DNA from: Treponemataceae bacterium
GTDB taxonomy: Bacteria; Spirochaetota; Spirochaetia; Treponematales; Treponemataceae
Assembly (NCBI GenBank): GCA_963624615.1
Contig: CAVFQN010000166.1
Location: forward strand, 1-62,559
Length of the DNA stretch: 62,559 nt
Direction of reading: 5' to 3'
Part shown: piece after piece, positions 1 through 62,559 of the stretch
Position numbering within the stretch: the first letter of the stretch is position 1
Layout: every line of letters starts with the position of its first letter
Made by a program: the position numbers and the translations under genes
The notes under the pieces: model-generated
The model's database searches: none
Told to the model about the DNA's origin: nothing
Seen by the model: only the letters and a program-made list of their open reading frames with translations

Positions 1-14
1 GGCCACCAAGCGTG

Positions 15-184
15 GAGCCCCTGCGTAGCAGTCGACCGCAGGCGGAGAACTGGGATGTTTTTTTGGAGGAAATTGATCACCAGGGGGCGGGCGAAGCCCG
101 CCCCCGCTGGGGAACTAAGCAAAGTTCAGACGGCTGAAAGCCTTTCGCCGAGGACGATGAGCGTTAGCGAAGGGCGGAAGGCTT
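15..184. repeat. GC-rich multi-hairpin (REP-like) element, probably truncated by the window start
   Basis: Perfect hairpin GGGGGCGGGC-GAA-GCCCGCCCCC (83-105) and an AAGCCTTTCGCC...GGCGGAAGGCTT stem (138-184) in otherwise AT-rich intergenic DNA. Confidence 0.55.
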
Positions 185-281
185 GTAGGTGTGAAAATTT
201 TGCTGATTTTTTTACTTTCCTGCTATTCTTGTTTTTATAATCTCTTTGCTTTAAATTGGGGTGGCTGACAAAGGGGCTTTT

Positions 282-767
282 ATGAAAACTAATGCAATGC
301 GTATTTTGGATGGGCTTGGAATTCCTTATGAAACGAGTTCTTATGAGGATGACGGTGAACACGTTCTGGAAAAAGGAGCGGCTCTGAGGCTGGCTGAAAA
401 ATTGGGGGTTGACCCGATGACGGTTTTTAAAACTATTGTGATGAGAACTGACAGCAAGGAAATCTGCGTTTTTTGTCAAAGTGCGACTTCGGAGATTAAT
501 CTGAAAAAGGCTCGGAACCTTGTCGGGTGTAAGGAAATTAATCCGGTGAAGCCTGAAGAATTGCTGGCAATTACTGGTTATATTCGGGGTGGATGTTCGC
601 CTTTGGGAATGAAGAGAAAATTCAGGACATTTATTGACGAAACAATCGGACTTTGTGATTTTGTCTGCATCAGTGGGGGGCAAAGAGGTGTGCAGATAAA
701 ACTTAAGCCGGATGATTTGATAAGGGCAACGGACGCCGTGGTGTGTGATTTGGAATTGGTGAAATAG
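282..767 (+). CDS. ybaK: Cys-tRNA(Pro) deacylase, YbaK/EbsC family
   Basis: MKTNAMRILD start, VFKTIV and TGYIRGGCSPLG motifs; AAGGGG RBS before ATG 282. Confidence 0.92.
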   Translation: MKTNAMRILDGLGIPYETSSYEDDGEHVLEKGAALRLAEKLGVDPMTVFKTIVMRTDSKEICVFCQSATSEINLKKARNLVGCKEINPVKPEELLAITGYIRGGCSPLGMKRKFRTFIDETIGLCDFVCISGGQRGVQIKLKPDDLIRATDAVVCDLELVK

Positions 768-840
768 GTAAAATTGGTAAAGAAATTGCGAGGGGACTTT
801 TGAAAAACTCTCTCGAAAATGAATAAAAGTGGGTACGGGT

Positions 841-3624
841 ATGAAAAAATTACAGGAAATTTTGGGTAAAGAGATTTTGTTTTTTGATGGTGGAACTGGG
901 ACTGTTTTGCAGGCAATGGGATTAAAGCCTGGGGAATTGCCTGAGACCTGGAATTACAAGTATCCGGAAAGAATTGTTGAGTTAAATTATGGTTATTACA
1001 AGGCTGGCTCTAACATCGTAAATACTAATACGTTTGGGGCTTTTATCACGAAGTTTCCTTTGGATTTGGAGAAGATTATTGAGGGGGCTATTGATAATGC
1101 GAATGTGGCGAGAGAGAGGATGAAGGGGGAATACCAGGGCGGGGAATTTGGCACCGAGGGCGGAATTGCACTCCAGGGCGGGCGTTTGAGCACCGAGGGC
1201 GAGCGTGGACACCAGGACGAACGTTTAGACACCGAGGGTGGGATTACACACCAGAGCGAACATTTAGCCACCAGGGGCGGGGATTTTGACACAACAGAAA
1301 TCGCCCCATCACAAAACACTAGGTCTGACAATCTTTTTATAGCTTTTGACATTGGGCCAACGGGAAAACTCCTGAAACCAATGGGTGACCTGGATTTTGA
1401 AGATTGCGTCCATCTTTACAAAAAATCTTTTGAAATTGCTTTTAAGAAAAATATTGACTGTGTTTTGATTGAAACAATGAACGATGGTTATGAATCCAAG
1501 GCGGCAGTTCTGGCGGCAAAAGAAACGATGGAAAATCTGGGGGTAAAACTTCCGATTATCGTGTCAAATGTTTATGACAAAGATTGCAGAACTTTGAGTG
1601 GCTCTACACCTGAAACTATGGTGGCTATGCTGGAGGGGCTTGGTGTTTCTGCAATCGGGGTAAACTGCAGTCTGGGGCCTTTAGAAATGAAAGAAACGGT
1701 TCGCAGATTGTGCCAGGCGGCTTCTGTGCCAGTTTTGGTAAAACCAAATGCAGGTCTGCCAAAAGTTCTTGATGGAAAAACTGTTTTTGATGTTGATTCT
1801 GATGATTTTGTAAAGGCGATGATTGAAATTTCGCAGTATGGGCCAGCAATTTTGGGTGGCTGCTGCGGAACTACGCCGGAATATATAAGAAAGTTACGAA
1901 AGGGGATTTGCGATAGCAGAACTGGTGGAGGTGGAATTGGCACATCGGGGGCTGGAATTTGCACTCCAGGTGCGAACTCTGAAACTCCAGGGGCGAAGAC
2001 TAGCCACCAAGTGGGGACTGAAAGTCTGGGACTGACGGGCAGTCACCAGGGCGACTCTGTCATCGGCTGCGTTTCTTCAAACACGCAAATTGTTTATTTT
2101 GGTGGGGAAAATCGGCCGGTTCTGATTGGCGAACGAATAAATCCGACTGGAAAGAAGAAATTTAAAGAGGCCCTCCGAAATGACGATATTCCCTACATCA
2201 TTCATCAGGGAATGGAACAGGAAAAAGCTGGTGCGGACCTTCTGGACGTAAATGTTGGACTTCCGGAAATTGATGAAAAAGAAATGATGATAAAGGTCAT
2301 GACAGAATTGCAAGCGGTGACAAATCTTCCTTTGCAAATTGATACGACTAATCCTCAGGTTATGGAAGCTGCCCTCCGCCGTTACAATGGCAAACCGATG
2401 ATAAATTCTGTAAATGGCAAAAAAGAGATTATGGATCAAATTTTCCCACTGGTAAAAAAATATGGGGGGCTTTTGGTTGCTTTGACGCTCGATGAGGACG
2501 GTATCCCTGAAACTTCTGAAAAAAGAATTGAAATTGCAAAAAAAATCTACAGGGAAGCGGAAAAATACGGTATTCAGAAAAAGGATATTATCATAGATCC
2601 TCTTGCTATGGCTGTTTCTTCTGATTCAAAGGCCGGCCTGGCAACGCTGGAAACAGTTCGGGCAATTAACGAAATGGGAGGGCTGACGAGTCTTGGCATT
2701 TCGAATGTTTCTTTTGGGCTTCCAAATCGCGAATTTGTAACATCATCATTTTTTACTATGGCTATGAATAACGGACTTAGTGCTGCAATCATGAATCCTC
2801 TGCAAATGGAAATGATAAAGGCCTACAAGTGTTTTTGTTTGCTGGCTGGAAAAGATGATAATTGTGTAGATTATATAAATTGGGCAGGTAATGTCGCTGT
2901 AAATCCAAGTCCTGTTTTGCAGGGGGCAGGTAAAGCGGAAAATGCAAAGACGGCGGAAACGACAGCCACAAATTTATCCTCTGAAAATCAATCACAATCT
3001 CCACTTTCTGATGCAATTATTCATGGATTAAAAGATGATGCTGCAAATGCTACCCGGGAATTGCTAAAATCGGTGGATAGTCTTGAAATCATCAACAAGC
3101 ATTTGATTCCGGGCCTGGATTTTGTGGGAAAACGTTTTGAACAAAAAACTATGTATTTGCCCCAACTGCTGATGGCGGCAGAGGCGGCGAAATCTGCTTT
3201 TGCAGAAATCAGGGATTTTATGGAAAAGTCGGGGAAAAAGGGGCAGCAAAAAGGAACTATCATCATAGCGACGGTAAAAGGTGATATTCACGACATCGGA
3301 AAAAACATTGTAAAGGTTTTGCTCGAAAATTATGATTTTGATGTTATTGATTTGGGAAAAGATGTGGCCCCGGAAATTGTAGTGGAAGCCTGCAAAAAAA
3401 ATCAGGTAAAACTGGTGGGGCTTTCGGCTCTGATGACAACCACAGTCGCTGCCATGGAAGAAACAATTAAACTTTTGCGAAAAGAATGTCCCTGGACGAA
3501 AGTTTGCGTTGGTGGGGCGGTAATGACCCAGGAATACGCGGATCAAATCGGGGCGGATTTTTACGGGAAAGATGCAATGGACACTGTAAGGTACGCCTTG
3601 GAATTGTTTGGAGAGAGGGAATAG
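841..3624 (+). CDS. metH: Cobalamin-dependent methionine synthase (Hcy-binding, pterin-binding, cap and B12-binding domains; no AdoMet reactivation domain), with two low-complexity insertions
   Basis: FDGGTGT, GVNC and GGCCGT Zn ligands, IGERINPTG pterin domain, GDIHDIGKNIV B12 motif. Confidence 0.92.
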   Translation: MKKLQEILGKEILFFDGGTGTVLQAMGLKPGELPETWNYKYPERIVELNYGYYKAGSNIVNTNTFGAFITKFPLDLEKIIEGAIDNANVARERMKGEYQGGEFGTEGGIALQGGRLSTEGERGHQDERLDTEGGITHQSEHLATRGGDFDTTEIAPSQNTRSDNLFIAFDIGPTGKLLKPMGDLDFEDCVHLYKKSFEIAFKKNIDCVLIETMNDGYESKAAVLAAKETMENLGVKLPIIVSNVYDKDCRTLSGSTPETMVAMLEGLGVSAIGVNCSLGPLEMKETVRRLCQAASVPVLVKPNAGLPKVLDGKTVFDVDSDDFVKAMIEISQYGPAILGGCCGTTPEYIRKLRKGICDSRTGGGGIGTSGAGICTPGANSETPGAKTSHQVGTESLGLTGSHQGDSVIGCVSSNTQIVYFGGENRPVLIGERINPTGKKKFKEALRNDDIPYIIHQGMEQEKAGADLLDVNVGLPEIDEKEMMIKVMTELQAVTNLPLQIDTTNPQVMEAALRRYNGKPMINSVNGKKEIMDQIFPLVKKYGGLLVALTLDEDGIPETSEKRIEIAKKIYREAEKYGIQKKDIIIDPLAMAVSSDSKAGLATLETVRAINEMGGLTSLGISNVSFGLPNREFVTSSFFTMAMNNGLSAAIMNPLQMEMIKAYKCFCLLAGKDDNCVDYINWAGNVAVNPSPVLQGAGKAENAKTAETTATNLSSENQSQSPLSDAIIHGLKDDAANATRELLKSVDSLEIINKHLIPGLDFVGKRFEQKTMYLPQLLMAAEAAKSAFAEIRDFMEKSGKKGQQKGTIIIATVKGDIHDIGKNIVKVLLENYDFDVIDLGKDVAPEIVVEACKKNQVKLVGLSALMTTTVAAMEETIKLLRKECPWTKVCVGGAVMTQEYADQIGADFYGKDAMDTVRYALELFGERE
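1134..1292 (+). repeat. In-frame degenerate 39-bp tandem repeat (21+18 subunits, about 4 copies) inside metH
   Basis: CCAG(G/A)(G/A)C starts at 1134, 1173, 1212 and 1251; encodes QGGEFGTEGGIAL / QGGRLSTEGERGH / QDERLDTEGGITH / QSEHLATRGGDFD. Confidence 0.85.
1905..2058 (+). repeat. Second in-frame degenerate 21-bp repeat insertion in the metH inter-domain linker
   Basis: 7-aa periodicity GGIGTSG/AGICTPG/ANSETPG/AKTSHQV; GC-rich compared with the rest of the gene. Confidence 0.7.
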
Positions 3625-3707
3625 TGGGCCTGGGAAGGCTGTCTGGAAGGTGGAGGTTCATCCGGAAGGGGTGTAGATTTTCCCCGGGGGCGTTTTTCCC
3701 CTATTTC

Positions 3708-3746
3708 CTCTGAAAAAGCATTGAAAATGATTTTTTAGAGAGGCCC
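3708..3746. repeat. Palindromic repeat family copy (module D)
   Basis: CTCTGAAAAAGCATTGAAAATGATTTTTTAGAGAGGCCC, abutting the TAA of the 3747..5057 gene. Confidence 0.8.
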
Positions 3747-5057
3747 TTAATTAAAAACTTTTCGCCGCCACTCTGATTCCAAATCTGCGATTGGAGTGAC
3801 AACTTCATCATCTTTTTTGGTAATTAAAGATTTTACATAAGGTTCGACAACCATGGATTTGTAACTTTCCCAGCGGGCGGGCAATTGCTCTGGAACGGTA
3901 AGCAGTTGGGCTGGCGGAAGATTTGTCAGAAGATGGGTATAAAAAACAGGCAGAATGTGTTCTGTCACATCTTTTACGGCAGAAAATCCTCCTGCTATAC
4001 CGAATTTTTCTGTTTCGAGATTCAAAAAATTTTTTCGCTCAAGAATTGCCCTTTGATTTTCGCTTTGGAAAAACCAGGTTATGAATTCGGTCGCTCCGAC
4101 AATGTTCTGGGCTTTTCGGTAAATTCCCATCATCGTAAACGAATCTTCAATCGGAAGATTTTTTTTCGAATCAGTTTTATCCTGAATAATCCAGCGATAA
4201 TCAATATTAAAATCCTGATCCTTCATCATCTTAAAAAGCTGGTCGCTGGTCGTATAAGCAAAAAGGGTTCTGCCGGAAGTTACCTGGCGATAATAAGGCA
4301 TAAATAAATATTTGTAGGCAAAATCTTCTTCGGTTTGTGCTGATGTGTTTTCTGTAATCACCCAATCTTTAAGTTCTGCTGCAGCCTGGGTTAAATTTGT
4401 ATCTCGCCAGACGATTTTTCCTTTTTCTTCGTGAAAATCTGCATCATAAATCTTGGTTGCAAGGTACAAAAAATCATTATTACTCAAAGGTGTAAATCCA
4501 ATTTTTGTGTAGGCACCTTTTTTATTTTTCTGATTGAAGGCCGAAGCGGTTTCGCGGATTTGTTTTAAGCTCAAGGTGTAATTATCGGGAATTAAATCCT
4601 TGTAGTCTGTCGAAAAAACAAGGGCAGGAAGATTGAAGCTCACTGGCAGCAAAAACTGAATGCCATTTTTCTGGCCGGCTTTTAAAAGCTGGTTGTAAAA
4701 AATATCGGTGGTGAGTTTTTGGTTATCAAAAATGTAGTTCAAGGAACGGTAATATTTCTGAGGATTATCTGTTCTGAGCCAGGAACCCACGATAATATCC
4801 GGGGAAGCTTCATCCTTTGCAGGCGGAATTGATAAGGCAGGATTTTCTTTGTAAACGAGAACGGCCTGATTATCGCTGTGAGTTTTGTTGAAAAGTTCTA
4901 CGTATTGGGCAAATTCGCTGTTACTAGTCCAAATTACAATTCTGTTTTCTTTATTTATTGCCGTTTTTTGCTGATTGCAAGAAACAAAAAAAATCTGGAT
5001 AAGGGCAAGGAAGACTGTAAAAACTGTTATGGTATTTTTTTTCTGAAAGTTCAACAT
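3747..5057 (-). CDS. Extracellular solute-binding lipoprotein (ABC substrate-binding-like)
   Basis: Signal peptide with lipobox FFVSC; PDIIVG and LLPVSFNLPALVF segments resemble sugar-binding protein family 1. Confidence 0.7.
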   Translation of the reverse strand: MLNFQKKNTITVFTVFLALIQIFFVSCNQQKTAINKENRIVIWTSNSEFAQYVELFNKTHSDNQAVLVYKENPALSIPPAKDEASPDIIVGSWLRTDNPQKYYRSLNYIFDNQKLTTDIFYNQLLKAGQKNGIQFLLPVSFNLPALVFSTDYKDLIPDNYTLSLKQIRETASAFNQKNKKGAYTKIGFTPLSNNDFLYLATKIYDADFHEEKGKIVWRDTNLTQAAAELKDWVITENTSAQTEEDFAYKYLFMPYYRQVTSGRTLFAYTTSDQLFKMMKDQDFNIDYRWIIQDKTDSKKNLPIEDSFTMMGIYRKAQNIVGATEFITWFFQSENQRAILERKNFLNLETEKFGIAGGFSAVKDVTEHILPVFYTHLLTNLPPAQLLTVPEQLPARWESYKSMVVEPYVKSLITKKDDEVVTPIADLESEWRRKVFN

Positions 5058-5072
5058 TGTATCTGAATTCTA

Positions 5073-5113
5073 GGAATTTCTAAAAACCGGATTTTGTGAT
5101 TTTTAGAAATTCC
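5073..5113. repeat. Palindromic repeat family, divergent copy (14-bp perfect stem)
   Basis: GGAATTTCTAAAAA-N13-TTTTTAGAAATTCC, just downstream of the aminotransferase stop. Confidence 0.65.
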
Positions 5114-5121
5114 CCGGAATT

Positions 5122-6399
5122 TTACATAGACTCAGCAATTTTGTAAATGCTTGAGTAAACGGCATCAATCTTATCTTCATCAATACTTGAAAATGCTACG
5201 CGCAAAGTATTTGAATCAATCTGAATAATTCCGATTCCTTCTTCTGCCAGTAATTTTTTTCGGATATCTTCGGCATTGCCAGTTTTTACGTGGAATGACA
5301 TAAAATAACCGGAATTGAATGGAAGAGGTTCCAAAACTTTTGACTGGTGACTGTTTACAAAATTGCGGACTGCATTGTAACGACTCTGCAACATTTTTCG
5401 GAGTTCTTTCTTCTGAGCTTCGTGGGCAGGATCTGTCAAAGCGTGCATTACAAGGCTTTGTGATGGAGTAGAAGAACAAGATACTGAAGAACGGATTGCT
5501 GCCATAAACTTTGTTGTCAAAGCGGTGTATTGAGCCGAGGTGAGATTTTTTGATGCAAATGTTATAAAACCTGCACGGAAGCCCCAGGCAAAATCTTCTT
5601 TTGTCGGACCGTCAGCTTTGATTGCAAGTACGTTTTCGTGAAGATCTGCGAGATATGCGAAAAGTGACTGAGGTTCAATGTCATCTTCGTAGTTCAAGCC
5701 AAAGTATGCGTCATCAGAAAGAACGATGACTTTTTTTCCACTCTCTGCAATTTCTTTTACGATGCGGACAATTTCCGCCGCTTCTGATTTTATAGGACTA
5801 TAGCCTGATGGGTTTTGTGGGAAGTTCAAAATAACACGAACTGAACCGTATTTTTCTGCATCAGCTTTCATTTTTGCTTCCAGGTCGGCTAGGTTGAATT
5901 TTCCGTTTTCAAAACACTTGAACTGGTGGAATTCTGCACCGCGGCGGGCAGAACAAATCAATTCGTAATTATCCCAGCAAGGGTCTGCGGCTAGCAAAGG
6001 TTTATCAACATCAACGAAAATATCACAAACATAAGACAAAACGGCGGTAAGCCCCGGAACCAAAATTGGGAGAGAAAAAGTTTTATCTTTTAATGAAGGA
6101 TTTTTTTCGATAAGTTTCTGTTTCCACATTTCACGAAAATCAGGATTTCCTGCGGTTTTTGCATAAGCAACGGTTTCTTTTGGCATGCTTTTTTTGTAAG
6201 AATCCAATTCGATTGGAGAATTGTTTGCAACTGCCATTCCAATTGTACCGTTTGCAAATTTGGCGTCTTTTGCAGCTTCGCCACCCTGAGAAATAATTCC
6301 GTTTGGAAAATAAAGGCGGATTCCCATATCAGACATGAGACCGTCTACAACAGAACCTTTTAAAGTTTCATTTAAACCTTGTGCTAATGGATTAATCAT
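5122..6399 (-). CDS. PLP-dependent aminotransferase class I/II
   Basis: NFPQNPSG, SDDAYFGL and DGPTKEDFAWGFRAG (PLP lysine) motifs. Confidence 0.88.
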   Translation of the reverse strand: MINPLAQGLNETLKGSVVDGLMSDMGIRLYFPNGIISQGGEAAKDAKFANGTIGMAVANNSPIELDSYKKSMPKETVAYAKTAGNPDFREMWKQKLIEKNPSLKDKTFSLPILVPGLTAVLSYVCDIFVDVDKPLLAADPCWDNYELICSARRGAEFHQFKCFENGKFNLADLEAKMKADAEKYGSVRVILNFPQNPSGYSPIKSEAAEIVRIVKEIAESGKKVIVLSDDAYFGLNYEDDIEPQSLFAYLADLHENVLAIKADGPTKEDFAWGFRAGFITFASKNLTSAQYTALTTKFMAAIRSSVSCSSTPSQSLVMHALTDPAHEAQKKELRKMLQSRYNAVRNFVNSHQSKVLEPLPFNSGYFMSFHVKTGNAEDIRKKLLAEEGIGIIQIDSNTLRVAFSSIDEDKIDAVYSSIYKIAESM

Positions 6400-6408
6400 A
6401 ATGTGGTA

Positions 6409-6437
6409 ATTATGCGGATTTAGACTTAGTTAGTCAA
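6409..6437 (-). promoter_or_regulatory. Sigma70-like promoter of the aminotransferase gene
   Basis: TTGACT-N17-CATAAT on the minus strand, 9 nt before the ATG. Confidence 0.6.
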
Positions 6438-6523
6438 CGATGGGGGAAAATCAGGAGAAAAACAGGGGGACAAGAGGATGGAGAAAAAAAATTGGAAGAT
6501 GACTACACGCGTATGTTTTGAGT

Positions 6524-6546
6524 TTCCGAATCGAGTTCGGAATGAC
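6524..6546. repeat. Short TTCC..GGAATGAC-type palindrome (dRS3/RPE-like)
   Basis: TTCCGAA-TCGAG-TTCGGAA-TGAC; related to 30124-30148 and 41045-41056. Confidence 0.5.
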
Positions 6547-6558
6547 TTTTGCCCTTAT

Positions 6559-6643
6559 GGGAACCTAAAAATTGCAATTTTTTGAGGTAACTTTGAAAAG
6601 GTGCACTTCTAAGTCTTGCTATTTCCAAGACTTAGAGATGCCC
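6559..6643 (+). repeat. Palindromic repeat family copy (modules A+B+C)
   Basis: GGGAACCTAAAAATTGCAATTTTTTGAGGTAACTTTGAAA...TCTAAGTCTTGCTATTTCCAAGACTTAGAGATGCCC. Confidence 0.9.
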
Positions 6644-6684
6644 TTATATTCTACATCACTCAAATTTGTGCTACACTGCCAATC

Positions 6685-7692
6685 ATGATTGCTAATATGG
6701 AAAATATTAAAAAAATCCTGGCTGATTATCACACTGAAGCCGGAAAAAGACTTGTTGGTCAGGAAAATCTTCTTGATGATATATTGATTGCTTTTATAGC
6801 CGGCAGCCACGTTCTTTTGGAAGGGATGCCTGGACTTGCAAAAACTTTGACAATAAAAACTGTTGCAGAACTTTTGGGACTGGATTTTAAGAGAATTCAG
6901 TTTACTCCGGATTTGCTGCCTGCTGATGTTACCGGAACTTTGATTTATGAACAGGGGAAAGGAAGTTTTTCGGTTCGCAAAGGGCCGATTTTTGGGAATA
7001 TCATCCTTGCTGATGAAATTAACCGAGCCCCTGCAAAGGTTCAATCCGCAATGCTGGAAGCCATGGAAGAAAGACAGGTTACGATTGGTGAGCAATCTTA
7101 CAAACTGCCGGAGCCTTTTTTCGTACTGGCGACCCAAAATCCGGTTGAACAGGAAGGAACTTACAATCTCCCGGAAGCGGAATTGGATAGATTTTTGATG
7201 AAGCTTATTATCAATTATCCTGCTGCTGATAATGAAATTCAAATTGTAAAAACTTGCGGAAAAGCCCCATCTGTGCCAGTAAAACAGGTAATCACAAATT
7301 GGGATATTGAAGCGATGAAAACATCGGCTGATAAAATCACTTGTGATGAAAAACTGGTCGAATATATTGTTTCGATTTTGACTGTCACAAGGCCGGAAAA
7401 TTCCAATCACAAGCAGCAAAACGGCAGAACAATTGTAAATACCACAAATACAAATGATATTACCCACTATATTCAGTTTGGAGCTTCTCCTCGAGCTGGA
7501 ATTGCTATGCTTCAAGCTGCAAAAGTCCACGCTCTTTTTGCGGGCCGGGATTTTGTTTTACCGGAAGATATAAAAGCGGTTGCTCTGAATGTTCTTCGTC
7601 ACCGTTTGGTTTTGTCATACGAAGCCGCTGCGGATAATGTTTCTAGTGATGAGATAATTTCGCGGATTTTGGATTTTGTTCCGCTCCCATAA
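6685..7692 (+). CDS. moxR: MoxR-family AAA+ ATPase
   Basis: Walker A GMPGLAKT, RIQFTPDLLPAD, Walker B ILADEINRA, ATQNP, GASPR; the track start at 6616 lies inside a repeat. Confidence 0.92.
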   Translation: MIANMENIKKILADYHTEAGKRLVGQENLLDDILIAFIAGSHVLLEGMPGLAKTLTIKTVAELLGLDFKRIQFTPDLLPADVTGTLIYEQGKGSFSVRKGPIFGNIILADEINRAPAKVQSAMLEAMEERQVTIGEQSYKLPEPFFVLATQNPVEQEGTYNLPEAELDRFLMKLIINYPAADNEIQIVKTCGKAPSVPVKQVITNWDIEAMKTSADKITCDEKLVEYIVSILTVTRPENSNHKQQNGRTIVNTTNTNDITHYIQFGASPRAGIAMLQAAKVHALFAGRDFVLPEDIKAVALNVLRHRLVLSYEAAADNVSSDEIISRILDFVPLP

Positions 7693-7713
7693 ATCACGCA
7701 GATTATATAAGTT

Positions 7714-8601
7714 ATGCAGAAAAGTTACTTAGCCGACAATGATTCGCTACTAAAAAAAGCTTCTTACCTCAGACTGGCTGCCAGAGATTTGGCGGAAGGG
7801 ATGAAATCGGGAAATTTCCGCTCGCTCTACCGCGGTCATGGAATTGAGTTTGAGGGAGTTCGCCAATACATTCGCGGAGATGATATCCGAAGTATAGACT
7901 GGAACGTGACTGCAAGAATGGCAGGTCCTTATGTTAAGATTTTTGAAGAAGAAAGGGAACTGCAGATTTTTATTGTGGTAGATTCGTCGGAATCTATGAG
8001 GCTGGAAATAAATCATAAAACAAAATATTCCCAGGCGGCAGAAGCGGCAGCTTTAATCACCATGGCGGCAGAATTAAATGCCTGCCCGATTGGAGCCGTT
8101 TTTTTTGATGGGGAAATTCATTTTTCCTGCAAACCCCAGATTGATAAAAAAAATATTATGATGATTTTGCAGCATCTGGACAAATTACCAGAAAATCAGA
8201 AAAAAGGTTCAGCTCTTGCCTCTGCACTGACGGGAGCTGGAAAACTTTTGAAAACAAAGTCCCTGGTTTTTGTTTTTTCGGATTTCAGGTCTAGTGATTG
8301 GGAAAAGCCCATTACTGCCTTAGCCCACACAAATGACGTAATTGCGATGAGGCTGCATGATTCTTATGATGACCAGTTACCAGACTTGGGAACTGTCGTT
8401 TTTGAAGATTTGGAATCTGGCTTGAAGATGGATTTGCCGTCATCATCAGAAAATTTCAAAAAAGAATGGAAAAACTACAACAAGTCGCTTACAAACAGGT
8501 GGCGGGATTTTTGCATTAAGCACGGAATTATGCCTGTAACTTTGGACACAAAATCGGAAGCCCTGCAGGTTTTAAATCAGACTTTTTCAGGGACGAGGTA
8601 G
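7714..8601 (+). CDS. DUF58 / vWA-like protein of the MoxR operon
   Basis: GIEFEGVRQYIRGDDIRSIDWNVTAR, VDSSESM and FSDF motifs. Confidence 0.9.
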   Translation: MQKSYLADNDSLLKKASYLRLAARDLAEGMKSGNFRSLYRGHGIEFEGVRQYIRGDDIRSIDWNVTARMAGPYVKIFEEERELQIFIVVDSSESMRLEINHKTKYSQAAEAAALITMAAELNACPIGAVFFDGEIHFSCKPQIDKKNIMMILQHLDKLPENQKKGSALASALTGAGKLLKTKSLVFVFSDFRSSDWEKPITALAHTNDVIAMRLHDSYDDQLPDLGTVVFEDLESGLKMDLPSSSENFKKEWKNYNKSLTNRWRDFCIKHGIMPVTLDTKSEALQVLNQTFSGTR

Positions 8602-8610
8602 GAAAAAAAT

Positions 8611-9579
8611 ATGGCTACAATTCAATCTCAACAAATCCTCCTGCCAAAAAAAGTTTACATTGGCGACACTGCAGAACTCCGTTGTCCTTTTAATTCTGAC
8701 GAAGTGATTTTTAGCCAGCTGACTATGAATGGGCCGGTAGAAATTACGATAGAAGTTTTTACAAAAGAATTGGATGCCCAGGATTTTGAAATTCTGCACT
8801 TAAATCTTGAAAAAATCGGGGAAAATTATTTTCAGCTGGAAGTCACTTTTAAGCCCTGGAAAACTGGAACTGTCATTTTTCCGCCGGCAAAAATCGGGGA
8901 AACGGAAATTATTTTTGAACCTGTGAATGTTGTTTCAATCATAGAACAAAACTCCATCACTTCGCTAAAAGAAAACACTTCTCCCCTCCTGCTTCCGGGA
9001 ACGACCTACAAGGTTTATGGGGCAATCATCATTTTTATAATTTTGCTGGTTGTGATTATCCGGCTGATTGTAAAACGCAAAAAACTGGCCTTTTTTATTC
9101 AAACCAGAAAACTTTTACGAAAATACAAAAAAAACAGGAAGATTACGGTCAAAAAACTCAGGCAGCTGGTTTTGGCGGCTGAGGACGAAAATTCTGGAAA
9201 AATTTCTGATAAGGATTTTGCAACGGAATTCCAGCATATTTTGCGAAATTATATGGAAGTTCGTTTTGATTATCCTTTTACAAAAAGTGCAAGTTCTGAA
9301 CTGATGAAAGGATTTTTTGCGGCAACAAATCACATTTTGTCAACAGAAAAGGAAGAAGCTTTTGGGGATATTGCAGCAAGTTTTATCAGGACTGATTTTG
9401 TCCGCTACAGTGAAAATGGACTTTTTAGAGATGGCGAAAAATCAGAAATTGTAAAAAATGTGATAGGAAAAATTGAGATTTTGGAAAGGTGCGAGGAGAA
9501 AGCAAGTGGGGATTTTGACACCACCGCAGACGAAAAGTCTCCTGCCGCCCCAACCCACCAGGAGGTCAAAAATGCCTGA
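8611..9579 (+). CDS. Bat-operon membrane protein (BatD/DUF4381-like), single TM helix
   Basis: Lies between DUF58 and the vWA gene; Ig-like N-terminus, TM followed by basic residues, C-terminal DFVRYS motif. Confidence 0.6.
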   Translation: MATIQSQQILLPKKVYIGDTAELRCPFNSDEVIFSQLTMNGPVEITIEVFTKELDAQDFEILHLNLEKIGENYFQLEVTFKPWKTGTVIFPPAKIGETEIIFEPVNVVSIIEQNSITSLKENTSPLLLPGTTYKVYGAIIIFIILLVVIIRLIVKRKKLAFFIQTRKLLRKYKKNRKITVKKLRQLVLAAEDENSGKISDKDFATEFQHILRNYMEVRFDYPFTKSASSELMKGFFAATNHILSTEKEEAFGDIAASFIRTDFVRYSENGLFRDGEKSEIVKNVIGKIEILERCEEKASGDFDTTADEKSPAAPTHQEVKNA

Positions 9580-12070
9580 TTTTCAAAATCCTGCCGCCTT
9601 TCTTTTACTCATCACAATCCCCCTCATTTTTATTCTGCGAAAATTAAAAATTTTCAACAGGGTTTCTTTTCCTGCCGTTTTGGCGGACTGGCATGGCAAA
9701 CATTTTGTCTGGAAAGAAAAATCACAAAAATTCTTTTCCCTGCTGGCAAAAATCATTTTGATAATCGGTTATATTCTGGTCATAACAGCCCTGGCCGATC
9801 CCGTAATCTCCCACCAGGAAAAAATCTACACAAGTTCTGGAACTGACATTATTTTTCTGGTCGACACAAGCCCTTCCATGGCGGCAAAAGACGTAAATGG
9901 AGAAACGCGGCTTGAGGCGGCAAAAAAATCAATAAAAAGTCTGACACAAACTCACGACGGCTGCCGATTTGGAATTGTTGGGCTGGGAAGTAACGCTTCG
10001 GTTTTGGTTCCACCGACCGGAGATTTAACTTATTTTTCTGAAAAACTAGGCCAACTGCAGGTTGGAATTTTGGGAAATGGCTCTGCCATTGGAGATGGAC
10101 TGTCAACGGCAGTCTGCCACCTGGCTTCATCTTCCGCTCCAAAAAAATGTATTGTTTTGCTCACTGATGGGGAAAATAACGCCGGCGAAATCCACCCGGA
10201 AACGGCAGCAAAACTTGCTGCAGAAAGGAAAATTACGGTTTACATTGTTGGGCTGGGCTCAAAGGGAACTGTGCCGATTGAATACACCGACCCAATCACC
10301 GGAAAACTTTATTCCGGCTATCTGGATTCGGATTTCAACTCTGCTTCGCTGAAAAAAATTGCAGGTCTGGGAAATGGTCGCTATTTTGAAGTAAGAACGA
10401 TAGAAGACCTCGCCGCCACGCTATCAGCAATCTCAAAAATTGAAAAAGTAAGTCAAAATTATACATACAAAACTGTAAACAAAACTTATTACGATAAAGT
10501 GCTTTTTGTCGCCATTATTCTTTTTATCATCGCCTGGTTTATAAAAAGAATTATGCTCAAAGAAATGATTTGCTTTAAGTACAAAAAAATTCTCTGGGTT
10601 CGGAGCGGATTTTTGTCATTCTGCTTTATCATGCTGATTTTGGCCTACAAAGGGCTTTCCTGGGGAACTTATTTGCTGCCGGTTCAAAAAAATGGAAGTG
10701 CCGTTTCTATGGTTTTTGATATTTCAAATTCCATGCTGGCTAAAGATGGTCCTGGCGGAATTTCAAGGCTCAAGGCAGCCTCCATCTACGCAAAAAAACT
10801 TTTGTCCAAAATGAATGGCGTTTCAACTTCGGTTGTTTTGGCAAAAGGAGATGGTTTGGCGGCAATCCCGCTTACAGAAGACACCGCAATCATAGAATCT
10901 CTGCTGGACGTTATGAATCCTGGCTTGATGACTGTGCCGGGAACTAGCCTCGGAAAGGGAATTTTGAAGGCCAAAGAAACTTTTCCGACAAATTACGCTG
11001 CGGCAGGCAGGATTTGGGTCTTTACTGATGGAGAAGAAACTGACGGTCAGCTTGAAAATGCCTTTGCAGAATGTTTAAAATCCGGCATTCCTGTAACGGT
11101 TATCGGATTTGGAAAAGAGGTTGAAGCCCGGGTTCTTGCCGGTGATGGAAAAACTGAAGTTCTCACCGCCCTGCGTTCGGTCGAAATAAACAACGCAATT
11201 CAGTCGGCCAGCGAAAAATTTGCCATTTTTAAAAATCAGGCGGATATAAATTATATAAACTCAAGTGATAAAGGTTCGGCCATTTCGCTTTTAGCCCAAT
11301 TAAAAATGGGAGACCGGGAAAATTTTATCACATCATACGAAGCAAAACCTGTCCCACGTTACAAATTATTTTTACTTTTGGCAGTATTTTTCTTTATTTT
11401 GAGTTACGTAATCACAGAAATGGATTTTTCCAGATTTTTTACAAAAAAAACTAGAAAAAGTCTTGTGACAATCTGCTTTACCCTCGCAACCTGCACTGTA
11501 TTTTTGCCAGTTTTTTCCGGCTGTTCAAATAAGACCTGGGAAATTCTGGACGGAACTTACGCCTGGCACAAGAAAGATTACAGAAAAGCAGTTTCGCGTT
11601 TTATGGACGTAAAATCCCAGGCAGAAGAAAAGTCTGATACAGAGATTTTGGATTATTCGCTTTATGATTTGGGAACGGCTTATTTGATGATTGGGGAAGA
11701 TGAAGCCGCCCTGGAAAAATTTCTGGCACTTTCTGAAACAGCCCCACAAAATCTTAGGTATTCGGCATATTATAACGCTGGAATTGTAGCTCACAAAAAT
11801 CAGGATTACCAGGCCGCCAAAGAGTATTTTAGAAAAGCGATCGAAATAGATAATTCCAGGGTGGAAGCCAAAATCAATATGGAACTTTCAATGCAAATGG
11901 CAGAGAACAAGGTAAATCAGAACGAAAGCCAGGCTATTCCTGCCAGCCAACAGGAAAAATCACCTCCAGACATAGAAAATGCAATATTTCAGCACATAAA
12001 GGAGAATGACCAAAAACAATGGAAAAACAGCGAAACCAATCAGTCCCAAAATCTTGCAGAAGATTATTAA
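9572..12070 (+). CDS. Fused BatA-BatB-BatC-like protein (vWA-TM-vWA-TM-TPR)
   Basis: GGAGG RBS before ATG 9572; two MIDAS sets (DTSPS/LLTDGE and DISNS/VFTDGE); TPR repeats (YDLGTAY, YYNAGI). Confidence 0.82.
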   Translation: MPDFQNPAAFLLLITIPLIFILRKLKIFNRVSFPAVLADWHGKHFVWKEKSQKFFSLLAKIILIIGYILVITALADPVISHQEKIYTSSGTDIIFLVDTSPSMAAKDVNGETRLEAAKKSIKSLTQTHDGCRFGIVGLGSNASVLVPPTGDLTYFSEKLGQLQVGILGNGSAIGDGLSTAVCHLASSSAPKKCIVLLTDGENNAGEIHPETAAKLAAERKITVYIVGLGSKGTVPIEYTDPITGKLYSGYLDSDFNSASLKKIAGLGNGRYFEVRTIEDLAATLSAISKIEKVSQNYTYKTVNKTYYDKVLFVAIILFIIAWFIKRIMLKEMICFKYKKILWVRSGFLSFCFIMLILAYKGLSWGTYLLPVQKNGSAVSMVFDISNSMLAKDGPGGISRLKAASIYAKKLLSKMNGVSTSVVLAKGDGLAAIPLTEDTAIIESLLDVMNPGLMTVPGTSLGKGILKAKETFPTNYAAAGRIWVFTDGEETDGQLENAFAECLKSGIPVTVIGFGKEVEARVLAGDGKTEVLTALRSVEINNAIQSASEKFAIFKNQADINYINSSDKGSAISLLAQLKMGDRENFITSYEAKPVPRYKLFLLLAVFFFILSYVITEMDFSRFFTKKTRKSLVTICFTLATCTVFLPVFSGCSNKTWEILDGTYAWHKKDYRKAVSRFMDVKSQAEEKSDTEILDYSLYDLGTAYLMIGEDEAALEKFLALSETAPQNLRYSAYYNAGIVAHKNQDYQAAKEYFRKAIEIDNSRVEAKINMELSMQMAENKVNQNESQAIPASQQEKSPPDIENAIFQHIKENDQKQWKNSETNQSQNLAEDY

Positions 12071-13419
12071 ATTTTCTCATTTTTTTCACAGCAACGGTCT
12101 TTTTTTCCCAAGGATTATTCTCTCAAACTTTAACTGCGGCGGAAATCAGCCAACTTTCTTTTGTCCCGGCAGAAAATCAGGAAAAATTTACAAAAACTGA
12201 CCTGAAATTTGAGGTAAATATTCCAAAAATCAAAGCGTCAAAAATCCAAATTTTGTCAAACAATCTTCCTGCCAACGTGACTTTTAAAACTGTAAGGAAA
12301 ATTCAGGATTATGAAAATGAAGGAACGAAAATTGAAATCTGGTATTCTTTTGAAAAAGCTGGTAATTATCAACTTCCCCCGCTCCCCCTCATGATTCAGA
12401 ACAAAAAACGAAATATCAAATTTCAAAAAATCACTGTGACGGACGATCCTTCAAAACAACAGCCAAAAATGGTTGTGATTTTTGATAAGGGCTTCAAAGT
12501 GACTTCAAGCGACGGTGCAAATCCCCAAACTGCTTTTTCGGCAAGGGTTGGGGAAAAATTAAAATTTACGGTTTATCTTCAATATTCTGCCCAGCTGGTT
12601 CAGTTCACCTGGGACCTTCCAAAAGACTCCATTTTTACCCAGACAAAAACTTTTGAAATTACAGAAGTAAAATACCGCGAAAAAAATTACAGCCACGATT
12701 TAATCCCGGTTGCAAAATTTGAATGGACAGGACTTAAAACAGGAATCCAGGAAATGCCAAAGATCAAAATTACAGCAACTGGCTACAACGGTTACAGAAA
12801 CGAACTTTTGCTTCCAGCCGTAAAAATTAATTTTGTGGTGGGTCAGGCTAATCAGCAAAATTCTGATGATAAAACTTTTTCTGCCGCATTTTCCCAAAAT
12901 CCGAGGGAAGGTGGTGGGAAAAAATCGCCAGAAATCACAGAAGAAATTTGCCAGAAACTTGCCGATCTTTATTCCCAGGAAAGAAGGGCTGTTTTCAATT
13001 ATAAGGCAATCAGAAAAGAAAGAATTGATTTGGAAACTTCCCTAGGAATTCCTTCTACGACTAGTGATGATTTTTCCATGCACTGGCTTTTAATTTCGAT
13101 TGGGCTGGCAGGCGTTTTTCTGGTATTTTTTATCATCTGCTTAAAAAAGCACCATTTTATCCGGATTTTGATTTTTGGAAGTCTGCTTTTGCTGGCCATT
13201 GTTTCAATTTTGTATTCTGTCGGGGTAAGGTCGCACACTTATGGAATTTGCAAAGGCTGCAGTATTTCTTCGGTTCCTGAAGATTCTGCCCTGGCCGTTT
13301 CGGAAATAAAGGCCGGGAACAGAGTTGAAATCACAGAAAAAGCCGGAAACTGGTATTACATAGAACTGGGCCAGATTGGTGGCTGGGGATTGAAAGATAA
13401 TATCATTTTAATAAAATAA
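12019..13419 (+). CDS. BatD/BatE-like protein with C-terminal SH3b-like domain
   Basis: Signal peptide, Ig-like repeats, two TMs, GNRVEITEKAGNWYYIE...GWG SH3-like end. Confidence 0.65.
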   Translation: MEKQRNQSVPKSCRRLLNFLIFFTATVFFSQGLFSQTLTAAEISQLSFVPAENQEKFTKTDLKFEVNIPKIKASKIQILSNNLPANVTFKTVRKIQDYENEGTKIEIWYSFEKAGNYQLPPLPLMIQNKKRNIKFQKITVTDDPSKQQPKMVVIFDKGFKVTSSDGANPQTAFSARVGEKLKFTVYLQYSAQLVQFTWDLPKDSIFTQTKTFEITEVKYREKNYSHDLIPVAKFEWTGLKTGIQEMPKIKITATGYNGYRNELLLPAVKINFVVGQANQQNSDDKTFSAAFSQNPREGGGKKSPEITEEICQKLADLYSQERRAVFNYKAIRKERIDLETSLGIPSTTSDDFSMHWLLISIGLAGVFLVFFIICLKKHHFIRILIFGSLLLLAIVSILYSVGVRSHTYGICKGCSISSVPEDSALAVSEIKAGNRVEITEKAGNWYYIELGQIGGWGLKDNIILIK

Positions 13420-13449
13420 AATTTCAAGATAATTTTTCGAGGTGACGTT

Positions 13450-14016
13450 ATGGATATGGGTGATATTTTAGCACAGTGGGATAATCTTCAAGCTGATAAA
13501 GTCCGCAAGCAAAAAGAAAGTGGCAAAAATACTGTTTCGCATAAAAAAGCAAATGCTCCTACCCCCGAAGAAAAAGCCCTGGCAGCAGAAAAAGATTTTG
13601 AAGCAAAACTCAAAGCCGAAAATTCAAAAGAAATAAATCCTATGGAATTGTGGTTAAGACGTTACGGCACGATTGATAAAGACAAAATCGCAGAAGAGCA
13701 ATACGAACTCACAAAAGAGCAAGATAGAAATTACCTGCTCAATATGAAGCCCGAAGCCCGCCTGGATTTGCATGGCCTCCACCAGGACGAAGCCCAAGTC
13801 CGCCTGAATGCTTTTATCACCGACTGCTGTCGCCACTGTCTACGCAAAGTTCTCATCATCCACGGAAAAGGAATACATACAACAGGCACAGATCCCGTTT
13901 TGGGCCAACTCGTAAGAAAATTCATAGAAAACGACAAACGCTGCGGAACATCCGGCCATCCCAAAACAAAGCAGGAAGGCGGCAGTGGTGCGACCTGGGT
14001 TATTTTGAAAGGTTAA
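13450..14016 (+). CDS. Smr domain protein
   Basis: LDLHGL, IIHGKG and GGSGATWV motifs; GAGG RBS. Confidence 0.9.
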   Translation: MDMGDILAQWDNLQADKVRKQKESGKNTVSHKKANAPTPEEKALAAEKDFEAKLKAENSKEINPMELWLRRYGTIDKDKIAEEQYELTKEQDRNYLLNMKPEARLDLHGLHQDEAQVRLNAFITDCCRHCLRKVLIIHGKGIHTTGTDPVLGQLVRKFIENDKRCGTSGHPKTKQEGGSGATWVILKG

Positions 14017-14029
14017 CTGATTAAATTAA

Positions 14030-14073
14030 GGGTATCTCTGAAAAATCATCTTCGATGCTTTTTCAGAGATACC
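14030..14073. repeat. Palindromic repeat family copy (module D) between convergent genes
   Basis: GGTATCTCTGAAAAA-N13-TTTTTCAGAGATACC, a perfect 15-bp inverted repeat. Confidence 0.85.
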
Positions 14074-14075
14074 AT

Positions 14076-15308
14076 TTACCACAAAGTCAACATAGCCGAC
14101 AATGGCAAATGATCCGAATACCCCTCCCCACTGTAAACCCGGTATGCGTTGGGAATAGAGTTTTTCCCAGCCCATGGATTTTCCGCTTTAGGCCCAAAAG
14201 CCGAAATCATAACATTTCCCGTCACAAAAATATGGTCAATTCGTTCCCAGGAATTTTCGTAGTAATAACTGCCAATTTCGGTCGCAAAAGAACCGGAATC
14301 ATAAAACCAGGGAGAATAGGCTCGTAAAAGCCGGCCATTTTCGCCCCGGAAGATTGTGTTTGAGGATTTTGGGGACGTGGAAGTGGGAGTGGATGGAGAA
14401 GCGGAGGAGCGGGAAGACGATGCGGTGCGGGAATGGTGTGCCCCGGAGTGAGGATTGTCCGCCTCGGAGTGGGAACTGCCATCCCCGGTGTCAAAATCCC
14501 CGACCCCAGTGCCAATCGCACTCTCGGAAGGCAAATACCCCGTCCTGGTGTACAAATTCCTACCTTCAGTGCCAAAATCCCCCTCAAACTCACACACAAA
14601 CTCCCCCGCATCCCGATTAAAATCTCCACACATCACCACGGCAAAATTCTCACCCGCAGACCTTTCCTGCAATTCCAAAACCCGATTCGTCAGCAGATTT
14701 TCCTGCCAGTCCCGCCAAATTTCACTGGCTTCCTGGCCCCCAGACTTAGACTTCCAATGATTTACAAAAATAACCAGATTTTTCCCATTCACGTCCGCCG
14801 TAACCTGAATCACAGGCCTCGTAGATGGCTGTTCTTCCCCATGCGACAGAATTTTCATCGAATGTAATTTCATATCTTTTAATTCAAACCGCGAAAAAAC
14901 CGCACAGCCAATTGCAGCCCCATTTTCCTTTGCAAAACAAGCGTAAGACCAGGCCTTAGAATTATCCCAAGCCCCACCAGCAAGCTGATTCGCAATATCC
15001 TGGACGACAGCCGCATTTTCAATTTCTTCAAGCACAATAATATCCGCATTAAGAGAAGTCATAATCTCACAAAGTCTGGAAAGCCGCACCAAATATTTAT
15101 CTTTTGACCACTTAGCCAGATTTTGATAATCAGAATATTCAGTCCCCTCAATCTCCGCATCAAAAAAAGTCTGAGCATTCCAGCAGGCAAGCGAAATACT
15201 CTGCCGATCGCAATTCTCCTTTCCCCCATCAGAATTCTTCAGACTCAAATTACAGGCACAAAGCCCGCCCCAAATAAAGCCAATCATAATCAAAAAAATT
15301 TTCTTCAT
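14076..15308 (-). CDS. Endonuclease/exonuclease/phosphatase (EEP) family lipoprotein with a low-complexity insertion
   Basis: WNAQTFFD, LEEIEN, VNHWKSK, CGDFN, IDHIF and SDHLP motifs; AAAGGAG RBS before ATG 15308. Confidence 0.88.
   Translation of the reverse strand: MKKIFLIMIGFIWGGLCACNLSLKNSDGGKENCDRQSISLACWNAQTFFDAEIEGTEYSDYQNLAKWSKDKYLVRLSRLCEIMTSLNADIIVLEEIENAAVVQDIANQLAGGAWDNSKAWSYACFAKENGAAIGCAVFSRFELKDMKLHSMKILSHGEEQPSTRPVIQVTADVNGKNLVIFVNHWKSKSGGQEASEIWRDWQENLLTNRVLELQERSAGENFAVVMCGDFNRDAGEFVCEFEGDFGTEGRNLYTRTGYLPSESAIGTGVGDFDTGDGSSHSEADNPHSGAHHSRTASSSRSSASPSTPTSTSPKSSNTIFRGENGRLLRAYSPWFYDSGSFATEIGSYYYENSWERIDHIFVTGNVMISAFGPKAENPWAGKNSIPNAYRVYSGEGYSDHLPLSAMLTLW
14356..14590 (-). repeat. 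In-frame GC-rich degenerate repeat insertion in the EEP gene
   Basis: About 75 aa (GDFGTEG...GDFDTGD...SSRSSASPSTPTSTSP) between the GDFN and SPW segments; shares 15-20-mers with the metH insertion. Confidence 0.75.
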
Positions 15309-15395
15309 AAAAACTCCTTTATTTAGTAATAGCCACAGAATGCGTTTTTTACCAAAAATTTGGATTTTTTTTGAAATTTTTGTATTTTTTTGGTA

Positions 15396-15560
15396 AGGAG
15401 GGGAAAGCCTTCCCCTGCCTATAATCGAAAATTCGTTAAAAACAGAGCGCGCCAGCGGTCTGTTTAGGATTATCGAAAAAACGGCTCGAACCAAGATTTA
15501 TCGAAGTTCCACCCCCCCTCTGCGGGCCTCAAATTCCAGTCCGCAACGCCCGTTTTCCTT
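15396..15560 (-). repeat. GC-rich REP-like element ending in a 23-bp hairpin shared with 25921-25943
   Basis: 15396-15418 is the exact reverse complement of GCAGGGGAAGGCTTTCCCCTCCT. Confidence 0.65.
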
Positions 15561-15673
15561 TCCCCACCATCACCCCATCTCCCTACACTATCTCCCACCC
15601 CACTCTCCTACATCTCCCACCCAAATCCCCCTACAGGTTTTCAATAATGGCGATTTCTGATAAAACTATACTT

Positions 15674-17272
15674 ATGATTAAACGGGCCCTTATCCATGTT
15701 GAAAATACAGAAAACCTTTTGGATTTTACAAACTATCTTTCATCAGCTGGCTGGACAATTCTTTCTGCCAACAAAACTGAAGATTTACTTAAAAAAGAAA
15801 AAATCCCGGTCGTCCACGAAGGCGCTTTAATTGAAAACAATCTTTATTTAAATGATATGTCTCTATTAATCCACAGAATTTTACGCTCAAAATATGAACA
15901 TCCGGATTCATCTTTTTCACAAAACGATAATGAAGATAATATTTTCATCGTCTGCATGAATATAAATCCTGATATGAACATGGGCATTTTGACAAAAAAT
16001 TTTGGTTCACAAATCCGCCCTGCAAATTTTTTATTTACCACTATCATCAGAAATTCTTTTTTTAATTACGAAAATATTTTACTTTTGACTGACCCATCTG
16101 ATTACAAAGAAGCCATGATTCAGCTCAAAACCGACAGTATCACAAAAGAATTCAGAACTTATCTTGCCGGCAAAGCTTTGAATATGATTTCGGCTTATGA
16201 TGCAGGTTTGGCAGCTTCTATCCTCCAGAACAAGCAATACGGTCTGCAATTTATGAATTATCTGATGTATCCCTATAAAAAAACAATGCATCTTCAAGGG
16301 GGGGCAAATCCCCAGCAAATCGGATTTTTGTACAAATCACCAAGTAATACAGGAGCTCTAAACGGATTTTTAAAGGTTCAGGGGAAGGAACTGACTTACA
16401 ATATTATTTCGGACATTTCTTTTGCCTGGGAAAAAATCTCCCTGCTCTACGAGATCCTCAAAACCCAGTACACAGTAAAAAGTACAAACTGCGATGGCTA
16501 TGATTTTACCACCCAGTTCACCCCACTCACCGGCACAGTTTTCACAATCGCCGTAAAATTCAGCTCGATTATAGGGGCAGCCCTTTCTACAAATGTTCTG
16601 GATTCATTCAAAAATACTTACACCTACGACACCCAGAATATCACAGACGCGGTTTTGGCCTGTTCTGCTGTAATTGACGCATCCGCCGCCCAGGAAATCA
16701 TAAAAGGCTCTTTCGCAGCCCTTGTTGCCCCAGGTTTTACCTCAGAGGCAAAAGAAATTCTCTCTTTGAACAAAAATATCAGGCTGATTCCATCTTCCAA
16801 GGTTTCAAATATCAACTTGGATGGCAAACTCATAAACGGCGGAATTTTGATTCAAACCCGCGACACAGAACTTTTTACCCACTGGCACGTAAAAACCAAA
16901 AACCGTCCATCTCAATTCCAAACTGATGAAATGGCTTTTGGTATGCTTCTTGCTATGGGAGCCAGATCTTATTCATCAGTTTTGTTGAAAAACAATGCAA
17001 TTGTGGCAATGGCACAGGGAAATACATCACCAAACAGGGCACTTTCCCTTGTTTACGAAAATGCTAAACTTAAAGACCTGAATTCTTTTGGTGATGTTCT
17101 TGTTTGTGATTCAGAAATTCAATTTGATCAGTCTGTAAAAAATCTGATAGACGCCGGAGTTACAGCAATTATTCAAACAGGCGGAACTCCTGCCGATAAT
17201 GAATTTATTAATTATTGTGATGAAAGGGGAATTGTCATGGTTTTTACAGATATGACACACATCTCCTTTTAA
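15674..17272 (+). CDS. PurH (IMP cyclohydrolase/AICAR transformylase)-like protein with degenerate catalytic motifs
   Basis: Colinear with PurH (IKRALI, TDPSDY, AYDA, GANPQQ, QGKELTYN, AIIQTGG, MVFT), but STGGT, GRVKTLHP, IDIGG, KH and RHFRH are substituted. Confidence 0.8.
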   Translation: MIKRALIHVENTENLLDFTNYLSSAGWTILSANKTEDLLKKEKIPVVHEGALIENNLYLNDMSLLIHRILRSKYEHPDSSFSQNDNEDNIFIVCMNINPDMNMGILTKNFGSQIRPANFLFTTIIRNSFFNYENILLLTDPSDYKEAMIQLKTDSITKEFRTYLAGKALNMISAYDAGLAASILQNKQYGLQFMNYLMYPYKKTMHLQGGANPQQIGFLYKSPSNTGALNGFLKVQGKELTYNIISDISFAWEKISLLYEILKTQYTVKSTNCDGYDFTTQFTPLTGTVFTIAVKFSSIIGAALSTNVLDSFKNTYTYDTQNITDAVLACSAVIDASAAQEIIKGSFAALVAPGFTSEAKEILSLNKNIRLIPSSKVSNINLDGKLINGGILIQTRDTELFTHWHVKTKNRPSQFQTDEMAFGMLLAMGARSYSSVLLKNNAIVAMAQGNTSPNRALSLVYENAKLKDLNSFGDVLVCDSEIQFDQSVKNLIDAGVTAIIQTGGTPADNEFINYCDERGIVMVFTDMTHISF

Positions 17273-17297
17273 AAAATGACATAATACGAGGAAAAAA

Positions 17298-18374
17298 ATG
17301 CTTTTCTATCTTGGACAATACTTACAAACTATCTGGGGACCTGCCCGACTTTTAAACTCTTACGCAGTTCTTATCACACTTGCCCTTTATCTGGGATTTT
17401 TCCTGGCTTTTAAACTGATTCCGAAATTTTACAACTGGCTGCCCCACGACCGCGGCCGCGAATTTACCATAAAAGAAAATGCGGAAGCCGCGAAGGGAAA
17501 GCCGACAGGAGCAGGCTGTGTTTTTATCACAATTTTTGTTCTTGTCACTTTTTTGATTTGTCCTATGAATTGGACTCGGGCGTCAATCGTTTTGCTGACC
17601 TGGGTTACAATGCTGACTGGTTTTTTGGATGACCGCAGTACAAATTCCTGGGGCGAATATTTAAAAGGTGCTTTAGATTTGGCAATCAGTGTGATTACCG
17701 CCTTTATTTTGTATTACGGTGCAAAAAAACTTTCCCCAGACGGTCTGGTAAAATTCTGGCTGCCATTTTTGTCCCACGAAGTTGTAGTAAATCCAATTGT
17801 TTACATCATCATCACGACCGTTATGCTTTGGGCCTCCATCAACACAACAAACTGCACAGATGGTGTGGACGGGCTTTCATCAACCTTGGTTTTGCTTGCT
17901 CTTTTGACTCTGGGAATTTTATTTTACTTTATTCTGGGGCACAAGGATATTTCGGCTTATCTTCTTTTGCCTCACCTGAAATCCGGAGCAAACTGGGGAA
18001 TGATGGCCTTTACTATGGCTGGCGTTGTAATGGGCTATTTGTGGCACAACGCTTATCCCAGCCACTGTCTGATGGGCGATGCCGGTAGCCGGGCTTTGGG
18101 ATATTTTATCGGTGTTTGTGTTATGGTAAGTGGCAACCCATTTATCATTCTGGCAACCTCTTCCATCATTTTTGTAAACGGTGGTATGGGACTTTTAAAA
18201 GTTGCTCTCCTCCGCTTTTTTAAGATTAAGATTTTTGAAAATATCAGATTTCCACTCCACGATCATATGCGAAAAAACAAAGGCTGGTCTCCAACCCAGG
18301 TTTTGCTCAAATTTATGATTATGCAGATTTTGATTACCTGTGCCCTCATGGGAATTTTCCTGAAAATCAGATAG
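17298..18374 (+). CDS. mraY: Phospho-N-acetylmuramoyl-pentapeptide transferase
   Basis: KGKPTGAG, GFLDD, NCTDGVDGL, MGDAGS and PLHDH motifs; multi-TM. Confidence 0.9.
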   Translation: MLFYLGQYLQTIWGPARLLNSYAVLITLALYLGFFLAFKLIPKFYNWLPHDRGREFTIKENAEAAKGKPTGAGCVFITIFVLVTFLICPMNWTRASIVLLTWVTMLTGFLDDRSTNSWGEYLKGALDLAISVITAFILYYGAKKLSPDGLVKFWLPFLSHEVVVNPIVYIIITTVMLWASINTTNCTDGVDGLSSTLVLLALLTLGILFYFILGHKDISAYLLLPHLKSGANWGMMAFTMAGVVMGYLWHNAYPSHCLMGDAGSRALGYFIGVCVMVSGNPFIILATSSIIFVNGGMGLLKVALLRFFKIKIFENIRFPLHDHMRKNKGWSPTQVLLKFMIMQILITCALMGIFLKIR

Positions 18375-18385
18375 AATGGCAAAAA

Positions 18386-18419
18386 TTACCTTTAAAAATT
18401 GCAATTTTTAGAGGGTCCC
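18386..18419 (-). repeat. Palindromic repeat family copy (module A)
   Basis: TTACCTTTAAAAATTGCAATTTTTAGAGGGTCCC. Confidence 0.8.
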
Positions 18420-18437
18420 TAAAAGGAACGAAAAAAA

Positions 18438-19649
18438 ATGCTCACACCAAAAGAATATTTAGACTCAAAACGCCAGGAAATTGTCGAACTCGAAACAATG
18501 CTGACCTCCCACATTGCCATCGCCCCGGAAGGCAATGGTGACGGCGAAACAGAAAAAGTTAACGCCCTGGAAGCCTGGCTCAAATCCAAAGGATTTTCCG
18601 ATATCGAACGCTACGAAGCCCCAGACCCTCGCGTCACAGCAGGCTTCCGCCCATCCCTGGTCGCAACCATTCCCGGCAAAGACGATTCAGTCCGCATCTG
18701 GGTTATTGCCCACACCGATGTTGTGCCAGTTGGCGATATAAAACTTTGGAATACCGACCCCTGGAAAGTCGTAGAAAAAGACGGAAAACTTTACGGACGT
18801 GGCGTTGAAGATGACCAGCAGGGACTTTGCTCGGGCGTTTTTGCCAGCCTTTATTATTTAGAAAATGGGATTATCCCTCAACACACTATCAAACTTCTTT
18901 TTGCAGCTGATGAAGAAAACGGCTCTGAATACGGAGTAATCTGGCTGCTCCGCGAAAAAAATCTTTTCCGTAAACAGGATTTAATTTTGATTCCCGATGG
19001 CGGTGATAAAGACGGTCGAACAATCGAAGTTGCCGAAAAAAATATCCTCTGGCTGCAAGCCCACGTAATCGGCAAACAAGTTCATGGAAGCAAACCCGAT
19101 GCCGGAGCAAATGCCTGCCTTGCCGCCTGTGACCTGGGGCTCCGCATTCACAATCTGGAAAAGTTTTTTGATAAAAAAGATGATTTGTTCTCGCCAAATT
19201 ATTCAACTTTCCACCCGACAAAACGAGCCAAAAACGTCGATTCCATCAACATAATTCCGGGCGAAGACACCATCTGTTTTGACTGCCGCATTTTGCCTTG
19301 TTATAAATTAGCTGATGTTTTGACCCAAATCGATAAAATTTGCCGGGAAATTGAAAAAGAATATGGCGTAAAAGTTGAATACACGACACCCCAAAAATCG
19401 GAATCGCCGGCAACTCCAATAGCCGCCCCTGCAGCCCAAAAGCTTGCCGCTGCAATCAAAGCCGCCCATGGAATTGAAGCCGAATTTGTTGGAATTGGGG
19501 GAGGAACAGTTGGAGCAGAACTTCGCCGGGCCGGTATTGACGCCGTTGTCTGGAGTACCCTTGACGATGTCTGCCACCAGCCAAACGAATATTGCGTAAT
19601 CGACAATCTGATAAAAGACGCCGTCACGCTGATTGAGTTTTTTAAGTAA
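18438..19649 (+). CDS. M20 family metallo-hydrolase (DapE/ArgE-like)
   Basis: AHTDVVP, YGRGVEDD, ADEENGS, HGS and CHQPNEY motifs. Confidence 0.88.
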   Translation: MLTPKEYLDSKRQEIVELETMLTSHIAIAPEGNGDGETEKVNALEAWLKSKGFSDIERYEAPDPRVTAGFRPSLVATIPGKDDSVRIWVIAHTDVVPVGDIKLWNTDPWKVVEKDGKLYGRGVEDDQQGLCSGVFASLYYLENGIIPQHTIKLLFAADEENGSEYGVIWLLREKNLFRKQDLILIPDGGDKDGRTIEVAEKNILWLQAHVIGKQVHGSKPDAGANACLAACDLGLRIHNLEKFFDKKDDLFSPNYSTFHPTKRAKNVDSINIIPGEDTICFDCRILPCYKLADVLTQIDKICREIEKEYGVKVEYTTPQKSESPATPIAAPAAQKLAAAIKAAHGIEAEFVGIGGGTVGAELRRAGIDAVVWSTLDDVCHQPNEYCVIDNLIKDAVTLIEFFK

Positions 19650-19650
19650 A

Positions 19651-19714
19651 GGGCATCTCTAAGTCTTGGAAATAGCAAGACTTAGAATGCGCATTTTCAA
19701 AGTTACCTAAAAAA
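19651..19714 (-). repeat. Palindromic repeat family copy (modules B+C, part of A)
   Basis: GGGCATCTCTAAGTCTTGGAAATAGCAAGACTTAGAATGCGCATTTTCAAAGTTACC, the reverse complement of the 41474 copy. Confidence 0.9.
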
Positions 19715-19718
19715 CTTC

Positions 19719-20681
19719 CTACTTTTTATAAACTTCCCAGGTCGTTCTTACCAGGGTTTCTACATCAGAATATTTTGGTTCCCAGCCCAGCAGGTCTTTT
19801 GCCAGCTTTGAAGTTGCGTACAAACTTGCCGGGTCGCCAGGACGACGAGCTTCTTCTTCCGCAGGAATTGACTGACCTGTAATTTTTCTAGCCGCCTCGA
19901 TAATTTCCTTTACGGTCGTTCCTTTTTCTGTTCCCAGATTCAATTTCAAACTCTTATCATTTTTTGCAATATAATCCAAAGCCATAACGTGAGCCCGAGC
20001 CAGGTCTGTAACGTGAACATAATCACGAATACAAGTTCCGTCGCGAGTGTCGTAATCAGTTCCAAAAATCTTAAGCTGACGCAAACCAAGAGCAGCTTCC
20101 ATTACACGTGGCAAAAGATTTTCAGGTTTTTGTTCCAATCCGCGGATTTGCCCCTCAGGATCATAACCAGCCGCATTAAAATAACGAAGTGCAGCAAATT
20201 TTAAACCTTTAATCTGGTCATACCAGGTCATAAATTCTTCGATTTTGAGTTTTGTAAAACCATAATAATTAATAGGATTTTGAGGATGATTTTCGTCAAT
20301 CGGCAAATATTGAGGTTCGCCAAAAGTTGCAGCTGATGAAGAAAAAATCATCTTCAAACAATTGTGTTTTACAGCCGCATTCATAATATTCAGTGTTCCA
20401 GTGATATTGTTCACAGAATATTTTTCAGGTTTTACCATAGATTCGCCGGCGGCCTTAAAAGCTGCCAGGTGAACAAAAGCATCAAAGCCCTGGGCAAAAG
20501 CAGCATCCAAATCTTCAGGAATCAAGATATTTCCATAAATAAAATCATTTTCTGGAAAAAGATTCATCCTCAAACCGCTGGACAAATTGTCAAAAACTGT
20601 AACTTTGTGTCCAGCTTTCAGCATCTCTTTTACAACGTGACTGCCAATGTAGCCTGCCCCACCAATTACCAAAACTTTCAT
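19719..20681 (-). CDS. galE: UDP-glucose 4-epimerase
   Basis: GGAGYIGSH, YGFTK (YxxxK), LRYFNAAG and DGTCIRDYVHV motifs. Confidence 0.95.
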   Translation of the reverse strand: MKVLVIGGAGYIGSHVVKEMLKAGHKVTVFDNLSSGLRMNLFPENDFIYGNILIPEDLDAAFAQGFDAFVHLAAFKAAGESMVKPEKYSVNNITGTLNIMNAAVKHNCLKMIFSSSAATFGEPQYLPIDENHPQNPINYYGFTKLKIEEFMTWYDQIKGLKFAALRYFNAAGYDPEGQIRGLEQKPENLLPRVMEAALGLRQLKIFGTDYDTRDGTCIRDYVHVTDLARAHVMALDYIAKNDKSLKLNLGTEKGTTVKEIIEAARKITGQSIPAEEEARRPGDPASLYATSKLAKDLLGWEPKYSDVETLVRTTWEVYKK

Positions 20682-20723
20682 ATCAAAACTCCTGTTTTTT
20701 GTGATTTTTTACCATTTAAATTT

Positions 20724-21155
20724 TTAACCTTTAAAATAATATACATAAACAGAAATATAAGGCATTTCCTCATCATCTGCCATTCTCACCCAAAAATTAT
20801 CATACAATTCATATTTTTTAGGATTTTCTTCCAAGCCCAGAGAACGAGACTGTCGGGCAGAATCTTCCGCCTGGTCAAGATTTTCGCCCCGTCCAGTAAA
20901 AATCAAAATCTCGGCTTCCGCCAGTTTTTCATCAGCCTTTTGAATTTTTTCAATCTGATTATCTACGGCAAATTCCACCCAGGCCGGAAGGACATTTCCA
21001 AATCCCCGATATTTCCAGTCATCAAAACGTAACTTTTGCTCTGTTTGTTGATTTTTGTTATTAGAATCGTCACGAGGCTGAACATTATTTGAAGCACAAC
21101 TGATACAAAAAAGAATTAATAGAAGTGATAAAACTGAAAAAAAAATCCTTTTCAT
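20724..21155 (-). CDS. Hypothetical lipoprotein
   Basis: MKRIFF...CISC lipobox; ORF fills the gap. Confidence 0.65.
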   Translation of the reverse strand: MKRIFFSVLSLLLILFCISCASNNVQPRDDSNNKNQQTEQKLRFDDWKYRGFGNVLPAWVEFAVDNQIEKIQKADEKLAEAEILIFTGRGENLDQAEDSARQSRSLGLEENPKKYELYDNFWVRMADDEEMPYISVYVYYFKG

Positions 21156-21234
21156 TTGCAATCATAATATCAAATAAAAAGCCTTGTGGGAATGGTATTG
21201 AAAAACACTCAAAACTTGGGGTAAACTTTCATCT

Positions 21235-21657
21235 ATGAAAAAACTTACATTTATTTTATCCGCAGTTTTTACTGCAACACTTTTTATTTCTTGTGCAACA
21301 ATCAAAGAAATTCCAAATGAAAAAACTGCAGCCCAGATTATCCAGATGGGGCAAAATTCTGTTTCCGCTGGAGATTATAAATCCGCCTTGTTCTGCTACA
21401 ACGAAGCTATTCAACGTTTTGGCACAAGTCCTTCTGTTTACGCCGAAGCAAAATACGAAGTTGGTCATGTTTACATCAAACAGAAAAAATATGATAAAGC
21501 CTACGAAACTTTCCACGAATTGTTAGATCTTTATGACAGCAATTCTGGCTCGATCCCTGCAACTTACAAAAAACTCTGCCAGATTGGTCTCCAGCAAATC
21601 CCAGAAAAAAAATTGCAGGAACTGGACAAAAAAATTAGTCCTTCGGAAGCAAAATAG
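21235..21657 (+). CDS. TPR-repeat lipoprotein (BamD/YfiO-like)
   Basis: FISC lipobox; TPR-like helices (AKYEVGHVYIKQKKYDKA). Confidence 0.7.
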   Translation: MKKLTFILSAVFTATLFISCATIKEIPNEKTAAQIIQMGQNSVSAGDYKSALFCYNEAIQRFGTSPSVYAEAKYEVGHVYIKQKKYDKAYETFHELLDLYDSNSGSIPATYKKLCQIGLQQIPEKKLQELDKKISPSEAK

Positions 21658-23014
21658 ATCGGATTTTTATCCCTTTGCTTTTTGCCAGAGCCATAACGTA
21701 ATCTTTTGAATACTTGCCGGAACCTCGCGGAGTTGGGTGAGGTTCCGCATCCCCTATCAAAATAACCTGCTTTTGGGCGGTATTTCGCCAGGCGTAAAAT
21801 TCGCTGGCAGCATACATTGCCTCGTAAACCGCTTCAGGAATATCCCCACCTTCCGTACCATAAATTCTGACAGAATTTAAATTTTTTGAAAAAGTCGTAA
21901 GGTTAGTTGTGAATGAAAAAATTCTCACCGGCAAATTCATATATTTGTAGGTATCCCCATAATCACGATAAAAAAGCAGACCCACTCTCATCCCGGAATC
22001 TTTGCCAAATTGATCTACCAGCAAATTCATCAAATCAGATTTTAATTTTTCAATATCATTTTTCATACTGCCAGTTGCATCAATGGCAAAAACCAAATCC
22101 AAATCTTCGGGATGCTCCAAATCCTTCAAAATTGACCGAATATCTTCGATAATTGTTTCCGGTCCTTTTGAATAAATAATATCCTGGGAAATTTCCTTAA
22201 ATTTGTCGCTGGCAACAGGATTATAATCATCAGTGAGGATTGTTTCCTCCTCAATTTCTTCTGCAATTTCTTCTACAGGAGGATTTTCTTCCACCTCATC
22301 AAAAACCTCAGTCTCCAAAATAGGCTCCGGCTCAGGAATTGGCTCAACAGCAGGGGCAGGAGGAGGAAGAGGCTTTTGTTCAGGCTTTTTTTCAACTTTT
22401 TTTACCTTTTTTTTAGTCACTTTTAAATCAAACATAAAAGGACTGTCCATATAATCCCCAGAATAATCGGCATAAGGTTTTTCAAAAGACCTTATATTTA
22501 TAAAAGTTCCCTTGCCAAGCGTAACTTCGCCATTTCTAGACCAGGGATAGCCGTAAACAATTGTCGCAGGAATATAAATGTGAAAAGCGGGACCAAAAAA
22601 ATCAGTATTTTCTGGAGTGGAATCGACAAGACTGTATTTTGCCCCCTCCGAAACCAGGACTTTTCCATCAAGATAGCGGATTTCGTCACCATTTATCTGA
22701 TTATATTCTTTTGCCCGGTAAGCATAACTGTCGTTTTTGCCGGTAGGATCTTTTGTCGTTTCGGTAAGCAAAATAGAATTTACGTTTGGAAGTTTTTTTA
22801 CATAAAGATGATAGCCACCATTTTCCTTATCGGCAACGAGCCTTACATTTTCTGTAGTAATCCTGAGTTTTTGCTGGCTGGCGGTGAACAAAGTGGTTTG
22901 TGAGCCGGAAGATTGTTCACCACCGGTCTGCAGCCTTGTCTGTGAAAAAAAAGGTGTTCCCACTACTAGAAAAATGATGATTGCAAAAATACTCTTTTTT
23001 ATTGATTTTACCAT
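21635..23014 (-). CDS. Secreted vWA-domain protein with Pro/Glu-rich linker
   Basis: GGGAG RBS before ATG 23014; signal peptide; DATGSM MIDAS, YRDY, GGDIPEA and IGDAEPH motifs. Confidence 0.8.
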   Translation of the reverse strand: MVKSIKKSIFAIIIFLVVGTPFFSQTRLQTGGEQSSGSQTTLFTASQQKLRITTENVRLVADKENGGYHLYVKKLPNVNSILLTETTKDPTGKNDSYAYRAKEYNQINGDEIRYLDGKVLVSEGAKYSLVDSTPENTDFFGPAFHIYIPATIVYGYPWSRNGEVTLGKGTFINIRSFEKPYADYSGDYMDSPFMFDLKVTKKKVKKVEKKPEQKPLPPPAPAVEPIPEPEPILETEVFDEVEENPPVEEIAEEIEEETILTDDYNPVASDKFKEISQDIIYSKGPETIIEDIRSILKDLEHPEDLDLVFAIDATGSMKNDIEKLKSDLMNLLVDQFGKDSGMRVGLLFYRDYGDTYKYMNLPVRIFSFTTNLTTFSKNLNSVRIYGTEGGDIPEAVYEAMYAASEFYAWRNTAQKQVILIGDAEPHPTPRGSGKYSKDYVMALAKSKGIKIRSILLPKD

Positions 23015-23081
23015 AACTCCCAAAACCTCGGTTGCCGCTTGCTTTTTCTCCCGCATATTCTGTGAGTTTGTACAAAAATTT

Positions 23082-23097
23082 AAAAAAAAAAAAAAAA
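23082..23097. repeat. A16 homopolymer in a divergent promoter region
   Basis: 16 consecutive A between the 23014(-) and 23212(+) starts. Confidence 0.85.
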
Positions 23098-23211
23098 TTA
23101 TTCTTTCCTATATTCAACATTATCGGTGGAAAATTTAAAAATTATGATTTATAATATTTACCTAGGATAAAAAATTTAACTCCTACTAAATTAAATTAAA
23201 AAAAAACTAAA

Positions 23212-24294
23212 ATGAGCACTACAGATAATTTTGAACAGGTCGACATTAATTCATTTTTTGAGCCTACAGAAATAGACAAAAAAGCGGATGCTGAACGCGC
23301 CGAAGTTTTCACAAAACGCCAGCGTGATTTAATCAATCAAATTCTGCCAATCGTAATGGAAAGGGACAAAACTCATTACGAAATTTATTTGAACCGCATT
23401 GCCGATCTGGAAAATATCGCTACGTCAGTTGCCCGCTTCCCTTCCCTGCTGGAACGTCACGAACTTGCAGGTGGAACTCGAACCCGAACAATTTTAATTG
23501 AATCTCTGATTAAACATAAAGATGATGGTGACCGCATTTTGCGGCTTCCATCCAAAGCCATGCTGGGAAAATCTCTCCTTGTAGCAAAAACTCACACTCT
23601 TTCGGATTTTTCCAACTTTGCAAAACACCTTGGCCCAGAATACGACAATCTTTCCAAAGCTTTTGACACAGAAACAATTTTGTCAATGTTCTCTCTCTTG
23701 GTTGAGGATGTTTACCTAAATCTTATTTCTGATGACCAGCAGCCTATGGAATTCCGCCGGGAATGGGCCCTTTCCCTTTTACTTTTGTGGGAACACTGGA
23801 ATGACCAGGCTATTGCCAACGTCGCTCCAGTTTTGCAGTCGGTTTGGTCTGCCCGCCGTAAACTTGCCCCGGCTTTTGGAACGATGATGGGGACAAGTGA
23901 ATTGCTTTTGATTTCTATGCAGATGGATGATGAGTGGATTTCCTTTATCAAAGAAAAAATGGGAGACCAGGGAGTTACCCAGGCTATGGAAGAATTCCTT
24001 TTTGGTATTTCTACAGAACAAATACAAACTTTGAGGACAATTCTTAGAGAAAAAGGGATTCCAGCTATTGGACGTGATGAAGTTTCAAAATTCCTTGGAG
24101 AACACGTAAAAGCCGACGCCGGACTGGACTACCGCGACTTTTATTCTATGTACACAGTTCGCCGCGACAACGCACGTGCCCGTGCCCGAATGAAAGTTGA
24201 TGGTCCAAAGAAAACTCTGGAAGATTACTTTATTCAATTCGTAACTGCAGAAAATAAGGAGAAACAAAATAATGATGCTTTCGCAAAATCCTGA
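23212..24294 (+). CDS. Hypothetical protein (360 aa, mostly helical, cytoplasmic)
   Basis: Long ORF with normal codon usage; no motif recognised. Confidence 0.75.
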   Translation: MSTTDNFEQVDINSFFEPTEIDKKADAERAEVFTKRQRDLINQILPIVMERDKTHYEIYLNRIADLENIATSVARFPSLLERHELAGGTRTRTILIESLIKHKDDGDRILRLPSKAMLGKSLLVAKTHTLSDFSNFAKHLGPEYDNLSKAFDTETILSMFSLLVEDVYLNLISDDQQPMEFRREWALSLLLLWEHWNDQAIANVAPVLQSVWSARRKLAPAFGTMMGTSELLLISMQMDDEWISFIKEKMGDQGVTQAMEEFLFGISTEQIQTLRTILREKGIPAIGRDEVSKFLGEHVKADAGLDYRDFYSMYTVRRDNARARARMKVDGPKKTLEDYFIQFVTAENKEKQNNDAFAKS

Positions 24295-24877
24295 GGATGA
24301 AAAAAATAAAAAACGCCCCTATCATTTTGGAGAAAAACTCCGCCAGGTTAGGGAACACAAGGGCTACACCCTCAAAGTGGTTGCCCAGCGAGCAGGCGTT
24401 AGTGAAAGTCTTGTTTCCCAAATCGAAAGAAATCACGTTTCCCCTGCAATCGATACTTTGCTTGCCCTTGCTGATGTTTTGGACATAAACCTTGAATTTT
24501 TGTTTGAAGAATATCGCAAAGACCGGCCAGTCCAGATTATTCGTGCTGATGAACGCCCTTCTATTCACGAGGACGACATTGTTTACGAAGGTCTTGCAAA
24601 ACAGGCAAATTCTGAAACTTCAATCGAATCTTATATCATAAAAATTCCGGCAGGTTCCCACACCCACCGGGGATCTTATGGCCACCTGGGCCGCGAAATC
24701 GGCTATATCATAAAAGGCAAGGCTCAAATTATTTATGATGGAAAATGCTACGAACTGAATGAAGGAGATTCTGTTTCCTTTTCGGCAGGGGCTTCCCATT
24801 CCATCGAAAATATTGGCGAAACTGACTTGGAAGCAGTTTGGGTTGTAACTCCAGCCCAGCGCTTTATCGATAAATAG
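24272..24877 (+). CDS. XRE-family HTH transcriptional regulator with cupin domain
   Basis: GEKLRQVR...VSESLVSQIERNHVSPAIDTL HTH; GHLGREIGYIIKG...LNEGDSVSF cupin; AAGGAG RBS. Confidence 0.9.
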   Translation: MMLSQNPEDEKNKKRPYHFGEKLRQVREHKGYTLKVVAQRAGVSESLVSQIERNHVSPAIDTLLALADVLDINLEFLFEEYRKDRPVQIIRADERPSIHEDDIVYEGLAKQANSETSIESYIIKIPAGSHTHRGSYGHLGREIGYIIKGKAQIIYDGKCYELNEGDSVSFSAGASHSIENIGETDLEAVWVVTPAQRFIDK

Positions 24878-24893
24878 TTTTTTAGAGATGCCC
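24878..24893. repeat. Half copy (right end) of the palindromic repeat family
   Basis: TTTTTTAGAGATGCCC directly after the stop codon. Confidence 0.6.
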
Positions 24894-24911
24894 TTTATAA
24901 AAAATAGATTT

Positions 24912-25832
24912 ATGATAAAAGCCCGCCAGTCTGGCATTTTTCTTCTTTCACTGCTCTTTACTTTTCTCTTTTTTGGCTGCCAGACAACGGGGGTGCTTTT
25001 AAAAGAAAAATATACGGATCCCCAGGTTCTTTCGGAAGAAGAACTTTTGCCACCTGAAATTGTTTGGACGCCCCTTGAGGTAAATGAAAATTCCGTAGGA
25101 AAGGCAAATAAAAACGCCGGTGAATCTGCCAAGGCAAAAAATCCCCAATCTCCGATCTTTCAAATCATAAATCACAAAATCAAAAGTGAAAATATTGAAT
25201 GGACCTGTGTAAAAATCAATTTGGCCGCCCAAAATCTTGAAATTGTGGCAAAACCAGGTCGCCAGGACTTAGGAAAACGCTTTTTTCTGAAAAAATTTGC
25301 CAAAAAAACAAAATCAATAGTCGCTGTAAACACAGTTCCTTTTGATATGGCCCCAAAATCTTACCTTCCTGTAAGCGTCGTAAAAATTGATGGAGAAATT
25401 ATCTGCCCCTTAAATTCAAATTATTCAGCCCTGGCCTTTAGCCAAAATCCGCTGAGAGCAAAAATCATCAAAAATCAAAATGAAGATGATATTGCAGATT
25501 GTGATTACGTTTTTGGTGGCTTTTTTACGATTTTGGAAGATGGCGAGATTTTCGAATTTGCAAAATATAAACGTTCCAGAACGGCAGTGGGAATTGCAGA
25601 TGGTGGCCGCGAACTGTATCTTTTTGCCACTTGCGGAATAAATTGTCCGACCGGCAGGAACGGCCTGAATTTTGAAGAATGTGCCGTAATTTTGAAGGCT
25701 TTGGGCTGTACAGACGCCATGGAATTTGACGGAGGCCATTCCACAGGTCTTGCAATTCAAGGTGAAGACGCCATAAGGCCAAGTCTCCAGCGAAAAATCC
25801 CGGCCGCCTTTGGGATAAGATGGAAGCGATAA
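24912..25832 (+). CDS. Phosphodiester glycosidase (NAGPA/DUF2233-like) lipoprotein
   Basis: FFGC lipobox; RSRTAVG and AMEFDGGHST motifs; the ATG at 24888 lies inside the repeat end. Confidence 0.75.
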   Translation: MIKARQSGIFLLSLLFTFLFFGCQTTGVLLKEKYTDPQVLSEEELLPPEIVWTPLEVNENSVGKANKNAGESAKAKNPQSPIFQIINHKIKSENIEWTCVKINLAAQNLEIVAKPGRQDLGKRFFLKKFAKKTKSIVAVNTVPFDMAPKSYLPVSVVKIDGEIICPLNSNYSALAFSQNPLRAKIIKNQNEDDIADCDYVFGGFFTILEDGEIFEFAKYKRSRTAVGIADGGRELYLFATCGINCPTGRNGLNFEECAVILKALGCTDAMEFDGGHSTGLAIQGEDAIRPSLQRKIPAAFGIRWKR

Positions 25833-25851
25833 CTACGAATAGTTGATTACT

Positions 25852-25943
25852 GGGAAATTCCGGGGGTTTTAGGGGGCGGAGCCCCCTAGGAGAAGGGGTA
25901 GCGACCAACGAAGTGGGCGCGCAGGGGAAGGCTTTCCCCTCCT
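25852..25943 (+). repeat. GC-rich multi-hairpin REP-like element
   Basis: TAGGGGGC-GGA-GCCCCCTA and AGGGGAAG-G-CTTTCCCCT hairpins; last 23 bp match 15396-15418 (inverted). Confidence 0.7.
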
Positions 25944-25964
25944 AACTTCCTAACTCAAAAACTC

Positions 25965-25993
25965 TTGCATTAAAGGGGCATTATCCTTAAAAT
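25965..25993 (+). promoter_or_regulatory. Sigma70-like promoter of gltA
   Basis: TTGCAT-N17-TAAAAT. Confidence 0.6.
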
Positions 25994-26029
25994 TACATAA
26001 ATTTATTCACATCTTTTTTGCATATTTAT

Positions 26030-26075
26030 GGGGACTTCTAAAAGTTGCAATTTTTAGAGGTAACTTTGAAAGTGC
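26030..26075 (+). repeat. Palindromic repeat family copy (modules A+B) in the predicted gltA 5'UTR
   Basis: GGGGACTTCTAAAAGTTGCAATTTTTAGAGGTAACTTTGAAAGTGC. Confidence 0.85.
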
Positions 26076-26119
26076 AATATCTCTGCATAAATACACTTCT
26101 TAAAAATACGGAGGCTCTT

Positions 26120-27481
26120 ATGGCAATGACAAAAGAAGAACAGGCAATAATCCATAGACTGGAAAAACTTGCAGTACACAACGACCCTATCGACCCGGCA
26201 CTTTATGCCAAATATGATGTAAAACGCGGCCTCCGCAATGCAAATGGAACTGGCGTTTTGGTGGGACTTACCCGCATTGGTGATGTAGTTGGTTACGAAA
26301 TTACAAAAGAGGGCGAAAAAGTTGCTGTCCCTGGCCGCCTGATTTACCGCGGTTACAATGTTGAAGATTTGATTGCAGATGCAGAAAATCATCATCAGTA
26401 TGGGTATGAGCAGTGTGCTTATCTTTTGCTTTTTGGGGAACTTCCAACTGAAGATAAATTAAAGAGATTTTCTGAATATCTGGGGGAATGTCGAACACTT
26501 CCGCCAAATTTTACAGAAGATATGATTATGAAAGCCCCTTCAAACGATATTATGAATAAAATGGCTCGTGGAGTTTTAGCTTCTTATTCTTATGATGATG
26601 ATCCGGAAAATCGTTCGGTTGGAAATATCATCAAACAGTGTGTTCAGCTGATTGCCCGCTTTTCGACTCTGGCAGCTTACGGCTACCAGGCAAAACGCCG
26701 TTATTATGACAACAAATCTATGTTTATTCATAATCCAAAACCAGAACTTTCCACTGCCGAAAATTTTCTCCGCCTGATTCGTTCAAATAAGCAGTATTCT
26801 CGTCTGGAAGCCGAAACTTTGGATCTGGCTCTTATCCTCCACGCCGAACATGGTGGTGGTAACAACTCTTCTTTGACAGTTCACGTTGTTTCATCTGCCG
26901 ACACTGATACTTATTCTTCAATTGCGGCCGCAGTTGGTTCGCTCAAAGGTCGCCGCCATGGAGGTGCAAATATCCGCGTTGTAGAAATGATGGACGACAT
27001 CAAGGCAAATGTAAAAGACTGGAGTAACGAAAAAGAAATTTCAGACTATATCCGCAAGATTGCTTCAAAAGAAGCTTTCGATAAAACGGGTCTTGTTTAC
27101 GGTATGGGCCACGCAGTTTACACTGTAAGCGATCCTCGTGAATTACTTCTCAAAGCAAAGGCCAAAGATTTGGCAAAAGAAAAAGGCTGCATGGAAGAAT
27201 TTGAACTTTACAGTCTGATTGAAAAAGTTGCCCCGGGAATTATCCAGGATGTTCACCACTCAGACAAAAAAGTTTGCCCGAACGTAGATTTTTATTCTGG
27301 TTTTGTTTACACAATGCTGAATATTCCACGCGAACTTTTCACACCGATTTTCGCTATTGCCCGAATTGCAGGCTGGTCAGCCCACAGAATTGAGGAAGTT
27401 GTAAGTGGCGGAAGAATTTACCGTCCAGCTTACAAAAATGTTTCGTCAGAACGTCCTTACATTCCAATTGACAAGCGATAA
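26120..27481 (+). CDS. gltA: Citrate synthase
   Basis: LIYRGY, HAEHGGGNNS, HGGAN, YGMGHAVY, PNVDFYSG and RIAGWSAH motifs; GGAGG RBS before ATG 26120. Confidence 0.92.
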   Translation: MAMTKEEQAIIHRLEKLAVHNDPIDPALYAKYDVKRGLRNANGTGVLVGLTRIGDVVGYEITKEGEKVAVPGRLIYRGYNVEDLIADAENHHQYGYEQCAYLLLFGELPTEDKLKRFSEYLGECRTLPPNFTEDMIMKAPSNDIMNKMARGVLASYSYDDDPENRSVGNIIKQCVQLIARFSTLAAYGYQAKRRYYDNKSMFIHNPKPELSTAENFLRLIRSNKQYSRLEAETLDLALILHAEHGGGNNSSLTVHVVSSADTDTYSSIAAAVGSLKGRRHGGANIRVVEMMDDIKANVKDWSNEKEISDYIRKIASKEAFDKTGLVYGMGHAVYTVSDPRELLLKAKAKDLAKEKGCMEEFELYSLIEKVAPGIIQDVHHSDKKVCPNVDFYSGFVYTMLNIPRELFTPIFAIARIAGWSAHRIEEVVSGGRIYRPAYKNVSSERPYIPIDKR

Positions 27482-27501
27482 TTACAATCAGGCTCATCAG
27501 C

Positions 27502-28338
27502 ATGGCTAAAGAAAGAATAGACAAGCTTCTTGCCCACGAAGGTTTCGGTTCCAGGAAGGACATCAAAAAACTCCTGCGTTCCAGCCAGGTTCTTGTAAAC
27601 GGAACCAGGATTTTTGATCCGGGAACTCAGATTGACAAGGAAAATGACCGCATTTCTATTGATGACGAAGAAATTGATTTGCACGAACATATTTATCTGA
27701 TGATGAATAAACCCATGCACACCGTTTCTACAAACAAAGACGGCGAGCACCAGACAGTTTTTGACCTTCTTGACGATTCTCTCCGCACGCCCTATTTGCA
27801 GGAAAAACTTCATCTGGTCGGCCGTCTGGACATGGATACAGAAGGGCTTTTACTTTTTACGACAGACGGCGAACTTACCCATCGTCTTATTTCGCCAAAA
27901 TCTCACATTAATAAAACTTATTTTTGCGTTCTTCTGCATCCCGAAAGCGAGGAAAACAAAGCAGAAATTGCCAGGCTTTTTAACCAGGGAATTGCCGTAG
28001 GACCAGAAGATAACGAACCGGGCTTTACTTGCCAGAGTGCCCAAATTTCATGGGCCACAAAAGAGATTTATGATTACCAGACGGCAAATTCTTCAATCCA
28101 GGAAGGACTGGAAAAAGCAGGACTTGCCAGTGGTATAATCGAAAATCCGGAAAACCAGGTTGCCATTCTCACAATCTGCGAAGGTAAATATCATCAGGTA
28201 AAGAGGATGTTTGTAGCGGTGGGGAACAAAGTGATTTTTCTAAAACGCATTTCCATGGGGAATTTGCAGTTAGATCAAAATCTGGAACCAGGTCAGTATC
28301 TTTATCTTTCTGATGATGATTTGGAAAAATTGCAATAA
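27502..28338 (+). CDS. rsuA: 16S rRNA pseudouridine synthase, RsuA family
   Basis: S4 domain RIDKLL, MNKP, VGRLDMDTEGLLL and EGKYHQVKRM motifs. Confidence 0.85.
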   Translation: MAKERIDKLLAHEGFGSRKDIKKLLRSSQVLVNGTRIFDPGTQIDKENDRISIDDEEIDLHEHIYLMMNKPMHTVSTNKDGEHQTVFDLLDDSLRTPYLQEKLHLVGRLDMDTEGLLLFTTDGELTHRLISPKSHINKTYFCVLLHPESEENKAEIARLFNQGIAVGPEDNEPGFTCQSAQISWATKEIYDYQTANSSIQEGLEKAGLASGIIENPENQVAILTICEGKYHQVKRMFVAVGNKVIFLKRISMGNLQLDQNLEPGQYLYLSDDDLEKLQ

Positions 28339-28441
28339 GGTCTACAATCCCCTATCATTGTAAATCAAGCGGATTTTATATAAAATCTAAAAAAAAACAT
28401 CGGAAATGAGATAAAAAACTTCCTGCAACAGAGGAAAAAAA

Positions 28442-30118
28442 ATGACTGATATTGAAATTGCACAAAAAAATGTAATGGAGCCTATCACAAAAGTTGCTTC
28501 TAAAATTGGCATTGACGAAAATGGACTTGAACTTTACGGTCCTTACAAGGCAAAACTTTCATTCAAAGAATTACAGACATTACAACAAAAAGCTTCTACA
28601 AATCCTGGAAAGTTAATTCTAGTTACAGCTGTTACTCCAACTCCAGCCGGAGAAGGAAAATCGACAGTTTCTATCGGACTTGCTGATGGCTTAAATAAAA
28701 TTGGCAAAAAAACAGTTGTCGCCCTGCGAGAACCAAGTCTGGGACCTTGTTTTGGGGTAAAAGGCGGTGCTTGCGGCGGCGGTTACGCACAAATTGTCCC
28801 GATGGAAGACATAAATCTTCACTTTACCGGCGATATTCACGCAATTTCTATTGCAAATAATCTGATTGCAGCCCTTATCGACAACCACATTCAGCAGGGA
28901 AATACCCTGGGAATTGACCCTAGAACTATTTCCTGGAAACGCTGCGTTGATTTGAATGACCGCGCCCTCCGCAATATTGTGATTGGCCTTGGTGGCAGAA
29001 TGCAGGGAGTTCCCCGCGAAGATCATTTTACAATCGCAGTTGCATCAGAAATTATGGCAATTGTCTGCCTTTCAAAAACAATTTCTGAACTTAAAGAAAG
29101 AATTGACCGCATTGTGATTGGTCAAAATTACAACAAAGAAAATGTTACTTTTGGTCAGCTCAAATGCACAGGGGCTATAGCAGCCCTTTTAAAAGATGTT
29201 ATCAAACCAAATCTTGTTCAAACCCTGGAAAAAAATCCGGCTTTTGTTCACGGTGGACCTTTTGCCAACATTGCCCATGGCTGTAATTCTGTAAACGCAA
29301 CCATGTGTGCTCTTGCGACTGGTGATTATGTTGTTACAGAGGCAGGATTCGCCGCCGACCTGGGGGCAGAAAAATTCCTGGATATAAAATGCCGTTCTGC
29401 AGGCTTAAAACCTTCTGCAGTGGTGATTGTAGCTACAATCAGGGCTCTAAAAATGCACGGCGGACTTGCAAAAACTGAATTGTCGGCTCCAAATTGCCAG
29501 GCTCTGGAAAAAGGTTTTGCAAATCTCAAAACTCACATAGAAAATATTGCAAAATTCGGGCTGCCGGCTATTGTTGCCATCAACAAATTTATCACAGATT
29601 CTGATGACGAAATCAAACTTCTGGAAAAACTTTGTGCCGAAAATGGAGCAAAAGCCGTACTTTCGGAAGGTTGGGAAAAAGGCGGAGAAGGAACTGCAGA
29701 ACTCGCCCGCGCCGTAGTGGAAATTGCAGAAAGCGGTAAGGCTGATTATCACCCACTTTACGAACTGGATTTGCCACTTACAGAAAAAATCACAAAAATT
29801 GCCAAAGAAATTTACCGGGCAAAAGATGTGGAATTTGAGCCAGCCGCCCTCAAAAAACTCAAATCTTTTGAAGAAAACAGCTACGGCAATCTTCCTGTTT
29901 GCATCGCAAAAACACAAAACTCTATCAGCCACGACCCAAAATTGATTGGAGCACCGAGCGGATTTACATTCCCAGTTCGCGACGTTCAATTATATGCCGG
30001 GGCCGGATTCGTTGTAGCCCTTGCCGGAGACATAATGACCATGCCAGGACTTCCAAAAGCCCCAGCTGCATTAAATATTGATGTTGACGATGATGGTGTA
30101 ATTTCAGGATTATTCTAG
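28442..30118 (+). CDS. fhs: Formate--tetrahydrofolate ligase
   Basis: [32 protein letters not shown] and MTMPGLP motifs. Confidence 0.97.
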
Positions 30119-30123
30119 GAATA

Positions 30124-31458
30124 TCATTCCGGGTTTGCCCCGGAATCTCCCAACTTTGTCTTTAGCTCCGCAATTTTAGCCGAAAGTTGCAGAGTCTTTT
30201 GATTTTGTCGAACGACTCGCTGGGCCAGGAGCTTAGAAAGGAAAATTCCGTAGTGTGGATTTTTGCGAATCAAGTTTACAAAAGATACCTTTGGAATTCG
30301 GATTAATTTTCCCTCGTCGGCAGACATAATCGTAGCAGAACGGCGGTCATTCAAAAGAAAGGCCATTTCACCAATAAACATATCGTTTGGTGTGAGAACC
30401 GAAATCAGTTTACCATTGGCATAAACGCCGTAACGTCCCGAAACAATAAAGTACAAATCGTTGGAAGGTTCGTTTTGTTTGCAAACAATTTCGTGACGTT
30501 TGAATTCAATCGTTTTAAACGGAATCATAATTCCAGGAACGGTGTTAGATGTATTCTGAATATTTTTAATGTCAAAAGTAACTTCGTTTCCTTTTTCGTT
30601 GTAACGCAAATCAGAAACTAAATCCACAGAAAGAGCAATTCCCCGACCGTGTGTTTCATCTACGGCAGGAGCTGCAGAAGAAATTTGCGATTTCCAATCA
30701 AAGCCAGGGCCTTCATCTTTAATTGTAAAAGTAGATTTTTCTTTTCCAATCACATAGTTTATTCTGATTTTTTTATTTACGTTTTCAGGAAGATTTCTTT
30801 TTTCATCAATCAATCTGATGATATTTCCGCCAGTCATCAAAAATTCAGTTTTTTCTTTGTAAGAAATACCGCAATTTCCGTGTTCCAGGGCGTTTGTCAA
30901 AAGCTCCATCAAAGTTGTCTGCAGGGCGTAACGTCCATCATCATCAATACGGTTACAACAATACAGGTAATTTACCAGAAAACTTGTGTAAAGGCGGATA
31001 TCCATAGGATCGTTATCACAAATAAAACCACCGGTTTCATCACTTCCCATGCGGTTTTGCATGCCACGATTAAAAAGGAATTGCTGATTTCGCCACAAAA
31101 CTTTCAGCAAACGGTCAAAATTATGCTTAAAATTACTTACAGTTTGAACAATCAAAATATTAGGATTTTTTCGATTTTCAATTTCTTCGGCAGCTTTTTT
31201 ATCACTGGCAATAGCAATAATGCCACCGTTGTGAAGCCAAGGGTCTGCGTTTATTGCAGCAAGAATTCGGTCACAATCCACATCTTCTGACGAAAAATCC
31301 AAAACTTTGATTTCTGGCAGTTCATAATCAATAAAACTCAAAGCTTCGTCAGTGTCCGGACAAAAAATCGGATCTAAATCATCAGAATAAGACTGACAGG
31401 CATTTCTTACAAGTTCCAAAATCTCTGCATTGCTGGAAGTAACTAAAATCTTTTTCAT
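30124..31458 (-). CDS. Receiver-like + HATPase_c (RsbW-type) + cyclic-nucleotide-binding domain protein
   Basis: REC-like N-terminus (IKVLD); ELLTNALEHGN, DEGPGF and HGRGI ATPase motifs; FIGEMAF...RRSAT cNMP cassette. Confidence 0.8.
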   Translation of the reverse strand: MKKILVTSSNAEILELVRNACQSYSDDLDPIFCPDTDEALSFIDYELPEIKVLDFSSEDVDCDRILAAINADPWLHNGGIIAIASDKKAAEEIENRKNPNILIVQTVSNFKHNFDRLLKVLWRNQQFLFNRGMQNRMGSDETGGFICDNDPMDIRLYTSFLVNYLYCCNRIDDDGRYALQTTLMELLTNALEHGNCGISYKEKTEFLMTGGNIIRLIDEKRNLPENVNKKIRINYVIGKEKSTFTIKDEGPGFDWKSQISSAAPAVDETHGRGIALSVDLVSDLRYNEKGNEVTFDIKNIQNTSNTVPGIMIPFKTIEFKRHEIVCKQNEPSNDLYFIVSGRYGVYANGKLISVLTPNDMFIGEMAFLLNDRRSATIMSADEGKLIRIPKVSFVNLIRKNPHYGIFLSKLLAQRVVRQNQKTLQLSAKIAELKTKLGDSGANPE

Positions 31459-31488
31459 AAAATCCTACTTTTTTTAGAATATAATTAT

Positions 31489-31534
31489 GGGCATCTTTGA
31501 AAAATCACCGTCAATGTTTTTTTCAGAGATGCCC
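31489..31534. repeat. Palindromic repeat family copy (module D) just downstream of the tRNA
   Basis: GGGCATCTTTGAAAAA...TTTTTCAGAGATGCCC. Confidence 0.85.
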
Positions 31535-31545
31535 AGTTAAAAATA

Positions 31546-31619
31546 TGGTCCAGATGCGATTCGAACGCACTACCTGTCGCTTAGGAGGCGACCGCTCTAT
31601 CCAAGTGAGCTACAGGACC
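31546..31619 (-). tRNA. tRNA-Arg (anticodon CCT); CCA not encoded
   Basis: GGTCCTGTAGCTCACTTGGATAGAGCGGTCGCCTCCTAAGCGACAGGTAGTGCGTTCGAATCGCATCTGGACCA folds as a cloverleaf; anticodon loop CT-CCT-AA. Confidence 0.95.
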
Positions 31620-31670
31620 TAAAATACAATCTTACTATACCAAATATTCAAAAAAAAATCAGAAAAAAAT

Positions 31671-32510
31671 TTAAAAATCGTAATAAACACCAGGTTTTGC
31701 CAGCCCTTTAAAGCCATCAACCAAAGCGTCAATGCTATTTACGCTGTCACTATAATGACAAAGATACATTTTTGACCGGATTTCTGGGGGCAAGGTACAA
31801 AGCTGGTCATAAGAAGCATGAACCCCAGAAGAATAACCGGAAACATCACAATCCTGGAAAATATATTCGATATTTTTATATTTGGTCAAAAGAAAACGAA
31901 GCTGGGGTTCATTAAACTGGGTATCGCCAGTAAAAAGGATTTTTTCGTCAATCAAAACCCCGTAGGAAAGTTGGGAATCCTTAAAAGAGTCTGGCCTTGT
32001 TGTAACATGGCGGGTACGAAAAAGTTTCAAATCAATATTCCCCAATTCTGCATGATAAATTTCAAAAGGCTTTTTCAAAATCCGCTCATTGGGGATTTCC
32101 GTAAAATAATCCTCAAATTTCATTTTGCCGCTTTCGCTAAACTGAATTCCACCCCGTAAAGATTCGTTCCACAACTTTTTTTTGAAAGGTTTTGGGATAA
32201 TGATATTAACCGTCTGTTTTGTGATGTAACGACCAATCAAAACCATTTCCTCAACCCCTCCAATATGGTCTGCGTGAGGGTGGGTCAAAATCACATTACG
32301 AATTTGCGAAATTTTTGTATTGTAAATTTTTTCGAAAATATAAGGACAAAGAGTTCCGCAGTCAATTAAAATATGCTCTTGCCCTTTTATGATTAAGAGA
32401 TTATTTTGATAATGTGTTTTAGAAAAGGCTGTCCCCGTTCCTATAAAGAAAAGTGATAGTTGACCATCATTTGTCAATTCTATTGTCTTTTTAAATTGCT
32501 TTTCTGTCAT
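31671..32510 (-). CDS. MBL-fold metallo-hydrolase (RNase Z/phosphodiesterase-like)
   Basis: GTGTAF, IDCG, THPHADHIGG, FTGDT, VHAS and LCHY motifs. Confidence 0.85.
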   Translation of the reverse strand: MTEKQFKKTIELTNDGQLSLFFIGTGTAFSKTHYQNNLLIIKGQEHILIDCGTLCPYIFEKIYNTKISQIRNVILTHPHADHIGGVEEMVLIGRYITKQTVNIIIPKPFKKKLWNESLRGGIQFSESGKMKFEDYFTEIPNERILKKPFEIYHAELGNIDLKLFRTRHVTTRPDSFKDSQLSYGVLIDEKILFTGDTQFNEPQLRFLLTKYKNIEYIFQDCDVSGYSSGVHASYDQLCTLPPEIRSKMYLCHYSDSVNSIDALVDGFKGLAKPGVYYDF

Positions 32511-32519
32511 TTCTTCCCA

Positions 32520-33164
32520 TTATAACACACATTTATGGATTTGGTATACTTCCTCCACCCCGGAAACAAGAATACCCCCCATTCCCATTTCCAAGGGGAG
32601 GGCTATATCCATATCATAACGGTCACCAAGGGCCAGGCATTCTTCTGCTTTTACACCAAGCCTTTCTACAGCCGTCATAAAAGGTTCAATGGCAGGTTTA
32701 GATTTAAAACAAGTATCCAACCCGACAATTTCCGGGAAAAAATCAGACACCCCGATTGCCTCCAGAGTTTTTCGGGCCGGCAAAACAGGATTATTTGTAA
32801 CACATATCATTTTAAAGGATTTTTGCAAAATTGACATTTCATCTACGAGTTTTGCGTCATAACCCAGAAAATTTTGGGGTTCTAAAAGAGATTTTCGCCA
32901 TTCTACGCTCTGTTCTATTGGAACTCCAAAGGCAAGCAGGGTATTTCCCAGGCTCACCTTGCGGCCATCGTGTTCACTGGCAAACTTTTTTCGATAGTCT
33001 GCAACCATTCTTCGCCCCAGGTCCGCAGCTATCCCCCTTACCCTGGCAAATTCCCGCACCTGGCAATCCACCTGCTCAAAAGCATAAGCAGGATTTGTAT
33101 ACAAAGTTGAATCAATATCAAAAATAATGGCTTTAAGATTTTGTGGAATTTTATAAATTTTCAT
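32520..33164 (-). CDS. HAD-family hydrolase
   Basis: FDIDSTLY, VTNN, SKP and GDRYDMD motifs; start overlaps the upstream kinase stop. Confidence 0.85.
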   Translation of the reverse strand: MKIYKIPQNLKAIIFDIDSTLYTNPAYAFEQVDCQVREFARVRGIAADLGRRMVADYRKKFASEHDGRKVSLGNTLLAFGVPIEQSVEWRKSLLEPQNFLGYDAKLVDEMSILQKSFKMICVTNNPVLPARKTLEAIGVSDFFPEIVGLDTCFKSKPAIEPFMTAVERLGVKAEECLALGDRYDMDIALPLEMGMGGILVSGVEEVYQIHKCVL

Positions 33165-34434
33165 AGATTTTTTCCTCTCGGACAATGTTTTCGGCCGCTT
33201 CCTGCAAGGTCTGATATTTTCCCAAAGCCGTAAAAGCCAGACAGGCGTCGCCCAAAAGTTCTGCATGAACACTCTGACAAACTGCAAGTTTTAGTCCAAG
33301 ATAGCGGGCTTTATCTGCCATCAAAATATCGTCTTTTGCCTGGCCTCCAGTCACAATCATTTTGTCTGGAAATTCAGTATTGTTTTTCTGAGCAAGATTT
33401 CGCAGGGTAGCCAGGGCACTTTTTGCAAAATCCAGGCGGGCTGTTTCGCTGAGTTTAGAACTGTCGGGCAAAAGAAGGGAAACGTTCCAAAGCCCCGGAA
33501 TTACAGATGGCAGAGAGCGAACGCCAGGAAAATCGTGAAGGTCAAGGCCGTTTGCTGCGGTGGTGGCAGGGCTTTCGGTGGTGGCTGGATTTTCGGCGAC
33601 AGAATCTCCGTTGGTAGCATTTTCTTCCGCCTGCCCGCCCGCAAAAGCCGGCAGACAAAAATTAAAACCTTCAGAAGAACCACATCTGTCACAAAGGCGG
33701 CCAGCTTTCAAAGTTTTAGTTCCAATTAAAGCTGCAACAAAATCCGGCCCCGCAGAAAAAACTGGAAGCCCAGAAGGCAAATTGTAATTTTCCGCCATTT
33801 CGCCAGTCAGATAGCCACAAACCTGGCCAAGGTTAACGTAAGGCGGCATTTTTTCAAGCGGAATACCGCAAACTTCCAAAGCCCCCCTATCCCAATAAGC
33901 CGGAATAAAACGTTTTTCGGGAAGCAAAGTCACCGCTCGACCAGTCAATTTATAAATTAAAAACTCCGGTCCCGAAAAAATATATTTTGATTGAGAAAAA
34001 ACTTCCGGATATTTTTTTTGAAACAAGAGAATTCGGGGAATAAAAAGTGAAGTTCCAGTTTTTTGATGGGAAAAACTTTCTTGGGAAGGCGATTTTTCAT
34101 CCTCATTCCACCTTAAAGTTAATCCCGACTGCGAAACAAGGGTCGGCCCGTTGCCGGAAAGAGACATGGCTTTTATCAAAAACTTGCAGCCAGCCCCACC
34201 CTTGGTGTTTTTTTGACCCCCAACCTCGTTTTTCTTTTGCCCCCCACCCTCAATTTTCTTTAGGATTTCTGTGATGACGATTTTTAAGCCCAATTCCCAT
34301 TGTCTTGCAATAAAAAGGTCTTGAGGATTTGGAAAATCGTATGATGAAAAAGAAACGACTTCCCCATCGGCAGTAATTAAACCAGCTTTTAAGGAAGTCG
34401 TCCCAATGTCCACACAGAGAACAGCTTCAGTCAT
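33151..34434 (-). CDS. FGGY-family carbohydrate kinase (xylulokinase-like), C-terminal domain shortened
   Basis: VDIGTTSLKA, SGNGPT, GPDFVAALIG, GSSEG and VTGGQAK motifs. Confidence 0.75.
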   Translation of the reverse strand: MTEAVLCVDIGTTSLKAGLITADGEVVSFSSYDFPNPQDLFIARQWELGLKIVITEILKKIEGGGQKKNEVGGQKNTKGGAGCKFLIKAMSLSGNGPTLVSQSGLTLRWNEDEKSPSQESFSHQKTGTSLFIPRILLFQKKYPEVFSQSKYIFSGPEFLIYKLTGRAVTLLPEKRFIPAYWDRGALEVCGIPLEKMPPYVNLGQVCGYLTGEMAENYNLPSGLPVFSAGPDFVAALIGTKTLKAGRLCDRCGSSEGFNFCLPAFAGGQAEENATNGDSVAENPATTESPATTAANGLDLHDFPGVRSLPSVIPGLWNVSLLLPDSSKLSETARLDFAKSALATLRNLAQKNNTEFPDKMIVTGGQAKDDILMADKARYLGLKLAVCQSVHAELLGDACLAFTALGKYQTLQEAAENIVREEKIYENL

Positions 34435-35708
34435 TATTTTTTCTGAGCTTCGCTGTTTTCTGCAAGTGTATCTTTAACTTTTACAACTTTTTCGATGATG
34501 TTGCGGTTATCAAGCAATTCGCTCAAAGACTGATTGTAGTGAATGCGAGTGATTACATTTGCAAAAAGTCCACTTACGTCTGTAGAAATGTACCATTCGC
34601 GGTTCAACAATTCTTCGTGATAAACAGCATTTGTACCAATAATTCGGTAGAACAAGCCCTGTTTATAAGCCTCGTCGAACAATTCTATAGCGTTTCCTGT
34701 AAAGAAAGGAAGACTGATTGCACAAATAACTTTTGTAGCCCCCTGTTCTTTCAAAAAGCCCATAGCCTTGAGTAAAGTTCCTCCAGTTCCCAGCATATCA
34801 TCAGCCAGGAAGGCAACTTTGCCCTTTACATCACCAAGAAGTTTTACAGATTTGATGTTTGTAGAATGTGCATCTTGAGTAACAATCGAATAATCACGCT
34901 CTTTGTAAATCATAGCAAGCGGAAGTTTTAAACCAGAAGCGTAGAACTTATTTCGGTCAATGGCACCAGTATCTGGCGATACAATAACCATATCCTCGGA
35001 CTTACCCGAAAGATCAACGATTTTTGAAAGTTCACGGATAATCTGGTAACTTGCGTGTAAGTTATCAAGATTGCAGCAAGAAAATGCGTTAGGAATTTCG
35101 CGGGAATGCAAATCAAGAGTGATGATTCTGGAAACACCCTGCATTTCGTAAATATGGCCCAAAAGACTTGCAGTAAGCCCTTCTCGGCCCTTTCGTTTGT
35201 GCTGACGAGCGTATGGATAAGCCGGAACAACCAAAGTGATCTTTCCTGCCCCTGCCATACGAACAGCATCAATTGTAACCAGCAACGACATAACGTGATC
35301 GTTTACCGTCATCCGAATCTGGTTCTTACCATCGTTCATATTAAGAACTTCATGGTTTTCAACATCCTGGAAAATAAAAACATCTTTTCCGCGGACAGTG
35401 TCTAAAAGTTCGGTCTTAACCTCACCGTTAGCAAAATAAGTAAACCGTGCATCAACCTTGAATACAGGCGGTCTGTACTTATCTGTAGCACCTCTTATAC
35501 AAAGATCACTAGTTTGCAAATCATTTTGCAAATTAATTCTCTGCACAAGCTCTTCTTTACTCAGTCCATAACGCTTAGATATAACATCGTTCTTCAATGT
35601 GAAGCGGTGTTTATACATGTGTTTAAGGTGCGTTATGACCTCATTGGCGAAAGCTTCGCCACCTGGACACGCAACAATCGCTAGACTTGTTGGCTCGGTA
35701 TAAGGCAT
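34434..35708 (-). CDS. prs: Ribose-phosphate pyrophosphokinase
   Basis: FANGE, YPYARQ, DLHS, VSPDTG and LADDMLGTGGT motifs. Confidence 0.93.
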   Translation of the reverse strand: MPYTEPTSLAIVACPGGEAFANEVITHLKHMYKHRFTLKNDVISKRYGLSKEELVQRINLQNDLQTSDLCIRGATDKYRPPVFKVDARFTYFANGEVKTELLDTVRGKDVFIFQDVENHEVLNMNDGKNQIRMTVNDHVMSLLVTIDAVRMAGAGKITLVVPAYPYARQHKRKGREGLTASLLGHIYEMQGVSRIITLDLHSREIPNAFSCCNLDNLHASYQIIRELSKIVDLSGKSEDMVIVSPDTGAIDRNKFYASGLKLPLAMIYKERDYSIVTQDAHSTNIKSVKLLGDVKGKVAFLADDMLGTGGTLLKAMGFLKEQGATKVICAISLPFFTGNAIELFDEAYKQGLFYRIIGTNAVYHEELLNREWYISTDVSGLFANVITRIHYNQSLSELLDNRNIIEKVVKVKDTLAENSEAQKK

Positions 35709-35836
35709 ATTAGACCTCTTTTATAGTGGGATTTGATAATGAATATTACCATTTTTCAAAGATTACTACAATATTTTTGTATTTTTTGGGCGCCACCCCT
35801 AAAGGGGGCGGCCCTTCCGCAGTTCGGTAACCCTCA

Positions 35837-35873
35837 AACAAAAAAGCCCCGCAAATAGCGGGGCTTTTTTGTT
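35837..35873. terminator. Bidirectional intrinsic terminator downstream of tkt
   Basis: AACAAAAAAGCCCCGC-AAATA-GCGGGGCTTTTTTGTT. Confidence 0.85.
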
Positions 35874-35927
35874 CAGCTTCGGCTGTAGCAACAGCCTTCG
35901 CTGCTGCTACACGGCCTGGCGCAAGTC

Positions 35928-37904
35928 TTACTTATTCAATAATTTAGCCAGTTCTGCTGGTGTAAAGCCCATATCTTCAGCAACTTTGTTTGCAGGACCA
36001 GACTCACCAAAACGGTCAATACAGAAACAATTTTCTTTGTCTGTGAACTGCAGCCATTCCATAGAAATTCCAGCTTCAGTACAAACAATGCGTTTTGCAT
36101 TTCCAGTAATTTTATCCTGCTCAGCTTTAGAAAGCCCTGAGAATTTCTTCAAATCTGGAACAGAAACTACACGAATAGATTTTCCGCTGACAAGTTTAAC
36201 AGCAGCCAAAGCCATATTAACTTCAGAACCACTAGCCAAAATTGTAATATCAGGATTTGCTGCTCCTTCGAGTACAACATAAGCACCCTTAGAAGCCATA
36301 TTTTCTTTCCAGTTTTTATCAGCTTTTTCGTAAACTGCAAGTGCCTGTCGGGTAAAGGCCATACAAACAGGGTGATCTTTTGAAGCGTAAGCAATTTTCC
36401 AGGCTTCCATAGATTCTTCTGGATCACCAGGGCGAAGAGCCTGAACTCCAGGAATTGCACGGAGAGAAGTCATTGTTTCAATTGGCTGATGAGTTGGGCC
36501 GTCTTCACCAACGTAAATAGAATCGTGAGTGAATACGTAAATTACAGGCTGTTTCATCAAAGAAACAACTCGCAAAGAACCACGCAAATAATCAGCAAAA
36601 ACAAGGAATGTAGCACAGAATGGTCGCAAACCTCCATGCAAAGCAATTCCGGCAGCAACTGCAGACATAGCAAATTCACGAATACCGTACTCAATTGTAC
36701 GACCTTTGCGGTTTGCCGGGCTGAATGTTCCGTTATCTGTATCTTTGAAAGCAGTTTTGTTTGGTCCCATAAGGTCAGCAGAACCACCAACCAGGTTACC
36801 ATAGCGGGCTGCAATTACGTTCAAAGCCTTTCCTGAAGCGTCGCGAGTAGCACAAGCATCGCCAACCTTGTATTCAACGTCTTTTACATCAGGATTTGTT
36901 ACGCCATCAGCATGGAAAGCATCCCATTCCTTTTTAAGTTCAGGATTTTCTTTTGCCCAGGCAGCAAATTCTGCATCCCAATCAGCTTCAGCTTTTGCAA
37001 ATGCAGCTTTTTTGTCTTCAAAATATTTGTAAGCTTCTGGAACAACGTAGAAATCTTTATCAGCTGGAAGTCCAAGATTTTTCTTTGCTTCGATAATTCC
37101 TTCAGCACCAAGAGGAGCTCCATGAACATCGGCTTTACCCTGTTTTGGAGCACCTTTTCCGATAATAGATTTAAGCATGATTAAAGAAGGCTGATCTTTG
37201 TTTGCTTTAGCTTCATTTACCAGTTTTACAATGCCTTCAACATCATACATATCACCTTTCAAAACCTGCCAGCCATAAGCTTCGTAGCGTTTTGCAATAT
37301 CATCTGTAAAAGTAATATCTGTACAACCGTCAATAGAAATCTTATTTTCATCGTAGAATACGATCAATTTTCCAAGTTTAAGATTTCCGGCCAAAGAAGA
37401 AGCTTCTGATGCAACGCCTTCCTGCAAACAACCTTCACCCACCAATGAATATGTGTAGTGGTCAACAATAGTGTGCTTTGGAGTGTTGAATTTAGCTGCC
37501 AGCATAGATTCTGCAAGAGCCATACCAACAGCCATTGAAACGCCCTGTCCCAAAGGACCTGCTGTACATTCAACGCCGTCTGTTTCACCATATTCTGGAT
37601 GACCTGGACATTTTGAACCAACCTGGCGGAAATTTTTAATATCGTCCATAGAAACTTTATATCCAGCCAAATGGAGGATTGAATAAAGCAACATAGAACC
37701 ATGACCTGCAGAAAGAACAAAACGGTCTCTATCAGCCCATTTTGAATCAGCAGGATTGTGCTTCATTACTTCGCCGTAAAGAACTGCAGCTGCTTCTGCT
37801 GCACCAAGTGGAAGGCCAGGATGACCTGAATTTGCCTTCTGAATAGCGTCCATTGACAAGCTGCGGATAGAAAGTGCAACTGCCTCAACACCTTTTTTGT
37901 CCAT
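35928..37904 (-). CDS. tkt: Transketolase
   Basis: SGHPG, DRFVLSAGHGS, GPLGQG, YGIREFAM and GEDGPTHQP motifs. Confidence 0.97.
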   Translation of the reverse strand: MDKKGVEAVALSIRSLSMDAIQKANSGHPGLPLGAAEAAAVLYGEVMKHNPADSKWADRDRFVLSAGHGSMLLYSILHLAGYKVSMDDIKNFRQVGSKCPGHPEYGETDGVECTAGPLGQGVSMAVGMALAESMLAAKFNTPKHTIVDHYTYSLVGEGCLQEGVASEASSLAGNLKLGKLIVFYDENKISIDGCTDITFTDDIAKRYEAYGWQVLKGDMYDVEGIVKLVNEAKANKDQPSLIMLKSIIGKGAPKQGKADVHGAPLGAEGIIEAKKNLGLPADKDFYVVPEAYKYFEDKKAAFAKAEADWDAEFAAWAKENPELKKEWDAFHADGVTNPDVKDVEYKVGDACATRDASGKALNVIAARYGNLVGGSADLMGPNKTAFKDTDNGTFSPANRKGRTIEYGIREFAMSAVAAGIALHGGLRPFCATFLVFADYLRGSLRVVSLMKQPVIYVFTHDSIYVGEDGPTHQPIETMTSLRAIPGVQALRPGDPEESMEAWKIAYASKDHPVCMAFTRQALAVYEKADKNWKENMASKGAYVVLEGAANPDITILASGSEVNMALAAVKLVSGKSIRVVSVPDLKKFSGLSKAEQDKITGNAKRIVCTEAGISMEWLQFTDKENCFCIDRFGESGPANKVAEDMGFTPAELAKLLNK

Positions 37905-37926
37905 AAATAAACCTCGAGGATAAAAT

Positions 37927-38403
37927 TTAAGCTAATTCTTTTATAAGAGAAGAAAGAACGGCTTCATCAGCCTGATCTTCCAAAGCTTTCCTAAATCTAG
38001 CGCTTCTGAATAAACCTGCCAAAGTAGAAAGAACTTTTAAGTGGATTTGAGAATTGTGTGTAAGCAAAATAAACATTGCAAATACAGAACGCTCATCAGG
38101 AGCTTTCATATCAATAGGCTTTTTAAGATATACAACACAAATTCTCTGATCTTTTTCGTTCTTCATAATTGGAGCACGAGCATGAGGTAATGCAATTCCA
38201 TTTCCTACAGCAGTGCTAAGAACTTCTTCACGAGCACACAAAGCATTATACACTTGGTCAGATGTCATTCCATCGGGTAAATCTATCATTTTGCTAATTT
38301 TTGCATAAATTTCCTGAGGGGTATTTCCTTCAACATTCTTAAAAATTCCGCCACGATGAATCAGTTGTGCAATATCAACTTCGTTTTCCATAGTTTTTTC
38401 CAT
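37927..38403 (-). CDS. PTS EIIA domain protein (Ntr/fructose type)
   Basis: REEVLSTAVGNGIALPHAR phospho-His motif; HLKVLS. Confidence 0.88.
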   Translation of the reverse strand: MEKTMENEVDIAQLIHRGGIFKNVEGNTPQEIYAKISKMIDLPDGMTSDQVYNALCAREEVLSTAVGNGIALPHARAPIMKNEKDQRICVVYLKKPIDMKAPDERSVFAMFILLTHNSQIHLKVLSTLAGLFRSARFRKALEDQADEAVLSSLIKELA

Positions 38404-38419
38404 CCTGTTTTTTTTATAT

Positions 38420-38550
38420 GGGAGCCTCTAAAAATTGCAATTTTTAGAGGCAACTTTGAAAATGCGCACTTCTAAGTCTTGCTATTTCCAAGACTTAGAA
38501 TGCGCAGGCATCTCTGAAAAAGCATCGAAGATGATTTTTTAGAGATGTCC
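38420..38550 (+). repeat. Longest palindromic repeat family copy (modules A+B+C+D)
   Basis: GGGAGCCTCTAAAAATTGCAATTTTTAGAGG...TCTAAGTCTTGCTATTTCCAAGACTTAGA...GGCATCTCTGAAAAAGCATCGAAGATGATTTTTTAGAGATGTCC. Confidence 0.92.
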
Positions 38551-38562
38551 ATATCCTAATTT

Positions 38563-40035
38563 TTAATCTTTTTTTACAATCCCGTAACCTTTATATCTAT
38601 TACTGTTTAGTGCAAATTCTAGATTTCCCCTTATATCTTCAAAAGTTTCTACCATACCATCCAAAGATAAAGAAATATCATCTACTGGGATTTGCTCTCT
38701 AACAAAAATATTTTCTACTTCATCCAAAAGACGAACCAGATGACCGTATAATTGCGAAAGGACGACTAATTCCTGTTGTGGAAAAAGACTTACGTTAAGC
38801 CCTGAGCAGGCAATATCGCAAAACAAAGTGTTTACCTGGCTGAACAAGTCCAAAATACGTTTTCTAAGTTCTGCAATTGAAAAATCAGAAAAGCGGTTAT
38901 AATTTTTCTTGAGTATATCATTTCGTTTTTCTATATTCAATAAAACTTCTTTTTGCTCTGCCCCGCCCATTTTTATGATTTGAGGGAAAATTTCTGAAAC
39001 TAAAAATTCCAAAGACTGAGGTTTTCCAGTTTTATATGATTCATAAATACTGTTTTCAAGATAGGCGTCCAAAACCTGAGGAGAAAAAGTAAGTGCCATA
39101 TCAGAAAAAATCAAATCGGCAGATGACATTGAGGAATTCCACTTGCCAGAAAAAGGAATTTCTTCGTTTTTACGCCAAATTCTGGATTCTACCCCATAAT
39201 GCTCAAAGCCGATTTTTGTAGTATGACTCAAAAATTCTTCAACAGAACCACAATTTTTTATACAAAGTTCTCTCTGATTTTCCAAAAACAAAAGGGCAAG
39301 CTGCTCTTCAATAGATTCAGAAGGTCCATGCTTATCAAAACCTGCCAAAAGTCCTTTTTCAAAATAGGAATACCATTCTTCCCGCTGAACAACCGAACTT
39401 GAAACAACAAATTTTTCTGAACGGTCTTTTAATTTTGTCACTTCGATTACAGAATTTTCCCAATCCACAACCCTGCAAAGGAGCCTGTCGCCATATTCAA
39501 AATCTTTAACATTTTTTATATCAGACAATTTCCATGCAGTAAGGTTTATTTCGGTTGGCAGAGAATACTGAATGGATTTGAGGTGAACTGTTTCATTTCC
39601 TTTATCACCAATAATATAAGGAATAATGTAACCTTCCCCGTAAAGCGAAAAAGTATCCAGGGCAAGATTCATTGAAAAAGTTTGTGATGATGATTCCAAA
39701 AGTTTATCATTTGTCATCACAATAATGCTGTCTGGTGATGTTTCAGGATTTATAAAAGGCATACAGCGATGGCCCAGTAAAAAATAGCCTTTATCTACTT
39801 CTTCTTTACTCGGCTTAAAACTAAACCAACGACCGGTAAAAACGCCGGCCCTTGTAATGTACTCATCGTGTATTAGAGAAAAAACTAAATTTGAAGACTG
39901 TAAAATATCTTCAGCCTCTGTTTTTGAAAGACGAAGTCCCTTACTTCGTAAATACCTGTAGAAACTCTCTAAGGTAAAAATCTCATCCTGACTTCTTAAA
40001 AAAGCTGATATTACAGTCACTGCTTGAAAATTCAC
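38563..40035 (-). CDS. Hypothetical protein (490 aa)
   Basis: Long ORF, GTG start; no family recognised. Confidence 0.75.
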   Translation of the reverse strand: MNFQAVTVISAFLRSQDEIFTLESFYRYLRSKGLRLSKTEAEDILQSSNLVFSLIHDEYITRAGVFTGRWFSFKPSKEEVDKGYFLLGHRCMPFINPETSPDSIIVMTNDKLLESSSQTFSMNLALDTFSLYGEGYIIPYIIGDKGNETVHLKSIQYSLPTEINLTAWKLSDIKNVKDFEYGDRLLCRVVDWENSVIEVTKLKDRSEKFVVSSSVVQREEWYSYFEKGLLAGFDKHGPSESIEEQLALLFLENQRELCIKNCGSVEEFLSHTTKIGFEHYGVESRIWRKNEEIPFSGKWNSSMSSADLIFSDMALTFSPQVLDAYLENSIYESYKTGKPQSLEFLVSEIFPQIIKMGGAEQKEVLLNIEKRNDILKKNYNRFSDFSIAELRKRILDLFSQVNTLFCDIACSGLNVSLFPQQELVVLSQLYGHLVRLLDEVENIFVREQIPVDDISLSLDGMVETFEDIRGNLEFALNSNRYKGYGIVKKD

Positions 40036-40041
40036 ACTTCA

Positions 40042-40070
40042 ATTTTAACGGAAATGTCAAAAACTGTAAA
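40042..40070 (-). promoter_or_regulatory. Sigma70-like promoter, leaderless geometry
   Basis: TTTACA-N17-TAAAAT-N6-GTG. Confidence 0.55.
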
Positions 40071-40111
40071 TTACTGGAGTCTTTTTCAAAATTTTCAAAG
40101 TTCTCTTCAAT

Positions 40112-40140
40112 TTGTCATTCCCATAAAAAAATACTATAAT
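40112..40140 (+). promoter_or_regulatory. Sigma70-like promoter, leaderless geometry
   Basis: TTGTCA-N17-TATAAT-N7-ATG; no SD sequence. Confidence 0.7.
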
Positions 40141-40147
40141 CGGCAAA

Positions 40148-41026
40148 ATGAAACTTACATTTTTAGGAACTGGCACTAGTCACGGAATTCCTGTTATAGC
40201 TTGTGATTGCCCAGTCTGCCGCTCAACAGATCCCCATGATAAAAGATACAGATCTTCTGCCTACATAGAAACCAGCGACGGCCTGCATATTCAGATTGAT
40301 GTTGGGCCAGAATTCAGACTGCAGGCAATCGAACACAGAATAAAACAGATTGACGCCGTTCTTTTGACCCACGCCCACGCCGATCATGTTTTTGGGATTG
40401 ATGATTTGAGGATTTTTTCCTGCGACTTTAAAAATAAGCCAGCAGATGAAAACAGTCGGAAAATTCTGGCAGCTCCCCCAATCCCCATTTACACAAATAA
40501 AACCTGCATAAACGACGTAAAAAACAGATTTAATTACATTTTTGCCCCGGTAAAAGAAGGCGGCGGCCACGCCAAAATTGATTTACAGGAAGCTGCAAAG
40601 CCATTTTTTCTTGGCAAGACAGAAATTGTCCCAATTCCAATGGTGCACGGATATTTGGAAACGACAGGCTGGCTGCTGGTAGAAAAAAATCCTCAAGGAG
40701 AAAAACAATCGCTTGCATATCTGACAGACTGTAATTTTATAAGCCAGGATTCCATCAATCTGATAAAAAATAAATGCGGAAATTTGAAGCACCTGATTAT
40801 TGACGGTTTAAGGGTTCGGGAACATTCCACCCACTTCAATTTTTTGCAGGCTATGGAAGTCTGCCAGCAGATTGGCGGAGAACATATTTGGTTTATCCAT
40901 ATGACCCACAACGAATCTCATGAACAAATTAAAGAATATATAAAAGCCCACCTGGGAGAATTTCCAGGCCTGACAAAAGCAAAATCTGTGCTGCCGTCTT
41001 ATGATGGTCTGGTTTTGGAGATGTAA
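40148..41026 (+). CDS. MBL-fold metallo-hydrolase, PhnP/YycJ-like
   Basis: LGTGTSHGIPVIACDCPVC, THAHADHVFGIDDLR, YLTD and HMTH motifs. Confidence 0.88.
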   Translation: MKLTFLGTGTSHGIPVIACDCPVCRSTDPHDKRYRSSAYIETSDGLHIQIDVGPEFRLQAIEHRIKQIDAVLLTHAHADHVFGIDDLRIFSCDFKNKPADENSRKILAAPPIPIYTNKTCINDVKNRFNYIFAPVKEGGGHAKIDLQEAAKPFFLGKTEIVPIPMVHGYLETTGWLLVEKNPQGEKQSLAYLTDCNFISQDSINLIKNKCGNLKHLIIDGLRVREHSTHFNFLQAMEVCQQIGGEHIWFIHMTHNESHEQIKEYIKAHLGEFPGLTKAKSVLPSYDGLVLEM

Positions 41027-41070
41027 GGTCTGGGGCTACAAAAGTTCCGGAATGACGGTTCCGACCAGTT

Positions 41071-41103
41071 AAAAAAAATAACCCCGAGAGCTAATCTCGG
41101 GGT
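41071..41103 (-). terminator. Intrinsic terminator of rpmB
   Basis: ACCCCGAGA-GCTAA-TCTCGGGGT stem followed by a T tract on the minus strand. Confidence 0.8.
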
Positions 41104-41132
41104 CATCAATTTAACTGAGCAATTTACTAAAA

Positions 41133-41357
41133 TTAGTTGTTAGCTTCAGCTGTCTTTGGAACTCTTACCTTCTTATCAACAAATCCGCGGCTAAGGCAGT
41201 TTGAACAAACTTTAAGTGTTCTAACTTCTCCGTTAGGAAGTGTTGCTTTTACACTGTGAAGATTTGGTCTCCAAGTTCTGCGTGTATGGTTATAAGATTT
41301 ACTTACTTTATTTCCAGACATAACGCCTTTTCCACAAACATCACACATTCTAGACAT
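41133..41357 (-). CDS. rpmB: 50S ribosomal protein L28 (Zn-ribbon CxxC...CxxC type)
   Basis: MSRMCDVCGK...GNKVS...TRRTWRPNL...CSNC. Confidence 0.95.
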   Translation of the reverse strand: MSRMCDVCGKGVMSGNKVSKSYNHTRRTWRPNLHSVKATLPNGEVRTLKVCSNCLSRGFVDKKVRVPKTAEANN

Positions 41358-41413
41358 TTTCTTATCCTTCCTTATATAAACAATTTTCCCACACAATAAA
41401 CAATAGTTTTAGA

Positions 41414-41442
41414 AATATACACAAAATCCAAAAATAAGTCAA
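41414..41442 (-). promoter_or_regulatory. Sigma70-like promoter of rpmB
   Basis: TTGACT-N17-TATATT on the minus strand. Confidence 0.65.
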
Positions 41443-41473
41443 TTGCAGAAAACTGTCTTTTTAAAAATTTAAC

Positions 41474-41557
41474 GGAACCTCTAAAAATTGCAATTTTTAG
41501 AGGTAACTTTGAAAGTGCGCATTCTAAGTCTTGCTATTTCCAAGACTTAGAGATGCC
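41474..41557 (+). repeat. Palindromic repeat family copy (modules A+B+C)
   Basis: GGAACCTCTAAAAATTGCAATTTTTAGAGGTAACTTTGAAAGTGCGCATTCTAAGTCTTGCTATTTCCAAGACTTAGAGATGCC. Confidence 0.92.
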
Positions 41558-41563
41558 ATTAAC

Positions 41564-42790
41564 CTACTTTACATAGCCGAATGCAAGAATTGTAAAGGAT
41601 TTTTCTTCATCACCCTTTGCCATTCTCACTTCAACAATATGTCTTGCACAGGTTTTATTATCAATCACAGAATCAATAACGCAGTTGTTCCAGCCACCAG
41701 ATTTTCCACCGTCCAGAGTTTTTACAACTTTGCCATCAACCAGGACTTCTGCCTTGCCAAAAGTTTTTGAGTTGCTGTTTTTGTAAACAATCATCAGATT
41801 TTTACATTCAAGGAACATAGTGAAATTTTTTTCACTTTTTGAAGAACCTTTTTTCCAGTTTTCCGGGAAAGATTTTCCGCCTTTTGAATATCCCTGAATC
41901 TGGGTATCTTTTTGATTAAAATCACCAGCATCAATAACTACTTTAGAATTCTTTGAATTACCAAAATAAGCAGTAAAATTCGTAAAAGGATTTGCATTTT
42001 TGTAGCCGTCAGGAATTTTTACAGGTTTATCTTCCGGATCCTCAGCAATTGTATCCAAAAGATATAACAAACAATCTGCCATAAATCCATGGCCATCACT
42101 TGTCGGATGAACTGTGTCTGTATAATAAACTTTTGAATTTGCCGTCAGATTTACGCCAGAACCTTTCAATCCATCAGAAACGCTGACTTCCTGAATTTTG
42201 TAGAACTGGGCAACTGGAGTCATAGAATACTGCTGATTTCCGTAAGTTGCAGCTGCGTAAAGTGCGATTACGGCAGTATTATTTTCCAGAGCATTTCGAA
42301 TCAGATATTCAAAAGCCCTTGTTTTAGAACATTCCTGATAGTCGTTTACAGAAAATTCAATAACGAGAAGGTCTGGATTTCGCCCCAAAACATCAACAAC
42401 GTCTTTCTGATAGCGAACCAGACCTAATGGAGAAGGAGTTCCACTCAAACCTGCCCCCACAAAGTGAACTTTTTCAGCGTCATTTACATAATAATTTTTG
42501 AGGGCGTTATAAAACTGATAGGCGTAACCTTCACCATAACTTGCAGGGCCGGCCCCTTCTGTAACAGAACCACCAATGCAGGCAATATAAACATCCTGGT
42601 CATTTTCCAGCTTTTTCAAAAAAGATTTTATCAAATAATTGTTGCCTTTGTTCAAAAGGCTGGCATCAACAGCTTCCCAATAAGCATCATCCGAAATACC
42701 AAGTCCATTTTCAGCTTCTTCAGCAACAATTCCACTTTTACAACCAATAAAAAGTCCCAAACATAATAAAAGTTTTGCTAGTTTTTTCAT
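41564..42790 (-). CDS. Exported SGNH/GDSL hydrolase with C-terminal beta-sandwich domain
   Basis: Blocks IGGSVTEG, GLSG, EFSVND and DTVHP; signal peptide; AGGAG RBS before ATG 42790. Confidence 0.85.
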   Translation of the reverse strand: MKKLAKLLLCLGLFIGCKSGIVAEEAENGLGISDDAYWEAVDASLLNKGNNYLIKSFLKKLENDQDVYIACIGGSVTEGAGPASYGEGYAYQFYNALKNYYVNDAEKVHFVGAGLSGTPSPLGLVRYQKDVVDVLGRNPDLLVIEFSVNDYQECSKTRAFEYLIRNALENNTAVIALYAAATYGNQQYSMTPVAQFYKIQEVSVSDGLKGSGVNLTANSKVYYTDTVHPTSDGHGFMADCLLYLLDTIAEDPEDKPVKIPDGYKNANPFTNFTAYFGNSKNSKVVIDAGDFNQKDTQIQGYSKGGKSFPENWKKGSSKSEKNFTMFLECKNLMIVYKNSNSKTFGKAEVLVDGKVVKTLDGGKSGGWNNCVIDSVIDNKTCARHIVEVRMAKGDEEKSFTILAFGYVK

Positions 42791-42859
42791 TTTTTTACTC
42801 CTATAAACTAAGAAACGCCAACCGTAGCAGAACGTTTCTTTGCTTTTTTTTTCATTAAT

Positions 42860-42895
42860 GGTAACCTCTAAAAATTGCAATTTTTAGAGATGACC
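42860..42895. repeat. Palindromic repeat family copy (module A)
   Basis: GGTAACCTCTAAAAATTGCAATTTTTAGAGATGACC. Confidence 0.88.
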
Positions 42896-42914
42896 TAATA
42901 TTATAACTTTATCA

Positions 42915-44912
42915 CTACTTTCCAAATTGTGCTTCAATTTCTTTGATTTGATCGCGAAAAACTGCCGCCTGTTCGTATTCCATTCGTTCAGCACAAGCAG
43001 ACATTTCTTCGGTAAGTCTTTTGATAAGTTTTTTTCTGTCTGATGATTTAAACAGATTAAGACCTTTTTTCAAAACTTCGAGATCAATTGTTGCAACATC
43101 CTGGGCTTCTTCTTTCTGATGTTCCAGAATATCCGAAATAGCTTTTTTGACCGTCGTCGGGGTAATTCCATGTTCCTTGTTGTAGGCTTCCTGCACCTGG
43201 CGGCGACGACTTGTTTCTTTGATTGCCGCTTCCATAGCCGGTGACATATGATCCGCATACATCACAACCTGGCCTTCTGCATTGCGGGCTGCACGACCAA
43301 TTATCTGGATAAGCGAAGTTTCAGACCGCAAAAATCCGATTTTGTCTGCATCCAAAAGGGCAATAAAACTTACTTCCGGCAGGTCAATTCCTTCGCGGAG
43401 AAGATTGATTCCAATTAAAACGTCAATTTCGCCAGTTCTCAAAGATTTTAGGATTTCGACCCTCTCAAAAGTGTCAATTTCGGAGTGGATATATTTTACC
43501 TTGAGTTTGAGTTCCGTAAGATAATCCGTCAAATCTTCCGCCATTTTTTTTGTCAAAGTGAGAATTAAACTGCGTTCGTTTTTGGCAATTCTGGCTTTAA
43601 CTTCGCGGTAAATATCTTCCATCTGACCTTCGCTAGGCCGAACTTCGACAAGGGGATCCAAAAGCCCTGTAGGGCGGATAATCTGCTCCACAACCTGAGA
43701 GCTCTGTTTGATTTCGTCGGGGCGCGGAGTTGCCGTCACATAAATAATCTGGTTCATTTTCGCGTCGAACTCTGCTTTTTTGAGGGGGCGGTTGTCGGCG
43801 GCAGATGGCAGGCGGAAGCCAAAATTTATGAGGTTTTGTTTACGGCTGCGGTCGCCTTCGTACATTGCCCCAATTTGTGGAACTGTGACGTGAGCTTCGT
43901 CTATCATGCAAAGAAAATCGTCCGGGAAGTAATGGAGCAGAGTTGCAGGGGGCTCACCAGGGGCTCGACCGGAAATCGGGCCGGAATAATTTTCGATGCC
44001 GGGGCAGGTTCCCATCTCTTTGAGCATTTCAATATCATAAGTGGTGCGGGTTTTGAGCCTGTCCGCTTCAAGGATTTTCCCCTGCCGTTGAAATTCTTCC
44101 ACCCGCTCTTCCATTTCCTTTTGGATTCTGTCACAAGAGGCCAGTAACTGATCTTTTGGAACAACAAAGTGCTTTGCCGGGTAAAAAACAGTTTCGTCAA
44201 TTTCGCCGGTGATATTCCGGTTCAAAACATCAAATCTTCGGATTTTGACAACTTCGTCCCAGTCCAATTCAATTCGGTAAGCTTCGTCTGTTTCCATGTA
44301 AGGGGGAAAAACTTCTATCACATCACCTTTTATGCGGAAATTTCCCCGGTCAAGAACATCATCATTTCTGGAATATTGCAGAGAAATAAGCTGGTCGGCA
44401 AGTTTTTTGGGATCCAGGGTCTGGCCTTTTTCGATGTGGACTCTCATTCCCTTGTAAACGTCCGGCATACCAAGACCATAAATACAGCTGACAGTGGCGA
44501 CAACAATTACATCTCGCCGCTCCATCAAACTGTAAGTAGCCTTTAACCTCAGCTGGTCAATTTCGCGATTTATATCGCAATCTTTTTCTATGTATAAGTC
44601 GCGAGCGGCCACGTAAGCTTCCGGCTGGTAATAATCATAATACGAAACAAAATATTCTACGGCGTTATTTGGAAAAAATGATTTAAATTCGCGGTAAAGC
44701 TGGGCAGAAAGAGTTTTGTTGTGGCTGATAATCAAGGTTGGTCGCTGAACCTTTTCGATGATTTTTGCCATTGTGAAAGTTTTTCCAGAACCGGTGACGC
44801 CTTTCAAAGTCTGAAATTTGTCTCCCCGGAGAAAGCCCTGGCTCAGTTTTTCGATTGCCTGCCCCTGATCACCACTTGGCTGATAAGGGGACACTACTTC
44901 AAAAGGTCGCAT
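42915..44912 (-). CDS. uvrB: Excinuclease ABC subunit B
   Basis: GVTGSGKT, YFVSYYDYYQPEAY, IDEAH, GFRLPSA and IGRAARN motifs; C-terminal UVR domain. Confidence 0.97.
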   Translation of the reverse strand: MRPFEVVSPYQPSGDQGQAIEKLSQGFLRGDKFQTLKGVTGSGKTFTMAKIIEKVQRPTLIISHNKTLSAQLYREFKSFFPNNAVEYFVSYYDYYQPEAYVAARDLYIEKDCDINREIDQLRLKATYSLMERRDVIVVATVSCIYGLGMPDVYKGMRVHIEKGQTLDPKKLADQLISLQYSRNDDVLDRGNFRIKGDVIEVFPPYMETDEAYRIELDWDEVVKIRRFDVLNRNITGEIDETVFYPAKHFVVPKDQLLASCDRIQKEMEERVEEFQRQGKILEADRLKTRTTYDIEMLKEMGTCPGIENYSGPISGRAPGEPPATLLHYFPDDFLCMIDEAHVTVPQIGAMYEGDRSRKQNLINFGFRLPSAADNRPLKKAEFDAKMNQIIYVTATPRPDEIKQSSQVVEQIIRPTGLLDPLVEVRPSEGQMEDIYREVKARIAKNERSLILTLTKKMAEDLTDYLTELKLKVKYIHSEIDTFERVEILKSLRTGEIDVLIGINLLREGIDLPEVSFIALLDADKIGFLRSETSLIQIIGRAARNAEGQVVMYADHMSPAMEAAIKETSRRRQVQEAYNKEHGITPTTVKKAISDILEHQKEEAQDVATIDLEVLKKGLNLFKSSDRKKLIKRLTEEMSACAERMEYEQAAVFRDQIKEIEAQFGK

Positions 44913-44933
44913 TTTTTAATCCGCCTTTTTGAT

Positions 44934-46202
44934 TTATTCGCTCAAAGTCAATTTGACGGTCAAATCTTTTCTATTCCGGTGAATCACCATGGTGATTACA
45001 TCCCCAGGCCGCTTAGCTTCAAGGGCCGAATAATAATCTGCCAGAGAAGTAATCGCAATATCATCAATTTTTGTGATTACATCCCCACCAATATAAATAA
45101 TGTCGCGGCGAGAACCGTAATATGCAGCTTCCGTTCCACCCTTAATTCCGGCTTTTTCGGCATTTCCGCCTTTTTCGACTTCTGAAACGAGGATTCCTTC
45201 CGAAATATCAAGTCCAGCGTACTGGGCAATTCGCCTGCTCAACTGAACGATTGTAGCATCCACCTGCCCCCGCTGAACTTTTCCGTATTTCAGCAAATCT
45301 GCAACAACCCTGACCGCTGTTTCTGAAGGAACGGCAAACCCAACTCCGGCAGAAGACCCTGAACTTGATTTAATCATTGTATTAATACCAATCATTTTTC
45401 CGGAAGAATCCAAAAGTGGACCGCCAGAATTTCCAGGGTTAATTGCAGCATCAGTTTGAACCATATTTCTGATTATGCGGTTATTGGAATTCTGAATTGG
45501 GCGGCCAAGTCCAGAAACAATTCCGATTGTCATCGTTCTTTCCAGACCAAAAGGATTTCCAATTGCAATTACTTTTTGACCAACTTTCAATGCGGTAGAA
45601 TCACCAAAAGAAATTGTTTTGAGGGTCATTCCTTCCGGCGGAGTAAATTTGATTACAGCCAGATCGCTGTCCAAATCCTGGCCAACAACTTCCGCCTCAT
45701 ACTGGGTTCCATCAAAAAGTGAAACATAAATTTTTGTTGCGTCCTGGATAACGTGAACGTTTGTAAGAATATAGCCCCGCTTATCAATGATAGAACCAGA
45801 ACCGCTGCCCCCGTCCTGAACATAAGGCTCCAAAAACCAATCATAAGCCGTAACTTTTGTATTGATATTGACTACGGCTTCGTTGCAAAGATTATAAACA
45901 TTGATATTCTGACTTTCGTCCTGGGTGTAAGTTGTTGTAGAAACTGGAATAATTGCGGCTGGATTTTTTTCGAGGAAATCATCATCAACCTGGACTATAG
46001 TTTGAGAGGATTTTTGCTCAGAAGTCTGGTCATCTTGAACAATTTGTTCGGCTGCCAGGCTAGTAGTTAGAGTTTCAGCAGAATTTTTATTTGTGTTAGA
46101 TTTTTTTCCAAGTTTGATAAAAATAACAGAGGTAACAGCAACTGCGACAAAAACTGCAATTGCAGAAGTTTTAAATAACTGACTACGAGAATAAAGTTTC
46201 AT
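44934..46202 (-). CDS. htrA: HtrA/DegP-family serine protease with PDZ domain
   Basis: TNVHV, DLAVIK and INPGNSGGPL catalytic triad; N-terminal TM; one PDZ domain. Confidence 0.92.
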   Translation of the reverse strand: MKLYSRSQLFKTSAIAVFVAVAVTSVIFIKLGKKSNTNKNSAETLTTSLAAEQIVQDDQTSEQKSSQTIVQVDDDFLEKNPAAIIPVSTTTYTQDESQNINVYNLCNEAVVNINTKVTAYDWFLEPYVQDGGSGSGSIIDKRGYILTNVHVIQDATKIYVSLFDGTQYEAEVVGQDLDSDLAVIKFTPPEGMTLKTISFGDSTALKVGQKVIAIGNPFGLERTMTIGIVSGLGRPIQNSNNRIIRNMVQTDAAINPGNSGGPLLDSSGKMIGINTMIKSSSGSSAGVGFAVPSETAVRVVADLLKYGKVQRGQVDATIVQLSRRIAQYAGLDISEGILVSEVEKGGNAEKAGIKGGTEAAYYGSRRDIIYIGGDVITKIDDIAITSLADYYSALEAKRPGDVITMVIHRNRKDLTVKLTLSE

Positions 46203-46313
46203 ACCTATAATTTAATGAAAGGCAATAAAGAAAACAAGAAAAAATTGAAATTGGTGGTTGGCGCAGGATGTAAGGGGGCGCAAGGGCTGGAGCCGATCGC
46301 CAGTGGGATTACC

Positions 46314-46754
46314 TTACTCCAAAACTACCCTGTAAATAAAAGCGTAGCCAGCCTTGGCCGTAACGTAATATTTTTTTGTGGCAAAACCTTTTTTTCGGAC
46401 TTCCAGAATATAATCCGCTGGCAAAAGTTTGTTTATGGTCAATTTTGTTTTTCCCTGATAAATTGAATTTATGTAAACTTCTGCGGATTTTTGATTGCAG
46501 TCTATAATCAATGTTGCGGTATTTTTATTTTCGGACAATTGCTTTTTTGAGACGGGGGAAAGTTCCTGAGGTTCGAGGTTGAAGTCATGGTCGGGTTCGA
46601 GGGGATTTTCTTTCTCAGCTGCTATTACCGTTTTTGCGGACGCCGCCGAGTCATCCTCCGCCACTTGTGGCTTCAAAAGCTGGTTCTCCCCCGCAAACAT
46701 GGTCACCGCCTGAAAAATCAAAAAAATCCCAAATAAAAATGGCGTTTTTTTCAT
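46314..46754 (-). CDS. PEGA-domain exported protein
   Basis: Signal peptide; AEVYINSIYQGKT...YILEVRKKGF. Confidence 0.75.
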   Translation of the reverse strand: MKKTPFLFGIFLIFQAVTMFAGENQLLKPQVAEDDSAASAKTVIAAEKENPLEPDHDFNLEPQELSPVSKKQLSENKNTATLIIDCNQKSAEVYINSIYQGKTKLTINKLLPADYILEVRKKGFATKKYYVTAKAGYAFIYRVVLE

Positions 46755-46769
46755 GTTTTTGATTTTATC

Positions 46770-47441
46770 TTAGTCACCACACGAAAACAAGATATGATTT
46801 TCCAGAAAACTGAAATAATCTTCCAGCCCAATAATAACGTGGTCCAGCAGCTCAATTCCAATAATCATCGAAGCTTTTTGCAGAATTTTCGTTGTTTCAA
46901 TGTCTTCTTCGGAAGGCTGACAATTTCCCGACGGATGATTATGGCACACGATGATTGCAGCCGCATTTTCCTTGATGGCCTGGCTAAAAACCTCGCGGGG
47001 GTGAATTAAAGTCCTGTTCAGGGTCCCCACCGAAACGCAGTGAATTTTGATGATTTCGTGGCCCCCACTCAGAGTAATCACTAGAAAATGTTCCTTGTCC
47101 GAGACCGCATAATTTTTCACAAAGGGAACTACATCCCGGGGCGTGCGGATTTGAGCTTTTACATGGGCATTTCGCCGCCGTCCCAACTCTAGAGCCGCTG
47201 CGACCGCCAGAGCCTTGCCAGTTCCAACTCCCTTCAGTTTGAGCAGATTTTCCACCACCTGGTCGTCTTCTGTACAGTCCAAAGTGTCCATAATTTTACA
47301 GGCCATAGCTTCAACTGGCATATCTTTAGTGCCGGACCCCAAAATCAGCATTACCAGTTCTTCGTCAAAAGGAAAAGACATTCCATGTTCCAAAGCCCTT
47401 TCCCTTACATCGGGTTTTACAATTCTTTTATTTTTCATCAT
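46770..47441 (-). CDS. radC: RadC-family JAB domain protein
   Basis: GVGTGKA HhH, HPREVF, HNHPSG..PSEED and LLDHVI motifs; exact start uncertain (47438/47441/47456). Confidence 0.92.
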   Translation of the reverse strand: MMKNKRIVKPDVRERALEHGMSFPFDEELVMLILGSGTKDMPVEAMACKIMDTLDCTEDDQVVENLLKLKGVGTGKALAVAAALELGRRRNAHVKAQIRTPRDVVPFVKNYAVSDKEHFLVITLSGGHEIIKIHCVSVGTLNRTLIHPREVFSQAIKENAAAIIVCHNHPSGNCQPSEEDIETTKILQKASMIIGIELLDHVIIGLEDYFSFLENHILFSCGD

Positions 47442-47579
47442 ATATATAATTTCCACAAAATGCTAAAAACGGAAATGAAAATGCAAAAAAAGTGAAAAAA
47501 TCTGCGAATTTTTAGGAAAATGAGGGGATTCTACAGGCTCCCTAAAGGGATAACTTTTTTAAGCCGAATATTAAGTTAT

Positions 47580-47614
47580 GGGCATCCTAAAAATTGCAAT
47601 TTTTAGAGTCTCCC
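47580..47614. repeat. Palindromic repeat family copy (module A)
   Basis: GGGCATCCTAAAAATTGCAATTTTTAGAGTCTCCC. Confidence 0.85.
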
Positions 47615-47633
47615 TTATGAAAAACAAACAAAA

Positions 47634-48254
47634 ATGAGGATCACTTCAATGATTAAAAAAACAGGCCGGCCGAACTACATTCTTTTTGCTCTTGTGATTT
47701 TTTTAGCTGCAATTACTGCATTTTCCTGCAAAACCTTGCCAAAAATCCAGGAAATTTCTATTTCGCGAAAAATATTGGATAAGGGAATTTTGTCTCCAAG
47801 GCAACTGGCAGATTTTTTTATGCAAAATAATCCGAAAATTGATGATGATTATATTTTACAATTTGCAACTTATTATGTTGATGAAGCCCTTGCCGAAGGG
47901 ATAAATTCTGATGTTGCTTTTGCCCAAATGTGCCTTGAAACCGGCTATTTGCGTTTTGGGGGGCTGGTTCAGCCTGATTTTCATAATTATTGTGGATTGG
48001 GGGCGATGGACGCAGACCACCCCGGCGAAAAATTTGAAACAGAAGAACTTGGCGTCCGGGCTCATATCCAGCATTTGCAAGCCTATGCGACCCACGAGGA
48101 CGTCAAATTAAACAAAGTCCTTGTTGATCCCCGCTATGGCTGGGTTCACAAAACTAAGTTTGTAGAAGACATCTGGGGACTGGCAGGCACTTGGGCCACC
48201 GATCCCAATTACGGGGCAAAAATTGACTCTATTTTGCAGAGGATGGAGGAATAA
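47634..48254 (+). CDS. Glucosaminidase-domain (GH73-like) peptidoglycan hydrolase lipoprotein
   Basis: AFSC lipobox; AFAQMCLETG, NYCGLG and WATDPNYG motifs. Confidence 0.8.
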   Translation: MRITSMIKKTGRPNYILFALVIFLAAITAFSCKTLPKIQEISISRKILDKGILSPRQLADFFMQNNPKIDDDYILQFATYYVDEALAEGINSDVAFAQMCLETGYLRFGGLVQPDFHNYCGLGAMDADHPGEKFETEELGVRAHIQHLQAYATHEDVKLNKVLVDPRYGWVHKTKFVEDIWGLAGTWATDPNYGAKIDSILQRMEE

Positions 48255-48302
48255 TCCCCCATTTCCTCCATCTCTTTCCCCCTCCATCTCCGGGAAAAAA
48301 AA

Positions 48303-49004
48303 CTACTTTATTGTAGTCCCGATATATTCCTTGTCATTCAAAATGGCTTCGATATTCGGAATATTTTTTCCACCGGCACAAATAACTGTCATACCGTTTG
48401 CATCTGCTTTTTTGGAAGCGATTGGGTCAAAAGGACAGTTTTTGCCAGGAGTCCATTCATCACCAACCATTTTGCGGAAATCTGCCCAGGAAATTTCGTC
48501 AATCGGAGTTGCATCCGGATTTTTTCTAGGGTCATCAGTGTAAACTTTTTCGATATTTGAAAGATTTACGATTGTTTTTGCCTCGAATTTTTCACCAAGA
48601 TAAACAGCGTCTGTATCTGTTGAAAATCCTGGTTTCCAGCCAGAAGCAACCAAAACCTGTCCATCAAATTTCACATCATCAGCTGTAGGATTATAAACTA
48701 CATCATTTTTGCAATAATCCCCAAAAGCAGCCTTTAAAAGCTGGGCATTGATACGGGTTGCCATAATTCCAATCCAGTCTGCGGCATTTGCATCAAAATT
48801 TGCCCCAGTTTTTTCGCAAACTTCTTTGTAGCCATTCTGATAAACGCGGGCTGGTGCTCCACCTCCAGCTACCAAAATCAGGCGGCGGTTTTTATCCTCA
48901 TCAAGCCAAGTACTACACATTTTTACAAATTTTCCCAAAAAATCAGTATCCGGTTTATCGGGAACAATAATTGAACCACCAACGCTCAAAACTTTTGTTG
49001 TCAT
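48303..49004 (-). CDS. pyrH: Uridylate kinase (archaeal/spirochaete type)
   Basis: VLSVGGS, GGGAPAR, DWIGIMATRINA, PGFSTD, VYTDDP and PFDP motifs. Confidence 0.9.
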   Translation of the reverse strand: MTTKVLSVGGSIIVPDKPDTDFLGKFVKMCSTWLDEDKNRRLILVAGGGAPARVYQNGYKEVCEKTGANFDANAADWIGIMATRINAQLLKAAFGDYCKNDVVYNPTADDVKFDGQVLVASGWKPGFSTDTDAVYLGEKFEAKTIVNLSNIEKVYTDDPRKNPDATPIDEISWADFRKMVGDEWTPGKNCPFDPIASKKADANGMTVICAGGKNIPNIEAILNDKEYIGTTIK

Positions 49005-49072
49005 ATTAACTCCTATAAAAACTCAAGCATAAAACTTCAGTTTTTTTTATATCCATATTTAGTATACTCTTT

Positions 49073-50782
49073 TTAGTATACACCTTTTACGACCGGTGTA
49101 CTCCAATAACTGCTGTATTTTACTGTATTTGCACTTGCCTCTTCCCAAATTGACTGGAGGGCAAAGGATCTCGGCTGCTGAACAATTTTGCTATCAGCAC
49201 TAAAAGGCTTAAGTTGATTCCAGCCTCGCGAAAAAGAAACGTGGTGGGAATCTAAATTGCCAAAATAGAAATCGGTCTCATTCTCGATATCGCTTTCTGA
49301 CCATTTTTTATATTCAAGACCATCACCCAAAGCAGGGTCGGCAGGCAGCCAGCCTACCCGGTCAATGTAAAATTCCACCCACCAATGAGCCTGACTTGTC
49401 AAATCTGAGGAAATCAAAATACCGCCATTTGGCAGGGCAGGAATTCCAGCAGCCCGCAAAAGGGCCGTAAAAATAACCGCGTAATCATAAGCATCTCCCT
49501 TGGACTTTTTAATTAAATCCAGGGGGTCGGCGTCGTTTTTGCGGAGTTTTTTTGTAAGCTCAAAATTTTCAATCATATACCTGTAAATCAGCTTTGCTTT
49601 TCTGTAAGAATTTGTTTCTTTGCCAACAATTTTTGTCACAAGATTTTTTACATCCTCATTTTCGGACGGAATCAAATTATCCTGCCGCAAAGCCTTGGAA
49701 AGCAGATTTTTGTTTATGTTTTTGTAATTTCCGATTTTCCCAGCATTTATTTCCGAGTGAACTTCATAAACCGGGAGAACGAAAGTCTGGCTAAAGATTT
49801 TTTTGGGAGTATTGTTTTTTGCTTTTGTGATTTGATGGATTAAATCATTTTGATAATTCATCAAAATTGGGGTCGGAGAAGTTTCTGTGATTTCTACATT
49901 TGGCTGGGCCGAACTTGTAAAAGGAATAGGACAGCGCAAAGTGATGGTGGAAGTATCACTTGTCACTAAATCTGCAATATCAGCAGAATACTGGATAAGG
50001 TAGATTTTTTTGCTAGTAAAAATTTTTTTGCCCGCATCTGTATTGATTGAAAGTTCTTTCGGCGAAGATTTTTCCCGGCCGGTATCAACAACCACGACAC
50101 CAGAACATGCTCCATCTGGAACGCGGACTTTAATTTCTGTATTCGACCAGGAAATATAATTAAAATCATCATCACTACAGGCAATCATATTTTCTGTAAG
50201 AAGGATAAGGCTTTTAAAATCCGCACTTTCTATTTTACCTGCATAATCAATCGTAAAAAGAACTTTGGACTGGCCTTTTGTATCACCAAAATTATTTCCA
50301 AAAATTACAAGCTCTTCCCCAATATTTACTTTTTCAGATGACAGGCTGGTGATGACAGGCTTTGTAACCTGCTGAACTTCTGGAACAGGAACAGGAATAT
50401 CCACCTCATTCGCGAACAAAGCTGGCTCTGACCGCAAATTTTTTGTACCCACATAAACAAGCCCATCCTGAACATTTGCCGGAAGCACTATTTTAATCTG
50501 GCTGTCACTCCAAGAAATATAAGAACTGGCGGTCAACTTTGCCCCCGCAATTTCGACATAACTCATATCGCGGACATCGCCAAAGTTTTTCCCAGTAATT
50601 AAAACCACATCCCCAGGGGAACCAACCGGCGGAGTCACAGATTCGATTACGGGTATAGGTTTATTTTTTTTATTGATAAGAAAAATTGCGCCTAGAACGA
50701 GGACAATAATCAAAATGACGATACCGGCTCTAAAAAGTGGGTATCGTCTGATTGAGTAATTAATTTTTCCAGATGAATTCAC
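49073..50782 (-). CDS. Membrane-anchored IPT/TIG + transglutaminase-like protein (catalytic Cys absent)
   Basis: N-terminal TM; two IPT repeats (ITGKNFG...SWSD, IFGNNFG...SWSN); GDAYDYA...LLRAAGIPA...HWWVE...ADP. Confidence 0.8.
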   Translation of the reverse strand: MNSSGKINYSIRRYPLFRAGIVILIIVLVLGAIFLINKKNKPIPVIESVTPPVGSPGDVVLITGKNFGDVRDMSYVEIAGAKLTASSYISWSDSQIKIVLPANVQDGLVYVGTKNLRSEPALFANEVDIPVPVPEVQQVTKPVITSLSSEKVNIGEELVIFGNNFGDTKGQSKVLFTIDYAGKIESADFKSLILLTENMIACSDDDFNYISWSNTEIKVRVPDGACSGVVVVDTGREKSSPKELSINTDAGKKIFTSKKIYLIQYSADIADLVTSDTSTITLRCPIPFTSSAQPNVEITETSPTPILMNYQNDLIHQITKAKNNTPKKIFSQTFVLPVYEVHSEINAGKIGNYKNINKNLLSKALRQDNLIPSENEDVKNLVTKIVGKETNSYRKAKLIYRYMIENFELTKKLRKNDADPLDLIKKSKGDAYDYAVIFTALLRAAGIPALPNGGILISSDLTSQAHWWVEFYIDRVGWLPADPALGDGLEYKKWSESDIENETDFYFGNLDSHHVSFSRGWNQLKPFSADSKIVQQPRSFALQSIWEEASANTVKYSSYWSTPVVKGVY

Positions 50783-51477
50783 TAAAATTTACCTGACATT
50801 ATGCCCATTGGAACGTTAACTTCTGTCACTACAGGAATTTCGCCAACCCTTGGGACACTAATCCTTATAGAAATTTGTTCATCTTCCAGGTCTGGGCGTA
50901 ACACTTCAATCTCTTTTGTATATTTCATAAGAGCTGAATTTTCTTTCACGCCAGTTCCAGGATGATTTACTGTTCCTTGCATATTACCCGAAACCAGCAC
51001 ATTTCTTCCACTATTTATAGCCACATTATTTGCAGCAATTGTAGAAGAAGAGCCGGAAATGGCAGAAACAGTCGCAACTGAAGTCGTACCAAATCCAGAA
51101 CCAGTGATTGGGTTCGAGGTGGATGTTGCAGATGTATTTAAACGGATTGGAATGATAAGGGCAAATACAGCCGCTGCAGCCGCCACCGTCGCAATATATC
51201 CCAAATGTAATTTATTTGATTTTTTTGATTTTCCAGAATTTTTACTGTAAGCCATTTTAATTTGCAGGCGTTCATAACTTTTATCCAGAAAATCATCACT
51301 AAGGCTGATAGAGTCTGAATCTAAATGCAAGGCTGACCGAAGAGCCTTTATTTTGTTCAGTTCGTTTTGGCAGGCTGGGCAAGATTTTACATGAGATTCA
51401 TATTCCTCTCTGTAAATTTCCGGCAATTCGTTATCTAAATAAATAGAATGAATATCTTTACTCGGGCAAAAAGACAT
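50782..51477 (-). CDS. Zinc-finger (zf-HC2/ZAS) anti-sigma factor
   Basis: C...YLDNEL...HVKSCPAC motif, central TM helix; coupled to the ECF sigma gene. Confidence 0.85.
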   Translation of the reverse strand: MSFCPSKDIHSIYLDNELPEIYREEYESHVKSCPACQNELNKIKALRSALHLDSDSISLSDDFLDKSYERLQIKMAYSKNSGKSKKSNKLHLGYIATVAAAAAVFALIIPIRLNTSATSTSNPITGSGFGTTSVATVSAISGSSSTIAANNVAINSGRNVLVSGNMQGTVNHPGTGVKENSALMKYTKEIEVLRPDLEDEQISIRISVPRVGEIPVVTEVNVPMGIMSGKF

Positions 51478-52027
51478 TATCTTCTCCTATTAACTTAACA
51501 AGCTGCTCCCTGGCTCTAAAAATTCTGACTTTTACGTTTCCTTCCGTAATTCCCAAAACCTTTCCGATTTCCTTGTAGTTGAGATCTGCATATTCACGCA
51601 ACATAAGGACTTCCTGCAGGTTTTTAGGCAGTTTTTTTAAAGCTTCCCTAGCTTTATTAATTGAATCCTGTTTCAATAAATCAGTTTCACCAGATTCTGA
51701 TTTCCTATGATCTTCATAAAGCACTTTTTCATAGGCTTTACGCTCGCGATCCTTTCGTTTGACGTAATTTAATGACGCATTTTTGACAACGCGGATAAGC
51801 CAGTATTTTGCATCATTGAGTGATGGGAAAACTAAAGCCTTTTCATTTGCCTTAATCAGCGAATCATGGGCTAAGTCTTCGGCAACTTCTTCATCATTCA
51901 CAATTTTGTATGAAATTTTGAAGAGCATCTGCATTGAAGCGTCATAAATTTTTTTAAAGTCAACAGGGGAAGAAGCGTCTAGCTTTTCCATTGTTTCTGT
52001 CTGACCCTCGTCATTATTATAAAACAC
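51458..52027 (-). CDS. ECF-type RNA polymerase sigma factor (start may be ATG 51991)
   Basis: AEDLAHD and WLIRVVKN (region 2); LNYKEIGKVLGITEGNVKVRIFRAR (region 4.2). Confidence 0.92.
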   Translation of the reverse strand: MFYNNDEGQTETMEKLDASSPVDFKKIYDASMQMLFKISYKIVNDEEVAEDLAHDSLIKANEKALVFPSLNDAKYWLIRVVKNASLNYVKRKDRERKAYEKVLYEDHRKSESGETDLLKQDSINKAREALKKLPKNLQEVLMLREYADLNYKEIGKVLGITEGNVKVRIFRAREQLVKLIGEDNVFLPE

Positions 52028-52072
52028 AGAAAGATCCTAAAAGTTACGTTATTTTTTTTAGAGATTACTAAA

Positions 52073-53626
52073 CTACGAGCGCTTCCATGTTGGACCGTTC
52101 GGTGTATCTATTATGATAACACCGCGACCAGTCAAAAGGTTACGAATTTCATCGGCCCGGCCAAAATCTTTTGCTTTTTTGGCAGCAGTTCTTTCTGCAA
52201 TCAAAGAGTCTATTTCTGCTGCCTCCGGGTCATCAGAATGATCCTGCTGGCTCTGAGAATGGGCATTTTTTTCCTGTTCTGCAAGAACTTCAAAAGCATT
52301 TTTGATAACGTCCAGGCTCAAAACTTTGTCCATTTTGAAAATTGCAGACAAAGCATCAGAAGCCTTTACCCCACCCTTGCCATTTGATTCTTTTTGCATG
52401 GCTGCCATGGCGATTGGAGTGGCAAGGTCATTTGAAAGCCCTTCGCGGAATTTTGCAAGATTTTCGTCCTCAAAATCGATTTTTTCAAGAATTTGGGCAA
52501 AATTCTCTGGTGTAAGGCCAAGTTTTTCTTCGGTATTTGCCCGAGAAATCAGTTTGGCAACTCTCTGATTTAATGCAGAACGAGAAGATTTTGCAGAGTT
52601 CAAAGCATCAAAAGAAAAAACCAGCTGCTTTCTGTAGTGACCACCCAAAAGGAAAAAGCGATAATCTAGAGGTTCGTAGCCCTTATCTTTAAGAGAAAAA
52701 CCTTTTTCGGCAGGAAGACTGGTCTGCAGGGTGATAAAATGTCCTGAAGATTTGGACATTTTGCCACCTTCCAAAATCAAAAATTCGTTATGAAGCCAAT
52801 AATTTACCCATGGACCTTCTTTTCGGTCTTCTTCGGTAAAAGAACCTTCCGACTGGGCAATTTCGTTTGTATGATGAACTGGAACGTGGTCAATTCCGCC
52901 GGTATGAATATCAAAATGCTTTCCAAGATATTTCATACTCATGGCAGAACATTCGATATGCCAGCCAGGATAGCCCCGCCCCCAAGGTGAATCCCAAGTC
53001 ATAGCCTGGTCTTCAAATTTTGATTTTGTAAACCAGAGGACAAAATCACCAGGATTGCGTTTATTATCATCAACAACAACAACCTTACGCTTGCCGGCTC
53101 CAGCCTTCAGTTCATCAAGATTTAAATTAGCAAGTTTTCCATAATCCGGGTAAGTTGAAATATCATAATAAAGGTTGCCGCCGGCCATGTAAGTATGTCC
53201 GTTAGCCTCAATTTTTTTGATAAGCTCAATCATAACATCGATATGCTCGGTAGCCTTACAAATTACATCAGGATGGCGGATATTGAGGGCGTCAATATCT
53301 TTCATAAAAGCGTCAGTATAAAACTGGGCAACTTCCAGAACAGACTGATGACGTTCGGCGGCGGATTTTTTCATTTTATCTTCGCCTTCATCATTGTCGC
53401 CGGTAAGGTGACCAACATCAGTGATATTCATAACATGCTTGATTTTGTAGCCAAGCATTGTAAGGGTTTTATCAAGAATATCCAGAAAAACGTAAGCACG
53501 CAGATTTCCGATATGAGCGTAGTTGTAAACTGTAGGTCCGCAGCCGTAAAATCCAACAAAACCTTCGTGGATTGGCTTAAATTCTTCCATTTTGTGTCCC
53601 ATGGTGTTGTACAGTTTTAAACTCAT
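52073..53626 (-). CDS. cysS: Cysteinyl-tRNA synthetase
   Basis: CGPTVY, HIGN, PGWHIECSAM and KMSKS motifs. Confidence 0.97.
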   Translation of the reverse strand: MSLKLYNTMGHKMEEFKPIHEGFVGFYGCGPTVYNYAHIGNLRAYVFLDILDKTLTMLGYKIKHVMNITDVGHLTGDNDEGEDKMKKSAAERHQSVLEVAQFYTDAFMKDIDALNIRHPDVICKATEHIDVMIELIKKIEANGHTYMAGGNLYYDISTYPDYGKLANLNLDELKAGAGKRKVVVVDDNKRNPGDFVLWFTKSKFEDQAMTWDSPWGRGYPGWHIECSAMSMKYLGKHFDIHTGGIDHVPVHHTNEIAQSEGSFTEEDRKEGPWVNYWLHNEFLILEGGKMSKSSGHFITLQTSLPAEKGFSLKDKGYEPLDYRFFLLGGHYRKQLVFSFDALNSAKSSRSALNQRVAKLISRANTEEKLGLTPENFAQILEKIDFEDENLAKFREGLSNDLATPIAMAAMQKESNGKGGVKASDALSAIFKMDKVLSLDVIKNAFEVLAEQEKNAHSQSQQDHSDDPEAAEIDSLIAERTAAKKAKDFGRADEIRNLLTGRGVIIIDTPNGPTWKRS

Positions 53627-53658
53627 TTTCTACCTCGTTTATTTTGTGATTAGGATTA

Positions 53659-53681
53659 GGGCATCTCTAAAAAATCATTTT
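53659..53681. repeat. Half copy (module D left arm) of the palindromic repeat family
   Basis: GGGCATCTCTAAAAAATCATTTT. Confidence 0.7.
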
Positions 53682-53762
53682 AGGTGCGGGGAAAATATTA
53701 GCATTTTTTTGGATTTCCAGCAAATCACATTAGCCCAACCAGCCCACTCTAGCCAGTCCGCA

Positions 53763-54422
53763 CTAGCCCAGCAAATTTTTCTTTCCCCAGGTCTGGATAA
53801 AATCGGCAGGATTTTTGCTGAGCAGAGCTTTTACCAGCAAAAGATTTGTCTGACTAAAAACATTTTGCATAAGTATCTGCTGGTCAGGTGAAAATTTGCT
53901 CAAAACCCAGTCTGCCACACCAATTTTGCCATTTTCCGGCCTGCCAATTCCAAAACGGAGACGCCAGAAATCTGGAGTATTCAAGACTGCTTTTGTGGAA
54001 CGGAGACCATTGTGACCGCCAAGCCCACCAGACCATTTCCAGCTTACAAAACCAAGCGGCAATTCCAATTCATCGTGAACTACGAGAATTTCTTCCGGCT
54101 TAATTTTGTAAAAATTTGCCACTTCAATGATACTTTCGCCGCTCAAATTCATATAGGTTTGAGGTTTTAGAAAGTAGATGTGGGCAGGAGCTTCTTCCGG
54201 GACCAAAACCGGACTTCCGTCTTTTTTAGAACAGATTTTTGTATCACAAGCCCACTGGGAGAGTTTCTGGGGAGTAAAATTTGCAATCTCCCCTTTGAAC
54301 TTAGACTGCCAGGTCAATTTATTTGCAAATGGCAAAGAATCTTCAAAGAACCAGGCAACATTGTGCCTGGTTTTGTCGTATTCTCTTCCGTAATTTCCTA
54401 AGAATGCGACTAATTTTATCAT
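53763..54422 (-). CDS. pth: Peptidyl-tRNA hydrolase
   Basis: LGN..Y..TRHN, KPQTYMNLSG, VVHDELEL and GGHNGLRS motifs. Confidence 0.93.
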   Translation of the reverse strand: MIKLVAFLGNYGREYDKTRHNVAWFFEDSLPFANKLTWQSKFKGEIANFTPQKLSQWACDTKICSKKDGSPVLVPEEAPAHIYFLKPQTYMNLSGESIIEVANFYKIKPEEILVVHDELELPLGFVSWKWSGGLGGHNGLRSTKAVLNTPDFWRLRFGIGRPENGKIGVADWVLSKFSPDQQILMQNVFSQTNLLLVKALLSKNPADFIQTWGKKNLLG

Positions 54423-55342
54423 TTTACAAAATCTTCCGCATTTTTATTGAATTTTTCTACAGCGTAAGATGCAAGCTCAAAAACGTAAGGACTTTCGCTG
54501 CAAGTTGCGTAATATTTTGTTTCGCCGGCCTCGTTTTCTGAAGCAATTTTGTAAATTTCTATGCTTGCACTTTCGTAATCGTGACCGATTTTTGCAGAAA
54601 GAAGGAATTCTCCGCCCAAATCATCAGCTTTTACATCATCACCATACCAGGAAGTAGTAGTGAGAGTTGCAGCATTTTGCAAAACAGTAGTCGCTTTTTC
54701 TGGGTCAACTTCCGCATCTGGAATTGAAATTGTCCAGGAAGTTGAATCATCAGACCCCATGCGACTGAGCGACCAGGTTGTGCCATCAGCTTTTGTAACA
54801 TTCAAAGAATTTACAGTCTCTTTGTCAAATCCCCAGATAACTCGGGAACGAAGTTTTGTTAAATCTTTATCAAAAATTGTACGGAGATTACCAGAGGCAA
54901 GGTAAATATCGTTTCCACCGTCAACTGTGATGTAAGACTGAGAAGCCGAACTTGCATCTTTACCAATTTCCAGACTGCGAAGAACTTTTCCGCCCTTTTT
55001 GATTTCGACAGAAATTTTCTTGGTGTCTACAAGTTCATATTTTGACCGAGTATTATCATTTACAGAAGCAACTTTATCCAAAGCCCGAATTTCTTTTGAT
55101 GCGTCAATAAAGTCATCAACGGTCGTTCCATTAGCCGGGTATTTTTTGTCTGTAACAAACCAATCATCCCCATCTTTTGTAAGAAGAAGATTTTCTGATG
55201 GAGTCACAATCGTGATTTCGTCAGGGTTGTCATCATACTTAAAATATTTTGCACCATCACGAGCAGCTGCAATTCCCTGAATAAGACAAAGAACAAGGAG
55301 CAGCAGATCAGCAATAATTAATACTAATTTTCTAGTTTTCAT
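54419..55342 (-). CDS. DUF4340-domain protein
   Basis: N-terminal TM; two repeats of W...A..V..F type; follows the GldG-like gene. Confidence 0.7.
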   Translation of the reverse strand: MKTRKLVLIIADLLLLVLCLIQGIAAARDGAKYFKYDDNPDEITIVTPSENLLLTKDGDDWFVTDKKYPANGTTVDDFIDASKEIRALDKVASVNDNTRSKYELVDTKKISVEIKKGGKVLRSLEIGKDASSASQSYITVDGGNDIYLASGNLRTIFDKDLTKLRSRVIWGFDKETVNSLNVTKADGTTWSLSRMGSDDSTSWTISIPDAEVDPEKATTVLQNAATLTTTSWYGDDVKADDLGGEFLLSAKIGHDYESASIEIYKIASENEAGETKYYATCSESPYVFELASYAVEKFNKNAEDFVK

Positions 55343-55354
55343 ATATTCCCCCAT

Positions 55355-57424
55355 TTACTTTGTTATTGTTCTTGAATCATTAGGATTGTACTTTTTGTTG
55401 ATAGCACGACGGCGAATTGAACGTCCACGCAAAACAAGAAGTCCCACAATAATCAAAATTACAACAAGACCATACTGGTTAAAGTATTTCCAGAAATTAG
55501 CCGCTGCAGGAGATTTGATTGTCAAAGTATTTACAGAAAGACTCTTTGAACGCATTGTACACAAATCTTCGTTTCCATTCATATAATCAATTGTATTCAT
55601 AAGGAACATGGCTATTGGGGTTGTACCGTTTTCGTCAATTACCTGGCGGGAAGTTACCGTTGATGAACCCACAACGAATATTTTGCCAGCCATTACACTT
55701 GAAGAAATGTGGCTCGAAGTTGAAAGATTTCCTTCTGGAAGAGGATTTCCTTCGTCATCAGTCTGTTTTGTTTCTGGAGCTTTTTCAAAAGCTGATTTGA
55801 ACTTACCTTCCAGCAAAACAGCCAAATCATAAGATTGCAACTGGCTCTTATCAGTTGGAGGAGTCAAAACCATAGGATTGAGCATAATATTTTCGGATTT
55901 TGTCCAAGCCTGGTCTGAAGATTTAGCCAAAACTGTCACTTTTGCGTCTTTATTTTCTTTGGCAGCAGAAGCGTCCAAAGCAGAAGATTGAATCATAAAT
56001 ACATAACCCAAATTATTTGTGATTACGTTCTTTTTAGCCAGCTGATTTTTTTGCAAAGAAGGAACCCAGTAAAGATTCAAGGTACCAAAATTTGAATTCT
56101 GACTTACGTAACAATTTGTATCCATAACTAGGTTGTTTTCAACTTTCACCCCGTAAGAATCCAAAAGTCTGCTGATATTCAACTGATTAGGATTAAACTG
56201 CTGACCGCCAGTGTATTGTGCATTTGGATCTTGAACCATTCCGTCTATAAAGAAGAGGACATTCCCACCCCTCATCACAAACTGGTCAACTTTGTACAAT
56301 TCTTCTTCGGTAAAATCATTTTCTGGGCCGTTTATGATGATAGAATTCATACCGGCAGGAATATTTTCCTTGTTCAAGTCAATTTCAACAAGTTCGTACA
56401 TTCCCGAAACCATGGAATTGAAATACTGAGCTGCATTTTCATCTGACAGACCTTTTTCACCATGACCTGTGATATAACCGATAGAAGTTATATTTGAAAG
56501 AAGACTCTGTAAACCTTCACGAACAGACTGTTCTACATTTTCAAGGCCAGTAATCATATATCCGAACAAAGACTGCTGTATCTGCAATGGCAGCTGGTAG
56601 AATTTATCGCCATTTTCAAGGATAAGTCCCAGGGCCGCTTTGCTGATATTTCCACTTTCATCCTGATACTGGATAACCTGCAAGCCATATTTTTCTGCAA
56701 GAATTACTGCTTCAGAAGCATTTGGACTTACAACCTGGTATTCAAGACGATTCATATTTTCCTGGTTCAATTTATCAAAAGAATTTTTGATGATTGAATC
56801 TGCCTGATCCAAGCCAGAAATTCCGAATTTTTTGAGAGAATCACTCAAATAAAGGGTCAATGTGATTTTTTCGCCATTTTTCAGACCGGCCAGGGCATCT
56901 GCCATATTTACCATTTTTGAAATTTTCGAGGTAAGTTTGTATTCAAATCCGTCTGTCGAAGTGATTGGATTGAGTGTTTCGATGTTATCACCATAAGTGA
57001 TGGCAAGTCCCATGTAGCCCTGTTTAAAACCAACTTCATTATTTTTTACTTCCTGAATCTGAATCTGCTGGAGTCCCAAATCGCGGGCCAAGTCAATATT
57101 TTCCTGTTTAGACATATCCATGTAGGCTACAGAAAAGTTCTTATTTCCAGCCCCCTTGTATTCCACCAGAATATCTTTTACATACTGGGAAACGCTGCTG
57201 TAAGGAGATGGAAGATTATCATCAAAGAAAACTTTGATAGAAAGTGGTTGTTCAAGATTTTTTACAAGAGACTTACTTCCTACCGAAAGGGAATAAGATT
57301 TTGGACCTGTAAGATCAAAACGAACAAAAAGATTGTGACTGACAATATTTACCAAAATCAAAAGCACGATAAATAAAGCAAAATCTGATTTTGGACTTTT
57401 ACACCAATTTAAGAATTTTTTCAT
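55355..57424 (-). CDS. GldG-like ABC transporter auxiliary component
   Basis: RFDLTGPKSYSLS, GYITGHGE, DQFVMRGG and FLMNTIDY motifs; N- and C-terminal TMs. Confidence 0.85.
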   Translation of the reverse strand: MKKFLNWCKSPKSDFALFIVLLILVNIVSHNLFVRFDLTGPKSYSLSVGSKSLVKNLEQPLSIKVFFDDNLPSPYSSVSQYVKDILVEYKGAGNKNFSVAYMDMSKQENIDLARDLGLQQIQIQEVKNNEVGFKQGYMGLAITYGDNIETLNPITSTDGFEYKLTSKISKMVNMADALAGLKNGEKITLTLYLSDSLKKFGISGLDQADSIIKNSFDKLNQENMNRLEYQVVSPNASEAVILAEKYGLQVIQYQDESGNISKAALGLILENGDKFYQLPLQIQQSLFGYMITGLENVEQSVREGLQSLLSNITSIGYITGHGEKGLSDENAAQYFNSMVSGMYELVEIDLNKENIPAGMNSIIINGPENDFTEEELYKVDQFVMRGGNVLFFIDGMVQDPNAQYTGGQQFNPNQLNISRLLDSYGVKVENNLVMDTNCYVSQNSNFGTLNLYWVPSLQKNQLAKKNVITNNLGYVFMIQSSALDASAAKENKDAKVTVLAKSSDQAWTKSENIMLNPMVLTPPTDKSQLQSYDLAVLLEGKFKSAFEKAPETKQTDDEGNPLPEGNLSTSSHISSSVMAGKIFVVGSSTVTSRQVIDENGTTPIAMFLMNTIDYMNGNEDLCTMRSKSLSVNTLTIKSPAAANFWKYFNQYGLVVILIIVGLLVLRGRSIRRRAINKKYNPNDSRTITK

Positions 57425-57436
57425 TTTATCCCTCCC

Positions 57437-58174
57437 CTAGTTTTTTTCTGACTGTTCAATTTTTATGGTGATTGTAAAGAACAGAGCTGTCAAAGAAATG
57501 AAGTAAATCAAATCGCGCGTATCAATAATTCCGCGGGCAATAGAAGTAAAGTGAGAATTTGCGGAAAGGAAACTGAAAAAACTTACCAGCGAGGCTGGGA
57601 GAAAAATCATAAATGTATCGAGCATGGTGAGGACAATACAAATGATAAAGCCTGTGAAAAATGCAATAATCTGATTTTTTGTAACTGATGTAGCAAAAAG
57701 TCCGATTGCAGTGTAGCTGGCACAAAGGAAAATTGCCCCAAGATAACCACCCACGATTGGACCGTAATCTGGCTGGCCAAAAATCTCGGCTGGAAGAATG
57801 TAAAGCAAAGTTGGGGCAATCATCACCATGGTGCTGATGAAGGAAGCCAAATATTTCCCGGTAACGACCTGAACTTCTGTAACCGGCAAAGTCATCAGTG
57901 TTTCGATTGAACCAACACGTTTTTCCTCTGCAAAAATCCTCATTGTCAAAGCTGGGACAAAAAAGGAAAGGAGAAGTGGCAGATAAGTGAACAACTGGCG
58001 GAGTTCTGCCCGGTTATAAATAAAAAATGTTGTATAAAAAAGGATTCCTGTGATGATTAAAAACAGGCCTGTTACGATGTAAGCAATCGGGCTGGTAAAA
58101 TATGCAGCCAGTTCCCTTTTCATAATTATAAAAGCAGGATTTTTTGGTTTTGCTGTAGTCATTTTTTCGCTCAT
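57437..58174 (-). CDS. GldF-like ABC-2 permease
   Basis: RELAAYFTSPIAY, PALTMRIFAEEKRVGSIETLMTLP and RGIIDTRDLIYF motifs. Confidence 0.88.
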   Translation of the reverse strand: MSEKMTTAKPKNPAFIIMKRELAAYFTSPIAYIVTGLFLIITGILFYTTFFIYNRAELRQLFTYLPLLLSFFVPALTMRIFAEEKRVGSIETLMTLPVTEVQVVTGKYLASFISTMVMIAPTLLYILPAEIFGQPDYGPIVGGYLGAIFLCASYTAIGLFATSVTKNQIIAFFTGFIICIVLTMLDTFMIFLPASLVSFFSFLSANSHFTSIARGIIDTRDLIYFISLTALFFTITIKIEQSEKN

Positions 58175-59209
58175 TTATTTTTCCTCCTGAACTGACTGGA
58201 CTGGAGATTCTGGGCCATCTGCCAGACCGGCGGCAACGGTCTGTCCGGCATCTACCTGGCCTTCCGCTGGGCTTTCCGTCAAAGCGTGGAATACATCTTC
58301 CAAAGAATTTCGCTGAATTGCCATTTCGTAGAGGTCAAAACCTTTTTCGGCAAGTTTTTTGAAAACTGCCGGTCTGATTTCACAAGCACCTTTCACAGAA
58401 ACCAAAACTCCGTAAACTTCCGCACTTCCCGAAACAAGGGAATCGGCAGAGGTCTGAGTAACAGAATCAACATTATCGACAGTTTTCAGAGCCGTAGAAA
58501 TATCATCAAAAGAAGCCCCTCCAACAGTCATTTTAATTGCAATTTCGTGGCCAAAACGTTCCTTGAGTTCATCAATCGGGCTATCGGCAACAAGTTTTCC
58601 GCCAGAAATGATGATGGCACGACTGCAAAGTGTTTCAACTTCGCTCAAAATGTGGGTAGAAACAATTACAGTTCTAGTTTTTCCAATTTCGCGGATTATA
58701 GCCCGGACATCTTCAACCTGGTTCGGGTCCAAGCCAGAAGTCGGCTCGTCCAAAATCAGGATTTCGGGATCGTTCATGAGAGCATGAGCAAGTGAAACAC
58801 GCTGACGATTACCGCGGGAGAGTTCGGCAATATTTTTGCTCATAACTTCTTTTAATCCACATTCCTGACAAAGAAGGGGAACTTTTTCATCAGAATTTTG
58901 ACCATGCATTTGAGCAATGTATTTCAAATAATCTTCAACAATCATGTCTCCGTACAAAGGAGCTGATTCCGGCATATAGCCAATTTTTCTTTTTGCTGCA
59001 ACAGGATTTTCAGAAATATCGATTCCGTCAATTGTGATTTTTCCGTCTGATGGCGAAAGAAATCCCGTTATCATTCGCATTGTTGTGGTTTTGCCAGCGC
59101 CGTTAGGTCCAAGAAGTCCTACAATCTGACCTGTTGGAATGGAAAAGCTGACATCATTTACCGCACGAAAAGCCCCGAAATTACGGGATACGTGGGAAAC
59201 TTCAATCAT
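58175..59209 (-). CDS. GldA-like ABC transporter ATP-binding protein
   Basis: GPNGAGKTT, LSRGNRQR, LILDEPTSGLDP and STH motifs; GGAGG RBS before ATG 59209. Confidence 0.9.
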   Translation of the reverse strand: MIEVSHVSRNFGAFRAVNDVSFSIPTGQIVGLLGPNGAGKTTTMRMITGFLSPSDGKITIDGIDISENPVAAKRKIGYMPESAPLYGDMIVEDYLKYIAQMHGQNSDEKVPLLCQECGLKEVMSKNIAELSRGNRQRVSLAHALMNDPEILILDEPTSGLDPNQVEDVRAIIREIGKTRTVIVSTHILSEVETLCSRAIIISGGKLVADSPIDELKERFGHEIAIKMTVGGASFDDISTALKTVDNVDSVTQTSADSLVSGSAEVYGVLVSVKGACEIRPAVFKKLAEKGFDLYEMAIQRNSLEDVFHALTESPAEGQVDAGQTVAAGLADGPESPVQSVQEEK

Positions 59210-59338
59210 TTTTGAGTCCTCCAAAAAATTCTATATCTATAATTCTTAAATATAATATAAAAACAATCGTAAGGGAAATTTTGTTACACATAGAATGGTT
59301 CTGAAAAAGGTCGCTGGAAAAAAAAGCTAATCTCATCA

Positions 59339-62300
59339 TCAGAAGGTAGAAACAAAACTGAAATTAAAAACAAATCCCTGAGTTCTAGGATAAAAAGCCG
59401 TTTTTAATTCAAAACTAAGAATTTCTGATGAAAGGAATCCCACCGAAGACGATGCATCTACATTCACAAGCAGATAAATATTATCATTAATGTACGTTTG
59501 GCTGAAAATGTCCATAAAATAATTTTCGCGGCGGACGTCCGGGAGTTTTACCAGGCGGGTATCGTAATCCAGCCTAAAATCATAGCCGGCTTTTATCCCA
59601 ATCCTGCTAAAATACAAAAGCAAAGGCGAAAAACCGTCGTGAATTTCCCAGCCCAGCAGGAGGATTTCAGGATTTATTTTAAGGGCGGTACCTGCGTTAT
59701 TCAAAAGTTCTGCGGAAATGGAAGATGGCAGACTCAGAACAAAGCCATTTTTCATTTGAAGGGGATTCAACCCAGGAATTTCAATTTTTCCAAGCAGGCC
59801 GACATTCATCTGGCTCACATGCAGAAGCAAAAAATTGTAATCCTTTTCAGCTGCTTCCTGGCTATAAAGCTGGCCGTCAATAGTCGTCCCAATTTTGCTA
59901 TAAATGACATCTTTTTCAGGCTTAACCTGACGGTAGGAATACAAATCCCAAAAAGCATAAAACCTTGCCCCTGCAGAAAAACCGCATTTTTCATAAGGAG
60001 AAATTCCATATTGGTGGATATTTGAATAAGTCCCGGTCGCATCCACCTCAAACAAATCATAAGAATTTTCAAAAGATGGCCAATTAGACAGGCTTTTGTA
60101 ATCATCAAAATACTGGGCATCATAATAATCGGTTGAAGCAGAATAATAAGTTTGCAGGTCAACTGTAACCTTACCCACATTCAAATCCTGGGGCATAGTC
60201 CACGAAGTTCCTGCCATCGCCTCAAAATTATACTGACCGTCCATATTAAACTTAAACAAAGAACCAACTTTTATATCTACCGGGGTGGAAGTATTTTCAA
60301 AAAAAGTGGCAAAAGATTTGTCTTTTTTAAAATTTCTGGCCTCCAATTCCTGCTGATACTGAAAACTCGTCGGAGCGTTTATAGCCGTCGTAAAAGTCAA
60401 AGGAAGATATGTCCAGCCAGCCGAAATCGTAAATTTATTATTCATAAAAGGATCTGAATGACTCGTCAAAGAAAGTCCCAGCCCTGGCCATTTACTCGCC
60501 CCATTTTCCAGGGAAAGTTTTCTGATTGGCCAAAATGGAATGGCATTCAGCGGAAACATATATTTTAGAGGATAATATTTTGAAAGTTCGTGACCATTTA
60601 AATCATTTTTAGAAAAATTGATTGCAGGCTGGTTGTAAGAATAATCGACAGGGGAATTTTTCTGCAAAGTTCCTTCTTCAAATTCCAGATTTTCGCTAAA
60701 AATACAGCACAAATCATTGTGATTAAGTTTTTTGGAAGCGTAATACAAGATTTTTCCCTTCAAATAAGGAGAATTTGCCCCACCATACAAATTATTTTTT
60801 TGCAAAAAGACTTTTTCTATCTGGTAATTTTGATTCAGGGTCATGTAACCCATTTTTGTAAAATCGCCAGGCTGATTTGTGACATATTCAAAGATGTAAA
60901 GAAAATCGGAGGGGTCATTTTTTCTGGCTTTTGAAGTACTGTGATTTACAAGTCGAAGTGATGAAAAATTGATTTCCCGACCGTCATGGGATTTTATGCC
61001 CCAGAAATTTTCGCCGCCCTGGTGGGCCACTTCTTTCCCGGCAAAATCCCACTGAGCCAGAGTTTTTTTACCCTTTTTTGTAATTATGTATGATAATTTT
61101 CCGCCGCCTGCCGCACAAAGGGCCGACGGAATGACATTTTTTTCAAAAGATTTTTCAAAAAGCAAAATGCTGTCATCTTCATCATCTGGCAGGGAATAAA
61201 TTTGAATTTTGGGATATTTTTCATCAACATTCACCCCAGCCAGCAGATTTTCGCCATCAGTTGACAAAATAATAGCCGCATCCCGCAAACTAAAGTCGTA
61301 ATCTAAAAATTCCCGTTCCCGCAAATCATAAATTCTACAACAATCCTGATAAAATTCTTCCCGACTTTTAGACATTTTGTAAGAAATAACAAGAAATTGC
61401 CCGTCTGGCGAAAGTTTTATTTTATCAATTTTATCAGCCCAAAATAAAAGCTGGCGTAATTTTGATTTATTATTGAGATCAAAAAGCGAAACTTCGTGGC
61501 GGTGGCCGTCATACCAGACAATTCCATAATCAGAATATAAAACCTGCTGATAAAGCCCCTCCTGGTCGTTCGGAAAAATTGAAGTGACAGATTTTTCCAG
61601 CTCAAGCATGAGATCTAAATCGGAAGGAAGGGGAACAGAATCCTTAAAATCTTCCCAAAGAGAAAAAAGGGATTTTCCGTAAACCAGGTAAATAATTCCA
61701 GGCTGAAAAAACAAGTGAAGGGAGCCCGATTTTTGCCAGTATTCTTCAAATTTCTTATAACCGTAGAATTGAATCAGATAAGCAGTAAATGCGGATGTTG
61801 CGGCGTAAAGCAAGTCGTTTCCCGGGTAATTTTCGTAAGTAACAGAACATTCAAAATATGATGGAAAAGATTTTTCAAGTTTAGCCTGGGACAAAATCTG
61901 AAGAAAATAGCCGTCATTAAAACGCCCCTGAGAAAAATTTTCGCCCACAAAGGTGGACTTCCCGCTCTGGTAGGGAAATTCATCACCGTCCAAGGTGGAC
62001 TTCCCGCCCTGAGGGAGAATCTGTTCACCAGCCCCGGAATTTTCCTCGCCCGCCTGGAAAATTCCTCCATCATCAGCCCAAAAAGCCCTGCCTTCAATAA
62101 ACGAAAACGGCACATTCAAAAGCGAAACCGGAGCATACTGTTCGCCCACAATCGTAGAAATAAACTGATTAAAAGGACTTCTGATTGCCCCAGCCACCGC
62201 CTTATAAACTTCGTGATAAAAAAGCCCCAAAAGCCCATCATCAAAATAAGTCTGATTATCAGCCGGGACAGAATCAAAAATCACAATTCTATTGTAGGGA

Positions 62301-62559
62301 GATGGAGTGTAAGTAACCGAAAGAGTGTCAGAATCCGGCGAAATCACAACCGGCATTCTAAAATCATTTTTAAGACCACAGGATTGCTTGGCTTTTTCAA
62401 ACAAAGCATCAGCATGATTTACCAAAAAATCCGCCGTCACCTTGCTTTCCTGGGGAAAAAGAATATCAAAATATTTAGTCTGAACTACGTAAATTTTTCT
62501 AGGACGCGACATAACACTCTCTGCTCCATTTAAAACAAAGAGTGTTACAAAAGAAAAAA
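59339..62559 (-). CDS. Large exported protein, 5'-truncated by the window end: peptidase-MA-like N-domain, beta-propeller, probable C-terminal beta-barrel
   Basis: Frame is open to the window edge (FSFVTLFVLNGAESV before MSRPRK); TKYFDILFP, YHEVYK, FIEGRA, LSPDG; ends FVFNFSFVSTF. Confidence 0.65.
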   Translation of the reverse strand, partial: FSFVTLFVLNGAESVMSRPRKIYVVQTKYFDILFPQESKVTADFLVNHADALFEKAKQSCGLKNDFRMPVVISPDSDTLSVTYTPSPYNRIVIFDSVPADNQTYFDDGLLGLFYHEVYKAVAGAIRSPFNQFISTIVGEQYAPVSLLNVPFSFIEGRAFWADDGGIFQAGEENSGAGEQILPQGGKSTLDGDEFPYQSGKSTFVGENFSQGRFNDGYFLQILSQAKLEKSFPSYFECSVTYENYPGNDLLYAATSAFTAYLIQFYGYKKFEEYWQKSGSLHLFFQPGIIYLVYGKSLFSLWEDFKDSVPLPSDLDLMLELEKSVTSIFPNDQEGLYQQVLYSDYGIVWYDGHRHEVSLFDLNNKSKLRQLLFWADKIDKIKLSPDGQFLVISYKMSKSREEFYQDCCRIYDLREREFLDYDFSLRDAAIILSTDGENLLAGVNVDEKYPKIQIYSLPDDEDDSILLFEKSFEKNVIPSALCAAGGGKLSYIITKKGKKTLAQWDFAGKEVAHQGGENFWGIKSHDGREINFSSLRLVNHSTSKARKNDPSDFLYIFEYVTNQPGDFTKMGYMTLNQNYQIEKVFLQKNNLYGGANSPYLKGKILYYASKKLNHNDLCCIFSENLEFEEGTLQKNSPVDYSYNQPAINFSKNDLNGHELSKYYPLKYMFPLNAIPFWPIRKLSLENGASKWPGLGLSLTSHSDPFMNNKFTISAGWTYLPLTFTTAINAPTSFQYQQELEARNFKKDKSFATFFENTSTPVDIKVGSLFKFNMDGQYNFEAMAGTSWTMPQDLNVGKVTVDLQTYYSASTDYYDAQYFDDYKSLSNWPSFENSYDLFEVDATGTYSNIHQYGISPYEKCGFSAGARFYAFWDLYSYRQVKPEKDVIYSKIGTTIDGQLYSQEAAEKDYNFLLLHVSQMNVGLLGKIEIPGLNPLQMKNGFVLSLPSSISAELLNNAGTALKINPEILLLGWEIHDGFSPLLLYFSRIGIKAGYDFRLDYDTRLVKLPDVRRENYFMDIFSQTYINDNIYLLVNVDASSSVGFLSSEILSFELKTAFYPRTQGFVFNFSFVSTF

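Follow-up and report, generated by a model that had tools for sequence, protein, structure and literature searches.

A degenerate tandem repeat family with a unit of ~20 bp, lineage-specific, genome-wide and defined by its DNA, supplies the repeat units found in several genes of the window (the whole stretch of 62,559 nucleotides of a Treponemataceae bacterium analysed here). In the genome concerned (G000) the family occupies 78 loci, 51 coding and 27 intergenic, with arrays in 49 of the 1988 called genes. It forms 53 clusters of at least three units, whereas each of two shuffles gave 0. In its sister G339 (94% identical) 42 clusters vs. 0 in shuffled sequence were found over 1.64 of 2.1 Mb scored with the G000 profile; both MAGs are incomplete (G000 88%, G339 80%). 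The unit profile is non-palindromic, and its information is unevenly spread: a CACC core is conserved, while the rest varies. A preliminary description had placed the element on the coding strand, in one frame and in proteins; this is corrected by the array calls (38 sense, 21 antisense, 30 intergenic), which use every frame, and by the intergenic loci. The GDFDT peptide is one of six possible readings of the repeat DNA.

The period of the arrays depends on their context. Autocorrelation peaks at lag 20 in spacers and at 21, 18, 39 and 42 in genes (0.44-0.45 at lag 20-21 vs. 0.22-0.23 at lag 7); the intergenic spacing has its mode at 20, followed by 21. Of 170 spacings in genes 126 are divisible by three, vs. 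27 of 82 between genes. By replication strand the arrays divide 29 vs. 23, with a skew proxy that is confounded by codon bias, and this split is therefore disregarded.

The family is enriched in only two of 338 genomes of the genus, G000 and G339, with 17 and 18 matches, vs. three or fewer in each of the other 336, and no array excess was seen in other loci of the genus (166 kb) or in metagenome MetH loci (325 kb). An exact-pattern scan of GTDB contigs matched at least 119 loci; among the matches listed, seven have at least three profile hits, two of which are ~20-bp arrays, both titled uncultured Treponema sp., while one has a 15-bp unit and the others resemble chance; the family may thus also occur at a greater distance.

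The three sites noted originally contain an identical 14-mer (1279-1292 and 9508-9521 on the + strand, 14488-14501 on the - strand) at frame offset 0 in their genes, and both the 17/20 match between metH and the endonuclease/exonuclease/phosphatase (EEP) gene and the 11-mer common to them are exact as claimed. The motif exceeds compositional expectation, as the reading as a dispersed element requires: the exact 14-mer has six copies in the genome vs. 0.047 expected under an order-4 Markov model, and the degenerate 14-mer has five matches in the window vs. a shuffle mean of 0.15, 0 of 100 shuffles reaching five. Nor are the segments conserved among orthologues, being missing in 15 MetH, five EEP and five orthologues of the gene with the C-terminal tail (below).

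The cobalamin-dependent methionine synthase gene (841..3624, + strand; Hcy, pterin and B12 domains) has two arrays. Array 1 (1133..1300, + strand) consists of eight units spaced, in order, by 19, 20, 19, 20, 19, 20 and 21 bp (a 39-bp dimer), hence alternate units lie in different reading frames. It enlarges a variable loop in the domain that binds homocysteine by ~55 residues, is 75 bp shorter in G339, and was the only one of the three sites that TRF detects. It does not fold stably (z +1.27; 181 of 200 shuffles do equally well) and has no match in phage or plasmid collections. Units of 18 or 21 bp had been described: periods in genes do include these values and the EEP array keeps to 21, but array 1 runs at 19/20/21. 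Array 2 (1915..2071, units at 1932-2071, + strand), with four units at a spacing of ~21, lies in the linker joining the homocysteine and pterin domains, uses the third frame and is 99 bp shorter in G339. Unrelated repeats occupy the same MetH loops in other treponemes, which indicates that the loops are permissive.

The gene at 8611..9579 (+ strand), which the preliminary description called a Bat gene, has no Pfam hit and lies upstream of a vWA/TPR gene. Its C-terminal tail (9500..9576, + strand) holds one strong unit (9508-9529), the rest being decayed, while the G339 version holds several units of 18-21 bp. The EEP insertion (14370..14582, - strand) comprises six units at 21-bp spacing (14438-14582) and then an S/P/T-rich stretch, and sits downstream of the GDFN motif. 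Its host gene (14076..15308, - strand), with the start now corrected to 15308, encodes 410 amino acids; the protein has an exact match in the protein collection and its single-sequence AlphaFold model is uninformative (pLDDT 36.7). The last gene of the window has a single unit (61014..61035, - strand), at which G339 is 75 bp longer (3-4 units). Rfam at gathering threshold reports one tRNA and nothing else in the window. Beside MetH, further array-bearing proteins are presumably CarB, PrmC and BirA; a folP-like gene has a possible frameshift inside its array, and a 252-bp intergenic event was recorded on C56.

Array length differs between close relatives. Between G000 and G339, 57 of 62 mapped array calls are unequal in length, whole arrays are missing from the sister at some sites, and strains vary by single units: the Bat tail is six amino acids longer in 4 of 10 sister-type alleles, and a conspecific EEP allele has seven additional amino acids and otherwise differs by one residue. 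The sisters differ in length by a multiple of three at 85 of 91 unit-bearing sites in genes and at 28 of 69 between genes, that is, the reading frame acts as a filter. G339 contains three identical 16-mers spaced 20 bp apart. Between metK and nth the empty state equals that of the closest outgroup, while two outgroups have intermediate lengths and another reaches the length of the filled allele. At the oxidoreductase site even the short allele carries 3-5 extra residues. No fixed unit length, terminal repeat or donor copy was found for the arrays, and no target duplication was evident in filled/empty pairs (by eye and by a flank-similarity score), the direction of the events being mostly unpolarised. 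The results support an element that is dispersed, tandem, non-palindromic, lineage-specific, variable in copy number and lodged in permissive loops, as had been proposed; they do not support a mobile element with fixed ends. Loss of mismatch repair was considered as a driver and rejected: open frames that encode MutL and MutS domains occur in five of five genomes.

The arrays diverge at approximately the neutral rate. In 82 aligned unit pairs 25-28% of positions differ; the corresponding figure is 17% for fourfold sites (22% for those with G/C) and 1.2% for second codon positions. The substitutions involve all base pairs, and core cytosines are changed in 27 of 218 cases. Units share 12.3 of 22 bases within an array vs. 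10.5 between arrays (within-array identity 53-58%), and adjacent units are no closer to each other (0.56) than units two apart (0.58). Best cross-locus unit matches of at least 19 of 22 bases number 30, vs. 17, 11 and 8 in column-shuffled nulls, and no exact stretch longer than 20 bp is common to two arrays. Five of 13 empty junctions have a unit-like monomer, vs. a background of 3.9%, and the remaining eight score under the seed threshold. Over 44 pairs, of which none exceeds 90%, the units in sister-specific segments are on average 62.5% alike, which is below expectation for faithful duplication after the split. No donor was found for these segments, their best matches elsewhere being 13-19-bp words or an 18-24-bp near match; since both MAGs are incomplete, donors may be missing. 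A simulation intended as a selection test (sister score 12.4 vs. 4.7) was discarded as invalid because it assumed that G339 descended from G000.

A second, hairpin-rich repeat is intergenic and structured (z -3.35), with ~69 copies in G000; the copy in the window (1..200, + strand) has one family unit (67-88) in its variable inner loop. Such a loop unit is present, in the same orientation, in 14 of 51 scored copies of G000 and 6 of 18 of G339, bracketed by short G-rich direct repeats that are separated by one period, and several copies hold arrays. In six G000 copies with loops of 111-115 nt the unit scores 17-24 bits, near consensus. Of the 338 genus genomes, 95 match the 3' end of the hairpin repeat; the plasmid collection gave no match to the hairpin repeat. 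Because 11 of 14 mapped copies are common to the sister (one of two 'absent' calls is an interrupted copy), the hairpin repeat is mostly old. PF01797 (Y1/HUH transposase) was absent from searches of G000 (88% complete) and G339 (80% complete) and is present in G011 and G018.

We propose, with a probability of about 0.5, that this family, with its period, its lineage restriction, its length turnover between sisters and strains, its frame filter and its near-neutral divergence, is a neutral satellite which grows by slippage, is seeded by ectopic copying and persists in genes subject to the frame. Replication slippage probably adds whole units to the arrays and removes them, as perfect adjacent copies suggest. 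Slippage alone fails to account for the constant 20-21 period. One or a few units may be copied ectopically to short look-alike sites, and this step, conceivably a template switch or gene conversion, might both seed sites and refresh the consensus. Genic arrays would then persist as filler, presumably neutral for enzyme function, if their net length keeps the frame, and some spacers probably received units that travelled with the hairpin repeat as passengers.

The constancy of the 20-21 period while the sequence varies could instead reflect binding sites for a putative lineage-specific DNA-binding protein that polymerises at two-helical-turn spacing in nucleoid organisation, the motif and period being kept by selection or by motif-licensed duplication so that loci converge without common descent. 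This idea, which the consulted text of PMC8161180 proposes for its 20-21-nt repeat class, fits the conserved CACC core and uneven information content, the little haplotype sharing among loci and the lack of strand preference. We nevertheless consider it unlikely: the changes at core cytosines amount to approximately one neutral lineage from a consensus-like ancestor, so purifying selection is unsupported, the sister lacks whole arrays, and the period bends to 18/21/39 in genes. It is distinctly less probable that an enzyme writes the arrays, i.e. that a putative error-prone, template-realigning polymerase or reverse transcriptase (RT) extends nicks or breaks by noisy units of ~20 bases, using a single near-consensus template, possibly the hairpin-loop unit, so that arrays are born heterogeneous and donorless. 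The sister-specific segments, heterogeneous, donorless and without obvious target duplication, have the appearance expected of such writing, and the near-consensus loop unit between its G-rich direct repeats would be a suitable template; the heterogeneity, however, equally fits segments that are older than the split and were then deleted in one sister, and most hairpin-repeat copies have no unit. Moreover, the sole RTs found look, by sequence, DGR-type, and the search of G339 (80% complete) gave no RT. The substitutions are not confined to adenines.

We give little credence to the possibility that the hairpin repeat is a mobile master with which the loop unit spread, the coding arrays being offshoots minus flanks. 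The uniform orientation of the loop units in both sisters, the arrays held by several copies and the structured nature of the element speak for it, but no trace of hairpin flanks was found at coding arrays, the 3' end is far more widespread (95 genomes) than the enriched units (two), and most mapped copies are common to the sister. That the matches arose by chance, or by convergence of GC-rich linkers of low complexity in proteins, is refuted. The array-encoded peptides are indeed rich in G/A/T/P/E with few aromatic or aliphatic residues, and chance may underlie weak calls of two units, 24650-24693 for example; nevertheless, period-20 arrays occur in spacers, in both orientations and all frames, matches are concentrated in two genomes, and the genus and metagenome MetH loci show no excess.

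For the class of 20-21-nt repeats of constant length and variable sequence (PMC8161180), the sister pair is a tractable case, offering filled and empty alleles and strain-level unit changes, and shows one family with and without the reading-frame constraint. The bending of the period from 20 to 18/21/39 in genes, together with arrays missing from the sister, argues against strict spacing and for tolerated filler. Repeat DNA is thereby a source of new loops in dozens of proteins, MetH included. If new arrays were indeed born heterogeneous, a DNA-writing process not yet known would be involved; such writing would supply proteins with new loops in a telomerase-like manner and would account for the entire class of constant-length, variable-sequence repeats.

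The cyanobacterial STRR or long simple repeats are degenerate heptamer arrays that lie between genes and in frame within housekeeping genes and change in 21-base steps. The treponeme family shares the degenerate tandem form, these locations and the 21-base steps, but lacks the 7-nt period. It differs from the variable repeat of DGRs in that its differences are not adenine-specific and no master copy was found. Rickettsia palindromic elements, as presented in the consulted text of PMC2229807, are stem-loops of 105-146 bp with terminal inverted repeats; like them, the treponeme arrays occur both in frame in conserved proteins and between genes and probably have a neutral or mildly deleterious effect on the enzyme, and unlike them they are tandem, length-variable and without a fold. 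The SDR of Nostocaceae (Elhai et al. 2008, known here through excerpts of PMC5861425 and PMC2884548) are likewise ~20-bp dispersed units of varying tandem copy number, possibly mobile with no enzyme known for this; SDR5 has a defined target, HIP1, while no fixed target or unit sequence was found for the treponeme family.

The closest counterpart is the class of 20-21-nt bacterial tandem repeats of constant length and variable sequence of Subirana and Messeguer, whose origin and function are left open in the consulted parts of PMC8161180, and which were defined by SATFIND as at least four repeats, 60% of equal length. The family itself, which the preliminary description did not recognise as a described one, indeed has no description that we found in the literature on treponemes; its class, according to the same parts of the source, has. 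Both have a 20-21-nt unit with variable sequence round a short conserved motif, in many short, species-specific arrays per genome with function and origin unexplained. According to that source, such families are generally non-coding and the large single-species families lie outside genes, whereas the present family, in a treponeme host, is in frame in genes at 51 of 78 loci, in both orientations, and there its period shifts to 18/21/39/42. The coding share makes it a variant of this class and not a strict member.

The sequence matches that the preliminary description had reported among three genes of the window, a 14-mer among them, were exact on re-checking and lie far above chance: the degenerate 14-mer of the ~20-bp family has 5 matches in the window against a shuffle mean of 0.15, and the exact 14-mer occurs 6 times in the genome carrying the window as contig C166 (G000; 2.44 Mb assembly, 39% GC, 302 contigs, 88% complete) against 0.047 expected from an order-4 Markov model. 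We give virtually no credence to coincidence as their source. The hosts are a methionine synthase gene, metH (array 1, 1133..1300; array 2, 1915..2071; both +), an EEP-family protein gene (14076..15308, -) and a gene that has no Pfam hit and precedes a vWA/TPR gene (8611..9579, +; the "Bat" gene of the preliminary description). Both metH segments are missing in 15/15 aligned orthologues (near-full-length genus hits picked from 30 loci), and the EEP and Bat-tail segments are each missing in 5/5, as expected of the insertions proposed earlier. Elsewhere in the window, one gene holds two-copy tandem repeats of 24 bp (34211-34261; a weak score as family unit) and 18 bp (33558-33596), and a tRNA gene lies at 31546-31619 (-).

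With a 22-position profile that was first built from six arrays (three of them in the window) and then refined, G000 yields 113 clusters of 2 or more units, 53 of 3 or more and 31 of 4 or more; the corresponding counts from two codon-block shuffles are 7-8, 0 and 0. The 89 array calls kept merge into 78 loci (~8 kb in total), of which 51 are coding and 27 intergenic, and arrays lie inside 49 of the 1988 genes returned by our own simple gene caller. In a unit, a G-run is followed by an A/T tract, the CACC core and a second G-run, the last replaced by a C-rich run in locus-specific variants at C56:9135-9319 and C191:8742-8856. The proposed restriction to the coding strand and one frame does not hold: 38 arrays are sense and 21 antisense to their genes, and every frame is used. 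In spacers the autocorrelation maximum falls at 20; within genes the maxima fall at 21, 18, 39 and 42, and there is no signal at 7. Unit spacing is divisible by three in 126/170 coding versus 27/82 intergenic cases. Given both orientations, all frames and the period of 20 in spacers, the family is a repeat defined at the DNA level, the common peptide being one reading of it. Frame-preserving units of 18 or 21 bp are thus only part of the picture, since metH array 1 is built of 19+20 dimers and keeps frame by unit pairs; it does not fold, in agreement with a tandem, non-palindromic element.

Matches to a 16-base pattern number 17 in G000 and 18 in its sister G339 (93.8% identity); none of the remaining 336 genomes of the genus has more than 3. 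In the 1.64 of 2.1 Mb of G339 covered, the G000 profile gives 42 clusters with at least 3 units versus 0 shuffled, many orthologous to G000 loci; 166 kb of other genus loci and 325 kb of metagenome loci gave no excess.

The suspected change in copy number is borne out by strain alleles and sister comparisons. Of the 89 array calls, 62 could be placed in G339 (including both-strand duplicates and sites spanning N gaps) and 57 of these differ in length; over the whole alignment, N-containing gaps dropped, 85/91 coding versus 28/69 intergenic unit-bearing sites have a length difference divisible by three. Within species, one EEP allele has 7 extra residues; the Bat tail carries a near-perfect 6-residue duplication in 4/10 sister-type alleles, and G339 holds three identical 16-mers at 20-bp intervals. 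Many of the inserts have reached fixation in a species. In a folP-like gene (C88, ~11893) the frame apparently changes inside an array, which may reflect assembly error, a pseudogene or phase variation.

We consider a neutral satellite the most likely mechanism (probability roughly 0.5): slippage would alter unit number, ectopic copying would seed new sites and refresh the consensus, and selection would only purge frameshifts and inserts in intolerant places. That the arrays bind a protein is unlikely. Aligned units diverge by 25-28%, a value possibly inflated by misaligned paralogous units; this is close to the 17% of neutral sites (22% at G/C) and well beyond the 1.2% of second codon positions, with no purifying selection on the motif seen in this comparison. 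The seeding of new sites is the least secure step of the satellite reading. Between any two G000 arrays no exact stretch exceeds 20 bp, and the best cross-locus unit matches are only slightly above a column-shuffled null. Among 54 clean coding indels no donor was found for those of the family, while those of other repeat families have copies elsewhere at 95-100% identity. Thirteen multi-unit segments occur in one sister only; for 5 of them the empty junction carries a monomer resembling a unit (background 3.9%) and for 8 it does not. The units of these segments are 62.5% alike, and event direction, looked at for three sites, was suggestive at one. Contraction of old heterogeneous arrays, copying of blocks from donors missing in the assemblies and mutagenic synthesis are all possible. 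That an enzyme writes the arrays is quite unlikely. The proposed mobile-like element is indeed dispersed and, within the genus, enriched only in the two sister genomes, but no Y1 transposase was found in either incomplete assembly and no donor emerged. Mismatch repair is present in the genomes checked. Two reverse transcriptases of G000 (C117:289-1242 and C136:1-558) look DGR-type, the former adjoining an HRDC-like-looking gene and a possible template repeat; neither was found in G339.

A hairpin-rich intergenic repeat, one copy of which occupies window positions 1-200, has 69 copies in G000 by exact core match and no Rfam or plasmid match. Its 12-base core is conserved, its inner stem-loop varies, and it comes in several subtypes. 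Family units lie in the loop of 14/51 scored copies, and the repeat could be the master of the family, a reading we hold to be very unlikely. Its 3' end has matches in 95/338 genus genomes; because the repeat predates the units and has a wider distribution, these are likely its passengers. One copy (C26:60670) is absent at the orthologous G339 site. A ~40-bp perfect hairpin family, which we take to resemble joined IS ends, is very abundant in G000 (top 12-mers 86 and 64 copies) and differs in presence between the sisters, e.g. at C226 ~15180 and C229:7031.

The earlier notion of permissive protein loops fits the MetH loops of other treponemes, which hold unrelated repeats: a degenerate 18-bp tandem (locus L251), a common element (L216 and L241) and a 21-bp duplication (L223 and L225). 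Judged from these sequences, the loops are permissive and the ~20-bp family is one colonist among several. MetH linker repeats unrelated to the family also occur in L227-L230 and L247 beside L216 and L241, and in L216 one element occupies two sites of a single gene. Other small repeat families of this lineage are also in frame in genes (sites include G000 C6:6504 and C191:5747); examples are a short palindromic element and, in a carB-like gene, a 69-bp piece resembling the repeat at window 15400-15530.

The literature searched held no description of this ~20-bp family; spirochaete cases may stand in the supplements of PMC8161180 or in its 2020 companion. SDRs, a further comparison, are represented here second-hand by citing papers. 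With the RPEs, as far as the consulted part of PMC2229807 describes them, the family has in-frame fusion in common but not the structure. It works like the 20-21-nt repeats in the available part of PMC8161180, but those are generally non-coding there, and because this feature fails the family is classed as a variant of them. The ~20-bp treponeme family is real, and is a variant of a described repeat class.
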